Assembly: GCF_000253055.1 (NCBI RefSeq)
Contig: NC_016070.1
Coordinates: 1,080,001 to 1,112,000, forward strand
Reading direction: 5' to 3'
Source: Thermoproteus tenax Kra 1
GTDB taxonomy: Archaea; Thermoproteota; Thermoprotei; Thermoproteales; Thermoproteaceae
DNA length: 32,000 nt
The notes beneath the pieces are model-generated. The model did no database searches. It saw only the letters and a program-made list of their open reading frames with translations, and was not told where the DNA came from. This document shows positions 1 through 32,000 of this stretch, piece after piece. The stretch's first letter is position 1; each line of letters begins with the position of its first letter. The position numbers and the translations under genes are program-made.

Positions 1-236
1 GGGCCAAGTCGACGGCGAGGTCGCCCCCCTCACCCCCTCCTCATGCCCGACGGAGAGCTACCGCCCTACCTAGAGCTAATCCCAGAGGGCCAGTGCCCCG
101 CGGAGGGCCTCTGCAAGGCCAGAGCCGTCCAGTGGGGCCTCGGCTTCAGCGAGGTCTGCCGCGAGAGGAGGCCCATGTACCCCGCGCTGCCCCCCGGCAC
201 TGTCCTCAGAGCCAGGGGCTGCCCTCGCAACGTGGG

Positions 237-1523
237 CTATCTGGCGGAGCTCGGCTTCGGCTCCCTTGCGGAGCTCAGACATTTGAACGTCTCCTTGTCC
301 ACCTCGACTACTGCCTCGCCGCCGGACTCCCGGCAGACCGTCGTGTAGTGCGCCAGAAGGCCTGCGTGGGCTATGAAGTGTCTGGAGGCATCGCCGCAGA
401 CGTCCCCCCGCTCAGGGAGGTCAAAGGGGAGAAGCTCGGCGTACCTCCTACACTCCCCAGCGCTGAGTTTCTGCGCCGCCGTGTAGAGCCGGTTCAGCTC
501 CGCCTTGGCCACCGCCCGCGCCGTCGGGCCCAACCTGTCCACCAGCCCCCACTGCATGAGCCCCTTCAGCCACACGCGGGAGCCCCCCGCGAGGAGTCCC
601 CTAGCTCCCTCGCTTGCCGCCACCGCCAACAGCAGCTCGTAGAGCCTCTCGGGGGCCGCGGATTGGGCTCCCCCGCGCTGAGCCGGGCCTCTGTCGTCGG
701 ATGACCTCGCCTTTCTGTCGACAATCTGGTACGCCACCGCCCTCCCCTCGCACCTCAGCTCTACCTCGAGCTCAGGCTCCTCAGCCCCGGCCGAGAGGAG
801 GGCGAAGTGGAGCGGGGCCCCGTAGTAGAGGGCGCGCCCGAGGTCGGTCTCCGGAGGCTGCGGGAACAAGATCGAGTCGAAGGTCTCGGAGTAGACCTTG
901 GCCAACTGCCACGTGCCGGGGAGCGCGTTGTAGGCCTTCAACACAGCTCTCTCGAAGCCCCGGGCAAGCGCGAGAGACGCGAGGAGCCGGGCCGCGTGGA
1001 GGGCTACGGCGGGCATGAAGTTGATCCCGTGGGTAATGTCGAGGTAGATATCCAGCTGGCCCTTCGGCTCCAACCCCTTGAGGACCCTCCAGAGGCCCAT
1101 CAGGAGCTCCCACAACACTAGGTCGGGCCACCCCCGGAACTCCCAGCCCCCCAGCCTCCCCAGCGCCGCCACGACCACCGGCTCGGCCTCTACGCCGGCC
1201 TTCCCAGCCAGCCTCCTCACATACTCGCGCGCCCTCAGCCGCCACTCGCCGCAGTCCGGAGGCCCGACGATGTACTTGGCTCTGCCCGTGCCCCCCTCTG
1301 CAACCTCCTCCACAGGCAGGCCGGCCTCCCGCGCCGCCTCAGCGGCCGCTCTGTTGTTCCCCTCCGCTGCAACCACGCTGTCTAGGGCCACTACTACGCG
1401 GGCGTCGGCCTCGGCGCAGACAGACGATGTGAAGCTCCTCGCCCTCCGCCCGTCTCCACAGTCATACTCTACCTCAGACCAAGCCAGCGGGTTGCCCCAC
1501 GTCGCAATGTAGAGCCTAGCCAT
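237..1523 (-). CDS. csx1: Csx1-like CRISPR-associated CARF/HEPN protein (DxTHG-motif, MJ1666/TM1812-like)
   Basis: 428-aa ORF. The N-terminus MARLYIATWGNPLAWSEVEY is typical of Csx1/MJ1666-type proteins. YLDITHGINF is a DxTHG motif. The C-terminal RHFIAHAG fits the HEPN R-x4-H motif. The start codon lies 42 nt from the conserved CRISPR-1 leader block and is divergent from it. The family call comes from motif recall only. Confidence 0.7.
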   Translation of the reverse strand: MARLYIATWGNPLAWSEVEYDCGDGRRARSFTSSVCAEADARVVVALDSVVAAEGNNRAAAEAAREAGLPVEEVAEGGTGRAKYIVGPPDCGEWRLRAREYVRRLAGKAGVEAEPVVVAALGRLGGWEFRGWPDLVLWELLMGLWRVLKGLEPKGQLDIYLDITHGINFMPAVALHAARLLASLALARGFERAVLKAYNALPGTWQLAKVYSETFDSILFPQPPETDLGRALYYGAPLHFALLSAGAEEPELEVELRCEGRAVAYQIVDRKARSSDDRGPAQRGGAQSAAPERLYELLLAVAASEGARGLLAGGSRVWLKGLMQWGLVDRLGPTARAVAKAELNRLYTAAQKLSAGECRRYAELLPFDLPERGDVCGDASRHFIAHAGLLAHYTTVCRESGGEAVVEVDKETFKCLSSAREPKPSSAR

Positions 1524-1564
1524 GCTACCACCAACGGACTGTATTAAAGATATACTTCACCGAC

Positions 1565-1876
1565 CTATATATCCTAAATAATTCTCGGCGTTTAAAAATC
1601 GTCGTGCAACTTGCCCTTTCCTTCTGTAAAATAGTTCTACTCCTCCGCCGTTGTATCTCTGTAAAGCGGGGATCCCGCATATAAATCGCCGTGCGGAAGC
1701 ACGGCGCTCGGCGATGCCGAGGGTCGGACGCACGCTTTCAACTGCCGGACGCAGGACCCAACCGTGTAGAACAGGCAAAGCCCTCCCCGGGGCAACACAA
1801 GGTCGCGCCGGGACCAAGACAAAGACCCGCAGAGGAAAACTTAAAAATCGGCAGAAACTAAAGACCAGGAGGCCCG
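1565..1876 (+). promoter_or_regulatory. CRISPR-1 leader
   Basis: About 310 nt directly upstream of repeat 1, homologous to the leaders of arrays 2 and 3. Its first 73 nt differ at only 3 positions from the other two. A BRE/TATA-like GAAAACTTAAAAAT lies at 1835-1848, about 30 nt before the first repeat. A near-palindrome GCGGGGATCCCGC lies at 1666-1678. A hairpin CGCCGTGC-GGAA-GCACGGCG lies at 1687-1706. Confidence 0.75.
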
Positions 1877-4117
1877 GAATCTCAAAGAGAGGATTGAAAG
1901 TCTGGACTGTGTGTTGCAACAGCGAAGTCGCGAACACCTCGACGAATCTCAAAGAGAGGATTGAAAGCGTTGATGTGGCCGGGACTGGCTGACTCAGCTA
2001 TTACGTTGAATCTCAAAGAGAGGATTGAAAGACTTCAAGGCGTGCTTGCTGGCGTTTTAGGCGACGATGAGCTGAATCTCAAAGAGAGGATTGAAAGCTC
2101 TTTTTCCTGCCCCGTTCTTCCAACTCTTCGCCGGTCGTGAATCTCAAAGAGAGGATTGAAAGCCGAGTAGCCGACGGCGCGTCCGCTCACTTAAGATCTC
2201 AGAATCTCAAAGAGAGGATTGAAAGTGTGATAGATGAGATAGACAAAATCAAGTTCAGCACCACGTGAATCTCAAAGAGAGGATTGAAAGGCGCACTAAT
2301 TACCGCCCCGGCGCAGGATTACCAATCTTGCCGGGCCGGTTGAATCTCAAAGAGAGGATTGAAAGTTGGTCTCAGGCGCGCGGTAGCCTTCCAGCTGTAC
2401 GACCAACTCGATGAATCTCAAAGAGAGGATTGAAAGTCCGGAGGAGGCGGCGAAGAGGATGATAGAGTTGGCCAGGCTGGGAATCTCAAAGAGAGGATTG
2501 AAAGGGCATGATTGGTTGCGCCGGGAGCTCTGGGATGTGATCCGCCAGAATCTCAAAGAGAGGATTGAAAGCTACTTGGAGTATGCCGGTCAAATTCGGT
2601 GGGGCGGACGTCGTACCGAATCTCAAAGAGAGGATTGAAAGTTTGTTGAAATAATCACCGTAACCCAGGCTTTCCAACCATCTTGAATCTCAAAGAGAGG
2701 ATTGAAAGATCGCTTGTCCAACCGGGCTCCTCTATAATTGTCGTCATTAGCTTAGAATCTCAAAGAGAGGATTGAAAGACTGGATCATCGATGGGCAGAA
2801 TGCGGGCGTGTCGGCTATATGGAATCTCAAAGAGAGGATTGAAAGCAAGTCGTCGAGAAGTATTTTGGTCTGCTGAAGCAGTACGGTTTCGGAATCTCAA
2901 AGAGAGGATTGAAAGGTACCACGACATCAGCCATGTGACTGTTGCGCCTAGCTCAATCTCGAATCTCAAAGAGAGGATTGAAAGACTTGAATTTCAACAA
3001 TGTCACCAGCACATATGTCCAGGCTAGGGAATCTCAAAGAGAGGATTGAAAGATTTTTATTCCTCATAAACATGGTCTCAAGGTCAGAACTAAGCCGAAT
3101 CTCAAAGAGAGGATTGAAAGAATGGCTCCAAGGGATCGTTCTCTAGACTCCAATTTTTCTAATGAATCTCAAAGAGAGGATTGAAAGTTTGTCGACGGGA
3201 TCTTGCGACATGCGGTACGCTGCAGTGTCGGAATCTCAAAGAGAGGATTGAAAGGCTCCACCGACCAGTACCCATATAGCGTGAACTCTTTCGCCGGAGA
3301 ATCTCAAAGAGAGGATTGAAAGAGTGCGCAGACCCCTGCACAGGCCGGCGTCCTTCACAAAAGAATCTCAAAGAGAGGATTGAAAGATGTAGAGCTTGAC
3401 CGGCGCCCCAGGATAGGGCACCGGGCCGGAATCTCAAAGAGAGGATTGAAAGTCTGTATCCCGCCGGCGCGTGGAGAAGGCGTTTCTCCACAACGTCGTC
3501 CTCGAATCTCAAAGAGAGGATTGAAAGTCGAGGACGATGTAGTCGGGATTGCTCGCGTTTATCAGCTTGAGAATCTCAAAGAGAGGATTGAAAGCTCGTG
3601 GATACTCCAAGCGAAAGAGTTCACGTTATACGGCTACGAATCTCAAAGAGAGGATTGAAAGTCCACAAGCCTCACGGCCGTCTTCACGGCGCGGCCCGGT
3701 CTGACGGGAATCTCAAAGAGAGGATTGAAAGGGGATATACTACACGGCCCTGCGCGTCATCGGGAACAAGCGCATGGGAATCTCAAAGAGAGGATTGAAA
3801 GTATTCCGTAGATTCCGGCGTAAAAGGTCTGGGCGGCGATGAATCTCAAAGAGAGGATTGAAAGCCGTGCACCTATGACTTTCAAGTACTCAAGGACGTT
3901 AGGAATCTCAAAGAGAGGATTGAAAGAACGCTTGGACAAATACCGTACCGCTACCCTCATATTGATAGAATCTCAAAGAGAGGATTGAAAGGGGATATAC
4001 GTCTCGGATTAAGCATAGCAGCTTCACCTCTGCGGAATCTATATGGTTTGAAAGGTCTCGAGTATAGACTACACGCCGAACTTTACATACTGAGCCTCAA
4101 AGCGAGCTCGTTGAAAG
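1877..4117 (+). CRISPR. CRISPR array 1 (32 intact repeats plus 2-3 decayed trailer repeats)
   Basis: 32 copies, identical by eye, of GAATCTCAAAGAGAGGATTGAAAG (first 1877-1900, last 3968-3991). Spacers are 38-51 nt. Decayed repeats follow at 4035-4054 and 4092-4117, with a possible third at 4153-4177. The upstream leader, the ATTGAAAG 3' end (8-nt crRNA 5' tag) and the downstream repeat decay all set + strand transcription. Confidence 0.98.
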
Positions 4118-4202
4118 CCGGCGTGCGGCGCTTGTTCCAACGTGAGTTGGTCTAATGGAGGTCGGGGGCGTTGAAGGGAGTTTAGGCCGGCGCCGTGAGG
4201 GG

Positions 4203-4775
4203 CTAGATTTTTTCCACTGTTGTTGGCAGGTGGCTGCACCATTTTCTGTACCAACAGTTTTGGCATTTCGCCGGATTTGGGTTTAGGACCGGCGGCTTCC
4301 CCTGGAGTATCTGTTGTAGCCTCGAGACTGCGTAGTTGAGGAGCTCCTGTAGGTCTTTGGCCATGCGTATCTGGGCTATCTGGCCGCTCTCAGCGTAGTA
4401 TATATAGGCTGTGGCGACAGCCCTTCCGTACGCCCTCTGCACCATGGCGATGTAGGCGGCGGCTTGCGCCTTGTGGTGTATGGGGATGCGGCGGGGCCTC
4501 GCCGCGGCCTTCACCTCGAGGGGGCTCGGCCTTCCGTTGATCCAGAGTACGGCGTCCACTGTGCCGCATAAGGGCGGGGCGGTTATGTGGACGGAGTATT
4601 CGGCCCTCTCGGCGCCCAGGGCTTTGGCGGCGGCTTGTGCGGCCTCCTGCTGGATCTCTCTGCCCCTCTGCATCCGGAGGGTGGGGGGCTCTGGGGCGCC
4701 CGCGGCGATGTAGTAGGCGGCCATGGGGCAGTAGAGGTACTGACGTATTAGGCTCGGGTTAATGCAGAGCGACAT
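4203..4775 (-). CDS. cas4: Cas4 RecB-like nuclease with Fe-S cysteine cluster
   Basis: 190 aa. It has an N-terminal Cys (YLYCPM), a RecB-type D..EVK motif (GTVDAVLWINGRPSPLEVK) and a C-terminal CQNCWYRKWC. Its start overlaps the cas2 stop by 17 nt. Confidence 0.9.
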   Translation of the reverse strand: MSLCINPSLIRQYLYCPMAAYYIAAGAPEPPTLRMQRGREIQQEAAQAAAKALGAERAEYSVHITAPPLCGTVDAVLWINGRPSPLEVKAAARPRRIPIHHKAQAAAYIAMVQRAYGRAVATAYIYYAESGQIAQIRMAKDLQELLNYAVSRLQQILQGKPPVLNPNPAKCQNCWYRKWCSHLPTTVEKI

Positions 4776-5031
4776 GTCCCGCGGGAGGTCTGGGGGGTAT
4801 CCTCAGGGAGGTGTCTATCGTCCTCTTGTCTACCTTGAATATGGCTATGTCGGCGTTCGCGCCTCTTACGGCCCTCGCGAGCCTTTCGGCGAGCTCCTTG
4901 ACGAGGGCCGGCGGGAGCCTGCCGACGTAGGCGGAGCGCTGGATGCGTGCTAGGCCGTAGGCCCTGAGGATGTCGGCCACCTTGGCTCTGACGTCGTTCT
5001 CCGTTATGTCGTATACCACTATTACGTACAT
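4759..5031 (-). CDS. cas2: Cas2
   Basis: 90 aa from ATG 5031-5029. MYVIVVYDITENDVRAKVADILRAYGLARIQRSAYVG is a Cas2-type N-terminus with the conserved Asp. This is the only convincing part of the 264-aa ORF 4759..5553 apart from its Cas1-like N-terminus. Confidence 0.85.
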   Translation of the reverse strand: MYVIVVYDITENDVRAKVADILRAYGLARIQRSAYVGRLPPALVKELAERLARAVRGANADIAIFKVDKRTIDTSLRIPPRPPAGHVALH

Positions 5032-5655
5032 ATGGAGCGCGCCAGAGCTCTGACCTCTCTGTGGATCTCGGCGGAGAGAGGCCTCTTGGCCGCGTGGAGC
5101 TCCTCCAGGACTGCGGCGGCCAGCTCCAGGCGGGACCGGCGGGTGAGTAGGCCGCCCTCGGACTCCAGCCTGTCCGCCATCTTGGCCACGACGGCGTCTA
5201 CGCGGGGTCTCCATTGCTCCATGAAGTCCAGCGCCAGGGAGGGCCTTGGCCAGAGACTCGGCGTATTGGCTGTAGCCTCTGAGGCGGCGGCGCCAGGCCT
5301 TGATGTTGTCCCTCTGGCCCAATATCTTCTTGAAGACCCAACTTTTGGCGTACTGTAGCCCTCTGCCGTCCTCCGCCGCCTTGTACTGGCACCTCCTCTT
5401 GGCCCCCGTGGCGTCTCCGACCGGCCTCATGAATATGCCCAACGGCTCTCCGCGGGGGCTGAAGACGGCGACTGTGGCCCCGGTGGCGAGGAGGGCCCTG
5501 AGCGCCCTCGTCGTTATGGATATGCCGCCGGTGAGTAGGAGGACTTCGTCCACCTCGTGCAGAGGGTACTACCTGGCGCCCTCCTTTGTCTCCACGAGGA
5601 GGAGGCCCTTCCTAGCCCTTATCTTGACGCCGTATGAGGCCACTACGACCTGCAT
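5022..5655 (-). pseudogene. cas1: cas1 remnant (in-frame TAG, internal deletion with frame change)
   Basis: Read from ATG 5655-5653: MQVVVASYGVKIRARKGLLLVETKEGAR, then TAG (5571-5569), then YPLHEVDEVLLLTGGISITTRALRALLATGATVAVFSPRGEPLG...QRDNIKAWRRRLRGYSQYAESLAKA. The Cas1-like reading then continues only in another frame (PSLALDFMEQWRPRVDAVVAKMADRLESEGGLLTRRSRLELAAAVLEEL, stop at 5022). The span is 634 nt, which is not a multiple of 3, or about 211 codons against about 300 for typical Cas1. The segment expected to carry the catalytic Glu/His is missing. Confidence 0.7.
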
Positions 5656-6479
5656 ACGCTGTAGTAGGGGCACGTCTTGGGGCACTGGGGGGCGGGGCCT
5701 GGGTCTCTGGCGGAGGCGACGACGTCAATGGCCTCGTCTCTGGCCTCGAGGAACTTGGCGCGGGGCGCGTCGCCTAAGACGTAGGCAGACGCTCTGTACT
5801 CCACCTGCCCGTCCACGGCTATCTGGACGTGTATGCCGTAGTCTATGGGGACGCCGTACTCCGCCTCTATGGCCATGGCGTACCCAGCCAGCGCTACGTC
5901 CACGTTCTGGCTGGGGCCGAACTTGAACTCCACCACGGCCCCCAGCGCCACTCCGTCCGCCACGACGTAGCTGAGGCCGAGGGGGGCGCCGTCCACAGCT
6001 ATCTGGGCGGCTATGGGGGCGGCGTAGAAGGCGGCGGCGTCGCGGCTTCTGGCCAGGCGGGAGGCCAGCACGTATTGGTACTCGCCGGTGAGCCTTACGG
6101 CGATGTACCTATACAGCGCCTCGGCCTTAGCTCTGAGGTCCTCCGGCATGCCCTCGCCGGGAGGAGACATGGGAGCGCCCGAGTATACGTACCTCCTGAA
6201 GTCCTCCAGCGCCTTGAAGAGGACCGCGTGTAGGGCCTGCCCCTCGGCGAGCGGCTTGGTGGGCTGGGGCCTCTCCCCCAACACGTACTTGAGGTAGAGG
6301 CTCCTCCCCGTGGGGCAGTAGCCGTAGGCGAAGTCGGAGAGGGCGAGGCCTAGGTAGGCGGGGGGTTTGACCGGCTGTCTGTCGTAGGCCCAGCCCCTCA
6401 GCTCCGGCGAAACCTCGGCGGGGCCCTGGGTGACCTTGGCCCTCCTCAGAAGGCGGGCGATCTCCAGGAGTGTCAACAC
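5643..6479 (-). CDS. csa1: Csa1 / Cas4' (type I-A RecB-like nuclease)
   Basis: 278 aa with a GTG start. It has an N-terminal YGYCPTGR, a D..EFK nuclease motif (VADGVALGAVVEFKFG) and a C-terminal CPKTCPYYSVC. It sits at the first position of the csa1-cas1-cas2-cas4 string, as in type I-A loci, and overlaps the cas1 start by 13 nt. Confidence 0.75.
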   Translation of the reverse strand: MLTLLEIARLLRRAKVTQGPAEVSPELRGWAYDRQPVKPPAYLGLALSDFAYGYCPTGRSLYLKYVLGERPQPTKPLAEGQALHAVLFKALEDFRRYVYSGAPMSPPGEGMPEDLRAKAEALYRYIAVRLTGEYQYVLASRLARSRDAAAFYAAPIAAQIAVDGAPLGLSYVVADGVALGAVVEFKFGPSQNVDVALAGYAMAIEAEYGVPIDYGIHVQIAVDGQVEYRASAYVLGDAPRAKFLEARDEAIDVVASARDPGPAPQCPKTCPYYSVCRS

Positions 6480-6552
6480 GAAGTTTTGATGAGGTGTAGT
6501 GAAATCCTTTTTCGTCTACAAGGTTTATATCTCGGGTTGCAGGTGGCTTGCA
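6480..6552. promoter_or_regulatory. Divergent promoter region csa1 <-> csa3
   Basis: 73-nt gap between divergent start codons. TTTATAT at 6524-6530 is centred about 26 nt upstream of the csa3 ATG (6553), which suggests a leaderless mRNA. An A/T-rich stretch at 6503-6513 lies about 29 nt upstream of the csa1 GTG (6479). Confidence 0.45.
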
Positions 6553-7167
6553 ATGAGGATGGGCATCACGGTGGGGTTTGAGCACAGGTTCGCGGTGCGG
6601 GCTCTCGCCAAGCTGGGGCCGGCCGATGAGTACATCTTTCTCTACGCCTACACCGGCAGAGATGAGGACTCGAGGTCGGAGAGCACCGTGAGGGAGCTGA
6701 TAGCCGCGTTCGGGAGGGGGGCGGGATTCAGGGTGGATCTGACCAAGCCCAGCGAGGCGTTGGAGCAGATCTACGGCCTGGGGCTGGAGAGGGTCGTGTT
6801 GGCGGGCGGTCCTAGGTTGCTGGTGCTCCTCGCTCTATTGGCCTCCCTCCTCCGGAGATCCGAGGTATATGTCCTCCCGGAGTACTCCGCGGAGCCCCTG
6901 GATTTGACCCCCCTCACCGCGTTATGCGACCTCTGCAGGCTCAGCCCGGCGAAGCTGGGCATAGTGGCCTCAGTCAGCGGGAGGGTGGGGATAGACGACG
7001 TGGCGCAGTTGGTGGGCCGGGACTCGACGACTGTGGCGAGGTACCTCAAGGACCTAAGCGAGGCGGGGATTGTGAAGTCCCTCGGCGGCAGGAGGAGGGA
7101 GTACTTCGTCGACCCGCTCCTCACCACAGTTGCTCGTCTTATGCAAAACAGAGCTGGATCTTTGTAG
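6553..7167 (+). CDS. csa3: Csa3 CARF + winged-HTH transcriptional regulator
   Basis: The ORF opens at 6499, but MRMGITVGFEH (ATG 6553) is the typical Csa3 start. The CARF core is RVVLAGGPRLLVLLALLASLLRRSEVYVLPE. The C-terminal wHTH is IDDVAQLVGRDSTTVARYLKDLSEAGIV. Confidence 0.8.
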   Translation: MRMGITVGFEHRFAVRALAKLGPADEYIFLYAYTGRDEDSRSESTVRELIAAFGRGAGFRVDLTKPSEALEQIYGLGLERVVLAGGPRLLVLLALLASLLRRSEVYVLPEYSAEPLDLTPLTALCDLCRLSPAKLGIVASVSGRVGIDDVAQLVGRDSTTVARYLKDLSEAGIVKSLGGRRREYFVDPLLTTVARLMQNRAGSL

Positions 7168-7203
7168 ACAGTAATTCTTAATAATTATTGTATTCTCTTC
7201 CCC
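7168..7203 (+). promoter_or_regulatory. Putative promoter of the type I-A interference operon
   Basis: A/T-rich TTAATAATTAT at 7178-7188 lies about 20-25 nt upstream of the csa5 ATG (7204). No long 5' UTR is possible. Confidence 0.4.
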
Positions 7204-7596
7204 ATGGAGTCTGTACAACTCAAGAAGGAAGAGCTAGTGGAGCGGGCCGCCCGCTCCGTAAGGCCGGCCGTACATCTGGAGATGGCCTACGATGTGTTGG
7301 ACGAGCTCTCCAGATCCCCTGAGAAGTACCCGGAGCAGTTGGCAAAGCTCTCGAGGATCGTTGTGAAGGTGCTGAACGACGTAGAGGATGAGCTCGAACA
7401 CAATCCCCAGAACGAGGAATTACAGAAGGCCAGGAATAGGCTGGCGGCTTGGGGCGGATACGTGGCCGAGCTCGCCAAGCGCCTTGAGGAGGCGGATGAC
7501 AGAGAGAGGATCCGGATGGTGAGGCTCTTCTGCGCCATGGCCCTAGCTCCCGACAAACTGACTGTAGAGCTGAAGAAGCTGCTTAAGGGGCGATGA
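7204..7596 (+). CDS. csa5: Csa5 (type I-A small subunit)
   Basis: 130 aa with charged, helical-looking composition. It is the first gene of the operon, directly before cas7, and its stop overlaps the cas7 start (7593-7596). The call is mainly positional. Confidence 0.6.
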   Translation: MESVQLKKEELVERAARSVRPAVHLEMAYDVLDELSRSPEKYPEQLAKLSRIVVKVLNDVEDELEHNPQNEELQKARNRLAAWGGYVAELAKRLEEADDRERIRMVRLFCAMALAPDKLTVELKKLLKGR

Positions 7597-8582
7597 GGGT
7601 GGCTCCCCCCTACGTTAGGGCCGCGGGCCGCTTCGAGGCGCAGCTGTCGGTCTTGACCGGCGCCGGCAACATGGGCAACTACAACATGCACGCCGTGGCC
7701 AAGGTGATTCACGGCGGGAAAGCCTACGAAGTGCCCGTGTTGACTGGGAACGCTCTGAAGCACTGGCACTCGGTGTATCTGGCCGAGGTGTACCAAGACC
7801 TCGGGGGGACGCAGCTGAACGAATTCTGCAAGAAGGGGGTGGGGCTGAGGGGGAAGAACATGAGCGGCGAGGACGCCTCCAGCGAGGCCGAGGCCATTAA
7901 AGACCTCTGCAACGACCTCCACGGCTTCCTCCTCCCTGACAAGCAGATCAAGCGCGACAGCCTCGTGAGGGTGTCCTTCGCGGTGCCGGTGCTGGAGGAG
8001 AAGAACCTCGAGGCGGCGAGCAAATTCGCCGTGGTCCACAACAGGGTGGACCCCTTCAAGAGGACGCAGCAGGTGAAGTCCAAGGAGGAGCAGGAGGGGA
8101 CGGAGATGATGGTCTTCAAACAGGAGTACTCATCGGCGGTCTACGGCTTCGCGGCGGCCATGGACCTCGGGCTCTCCGGAGTGCCGCTCTACCAGGAGGG
8201 AGAAAGTGGTGTAGACGATAGGGAGAGAGCGCTGAGGATAAAGTCGGCGCTTGTGGCTCTGCTACGGCTGTTCAACGGAGTTGGCTCTAAGCAGGCGCGC
8301 GCCCTCCCCATCGCAAGGCTTAGGGAGCTGGTGATCGCAATATCGGACTCGCCCATCCCCAACCTCGTACACGGCGCGTATCCAGACTACGTCGCAAGGT
8401 CGGCGGAGCTCCTGACGGCGTATTTAAAGGCTGTGGGGAAGAAGGGGGTCGTGCTGTGCTACGGCGTCGACTGCCCGCAGAGCAACAACGTCCTCGAGTG
8501 TAAAAAGGCCGACACGTTGGACGACCTATTTCAAGAGGCCCTTAGGAGGGCTCTGCCGGGGGGGCAACCCGCTAGGAGGTGA
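7593..8582 (+). CDS. cas7: Cas7 (Csa2) backbone subunit
   Basis: 329 aa. It contains LTGAGNMGNYNMHAVAKVI...VPVLTGNALKHWHS, the Csa2/Cas7-type glycine-rich loop followed by the ALKH motif. Confidence 0.85.
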   Translation: MRVAPPYVRAAGRFEAQLSVLTGAGNMGNYNMHAVAKVIHGGKAYEVPVLTGNALKHWHSVYLAEVYQDLGGTQLNEFCKKGVGLRGKNMSGEDASSEAEAIKDLCNDLHGFLLPDKQIKRDSLVRVSFAVPVLEEKNLEAASKFAVVHNRVDPFKRTQQVKSKEEQEGTEMMVFKQEYSSAVYGFAAAMDLGLSGVPLYQEGESGVDDRERALRIKSALVALLRLFNGVGSKQARALPIARLRELVIAISDSPIPNLVHGAYPDYVARSAELLTAYLKAVGKKGVVLCYGVDCPQSNNVLECKKADTLDDLFQEALRRALPGGQPARR

Positions 8583-9262
8583 TGCACTACTACTTGATCG
8601 AGGCCAGGGCGCCTCTGTACTCGGTGAAGGTGGTGGACGTCTACCAGGTGGCCTCCGCATATCCGCTCCCCACGCCGCACGCCGTCGTGGGGGCGCTGGG
8701 GGCGGCCATGGCCCACGCCGGCATGTGCCGGGGTTTGCAGTGTATGAAGGAGGCGGAGGGGCTGGTCGTGGCGGCTAGGCCGGCGGCTGTGGGGGAGCTG
8801 GCCAAGTTCCCCGCGGTGTTGTGGAGGACGCGGGGGGTGCTCGAGGACAAGTCCCTCCCGGCGGGCCTTGAGGACTACGCGGGCGCCCGGGACGCTATGG
8901 TTAGGGAGTACGTCTATGCCCACGCCGTCAAGATACTGCTGGTCACCAGGAAGAGAGTGCCGCAACACGTGATTAGGCTTATGGCGAGACTCGGCGACAG
9001 CGAGTCCTACGTGTCAGTCGTCGACGTCTTGGAGGGGAAGCCGAGGGAGTGCGGGGGGCTTGTCAACGTCGCCGTGAGGGCGGCGAAGGCGAGGAGAGGT
9101 AGCTACACGCTCTACCGCGCCTTAGACGAGAGGGGGAACCGGGAGCTCTTCGCATACCCCGTGGTGGAGGAGGGCGGGGTCTACAGGCGCGGCGGCGTGG
9201 AGGTTGGGTCTAAGGTGCTCTGCTTAGGCGAGGCTGTGTTCCCTGAGGGAGATGGTTGGTAG
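8579..9262 (+). CDS. cas5: Cas5a
   Basis: 227 aa. The N-terminus APLYSVKVVDVYQVASAYPLPTPHAVVGALGAAM matches the Cas5 N-terminal motif. It overlaps the cas7 stop by 4 nt. An alternative ATG start lies at 8582. Confidence 0.75.
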   Translation: MMHYYLIEARAPLYSVKVVDVYQVASAYPLPTPHAVVGALGAAMAHAGMCRGLQCMKEAEGLVVAARPAAVGELAKFPAVLWRTRGVLEDKSLPAGLEDYAGARDAMVREYVYAHAVKILLVTRKRVPQHVIRLMARLGDSESYVSVVDVLEGKPRECGGLVNVAVRAAKARRGSYTLYRALDERGNRELFAYPVVEEGGVYRRGGVEVGSKVLCLGEAVFPEGDGW

Positions 9263-10952
9263 AAGGCTTGACACGCTGGTGAGGGAGCTGAGCCTGGCGT
9301 GGTGTAGGTCGAAGGGGGAGCCCAGCTGCGCCGTGAGGGAGGACCTCCTCGCGGAGCAGGCCAAGGCGGCTGAGGTGATCGAGAGGTCAGACGGCGTGAT
9401 CCTCCTCAAGGCGCCGACGGGCTTCGGAAAGACCGAGATCTGGACAGCGCCGTTTTTCGCCCAGTGGCTCAGGGGGGAGTGGTTCGCGCCCAGGATGTAC
9501 GTCGTCGAGCCCATGCACGCCCTCCTTAGGCAGATGAAGAGGAGGATGGAGGTCTACGCCCAAGCCGTCCAAGGCCTGGGGCTCCCGAGGCTGAACGTCG
9601 CTGAGGATCACGGCGAGGTGGCGAAGCCCCTCTTCCTATACGGGGGGCACATAGTCCTCACCACAGTCGACTCGCTGGCCTACGGCTACCTCGCGAGGCG
9701 GGTACAGAGGTGGCGGGAGGAGGGCGTGGAGAGGGGAAGGTACAGCATGCCCGCGGGCCTACTCGCAAGCGCCTACATCGTCCTAGACGAGGCCCACCTC
9801 ATACAAGACGAGGCCTACCTAGGCCCCAGGGTGCTGGGGAAGATAGTCTGCGATCTGGCCTCCGCCGGAGCCAAGGTCGTCATATCCACCGCCACGGTCC
9901 CCGAGACATTCCTCAAGCACATCCCGTGCCTCGGCGGGAGGCTGACGCTTGGGTCCGGCACTGTCAGAAGAAACGTAAAGGTGGAGAGGAGGAAGGGGGT
10001 CCTCAAGGCGGAGGAAATCGAATGCGGCAAGCCCACCATCGTCATTGTGAACACTATAGAGAGGGCCCGGCGCATCTACAAACAGGTGAGGTGCGGGAAG
10101 AAGGCCGTGGTGCACTCGTTGATGAGGAGGGAGGACAAGGAGAGGCAGCTGAGCAAGGTGCTGGCGGACGGAAAGGTGGCCGAGGACGCTGTGCTGATTG
10201 GGACCCAGGCGCTTGAGGTGGGGCTCGACTTCTCCAACCTAAGGGCGCTCTACACTGAGACGGCCCCCGTAGACGCGCTGATCCAGCGCATTGGGAGGGT
10301 GGGGAGAGACGGGGATAAGGCGGAGGCCTACATCTACGAGGCCGAGGGCGATGCCCCCTACCCGCAGACCCTCATGCGGGCCACGCGCGAAGCCCTTGAG
10401 AAGGAGCTACTGGGAGGCGCCGCGCTGACGTCTTGGGAAGACGCACAGAGGGCCGTGGACAAAGTGTACAACGAGAAGGCCGTGGAGGAGCTCATGACGA
10501 GGGGGCTGGCGTGGTACGGCCAAGCGCTCGGCTACCTGCAGGAGCTGTCCCTCTTCTCCTACCCGCCCAGAGGAGAGGTGAGGATAAGGCCCTCCAACTA
10601 CATCACGCTTGTTATTGCTGACGTGAAGCAGGATGGGGATAAGGGGCGGTACATCACGGAGGACGACGTGGAGAGAGGCGCGATGAAGATGAGCTACACC
10701 TCCAGAGACGACCCCAGGATTAACGCCCTGCTCCAGAAGGTATCCACCGCATATACGGTGAGGGGGGTTGCCACGGCGAAGGACGAGACCCGCTACTACC
10801 TAAGCGAGCTCCGGAGGAGCTGGGATGGGGTTGAGGTAGTTGTGGTGGACAGGAGGGACGTGGAGGAGCTGTACGACGAGGCGGGGCTCGACGTGGCGCA
10901 GCTCAGCGGCGGAGGCCAGAAGAGGAAGGGAAGGGGGCGGAGGAGGCGATGA
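9252..10952 (+). CDS. cas3: Cas3' SF2 helicase
   Basis: 566 aa. Motif I is KAPTGFGKTE, motif II is LDEAH, motif III is STAT and motif VI is QRIGRVGR. Confidence 0.9.
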   Translation: MVGRRLDTLVRELSLAWCRSKGEPSCAVREDLLAEQAKAAEVIERSDGVILLKAPTGFGKTEIWTAPFFAQWLRGEWFAPRMYVVEPMHALLRQMKRRMEVYAQAVQGLGLPRLNVAEDHGEVAKPLFLYGGHIVLTTVDSLAYGYLARRVQRWREEGVERGRYSMPAGLLASAYIVLDEAHLIQDEAYLGPRVLGKIVCDLASAGAKVVISTATVPETFLKHIPCLGGRLTLGSGTVRRNVKVERRKGVLKAEEIECGKPTIVIVNTIERARRIYKQVRCGKKAVVHSLMRREDKERQLSKVLADGKVAEDAVLIGTQALEVGLDFSNLRALYTETAPVDALIQRIGRVGRDGDKAEAYIYEAEGDAPYPQTLMRATREALEKELLGGAALTSWEDAQRAVDKVYNEKAVEELMTRGLAWYGQALGYLQELSLFSYPPRGEVRIRPSNYITLVIADVKQDGDKGRYITEDDVERGAMKMSYTSRDDPRINALLQKVSTAYTVRGVATAKDETRYYLSELRRSWDGVEVVVVDRRDVEELYDEAGLDVAQLSGGGQKRKGRGRRRR

Positions 10953-11629
10953 GCTGCTGCGCCTACTTCCGGGGGAGGGACTGCCTCCAGACCTACGAAG
11001 ACCACATCACGCAGGCTCTGGAGGCGTGTGAAAGGCTGAGGCCCTACTACGGCCGCTGGATGGAGAAGGCATTTGGGACCGCCGACGCCGCCGCCCTAGC
11101 CGTGGAGTTCCACGACCTAGGCAAGCTCGCCAAGGCTTACATAGCCGGCAACCGCGCCAGATATAGGCACGAGGTGTTGGGGGCCTACTTTGCGTTGAAG
11201 ACCCTACAGACGGAGGCGAGATACTACGTGGCGGCGGCGGTCGCGCTCCACCACGAGCCCATGATCCTCGCCGCCTACGCCGGCGAGCTCGGCGAGAGGG
11301 CTATCCACGTCTCCACGCTGAGGGCCATGCTGAAGGACTCCGACCTGAGCCTCGGTTGCACCCCCAACTACAGCTACAGGCCTGAGGTAGCCGCGGCGCT
11401 GAGGGAGTGGGCAAGCAGACCGCCCACCGCCGACGACGTGGCCGACGCCTTCCAGGAGCTCGCCGTGTATCTTAGCGGCGGCGCCCCCGAGGAGGCGAGG
11501 GTCAAACGGCTGAGGGTGGCCGGGCTACTACACGTGCTGACCGTATGCGACAACTGGGGAGCGAGGGGCCGTCCAGGAGAGGGAACCTTCATTAGCAGAT
11601 ACATGACAGTGAGCGAGCTGGGGCTATGA
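10949..11629 (+). CDS. cas3: Cas3'' HD nuclease
   Basis: 226 aa. HD-domain residues are FHDLGKL, YRHEVLG and ALHHEP. It overlaps cas3' by 4 nt. Confidence 0.85.
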   Translation: MSCCAYFRGRDCLQTYEDHITQALEACERLRPYYGRWMEKAFGTADAAALAVEFHDLGKLAKAYIAGNRARYRHEVLGAYFALKTLQTEARYYVAAAVALHHEPMILAAYAGELGERAIHVSTLRAMLKDSDLSLGCTPNYSYRPEVAAALREWASRPPTADDVADAFQELAVYLSGGAPEEARVKRLRVAGLLHVLTVCDNWGARGRPGEGTFISRYMTVSELGL

Positions 11630-12711
11630 CCCAGTGCCCCCAGGAGATGATCACGCCGGGCCACGGCATTATAGCCGACGCCCTCATCATGCACGGCCTC
11701 ATCAAGATCCTCCACATCGAGGGGAAGATGGAGGGGTGGGCAGAGCGGCGAGGCGAGAGATTCGTCGTATGCGCCGAGAGGCCGGATCTGAACTGGATAG
11801 ACCAGTGGGAGCCCATGGAGCTCCTCGAGATCGCCGCGGAGTTCAAGGCGAAGGGCAAGGATAGGGCATCGGAAGAGGAGGAGCAGAGGCCCTACTTCGG
11901 CTTGGTGCACGACCTTTCCAGATCCACAGTGGACCCGGGCAACTTCTCCAGCTGGATCTCCGACGTCAGAGAGGCGCTGTATGCGCTCAAGGCGGACTTC
12001 GACCTCTCCGAGGAGCACAAGGAGAAGAGGGGGGAGGGCCGCGCCCGCTCAAAGAAACGCGGGTACTACACGCTCTACCTCCCCCTCTCGGGGGTCTACG
12101 GCAAATACGTCGTGGAGAACTACGGCATAAGGCAGTCCCAGTACGCGGTCTGCGCCACGTGCTTCGCCCTCAGCACCCTGGGCTACATCTACGGCACCGT
12201 AAAGGCGCGGGTGGAGCGGAGGTCCTCCTCCGGCGGGGGACACGACGTCTTCAACCTCACGTTTATCCCAAGGGAGAGGACGTCGCTGAGGTCCCTCATG
12301 GCGCTTCAGAGGATGGCAGGTCTCGTAGAGATGCGGCCGGGGGATCTAAACGAGCTGGGGGCAGTGGTGTACATGCTGTCGGTCGGCGAGACCATATACG
12401 CGGTGAGAGAGGGCGTGGACATCCTCGTCTGGGTCACCCAGAGGGCCGGCAACTTCCAGAGGACCGTCGGGGTCAACATATTCAGAGGCGACAGACTGTT
12501 GGAGGCCATCGCAGAGATCAAGTACAGAGCCCCCAGTTGGCCCAAGATAGCGAGGCAGCTCGGCAGCTCCCTAAACGTCCTAGGCGAGTACCTCGCCTTC
12601 GGCGGCGACGTGTACCACGTCATTAGGTCGGTGATGGCCGACTTGGGGAGGAAAGGGGGGAAGTTGGCCGGGCTGGAAGGTCTCGCAGAAGCCCTTAAAA
12701 AGATAGGCTAG
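11626..12711 (+). CDS. cas8a2: Cas8a2 (Csa4-like) large subunit
   Basis: 361 aa. It is the last canonical gene of the csa5-cas7-cas5-cas3'-cas3'' string and overlaps cas3'' by 4 nt. The call is positional and size-based, with no diagnostic motif recognised. Confidence 0.55.
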   Translation: MTQCPQEMITPGHGIIADALIMHGLIKILHIEGKMEGWAERRGERFVVCAERPDLNWIDQWEPMELLEIAAEFKAKGKDRASEEEEQRPYFGLVHDLSRSTVDPGNFSSWISDVREALYALKADFDLSEEHKEKRGEGRARSKKRGYYTLYLPLSGVYGKYVVENYGIRQSQYAVCATCFALSTLGYIYGTVKARVERRSSSGGGHDVFNLTFIPRERTSLRSLMALQRMAGLVEMRPGDLNELGAVVYMLSVGETIYAVREGVDILVWVTQRAGNFQRTVGVNIFRGDRLLEAIAEIKYRAPSWPKIARQLGSSLNVLGEYLAFGGDVYHVIRSVMADLGRKGGKLAGLEGLAEALKKIG

Positions 12712-12720
12712 AACAAACCC

Positions 12721-13578
12721 GTGTTCAAATTCGAGTTCTGCCCCACGCGGTCGCGCTGCCTCACCAGAGGGAGTGGGGAAATGGCGGACGTCACAGTGAT
12801 AATGGGCCCTCCGAGGGCCGGGAAATCCCTATTCCTCGCCCTCCTCTACGGCCTGTCCTACTACTCCAGACAGGGCAGAATTCCCGGCTTCCTGCGGGAG
12901 CTGGCCGAGAGCTACCTCGGCGCTGGGGGCCACATAGGCCTTGAGACGGAGGACGGCGTCGTCAGATGCGAAAGCACGGCCGACGGGGTCTCATGCACCG
13001 CAGACGCCAGGCGCCAGTTCATGGCCTACCTCCTATACGAGGGCCTGGAGTACACACTGAGGTTCAGACACTGCGCACCCCCCGACGAGAGGGGGGAAGT
13101 GTTGGCGTACATAGAAAAGGCCGTGATGAAGAAAGCCGGCGAGAGGTACCCGGTGGCGGTACGCGGCGGAGAGCTGTGGGAGGAAGTAGGCGGCAGGCAC
13201 CTGCCCATAAGGCACTCCTCCAACGCGGTTGTCCTCGTCGGTGTGCTCGAGCGCCTCGCCAGCTACGCCTCAGAAGGCGAGATGCTCCTCCTCGACGGCA
13301 CCCTCGACGGCCTCTACCCAGACGACGCCGCCTACCTCGCCTACCGGATAGCCCAGGCGGCCTCCCGAGGCGCAAGAGCAGTGGTGGCCACCCACCTCCC
13401 CCTCATCTACGACCTATTCAACAACCTAGACGCAGTGGCGGAGTACCTAAGAAGGGAGAAGCTACGCGTGGAGACGGCCGGCTGGATCTTCCACGCGGGG
13501 GAGATAACCCCCGCCGACTACAACCTAACCCCCTACGGCAGAGTCCTCATGGAGATATACAGCAAGATATACCGATGA
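12721..13578 (+). CDS. ABC/AAA_21-like P-loop ATPase with non-canonical Walker B
   Basis: 285 aa from GTG 12721, 9 nt after the cas8a2 stop. An alternative ATG lies at 12781, preceded by GGGAGTGGGG. Walker A is GPPRAGKS. RHSSNAV resembles the ABC signature. Walker B is MLLLDG, with Gly where the catalytic Glu is expected. The H-loop is VVATHLP. Confidence 0.65.
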   Translation: MFKFEFCPTRSRCLTRGSGEMADVTVIMGPPRAGKSLFLALLYGLSYYSRQGRIPGFLRELAESYLGAGGHIGLETEDGVVRCESTADGVSCTADARRQFMAYLLYEGLEYTLRFRHCAPPDERGEVLAYIEKAVMKKAGERYPVAVRGGELWEEVGGRHLPIRHSSNAVVLVGVLERLASYASEGEMLLLDGTLDGLYPDDAAYLAYRIAQAASRGARAVVATHLPLIYDLFNNLDAVAEYLRREKLRVETAGWIFHAGEITPADYNLTPYGRVLMEIYSKIYR

Positions 13579-14015
13579 GCTGCTGCCCCTGCATCGCCAG
13601 ACTCGACATACCAGACGGCGGCAAACACGTCACGAAGTACCTACGCATCTCCCAGATGCAGAGCCACGACCCCAACGAAGTCCACAAATACCTCAGCCAC
13701 GTTCTAGACGACAGCATCTCCGACGACTGCCTACGCCACAGAGACAACGCCGTAGACTGCTACTTCCTCGACAGCAGCGGCCAGAAAATCGGCGTTGAGT
13801 TCACCACAAAACTCGACACAAGCCACATAAATACCAAGACGATCGACGGCAAGCAATGCGACGCCTCCCGCTGCAGAGCGGTCATAGTGTTGCCGGCCAA
13901 GAACGCCCCAGATATCCGAATGAAGACGGGAATACTCACATGCCGAAGCCACAGAGACTGCGCCAAACTCCCCCACCTCCTGCTTGAGTACGAGATAGTA
14001 ATCGTGTACATTTGA
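13575..14015 (+). CDS. Cys-rich 146-aa protein of unknown function (possible PD-(D/E)xK-like nuclease)
   Basis: The ATG at 13575 overlaps the ATPase stop (ATGA). The amino-acid composition is balanced, unlike the R/P/G-rich spurious frames elsewhere. It has 9 Cys, including an N-terminal MSCCPC. AVDCYFLDSSGQKIGVEFTTK loosely resembles a D..E..K nuclease core. Caveat: the coding strand is unusually G-poor for this locus. Confidence 0.45.
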   Translation: MSCCPCIARLDIPDGGKHVTKYLRISQMQSHDPNEVHKYLSHVLDDSISDDCLRHRDNAVDCYFLDSSGQKIGVEFTTKLDTSHINTKTIDGKQCDASRCRAVIVLPAKNAPDIRMKTGILTCRSHRDCAKLPHLLLEYEIVIVYI

Positions 14016-14078
14016 ACGCGCCAAGTGCCCGTATAGCTCAGTCCCGCCTACACGGCCAGCTTACGAAACGCCAAGCGG

Positions 14079-15084
14079 TCAACCTTCGTAGAGGATTGAG
14101 GCCAGCTGCTTAACCCTGCCTGTCAACAAATCGGGGCTCAACCCCATCGACTTCAGAGCTTGCTCCGCCTCGGGCGGCAGCTCGGCGAGGTCGCTGGGGC
14201 TTGAGATCCTCAAGAGCGAGGCCCCGCCCTCCGTCTTATAGACGAAATAGGCGGGCACGCCCCTCTTCAACGCGATCAACACGTCGTCCACGTAGTTGCT
14301 CTCGAACACAGTGACCCCCCTCCTCCTCCTCGCCAGTATCCTCTCCACGAACCTCAGCCTAACCGGCTCGTAAAGAGACACCTCAGACAGATCGATGTGG
14401 AGCGGAGCGTCCCAAGCCGTGTAGGCCCTGTGCAGAACACCATAGATAGCCTCCACCCCCCTCCCCGCCTCCTCCGGGCTGAGCTTAAGGCCCACAACCT
14501 CGTCATATGCCCCACCTGGCGAAATCACATAGCCGCCAGTCCGTTCCTCAAAAGGCTCGGCAGGGCCGGGCTCAGGCCTCAGAAGTCTCGCTACGTAGAG
14601 GGCTAGCTTGCGGGCCGTCCCCTCCGTCCCCCGCTCAAGCTCGCCCTCAACGCTCAACCCCTCCGGAGACGCCGCCAGCTCCTGGTCTAGCTCGACCGAG
14701 AAGTCCAAGACGTGGGGCTCGTCGCCAGCCACAGCGACAGGTCACCCTCCCATAGTCGCACTGGGCCAACCTGTTGGCGTGATCCGCAGAAACCTTCCGA
14801 AGCTCCTCCACCACGTCATGGGGAAACGGCACGCCGTAGCACTTCGACCTAGGAAACGGCAAGCCCTCCACAGACACGCTTACACGACCCCGAGGCGTCC
14901 TCCTCCAAGCGCTGACACGTCTCCCCAGGTACAGCCCCCTCCCCCACTCCAAGTAGCCAAACGCCGTAATCGCGGTATATATCGTGGTCTTCCCCACCCC
15001 ATTCGGCCCAAAGAGCAGAAAAACCTCAGGAAGCTCCACATTGAGCTCCCTAATAACGCCAAAATTCTCAACAACAACCCTCAT
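14079..15084 (-). pseudogene. ABC/SMC-like ATPase split by a 1-nt frameshift
   Basis: The N-terminal frame (from ATG 15084) reads MRVVVENFGVIRELNVELPEVFLLFGPNGVGKTT, a Walker A preceded by the typical beta strands. The C-terminal frame (14732..14079) carries a signature-like YVISPGG, a Walker-B-like LHIDLSEVSLYEP, then VTVFESNY where the H-loop is expected. The frames switch at about 14740-14745 (GGGAGGGTGACC). A TGA at 14744-14742 closes the C-terminal frame upstream. Confidence 0.6.
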
Positions 15085-15171
15085 ACCCCCCTCAACACAG
15101 AAGTTATTATACATCCCAACGCACTCCCCACCGCCGACGCGGCACCAACCCCTCCTCCACAGCGACCTGCC

Positions 15172-16997
15172 CCCTCAACCGCCATCACGAGATTCAACGC
15201 CGAATACATGCCAAGCGAGGACATAGTTCCATACATGCTCTTTCAATCTTCTATTTAAGACTCTATATGTGCTGATGCGGCTTGAGGACGCACTAGATGA
15301 GATTGAAGCTTTCAATCCTCAACTTGAGATTCGCCGGTCAGGCGCGTCCTTGAGGAGTTCGTCTCGAGGTCGCCCATCGCTTTCAATCCTCTTTTTGAGA
15401 TTCCGAGCTCAATTTCCCCGGCCTCATTGACTTTGTACTTGGGTCTTTCAATCCTCTTTTTGAGATTCTGAAGGCCCAAACTCAGATCCAGAAAAGAATA
15501 AAAATAAATCTTTCAATCCTCTTTTTGAGATTCCGTGCTACTTCCGGCCGGGACAACTATCACGTACTCGTTCTCCGCCTTTCAATCCTCTTTTTGAGAT
15601 TCCGCCGGGCTCCCCGCGGCCATCATCGCGTCAGGCTGTCGCTTTCAATCCTCTTTTTGAGATTCTAGGTTCTACGGATAATATAATGCAGGTATTTGTA
15701 GAAAGTTCACTTTCAATCCTCTTTTTGAGATTCTATCGTTACGTTGTCGTACCAAACGACTTGAGCCGGCTGATCTTTCAATCCTCTTTTTGAGATTCGA
15801 GATACATATCGTTGAGCGTGGCATTAGATGCTTTGTCGATACTTTCAATCCTCTTTTTGAGATTCCGAGCCAGGCGGGCACGTTCAACTGGTGGGATCTC
15901 ATCTTTCAATCCTCTTTTTGAGATTCCCCGAAACCCAAATGGACAGCAGAATTCTGGCGATAAAGGCGGAGATCTTTCAATCCTCTTTTTGAGATTCAAG
16001 AGGTAGTTAAGCACTTCAACGCAATAGGCTTTATGCCCTGCTTTCAATCCTCTTTTTGAGATTCTATATGAGACCAACCACGAGACTGAGTTCTATATTG
16101 ATCCATTACTTTCAATCCTCTTTTTGAGATTCCGACGCCCGCGTCATCCCCAACGTCGGAGATGCAGGTCTTTCAATCCTCTTTTTGAGATTCAGCGTGG
16201 CTCCACTCGTCGGAGCATGCGACGAAGGCCGGCCTTTCAATCCTCTTTTTGAGATTCCCTGGCTGTGTAAAGGTTGTCGAAGTACCTGGTCAACCTTTCA
16301 ATCCTCTTTTTGAGATTCAGCACGATGAGGAGGCCGAGGAACCCCTTGAACCTGTCCCCTTTCAATCCTCTTTTTGAGATTCTTCTTCAGCCACCACCAG
16401 AATAGGAAGGCCGCCACGATGAACTTTCAATCCTCTTTTTGAGATTCAGCCACCGCGAAGTAGTTGAGACAGCGCCGGCGTGACGTTCAACTTTCAATCC
16501 TCTTTTTGAGATTCAAAGCCGAGGTGAACAATTTTTATTGGTCTTAATGTATTCCCCTTTCAATCCTCTTTTTGAGATTCAGGGAACATATACAAATTAT
16601 AAGGCCTTAATAACAATAGAGAACTGCGACTTTCAATCCTCTTTTTGAGATTCACTGTTATGAGACCGTCCCCGTACTGGTAGACCTTGTACCCCTTGCT
16701 CTGACTTTCAATCCTCTTTTTGAGATTCGGTTCACTGAGAGGTACGGAGAATCCATGCACTGGCCTTGCGGCTTTCAATCCTCTTTTTGAGATTCAAACA
16801 AATTAGGAGATGTAGTGATAGCGAAAAGGAACGAGGCTTTCAATCCTCTTTTTGAGATTCCACGAGCATCCCCAAGCCCGAAGTAATTGTCAAATACCCA
16901 GAGCTCTTTCAATCCTCTTTTTGAGATTCAAAGCTTAGAATTGGAATTTCTACTATTGCGCTTAGATAGCTATCTTTCAATCCTCTTTTTGAGATTC
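15172..16997 (-). CRISPR. CRISPR array 2 (25 intact repeats plus 3 decayed trailer repeats; A11 repeat variant)
   Basis: The plus strand shows CTTTCAATCCTCTTTTTGAGATTC, which is GAATCTCAAAAAGAGGATTGAAAG on the minus strand. There are 25 copies from 15380-15403 to 16974-16997. Spacers are 37-51 nt. Decayed repeats lie in register at 15309-15332 (3 mismatches), 15240-15263 (4) and 15172-15195 (9). The leader is on the high-coordinate side. Confidence 0.98.
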
Positions 16998-17309
16998 CGG
17001 GCCTTCTGGGTTTTGGTTTTTGGCTGTTTTTAAGTTTTTCTCTGGTGGGTTTTGCGTTGATTGCAGCGTGTTCTTGAGATAGCTCTCCCCGGACTGCTGA
17101 TTTCTCTAGAACTGGCCCCCTGCGTCCCGCAGTTGAAGGCGCGTGTTTGACTGTCGGCGACGCCGTCCGCCGTTGTTCTGCACGGCGATTTATATGCGGG
17201 ATCCCCGCTTGACAAAAACACAACGGCGGAGGAGTAGAACGATTTTACAGAAAGAAAGGGCAAGTTGCACGACGATTTTTAAACGCCGGGAATTATTTAG
17301 GATATATAG
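16998..17309 (-). promoter_or_regulatory. CRISPR-2 leader
   Basis: The reverse complement is homologous to leaders 1 and 3. The distal 73 nt (17309 down to 17237) are identical to leader 3. The proximal part CCAGAGAAAAACTTAAAAACAGCCAAAAACCAAAACCCAGAAGGCCCG is nearly identical to leader 3 and contains a BRE/TATA-like AAAACTTAAAAA. Confidence 0.75.
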
Positions 17310-17343
17310 GTTCTCCAATTTCGTGGACCCGCTGACCGGACGT

Positions 17344-18615
17344 CTAACGGACCAACGCGGGAGGGCCGGGGCCCCAACTGCGCCCCATCGCCCGCCGGCA
17401 CGGCGTCTCTGCAATTAGGCGGTAGTACCAGGAGGGGCTCTCCAACGGGAAATAGTCGGCGGTATAGTTTAGCGCGGAGAAATACTTGCAGTCCCTTACG
17501 GCGACCATGTACGGAACAGCGCCGATGCCCCGCAGGCCCCCCGCAGAGGGCGAGTCGCTCCAGTAGTTGCCCAAACGGCCGAAGTAGGCGGCCCCTCTGT
17601 ATATATAGGTCAACGGGCCGGGGGAGCTGAGCTCCACCGACGACTCGCACACCTCGATGTTGAGCCAAGTGTTGTTCACGAAGTTGTTGAGCCATAGACG
17701 GACTCGGGAGGATCGACCGATGTGGGCGCCCACTTCGTTGCCCACAAAGGAGGAGTTGAATGCCTCAACCTCCTCCGAGAAGGAGATGGAGAGTCCGTCA
17801 TATTCGTTGCCCACTGCGCTGACCCGAGAGAGGGAGACCCGGCGCGATTTAACTACCTCCACTCCGCTGTAGCCGTTGCCCTCAGCGTCGACGTCGCGGA
17901 CCCTTGCGTTATCGGCGTGTAGCAACACGAGGCCGCTCTCCGAGTTTCCGCGCGCCGAGAGCTGGGCCAGCTCAACGTTCTTGGAGCCTATAAAGACGCC
18001 GGAGCCGGCGTTTCGGTCGGCCACAACTTGAGAGACGACGACGTCGGCTGAGTCGCCCACGACTAGGCCGTCGCACTCGTTGTCCGAGACATTAAGGCGC
18101 TCGGCCAAAACGCCGAGCGCGCCGTCTATCGACACGCCGCATCCGTTGCCGTTCGCGACGACGTCCCTCAAAATTGAGCCGTTGACGAAGTACAGGCGCA
18201 CGCCCACCTCGCCGTTGTCCTCGGCCCTCACGGACTCCACGCGGATCTGCCTCGAGAGGTCGACCTCAACGCCGGCCCTGGCGTTCCGGAAAACCCAGAT
18301 GTTCAACAAGCGCGCCTCAGTTGTGTTCTCCAACAAGATCCCGTAGCTGAAGCCGGCCACTTTCACGTCTTTGACTGTGACGTTCGCCGCATTGACCACG
18401 TAGATTCCTATATAGCCCCCCGCGCCGAACAGATAGTGGCCTCCGCCGTCTAACACGACGCCGCTGGCGTTCACTACTATCGCTATATAGTCGGAGCTGT
18501 TCAAGTCTTGGGTCAAGAGATAGTAGCCGGGCTGTTGGACGACGTAGGGGACTCTGTCTATCGCGAACTGGCCAGCCGCGGCCAGAACGAGGGCTAAGGC
18601 GGCAACGGCCCACAT
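17344..18615 (-). CDS. Secreted/surface right-handed beta-helix (PbH1/NosD-like) repeat protein
   Basis: 423 aa. The N-terminus MWAVAALALVLAAAG is hydrophobic and signal-like. At least 8 repeats of about 22 aa have the form xxGNxxxGVxV (ANGNGCGVSI, ADRNAGSGVFI, AEGNGYSGVEV and others). It has many N-x-S/T sequons. Confidence 0.7.
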   Translation of the reverse strand: MWAVAALALVLAAAGQFAIDRVPYVVQQPGYYLLTQDLNSSDYIAIVVNASGVVLDGGGHYLFGAGGYIGIYVVNAANVTVKDVKVAGFSYGILLENTTEARLLNIWVFRNARAGVEVDLSRQIRVESVRAEDNGEVGVRLYFVNGSILRDVVANGNGCGVSIDGALGVLAERLNVSDNECDGLVVGDSADVVVSQVVADRNAGSGVFIGSKNVELAQLSARGNSESGLVLLHADNARVRDVDAEGNGYSGVEVVKSRRVSLSRVSAVGNEYDGLSISFSEEVEAFNSSFVGNEVGAHIGRSSRVRLWLNNFVNNTWLNIEVCESSVELSSPGPLTYIYRGAAYFGRLGNYWSDSPSAGGLRGIGAVPYMVAVRDCKYFSALNYTADYFPLESPSWYYRLIAETPCRRAMGRSWGPGPPALVR

Positions 18616-18663
18616 ATATTTCTCCGGCTAAAAAGCTTTTTAGTCTGTGCCCCGCCTCCCTCA
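18616..18663. promoter_or_regulatory. Bidirectional promoter with palindromic TATA element
   Basis: 48-nt gap between divergent start codons (18615 and 18664). It contains the perfect 16-bp palindrome CTAAAAAGCTTTTTAG at 18628-18643. Its A/T half at 18636-18642 lies 24-25 nt from both start codons. Confidence 0.5.
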
Positions 18664-19569
18664 GTGAAGGTCTACGTCTCTGCCAGATTGCCCGAGGAGG
18701 CGCTCGACCTCCTGCGGAGACACGCCGAAGTTGTGGGGGCCGAGGGGATGGCCGAGGCTGAGGCGGCCATCGTCTTCAATATAACTAGGGAGGAGCTGGC
18801 GAGGATGCCCAAACTGAAGTTCATACAAGTGGTCACGGCCGGGCTCGACCATCTGCCCTGGCAGGATATACCTCCCCACGTGCTTGTGGCGGGGAACGCT
18901 GGGGCGAACGCAGACGCCGTGGCCGAATTCGCCGTAGCGATGGCGTTGGCCTCGCTCAAGAGGATAGTCTTCTACGACAGAAGGATGAAGGCCGGCGACT
19001 ACGGAAGATCGAGGCCCGTCCCGATGCTCCGCGGCAGAAAGGCCGCAGTGCTTGGGCTGGGGGAGATAGGGCAGAGGACGGCGAGGATCTTGGCCCAGCT
19101 CGGCGCAGAGGTGTGGGGCTTCTCCAGGAGGATGCGCGAAGGCCCGTGGCGTTTCACAGACAGCTTGGAGGAGGCGCTGAGGGGCGCCCTAGTGGCTGTG
19201 TGCGCCCTGCCCCTCAACAGACACACGAGGGGCCTCGTGAGGTACGAACATCTGGCCTCCATGGACCCGGAGGGAGTCTTTGTGAACGTGGGCAGAGCCG
19301 AGGTAGTGGACAGAGAGGCTGCGCTGAGGATACTCAAGGAGAGGCCCGGCTTCACCTTCGCGAGCGACGTGTGGTGGGGCCGCAACGACTTCGCCAGAGA
19401 CTCCGAGATAATCTCTCTGCCCAACGCCGTGGCCACCCCGTGGGTGGCCGGGGGGTACGGCTCCGAGGAGGTCTGGAGGAGGATGGGGCTTGAGGCCGTC
19501 GAGAACTTCCTCCGCTGGGCGCGCGGAGAGCCGCCGAGGAATATCGCCGATAGATCCGACTACGTCTGA
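18664..19569 (+). CDS. D-isomer-specific 2-hydroxyacid dehydrogenase family protein (atypical active site)
   Basis: 301 aa with a GTG start. The NAD-binding motif is AVLGLGEIGQRTARILAQLGAEV. The conserved Arg context is VNVGRAEVVD. The usual TPH catalytic His context reads ATPWVAG. Confidence 0.75.
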   Translation: MKVYVSARLPEEALDLLRRHAEVVGAEGMAEAEAAIVFNITREELARMPKLKFIQVVTAGLDHLPWQDIPPHVLVAGNAGANADAVAEFAVAMALASLKRIVFYDRRMKAGDYGRSRPVPMLRGRKAAVLGLGEIGQRTARILAQLGAEVWGFSRRMREGPWRFTDSLEEALRGALVAVCALPLNRHTRGLVRYEHLASMDPEGVFVNVGRAEVVDREAALRILKERPGFTFASDVWWGRNDFARDSEIISLPNAVATPWVAGGYGSEEVWRRMGLEAVENFLRWARGEPPRNIADRSDYV

Positions 19570-19595
19570 ATTTATTTAGGCTCCAACTCTCCACT

Positions 19596-22722
<3,127 letters not shown>

Positions 22723-22756
22723 GCGAAGAGGCGCAGGACAGTTAAAAAGCGTAAAT

Positions 22757-23069
22757 CTATATATCCTAAATAATTCCCGGCGTTTAAAAATCGTCGTGCA
22801 ACTTGCCCTTTCTTTCTGTAAAATCGTTCAACTGCTGCGCCGTTGTACCTTTGTCAAGCGGGGATCCCGTTTAAAAAACGGCGGACAGAAGTACGGCGGA
22901 CGGCGGCGCCGACAGTAAAACACGCGCTTTCAACTGCCGGAGGCAGAAGGCCAGCTGTGGAAAAGAGACAACCCCACCCCTTAGCCAACACGAGAACACG
23001 CCAGAACTAACACAAAACCCACCAGAGAAAAACTTAAAAACAGCCAAAAGCCAAAACCCAGAAGGCCCG
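22757..23069 (+). promoter_or_regulatory. CRISPR-3 leader
   Basis: Homologous to leaders 1 and 2. It contains the same distal block CTATATATCCTAAATAATTCCCGGCGTTTAAAAATCG..., AAGCGGGGATCCCG, and the proximal AAAACTTAAAAACAGCC...CCCAGAAGGCCCG directly before repeat 1. Confidence 0.75.
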
Positions 23070-24118
23070 GAATCTCAAAGAGAGGATTGAAAGTCAAATT
23101 CACAATCAACTTTCTACTGAACTTCCCGTCATGGAGAATCTCAAAGAGAGGATTGAAAGGCGCGCTGTATACAGCGCGCCTTTCGCGGCAGATATCGCCC
23201 TCAGCGAATCTCAAAGAGAGGATTGAAAGCTTCGTCGAGAAGTCCTCGACGCTCAGAGACATATTCTACAACAAGAATCTCAAAGAGAGGATTGAAAGCT
23301 TCTTACTTCCTCAAGTCTCCTGGCTATCTCCTGAATTTTTTCGAATCTCAAAGAGAGGATTGAAAGAGGCTACGCGATGTGCTAATTCAGTTGCGCGACG
23401 TGGCCGACTCGAATCTCAAAGAGAGGATTGAAAGTCGACGACGATGAAGTCCGGATTGCTCGCGCTTATCAGCCTGAACGAATCTCAAAGAGAGGATTGA
23501 AAGGTAGATCTCGACTGCCACCGCCGGCTTGGCGCCGCGCCACGTGTAAATTGAATCTCAAAGAGAGGATTGAAAGGGATAGACACGGCGGAAGCAATAT
23601 GGACATCTGATCTCATCGAGAATCTCAAAGAGAGGATTGAAAGCTTTTATACATCTTTCTTTTTCGGCTATGTGCGACAACTGAATCTCAAAGAGAGGAT
23701 TGAAAGTCTAGCTCAACTACCTTTTCGCCCATGTCCAAAGGCCCAGACCTGAATCTCAAAGAGAGGATTGAAAGAACAATAATGATATCGTGTGCAAAGA
23801 TAGACAAAAGCGGCGAATCTCAAAGAGAGGATTGAAAGCTTGGGCGTTGGAGCGGACAGAGCCCGCGCGCTCTTGAGGGAGAGGGAATCTCAAAGAGAGG
23901 ATTGAAAGCTTCCTCACTGCGCACTCTCTCGTACTTGCACAGTTTGGCGAATCTCAAAGAGAGGATTGAAAGACCGCCAGCTTGAGCATGTGCGTAGTCC
24001 CGCCGGTCTCCCACGGAATCTCAAAGAGAGGATTGAAAGTCTGGTGGAACCATAAACGGCAAAACCAATTCATCGTCCCAGACTTTGATTTTGTGAATCT
24101 CAAAGAGAGGATTGAAAG
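23070..24118 (+). CRISPR. CRISPR array 3 (16 repeats)
   Basis: 16 copies of GAATCTCAAAGAGAGGATTGAAAG (first 23070-23093, last 24095-24118). Spacers are 39-55 nt. No clear decayed terminal repeat was found. Confidence 0.97.
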
Positions 24119-24212
24119 TCCATTGGCGCTTAGCCGGCCTTTGAAGCGCTCTCCGCCTACACTTTAATCGATGGGCGGGGGCCTCGCCGGCAGGCATGCC
24201 CCCGGTACCGCA

Positions 24213-25331
24213 TTACTTGGCTCTGACAGTTTCTGGCAGTTGGGTGGCCGATAGAAGGACTATCGTAGAGGATATTAGGGCGGTCAACGAGAGATCTCTC
24301 TCTAGGCCGAAAGGCAGCAGCAGGGCTAACGTGACTCCGAAGCCCCCTCCCAACAATCTGCCTAGAAATAACGTTATATTGGTCCCCGTGGCTTTGAAGT
24401 TGGCGGGGTAGACCTCGCTCATCCAGACCCCAAAGTAGGCGAAGAAGGAGGAGCCGAACATTAGGAGTATGAAAGATGTTGCCACCAAGTTGGGGTTATT
24501 TACGCCGAAGAGGAAGAGCAGCGAGGCCAAAACGCTTATCCCGGCGAACACATAGCTCGCCCTCTTCCTCCCGATTCTGTCGGAAATGCTGCCCGCGGCT
24601 GTGAATCCAATCATCCCTATTATAAAGCCGGCCAAGATAACGGCGTAGGCGTTGAGCCCTAGGGCTGTGAAAAGCGTAAAGCCCAGAGAGACCAGGGGCA
24701 CCAACAGGAGGAAGGCCCCTATCGAGAACAGCGATCCGAACACAGTGGCTTTGGCCAAATCCCTGGATACCTTAAAGCTGAACTTCGCCCTCCATTTAGA
24801 CTCCGGTATAAGGAACCACAACGGTATACTTATTGCCGACAACGAGAAGATCGTTACGTAGTACAAGGAAATCGACTCCCTCGCGGCAAAGGATATCAGA
24901 GACCCCATTATTGCGCCGAGGAAATAAAGCCCCTGCATTATGCTCCCGACAAGCCCTCTGACGTTCGGCGGAGACAGCTCGGCCGCATATACGTAGCTGA
25001 TCCCGTTGACCGCATTAACGCCGAAACCTATTAAAAACCAGATAATATAAAACACCACAATATTGTTTACAATTATATTTCCTATGAGGGGGAAGACAAA
25101 TAGTAATATTGAAATTAATAGCGAGAGCCTTCTACCTTTGGCATCGCCGAAAATTCCCATCAGAAGTCCGCCTATGGCGCCGCCTATCCAGCTTAAGGGG
25201 ATCGCAAACGACGCAAGGCCTCCGAACTTGGCGATAAATTTCGGCAATACGAAACTAATGGAATAGACCGCCAGAGCAGAGAACAAGAAGATCGTCAGCA
25301 GAGCCGCCAAAGCCGCCTTGTAGTTGGCCAT
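24213..25331 (-). CDS. MFS-type transporter
   Basis: 372 aa and hydrophobic throughout, with about 10-12 predicted helices by eye. It has an MFS motif-A-like GDAKGRRLSLLISILLF. Confidence 0.75.
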   Translation of the reverse strand: MANYKAALAALLTIFLFSALAVYSISFVLPKFIAKFGGLASFAIPLSWIGGAIGGLLMGIFGDAKGRRLSLLISILLFVFPLIGNIIVNNIVVFYIIWFLIGFGVNAVNGISYVYAAELSPPNVRGLVGSIMQGLYFLGAIMGSLISFAARESISLYYVTIFSLSAISIPLWFLIPESKWRAKFSFKVSRDLAKATVFGSLFSIGAFLLLVPLVSLGFTLFTALGLNAYAVILAGFIIGMIGFTAAGSISDRIGRKRASYVFAGISVLASLLFLFGVNNPNLVATSFILLMFGSSFFAYFGVWMSEVYPANFKATGTNITLFLGRLLGGGFGVTLALLLPFGLERDLSLTALISSTIVLLSATQLPETVRAK

Positions 25332-25410
25332 GTTTTAACGATCTCCGGCGGATAAAAAGCTTGAGGGGGCGAGGGGCGGAATATCTATATGGCAGTTCGA
25401 GCGCAGTGTC

Positions 25411-26728
25411 GTGAAGGTGTTGGTGGTGGGAGGAGGGGCGGCGGGCATGAGCGCGGCGTCTAGAGTGAGGAGGCTGAGGGGCGACGCCGAGATAGTGGTC
25501 GTCGAGAGGACGCACATGGTCAGCCACGCGCCGTGCGCCATACCCTTCTATCTCGAGGGCCTCTTCGACGACGTAGGGCTCTTCATGCACTACACGCCCG
25601 ACTACTTCAGAGAGGTCAGGAGGATAGACGTGAGGCTGAACGAGGAGGTCGTAGAGGTCGGGCCGGGGTACGCTGTGACGGACAGAGGGGCCAGACTGGA
25701 GTGGGACTACTTGGTCTTGGCCACCGGCGCCTCGCCCAATATCCCCGACGTACCCATCTCCGGCGAGTCCGTGGTCGTGGTGCACCACCCCGCCGACGCC
25801 GAGCGCCTCAGGCGGATGCTCGAGGGCGCCTCCTCGGTGGGCATCGTGGGCTCCGGCTACGTGGCTCTGGAGGTGGCAGAGGCCGCGAGGGCGAGGGGCA
25901 AGGAGGTCGTCGTAGTGGGCAGATCGGCCTATCCTCTCCGGAGGGCCCTCGACGAAGAGGTGGGCCGCATGGTGGCGGAGGAGCTGGCGCGCCGCGGGGT
26001 CAGACTCGCCATGGGCGAGAGGCTCGTCGAAATAGAGGGCGGCTCCGGCGGTCAGACCATCGTGACCGAGGGGAGCAGATACAGAGTGGACTTGGTCGTG
26101 TTGGCGACCGGCATAAGGCCCAACGTGGAGCTCGCCAGACAGCTCGGGCTGAAGATCGGCGAGACTGGCGCAGTGTGGGTCGACGAACATATGAGGACGA
26201 GCTCCGAGGCGGTCTACGCCGCCGGCGACGTCGCTGAGACTCGCCATCTGATCACGGGGAGGCCCTACTGGCACCCCTTCGGCACCACGGCCAACAAGAT
26301 GGGCTACGTGGCTGGGGAGAATATAGCGGGACGCAGCGCGAAGTTCCCCGGCGTTGTCGGCACCTCTATGACAAGGTTCATGGGCCTCTATATAGCGGCC
26401 GTAGGGCTCACCGAGAGGGACGCCAGAGCGCACGGCTTCAGGCCGGCGAACGCCATGATAAAAGGCCAGAACAAAGGCCAGGTACTACCCCGGAGGCGGC
26501 GAGGTGGTAATAAAGCTTGTCGCCGATGGGGACAGCGGCAGGCTCCTCGGCGCCCAGATACTGGGCGACGACGGCTCGTACGTATTGGGCAAAGTGGACA
26601 CAGTGGCCGCGCTTTTGATGAAGGGGGCAACCGTGGAGGACCTCTTCTTCACCGACATGGCCTATCTGCCCGCCGTGACCCAAGTCTGGGATCCGTTGAT
26701 CACGGCGGCGCGGCAGCTCTTGAGGTGA
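25411..26728 (+). pseudogene. CoA-disulfide reductase / NADH oxidase family flavoprotein, interrupted by a 1-nt frameshift
   Basis: GTG start. The FAD motif is VLVVGGGAAGMSAA, the redox Cys context is SHAPCAIPF and the second dinucleotide motif is VGIVGSGYVALE. The first frame is good up to NAMIKGQNK. The continuation ARYYPGGGEVVIKLVADGDSGRLLGAQILG...FFTDMAYLPAVTQVWDPL is in the next frame. The shift lies within 26462-26482, most simply one extra G at 26476/26477. The rest of the 893-aa ORF is antisense to fdhA and is spurious. Confidence 0.75.
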
Positions 26729-26736
26729 GCCGGCCT

Positions 26737-29397
26737 TCAGACTCTCTCTATCCTCACCCGCGCGTCCTTGTAGGCCGGCGTCTTGGTGAACGGGTTGAGC
26801 ACGGCCGGCACAACGGCGTTGATCCACAGATCGCTGTAGTGGAACGTCGTAAACAACACGCCTCTGGGCACTCTGTCCGAGGCCTTTATCTTCGCCCTCA
26901 CTTTCCCCGCGGGCGAGACCAGATAGACGACCTGCCCATCGGCGAGGCCCTCCGCCTTCATGTCCTCCGGGTTCATCTCCACCACAGGCCCTCTCGCCAT
27001 TATCCTCGTCAGAGTGGACCTCATGGTCATAGTGGCCGTGTGGTACTGGGCCCTCTCTCTGCCCGTTATCAACACGTAGGGGTAGAGCCTCTCGAGCACT
27101 ACGTCGGGCTGCTCCAGGAGATTTGTCTGAATCTGCCCTGCCCCTGGGGAAGCCGGAGGCGTAGAGTATGGGCGTTCCCTCCCCGTCCACAGGCCACTGG
27201 ACTCCGCGCTCCGCCTCTCCGGGAGAGGCGCGAATATGGGCGCCAGGCGCGAGAGCTCCGCTATTATCTCTGCGGGGCTCGAGAAGCCCATATCGTAGCC
27301 CAGCCTTTTGGCCAACTCTATGAATATCTGCCAGTCCGGCCGGGCGTCCCCGGGCGGCTCCACGACCTTGTGCGTGGCCTGCACTCTGCGCTCAGTGTTG
27401 GTGAACGTGCCCTCGTCCTCCAGCGCCGAGGAGACCGCCGGGAGCACCACGTCGGCGTACTCGGCCGTCTCAGTCAGAAATATGTCCTGTACCACCAAGA
27501 ACTCCAGTCTGCTGAGGGCCTCCGCCACAGCTCTGGCGTCCGGGTGGGACCTAACGCTGTTCTCCCCCACGATGTACATCATCTTTATGACCCCCCTCCT
27601 CGCCATCTCCACCATCTCAGTGCTTCTGAAACCGACGAACTCGGGCAGTCTGCACCTCCACGCCTCTTCGAACTTCCCTCTGACAGCTGGATCGGTCAAG
27701 GGCTGGTATCCGGGCAGTCTGCCGGGGGCTGCGCCCATGTCTGCGCCGCCCTGCACGTTGTTCTGGCCCCTCAACGGCATCAGCCCCGCGCCCGGCCTCC
27801 CCACGTTGCCCGTGAGCAGAGCGAGGTTCGCCAGCGCCGAGACGTTCTCTGTGCCGTACTCGTGCTCTGTTATTCCCAACGTCCACATAATCATCGAGGG
27901 CTTCTCCAGGGCGTACAGCCGCGCCGCCTCCTTTATGGCCGAGGCGGGAACCCCAGTGACCCTCTCGGCGAACTCGAGCGTGAAGGGCTCGAGGCTCTTG
28001 GCCCACTCCTGGAAGCCCTCAGTGTACTTCTCCACGAACTCTCTGTCGTGCCACCCCATCTCCAAGATGTATCTGGCCATGGCCGAGAATAGAACTACGT
28101 CGGTCCCCGGTCTTATGTTGAGCTCCAGCTCTGCGTACCTCGAGAGCTCTGTCCTCAGCGGGTTCACCAGGATCAAGTGGGCCCCCGCCTTCGCCGCCCT
28201 TTTGACGTAGGCCGCTATGACTGGGTGGGTCTCGCCCATGTTGGAGCCGACTACTACTATAGTCCTCGCGTTCAAGACGTCCGCCACTGGGTTCGTCGCC
28301 GCCCCGTAGCCGAGCTGGAGGGCCAGAGCCCACGCAGAGGGCTCGTGGCAGAGCGTGGCCGACTGGTCTATGTTGTCGGTGCCCACGGCGCATCTCATGA
28401 GCTTCTGAAAGGCGTAGATGCTCTCGTTGGTGCTCCTGTCGCTCATAATGCCGGCGATGGCCGCAGGGCCGTACTTGGCCTTGATCTCCTTTATCTTCTC
28501 CGCCACGAGGGACAGCGCCTCCTCCCAAGTGGCCTCTCTGAAGACCTCCTCGACCCTCCTCCCGTTCAGCGGCCCCTTGGGCACGCCGGGCCTCCTTATG
28601 AGCGGCCTCCTCAGCCTCTCCGGGCTGTTGGCGTATTCGAACCCGAACTTGCCCTTGATGCAGAGCTTCCCCTCGTTGGAGCTCCCGCGCCCGCCCCTCG
28701 CCCATATTATCCTCCCGCCCTTCACTCCGTACTCCACTACGCATCCAGTGCCGCAGTAGGGGCACACCGTCTCCGCCACCTTCTCGGCGGGCTCCCAGCC
28801 CTTCTCCATGAGCGCGCCCGTGGGACAGGCGTCCACGCATGCGCCGCAGCTGACGCAGGAGGAGGCGCCGAGGGGCACACCGTCGTCGAAGGCTATGGCC
28901 GACCCGGCCCCTCTGCCGACCACCGTTATCACGTCGTTGTTCTGATCCATGGAGCAGGCTATCACGCACCTTCTGCACATGACGCACGCCGAGGGGTTGA
29001 AGACTATCGCAGGGTGCGTGTCGTCCAACGGAGCCCCCCTCACGACCGGGGCCTTCTCCAGGCCGTGCGCCTCCGCCAGAGAGCACACCTTGCACCTAGC
29101 CCTCTCCGTCTCGCTCGAGTGTGAGTGGCTCTTGACCAGCAGCCTCAGCAGAGTCCTCCGGGCCTCTAAGACCCGGGGGCTCTCCGTCTCTATCTTCATC
29201 CCCTCAGCCACCCTGGTGATACACGCGGGCGCCAGCCTCCCGTTTATCTCCACTACGCAGATCCTGCATGTGCCGTTGACGAAGCCCTCGTAGTAGCAAA
29301 GCGTCGGCACCTCGACGCCGTTCCTTCTGGCCAACTCCAACACAGTCTCGCCATCCCTCGCCTCCACCTCCCTCCCGTTGAGCACTACGCGGGGCAT
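26737..29397 (-). CDS. fdhA: Formate dehydrogenase alpha subunit (molybdopterin oxidoreductase with N-terminal 2Fe-2S/4Fe-4S domains, Cys type)
   Basis: 886 aa. The NuoG-like 2Fe-2S region is CYYEGFVNGTCRICVVEINGRLAPAC. The ferredoxin motifs are CVMCRRCVIAC and CVSCGACVDACP. The Mo-bisPGD cluster is CPYCGTGC. LCIKGKFGFEY is present. The active-site context is ATLCHEPS, with Cys rather than Sec. Confidence 0.88.
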   Translation of the reverse strand: MPRVVLNGREVEARDGETVLELARRNGVEVPTLCYYEGFVNGTCRICVVEINGRLAPACITRVAEGMKIETESPRVLEARRTLLRLLVKSHSHSSETERARCKVCSLAEAHGLEKAPVVRGAPLDDTHPAIVFNPSACVMCRRCVIACSMDQNNDVITVVGRGAGSAIAFDDGVPLGASSCVSCGACVDACPTGALMEKGWEPAEKVAETVCPYCGTGCVVEYGVKGGRIIWARGGRGSSNEGKLCIKGKFGFEYANSPERLRRPLIRRPGVPKGPLNGRRVEEVFREATWEEALSLVAEKIKEIKAKYGPAAIAGIMSDRSTNESIYAFQKLMRCAVGTDNIDQSATLCHEPSAWALALQLGYGAATNPVADVLNARTIVVVGSNMGETHPVIAAYVKRAAKAGAHLILVNPLRTELSRYAELELNIRPGTDVVLFSAMARYILEMGWHDREFVEKYTEGFQEWAKSLEPFTLEFAERVTGVPASAIKEAARLYALEKPSMIMWTLGITEHEYGTENVSALANLALLTGNVGRPGAGLMPLRGQNNVQGGADMGAAPGRLPGYQPLTDPAVRGKFEEAWRCRLPEFVGFRSTEMVEMARRGVIKMMYIVGENSVRSHPDARAVAEALSRLEFLVVQDIFLTETAEYADVVLPAVSSALEDEGTFTNTERRVQATHKVVEPPGDARPDWQIFIELAKRLGYDMGFSSPAEIIAELSRLAPIFAPLPERRSAESSGLWTGRERPYSTPPASPGAGQIQTNLLEQPDVVLERLYPYVLITGRERAQYHTATMTMRSTLTRIMARGPVVEMNPEDMKAEGLADGQVVYLVSPAGKVRAKIKASDRVPRGVLFTTFHYSDLWINAVVPAVLNPFTKTPAYKDARVRIERV

Positions 29398-29398
29398 A

Positions 29399-30928
29399 TC
29401 ACCTAAAGCAGACTCCGGCTCTGCACACGCCCCTTAGGTGCTCCTCGAACTCCTCTCTGAATCTGCCGAGTGCGTCCAAGAACACCTTCCCCGCCGCCTG
29501 GCCCAGGCCGCATAGGGAGGTCTCCATCATGGTCTTGGCCACGGACTCGGCCCACTTCAGATCCTCCTCGGTCGCCCTCCCCGCTTTAATCCTCCGCATA
29601 ATCTCAACAAGCTCCCTAGTGCCCAGTCTGCACGGCTCGCATTTGCCGCACGACTCGGCCGCGAAGAACTGGGCCACTTCATACATGGCGTCCACGATGC
29701 ACCTCCCGTTGGACAGAACTATCACCGAGCCTGTGCCGAGCCCGACGCCGGCCTTCCTGGCGCCGTCGAAATCGAGGGCGATGTCGGCGTCTCCAGGCAG
29801 CAGTCCGCCCGAGACTCCCCCTATGAAGACGGCCTTTACATCGGAGGCGCCGCTGGCCTTGAGGAGCTCCCCGAGCCTCGTGCCCATTTTGAGGACGTAT
29901 ACGCCCGGCCTCTCCACGTCGCCGGTGACCGAGTAGCGCTTCTCTACGGCGGGCTCTCTGCCCTCGTAGTACGCCCTCAAAATGTCGACGAGCACAGCTA
30001 TGGTCTCCACGTTGTTGACGACGGTGGGCTTTCCATAGAGCCCCCTCTCCGTGGGGTACGGAGGCCTCACCCTCGGCTCCCCCCTCCTCCCCTCCAGCGC
30101 CTCCAACAGCGCTGTCTCCTCGCCTACTACGTAGGAGCCGCCCACGGACACGACGCTAATTGGCGGGGCCGCCGCGCCCCTCGAGGCGAGGAAGGCCCTC
30201 AGCTCCTCCAGCGCTGCCTCCAACACTGCCCTCGCCGCCTCGTAGTCCTCCCTCACTGCGATGATGGCCTCGTCGACGTCCAACACCAGCGACGCTATGA
30301 GCGTCCCCTCCAAAAGCTTGTGTGGGTTCGACTCTACGAGCTCTCTGTCCTTGAAGGTGCCGGGCTCCCCCTCGTGGAAGTTCACCACGAGGTACTTGGG
30401 CCTGTCGGGGTTGGACAACAAAGAGCGCCACTTGGCCGCCGTGGGGAACCCGGCGCCCCCCAGCCCCCTCAAGTTCGCCCTGTCGAGGAGCGAGAGCACG
30501 AAGGATCTGTCCCGCTCCTCCAAGAGCCTCAGAGCGGCCGAATAGCCCCCCTCTTTGACGTAGGCGTCGAGCCTTTTGTAGGCCCTCAGAGCCTCCTCCT
30601 TCCCCGGTATCTCCTGTAGAGAGCCGCGGTATGTATAGAGCCTTCCTCCGATCTTAACTACGGGCCCCTTGTCGCAATAGCCCAGGCAGTAGGCCGTCGA
30701 GAACTTTACGCCGCGTCTCTCGAGCTCCTCGGCCGCCCGCCTCGCTCCCTTCAGAACGCAAGGGAGGCCCATACAGACTTGGTTCTCCTCTCGCCCTAGA
30801 TAGAACGTGGCGATCCCCTTCAGAGCTGAGACGGGCACATTGTACCTCCGGGCCGTCTCTCTGAGGCCGGAGGACCGCCCCTCGAGCACCTCTCGGGCCG
30901 CCTGCCTGAGCCTCGAGTTGTAGTCCAC
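29399..30928 (-). CDS. fdhB: NAD(P)-linked formate dehydrogenase beta subunit (fused NuoE-like/NuoF-like flavoprotein)
   Basis: 509 aa with a GTG start. The NuoE-like cysteines are CMGLPC...CLGYCDKGP. The NuoF NADH/FMN site is GLGGAGFPTAAKW. The 4Fe-4S motif is ESCGKCEPCRLGT. TTTTATT on the minus strand (30953-30947) lies about 22 nt upstream of the start. Confidence 0.85.
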   Translation of the reverse strand: MDYNSRLRQAAREVLEGRSSGLRETARRYNVPVSALKGIATFYLGREENQVCMGLPCVLKGARRAAEELERRGVKFSTAYCLGYCDKGPVVKIGGRLYTYRGSLQEIPGKEEALRAYKRLDAYVKEGGYSAALRLLEERDRSFVLSLLDRANLRGLGGAGFPTAAKWRSLLSNPDRPKYLVVNFHEGEPGTFKDRELVESNPHKLLEGTLIASLVLDVDEAIIAVREDYEAARAVLEAALEELRAFLASRGAAAPPISVVSVGGSYVVGEETALLEALEGRRGEPRVRPPYPTERGLYGKPTVVNNVETIAVLVDILRAYYEGREPAVEKRYSVTGDVERPGVYVLKMGTRLGELLKASGASDVKAVFIGGVSGGLLPGDADIALDFDGARKAGVGLGTGSVIVLSNGRCIVDAMYEVAQFFAAESCGKCEPCRLGTRELVEIMRRIKAGRATEEDLKWAESVAKTMMETSLCGLGQAAGKVFLDALGRFREEFEEHLRGVCRAGVCFR

Positions 30929-31408
30929 GGACTCTTGGAGGAGCGGAATAAAACGTTTTCATCGTTGTCGATGGGCGACAGATGCCGAGAAGTTTGAGAT
31001 CGACTGCGAGTTCGTCTCTCGTCTGCGTCCGACTTGGGGCCATCGCGACGTTCTCCTAGTGCTGGCGCAGAGCTTCACCGCTTCCGACGCCGCCGAAGGA
31101 AACCCAGCAGAGGACAACGCTGACACTGCTTGAGGGCCGCGGCCAGAGCCGTCTCCCGCTTCTCCGGAGTTTAAGGCCAGATGGAGCGCGTAAGTGCGCT
31201 GAGATGATCGTCGGAGATCGCAACGCATAGCCTTGGGCGCCTAGATCGACGCCTATGTAATACGTCATATCACGCCTTGATGAATTGTTTTTAGCTATAA
31301 TCACTATAGATATTGTGATCAAAAATTTATGTAATTTTACACTTTACTCGGGGCTTGCATCGCCGCAATGCGCTAAAAGCAGCTCGGAAGACGGTACCAT
31401 GTGGAGCA

Positions 31409-32000
31409 TCATTTGGGGAAAAATAAAGTGACTAGTAGGAGCGCAATGAGTATCACCACGATGCGCGCGATGCCGAAGGAGATGAATAGGTTCCACACCT
31501 TGTACTGTTTCATTAACGAGAAGCGTGTGTTCAGCCCTATCGCTATGAAAGTCAGCCCGAACAACAAGACTCTAAATGGATCTGTGCCTTGCAACACTAC
31601 CACTGGAACTACGGCCTTTGTGGCTGCGTCGATCGGATTCGGCTGAGCGGCGAAGGCTGAGCCGGCCAAAGCCGCAATGAGCGCAGAGACTGCCAGACTG
31701 GTGAAGAAGTAGCCTAGGACAAACTTTGGAAATCTAAACCAGAGCTCCATAGGCGAGGGCCTCCTCCGCGCCGACTGAGCGCCCCCCGAGCGCCTCGGCT
31801 CTACGAAGAAGGCCCATATCAACGCGAGGACGAAGGCCACTACGCCGATCCAGATGTCTATCAACATCTTGGTCATTACTCCTATAGTCAACGGGGCATC
31901 TAGCCCCACCCCCCTGGCCACTATCTCCGCCGATGCGGCCGCGGCTCCGTCCGTCTTGACCGAGAGCCCCATCCATGCTCCGGCGGCAGCCGGCGACAGT
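31409..32000 (-). CDS. YeiH/UPF0324-like integral membrane protein (C-terminal part; 5' end outside the window)
   Basis: The frame stays open to the window edge upstream of the listed Met (..LSPAAAGAWMGLSVKTDG..). It contains several hydrophobic helices. The family call is from general resemblance only. Confidence 0.5.
   Translation of the reverse strand, partial: LSPAAAGAWMGLSVKTDGAAAASAEIVARGVGLDAPLTIGVMTKMLIDIWIGVVAFVLALIWAFFVEPRRSGGAQSARRRPSPMELWFRFPKFVLGYFFTSLAVSALIAALAGSAFAAQPNPIDAATKAVVPVVVLQGTDPFRVLLFGLTFIAIGLNTRFSLMKQYKVWNLFISFGIARIVVILIALLLVTLFFPK

Follow-up and report, generated by a model that had tools for sequence, protein, structure and literature searches.

The DNA analysed here (the window; 32,000 nt of Thermoproteus tenax Kra 1, positions 1,080,001 to 1,112,000 of contig NC_016070.1) carries a type I-A interference operon whose last core gene, cas8a2 (csa4; 11626–12711, plus strand), is recognized by Pfam Cas_Csa4 (E = 1.5e-35) and by NCBIfam TIGR01914. 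Two further genes follow on the same strand. The first opens with a GTG codon at 12721, 9 nt past the cas8a2 end at 12711, and encodes a Cas-associated ABC-type ATPase of 285 aa (12721–13578); the second encodes a small Cys-rich protein of 146 aa (13575–14015), here called the partner, whose start overlaps the ATPase stop within an ATGA at 13575–13578. Judged by this overlap, the pair is translationally coupled in T. tenax, and ORF coordinates place further 4-nt overlaps in the I-A operon at 7593, 8579, 10949, and 11626. A first-pass annotation, made from the sequence alone, had described these overlaps together with the ATPase motifs and the nine Cys of the partner, and all lie exactly where it had put them. 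Beyond the pair, on the minus strand, come a second, degenerate ATPase gene and a CRISPR array. CRISPR repeats were the only matches in an Rfam scan of the window, which rules out a known non-coding RNA in 12721–15084. The ORF list for the window places no cas6 next to the pair, and the T. tenax cas6 genes are situated elsewhere in the genome (PMC4005679).

The pair is almost certainly a type I-A accessory pair that a 2014 survey lists under the names ‘Cas ABC ATPase’ and ‘small RRM protein’ (sRRM). In the published numbering cas8a2 is TTX_1255, and TTX_1250–1255 run from csa5 to cas8a2 (Table SII, PMC4005679); Table 5 of Vestergaard, Garrett and Shah (2014; RNA Biol 11:156, PMC3973734) gives TTX_1256 and TTX_1257 as examples of the type I-specific families. 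The assignment of the ATPase to TTX_1256 and of the partner to TTX_1257 follows gene order after TTX_1255 rather than annotation, and what the survey says of those two genes agrees with the pair found here. According to that survey the ABC ATPase never occurs without an adjoining protein of roughly 150 aa, and the type I families are found in or beside type I cas cassettes; here an ABC-domain protein lies 9 nt after cas8a2 with a 146-aa protein adjoining it, and by gene order the T. tenax genes would themselves be the named examples. The families then held 5 and 4 members, no mechanism was given for them, and they were the only type I-specific accessory families found (PMC3973734). Neither is represented in Pfam, NCBIfam, or PADLOC. 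On that assignment the pair's existence is already known, and the novelty claimed for it in the first pass falls by that annotation's own terms, the pair being a known Cas accessory family. What is offered here is a sharpened, testable hypothesis rather than a discovery; the new elements are the cas8a2–pair–cas6 layout, the loss of the catalytic Glu in the ATPase, and the D...ExK-like motif in the partner. Separately, the published Csa5 pull-down table comprises TTX_1250–1255 and TTX_0235 only and does not include TTX_1256 or TTX_1257 (PMC4005679).

The ATPase is a minimal ABC head of the SMC/Rad50/PtuA type that keeps Walker A, the signature Ser pair, and the H-loop. Walker A reads GPPRAGKS (12805–12828), and its G-x4-GK[ST] pattern is kept throughout the clade; the signature position reads HSSNAV; and the H-loop VVATH (13381–13395) contains T224 and H225, both invariant in an 18-sequence family alignment. 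The AlphaFold2 model (pLDDT 92) finds SMC, Rad50, PtuA, AriA, and RecF heads as its top Foldseek matches, while the family profile matches PDB ABC ATPases with E down to 1e-11, PtuA, AriA, and OLD among them, and AAA_21 is matched in 11 of the 18 family members. The head fold is shared with Rad50-Mre11/SbcC-SbcD and SMC proteins at a TM of about 0.5. Unlike SMC and Rad50, which have a long coiled-coil insertion, the ATPase has neither coiled coil nor zinc hook; the model places a beta-rich insert of about 35 residues there, in which the alignment marks two conserved Cys. Homologues are full length, and their coverage of the first 20 residues supports GTG as the start. Nothing identifies the protein as an ABC transporter subunit: ABC_tran is matched at E = 0.27 with a score of 12 bits, below the cut-off of 25; HSSNAV stands where a transporter subunit has its LSGGQ signature; no gene for a transporter lies next to it; and the neighbors in other genomes are cas genes. 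A housekeeping ABC component is ruled out, since the same pair adjoins I-A cas genes in most related loci.

Where these motifs are kept, the catalytic base is not. Walker B, MLLLD followed by GTLD (13282–13308), has Gly at the catalytic Glu position, and DG[TIL]LD was read in all 47 of the motifs found among 51 distinct clade sequences, with Walker A and the TH of the H-loop retained. More distant family members read DEPE, DDPE, or DNPE instead. On the evidence of these alignments, the catalytic Glu is missing across the whole Thermoproteus/Pyrobaculum clade. The first-pass annotation had judged both ATPases at the locus to be impaired in hydrolysis; for the first, the loss of the catalytic Glu is consistent with this and is clade-wide; the second proves to be a pseudogene.

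The partner carries its 9 Cys along with a segment, DCYFLDSSGQKIGVEFTTK, in which a loose D..E..K arrangement had been noted. That segment is the conserved core of the partner family, VDC...IGVEFTTK (13755–13811; D61, C62, E75, T77, K79), and may represent a catalytic motif of the D...(D/E)xK kind. Homologues occur in loci L004 (E = 4e-15), L005, L007, L010, L011, and L015, and across 38 distinct sequences D32, N34, E35, Y39, and C62 are invariant; in the same set E35 and C62 are present in 38/38, D61 in 35/38, and E75 in 36/38, with position 77 occupied by Lys in 29 and Thr in 9, giving a family motif VDC...GVEF[K/T]. The family Cys pattern comprises an N-terminal C-x-C, C62, C67, C95, C100, and C137. 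T. tenax has every invariant residue and reads T77 with K79 two residues further on, but lacks C67 and C137. Profile and structure searches, informative for the ATPase (AAA_21, SMC-like head), returned nothing significant for the partner in Pfam, in PDB profile searches, or by hhalign against Csa1, Cas2, and Cas4, and its AlphaFold2 model, built from a 2-row alignment, is unusable at pLDDT 34. Its core aligns with the D...ExK of the CRISPR-associated PD-(D/E)xK nucleases Cas4, Csa1, and Can2/Card1 (DUF1887), the matches to Cas4 and to PDB 8bao (DUF1887) being sub-significant (E = 0.17 and 0.64). Cas4 is also Cys-rich, although with a different Cys pattern, and the partner has no CARF domain. 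Taking the conserved residues together, we lean slightly toward the partner being a nuclease, with the PD-(D/E)xK type fitting its motif.

A rival reading takes up the published name: the partner would be an RNA-binding RRM protein and no nuclease, and with the ATPase it would aid Cas6-dependent crRNA maturation or loading. This reading can draw on the profile–profile assignment behind ‘sRRM’ (PMC3973734), on the presence of cas6 after the pair in most loci, and on the secondary structure of the weak model, whose rough succession of strands, a helix, two strands, and a strand would also suit a ferredoxin-like fold. Against this, Pfam and PDB sequence searches detected no RRM domain in the partner, and the invariant acidic constellation, the ExK in 29/38 homologues, and up to seven conserved Cys are more typical of a metal-dependent nuclease. 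Nor does cas6 lie beside the pair in T. tenax, where Cascade assembled in vitro without either protein bound synthetic mature crRNA (PMC4005679). We therefore regard an RRM role as decidedly improbable.

Comparison with the sister strain raises a different question, that of whether the T. tenax pair still works. The G-poor coding strand that had been flagged as a caveat for the small ORF is real (G 22%, third-position C 60%) and peculiar to this lineage, and the partner differs from its sister-strain copy by 2 synonymous and 6 non-synonymous changes. A non-coding ORF, which this ratio and composition might suggest, is nonetheless ruled out by cross-genus homologues that share the invariant residues; by that conservation, the partner ORF is a real gene. 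(On the opposite strand, a 97-aa ORF is interrupted by a stop codon in the sister-strain sequence and was set aside.) The replacement of K77 by Thr, the missing Cys 67 and 137, and the 2:6 substitutions mean that the T. tenax partner may be weakened. Taken with the odd composition of its gene, the absence of an adjacent cas6, and a neighboring ATPase that is a pseudogene, they could even make the Kra1 pair a decaying, non-working relic of a family that functions elsewhere. Such decay seems improbable in view of what has been kept: both ORFs are intact in the two strains, the sole indel in the partner gene being an in-frame 3-nt deletion; the ATPase shows 16 synonymous against 9 non-synonymous codon changes relative to this strain of 97% nucleotide identity; the invariant residues of the partner are all present; and a 243-nt stretch of its gene is free of substitutions.

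Genomes were scanned with a 6-sequence clade alignment as the query. I-A cas genes adjoin the ATPase at 38 of 49 metagenomic loci and at 10 of 12 other distinct loci. The neighborhood comparison downstream of cas8a2 that had been proposed speaks against a housekeeping ATPase, and the suggestion that the pair is built into the I-A operon holds beyond T. tenax. The pair recurs in type I-A operons of Thermoproteus and Pyrobaculum, usually ordered cas8a2–ATPase–small protein–cas6, with neighboring genes only a few nt apart or overlapping by as little. Association with I-A was seen in L004, L005, L006, L007-9, L010, L011-13, L014, L015, and L016; the ATPase is followed immediately by the partner in L004, L005, L007, L010, L011, L015, and L016, and the partner accompanies it in 31 of 35 informative metagenome loci. 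Elsewhere (L001, L014, L035/L060) the ATPase stands alone or without cas neighbors. IMG/VR and phage records yielded no member of the ATPase clade, and virus-borne copies were rejected on that basis. Sequence identities of ATPase and partner are closely correlated (r = 0.90), compared with 0.38–0.55 against Cas7 or Cas3', so that the two co-vary as a unit and track Cascade loosely. In Pyrobaculum-type loci the trio of ATPase, small protein, and cas6 is kept beside a fused remnant of cas3'' and cas8a2, which indicates that the pair outlived its own Cascade genes.

Some of these features would also suit a stand-alone ATPase-plus-nuclease module for defense or abortive infection, Septu- or PARIS-like, that is independent of Cascade and merely co-located in a defense island. 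In L007-9 and L016 the two genes run convergently to the I-A operon, and independent transcription is possible there; the pair persists past the loss of cognate Cascade genes; it follows Cascade only loosely in its divergence; and PtuA and AriA are among the closest structures, with PtuA, AriA, and OLD again among the PDB profile matches. PtuA (of Septu and of retron I-A effectors) and AriA oligomerize and hold nuclease partners, an HNH protein (PtuB) and a Toprim protein (AriB), respectively, and PtuA-PtuB and AriA-AriB thus resemble the T. tenax pair in setting an ABC/SMC-head ATPase beside a second protein. The differences are substantial: in the matched PDB chains PtuA and AriA span about 390–550 residues, against 285 for the T. 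tenax ATPase, and Septu and PARIS systems are not cas-linked. PADLOC gave no significant family match for the pair; for the ATPase its best hit was PD-T4-4_A (E = 1.9e-4, partial), with no PtuA, AriA, or GajA, and no HNH, Toprim, or helicase gene, such as the cognate PtuB, AriB, and GajB would require, adjoins it, so membership in Septu, PARIS, or Gabija, whose architecture the first pass had brought into comparison, is not borne out. Adjacency to I-A cas genes at the frequencies given above, mostly between cas8a2 and cas6, also speaks against a stand-alone module, as does the published observation that genes for these accessory proteins are not normally found away from cas cassettes (PMC3973734). 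We consider it unlikely, if still worth keeping in view, that the pair acts alone.

Parallels also exist within CRISPR systems themselves. For type III the 2014 survey (PMC3973734) lists an ABC ATPase with an sRRM (YN1551_2137 and YN1551_2138), families that its authors regard as relatives of the type I ones, together with Cas_RecF and RFas (P186_0874 and P186_0873). Like the T. tenax pair, each always sets an ABC/SMC-type ATPase beside a small protein of 150–170 aa in crenarchaeal cas cassettes, but the linked system is type III, not I-A. The pair may also be likened to Rad50 and SMC in its logic, whereby ATP-dependent dimerization of the heads would be coupled to a nuclease, although Mre11 is of the phosphoesterase type and the partner is not.

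In the reading we prefer, with moderate confidence, the ABC heads form an ATP-gated dimer, bear a probable nuclease, and act side by side with I-A interference. ATP binding would bring two ATPase heads together, while hydrolysis would be slow or absent, so that the ATPase would serve as a clamp or scaffold gated by nucleotide, not as a motor. The dimer would then bind the small partner, and that the two proteins form a complex is probable. Conserved Cys in the partner suggest one or two metal sites, and E35, D61, and E75-x-K may build a PD-(D/E)xK-type active site, or at least serve a nucleic-acid-binding subunit. By analogy with PtuA-PtuB, AriA-AriB, and Rad50-Mre11, the complex could act on nucleic acid arising from I-A interference, and dependence of its function on I-A Cascade seems to us reasonably likely. 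A more specific version is doubtful: an additional component of I-A interference in Thermoproteaceae, in which an ATP-locked, non-hydrolyzing SMC-head clamp brings a metal-cluster PD-(D/E)xK nuclease to Cascade/Cas3 targets. Should it prove correct, its role might be to finish target destruction or to cut Cas3 products into prespacers, and retention of the pair with cas6 after deletion of its own Cascade genes would suggest that it can serve a second I-A system in trans. More generally, an ABC head devoid of its catalytic base throughout a clade, joined to a probable nuclease, would tie CRISPR interference to the ATPase-plus-nuclease logic known from Septu, PARIS, and Rad50-Mre11. Dedicated accessory genes are considered nearly absent from type I systems. 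The T. tenax I-A Cascade is among the few archaeal Cascades rebuilt in vitro, so the effect of TTX_1256 and TTX_1257 is directly testable.

The convergent second ATPase (14079–15084, minus strand) was described by the first pass as facing the module, with GPNGVGKT, ISPGG, and HIDLSEVSLYEP as its motifs. It shares the P-loop and nothing more with the first. Hhalign against the first-ATPase family covers 27 P-loop columns only, on which grounds a paralogous or partnering relationship is rejected; the N-terminus matches AAA_23 (E = 1.3e-7) over the P-loop alone; and PADLOC aligns AriA, PtuA, and GajA over only about 40 P-loop residues. Homologues were found in the sister strain and nowhere else among viruses or related loci, and with zero matches there a viral origin or general presence in such loci is rejected. 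The reading frame is interrupted between 14739 and 14740, where the first pass had placed the break, although the lesion is an 8-nt deletion relative to sister-strain contig L003 (a net shift of one) and not the 1-nt frameshift described; a 1-nt sequencing error is thereby excluded as the cause. The L003 copy has separately lost 2 nt and carries a stop codon, and these different lesions show a pseudogene disrupted independently in both strains. It is a separate, lineage-restricted orphan with no part in the pair's module. Abutting its start are degenerate trailer repeats (15240 and 15309) of the CRISPR array, which comprises 27 repeats (15240–16997), was identified by pattern search and as Rfam CRISPR-DR45, and is transcribed from the minus strand; the 5' tag of T. 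tenax crRNA is AUUGAAAG (PMC4005679).

The sequence features listed in the first-pass annotation are all present: a 9-nt gap separates cas8a2 from the ATPase ORF, four overlaps of 4 nt join genes within the I-A operon, GPPRAGKS, MLLLDG(TLD) and VVATH mark the first ATPase, GPNGVGKT, ISPGG and HIDLSEVSLYEP mark the convergent one, and an ATGA at 13575-13578 joins the stop of the first ATPase to the start of a 146-residue partner with nine cysteines. The operon itself (csa5, cas7, cas5a, cas3', cas3'' and cas8a2; 7204-12711) corresponds to TTX_1250-1255 (Table SII of PMC4005679), and the ATPase (12721-13578, plus strand) is by position TTX_1256. This ATPase is a real gene of a small family. Among 5.8 billion proteins, word-indexed searching returned one relative only, at 35% identity over the full length; with a profile, 1.84 billion representatives gave 19 clusters with E below 1e-10, whose complete members all measure 255-323 residues. 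The GTG start is supported by conservation of the N-terminal 20 residues among homologues, and the gene differs from that of the sister-strain contig L002 (97% nucleotide identity) by 16 synonymous and 9 non-synonymous codon changes.

The window ATPase itself matched no family above threshold in Pfam, NCBIfam or PADLOC. HMM and structure searches, as envisaged at first pass, place its family among ABC ATPase heads, with AAA_21 matches in 11 of 18 members and AAA_15 matches in 9 of 18. From the matches of the family profile to ABC ATPases in the PDB (ABC-F, UvrA, ArtP, OLD, ABCE1, PtuA and AriA; E down to 1e-11), an AlphaFold2 model built on an 18-sequence alignment (pLDDT 92, pTM 0.90) and a Foldseek ranking led by SMC, Rad50, cohesin, PtuA, AriA and RecF head domains (TM about 0.5), the protein emerges as a minimal SMC-like ABC head without a coiled coil. 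A beta-rich insert with two conserved cysteines takes the place of the coiled coil. Nearly every one of the 18 family members has these residues, C83 and C92 (12967-12996), which may form a disulfide or half a metal site where SMC and Rad50 bear their coiled coil.

In ABC ATPases, the residue after the Walker B aspartate serves as the catalytic base, and mutants in which it is replaced (E-to-Q in SMC, Rad50 and transporters) are trapped as an ATP-engaged dimer. Walker B reads DG[TIL]LD in all 47 motifs recovered from 51 distinct sequences of the T. tenax-type clade, in which the H-loop (TH) and Walker A (G-x4-GK[ST]) are both kept; in more remote members of the family this region reads DEPE, DDPE or DNPE. 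Since the catalytic-base position is replaced across the clade, as in the E-to-Q mutants, we infer that these ATPases would bind ATP and dimerize with slow turnover, and the earlier description of the first ATPase as switch-like is a reasonable one.

The small ORF (13575-14015, plus strand; by position TTX_1257) is likewise a real gene and a constant partner of the ATPase. The only relative found in database searches is that of the sister strain, against which 2 synonymous and 6 non-synonymous changes form an uninformative pattern; translated DNA downstream of ATPase homologues yielded relatives in L004, a Thermoproteus sp. MAG (tblastn E = 4e-15), in L005 from Pyrobaculum sp. WP30, and in the related loci L007-9, L010, L011-13, L015 and L016. 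Across 38 distinct partner sequences, D32, N34, E35, Y39 and C62 are invariant, and C4, P5, C6, R9, R24, D45, D61, G73, V74, E75, F76, K88, C95 and C100 exceed 85% conservation. Because position 77 is mostly Lys (K in 29, T in 9), the consensus reads VDC-x(12)-GVEFK, a D...ExK pattern, from which the T. tenax protein deviates: it has T77, followed two residues later by K79, and the cysteines at 67 and 137, conserved elsewhere in the family, are missing. The partner profile gave nothing significant against Pfam or the PDB, and a structure model from a two-sequence alignment was of no use for the fold. Two alignments short of significance, one with the Cas4 of L011 (E = 0.17) and one with the DUF1887 protein PDB 8bao (E = 0.64), set VDC...VEF[K/T] onto the D...ExK of the target. 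On balance we lean slightly toward a metal-dependent PD-(D/E)xK-type nuclease, favored because of the invariant upstream glutamate, the ExK consensus and the cysteine clusters; such an assignment would follow motif logic rather than fold. Separately, a 243-nt stretch of the gene (13596-13838) has zero substitutions relative to L002, the flanking 1.4 kb differing by ~3%, which could reflect synonymous-site constraint or a recent recombination tract.

Neighbors, the comparison proposed at first pass, were annotated in each locus with enough flanking DNA. In a metagenome scan for the T. tenax clade, I-A cas genes are adjacent in 38 of 49 loci, and the partner is present in 31 of the 35 with at least 600 nt downstream. 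The order csa3, csa5, cas7, cas5, cas3', cas3'', cas8a2, ATPase, partner occurs in L004 and L015, and continues with cas6 and then cas4, cas2 and cas1 in L011-13. In L006, a fragment of cas8a2 extends over the ATPase start. Pair and cas8a2 converge in L007-9 and L016, the pair diverges from cas6 in L010, and in L005 and L014 cas6 is followed by the pair or by the ATPase. The typical metagenome order is cas3'', cas8a2, ATPase, partner, cas6, a setting that bears on one of the two main rival readings, in which the pair is an RNA-binding helper of Cas6; the D...ExK consensus points toward a nuclease. The exceptions are short contigs, one element (L035, L056, L058 and L060) that has its downstream genes in common with L014 but no cas operon, and L001, the one contig where an ATPase homologue, in a C5 methylase neighborhood, has neither cas neighbors nor partner. 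The L001 methylase gene is surrounded by an inverted repeat of ~1.07 kb (2662-3719 and 6005-7074; 83% identity). The solo ATPase of L035 (2683-3525) looks recombinant, with an N-terminal half like that of the WP30 type of Pyrobaculum (P0004) and a C-terminal half like P0005/L014, and adjoins a glycosyltransferase-like ORF, as read from sequence alone, rather than cas genes. In L044, the ATPase, partner and cas6 are present twice in tandem, and L048 has two tandem I-A interference operons. No copies of the ATPase clade were found in IMG/VR or phage records.

The other main rival is an autonomous Septu/PARIS-like module. ATPase and partner behave as a cassette: when 19 loci are compared in pairs, identities correlate at r = 0.90 between ATPase and partner and at 0.96 between Cas7 and Cas3', with cross-correlations of only 0.38-0.55, figures that are descriptive because locus pairs are not independent. 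Pyrobaculum-type loci carry, directly upstream of the ATPase, a fused remnant of T. tenax-type cas3'' (N-terminal part, residues 14-62) and cas8a2 (C-terminal part, residues 316-355; L005 9661-10007, L022 5630-6007); ATPase, partner and cas6 are therefore the rest of a second I-A operon with its Cascade genes deleted. The looseness of the correlation between pair and Cascade arises because this remainder of ATPase, partner and cas6 sits behind a different I-A variant, and the pair is retained when its own Cascade is lost. Most likely, an ATP-gated ABC-head dimer would carry the small probable nuclease, and the complex would act alongside I-A interference.

The pair is already known, as a bioinformatic association. 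Although first read as a possibly novel Cascade accessory, it was catalogued in 2014 among "Type I-specific" accessory proteins (Vestergaard, Garrett and Shah 2014, PMC3973734), with TTX_1256 as an example of "Cas ABC ATPase" and TTX_1257 of "small RRM protein" (sRRM), an RNA-binding label in contrast to the nuclease reading favored here. That paper relates both families to their type III-associated counterparts and, setting aside families that adjoin type I systems in Thermococcales, found no other type I-specific genes outside the core set. In the literature searched, only PMC3973734 names TTX_1256 or "Cas ABC ATPase", and neither Pfam, NCBIfam nor PADLOC includes the pair. Beyond the six Cascade proteins, the table of the Csa5 pull-down contains just a second Cas7 (PMC4005679). 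The original interpretation holds in part: the pair is an accessory embedded in the operon, and its ATPase is probably impaired in hydrolysis. Novelty does not hold, nor does membership of the second ATPase.

That second ATPase (14079-15084, minus strand) is an orphan pseudogene outside the module. Considered as kin of the first, it has nothing in common beyond the P-loop, and it matches AAA_23, AAA_15, AriA and PtuA over ~40 P-loop residues only. The supposed 1-nt frameshift is an 8-nt deletion between 14739 and 14740, because in L003, from a closely related strain (Logan run SRR28178318), the frame stays open and eight additional bases are present. The L003 copy itself lacks a single base at each of two later sites and then meets a stop codon, so the two strains differ in where the gene is disrupted. 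Counts of 14 synonymous and 10 non-synonymous changes suggest that the disruptions are recent, and outside the sister strain no relatives were found. A CRISPR array (15240-16997; 27 repeats, the last two degenerate and adjoining the pseudogene) is transcribed towards it, with ~125 nt between the degenerate trailer repeat and the start of the pseudogene.

Two further arrays, at 1877-3991 (32 repeats) and 23070-24118 (16 repeats), have a one-base repeat variant in common and run opposite to the middle one. The CRISPR repeat terminates in ATTGAAAG, the crRNA tag reported for T. tenax arrays 4-7 (PMC4005679). Between the second and third arrays lie a NurA-domain gene (19596-20591, plus strand) and a HerA-type helicase gene (21121-22722, minus strand); a HerA and NurA pair is counted among CRISPR accessory genes (Vestergaard 2014, PMC3973734). 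A 264-residue ORF (4759-5553, minus strand) joins part of a Cas1 (Pfam profile positions 37-137 of 283) to a Cas2 domain through an Arg/Gly/Pro-rich linker of ~70 residues with an out-of-frame look, and a 66-residue ORF in another frame (5022-5222) resembles further Cas1. The genes from csa5 to cas3' are G-rich at third codon positions (G3 45-50%), whereas the ATPase (C3 52%) and small gene (C3 60%, G3 16%) are C-rich there, a C-richness of 12721-14015 absent from the homologues in L004, L005 and L015; GC skew across the window changes sign near 13000.
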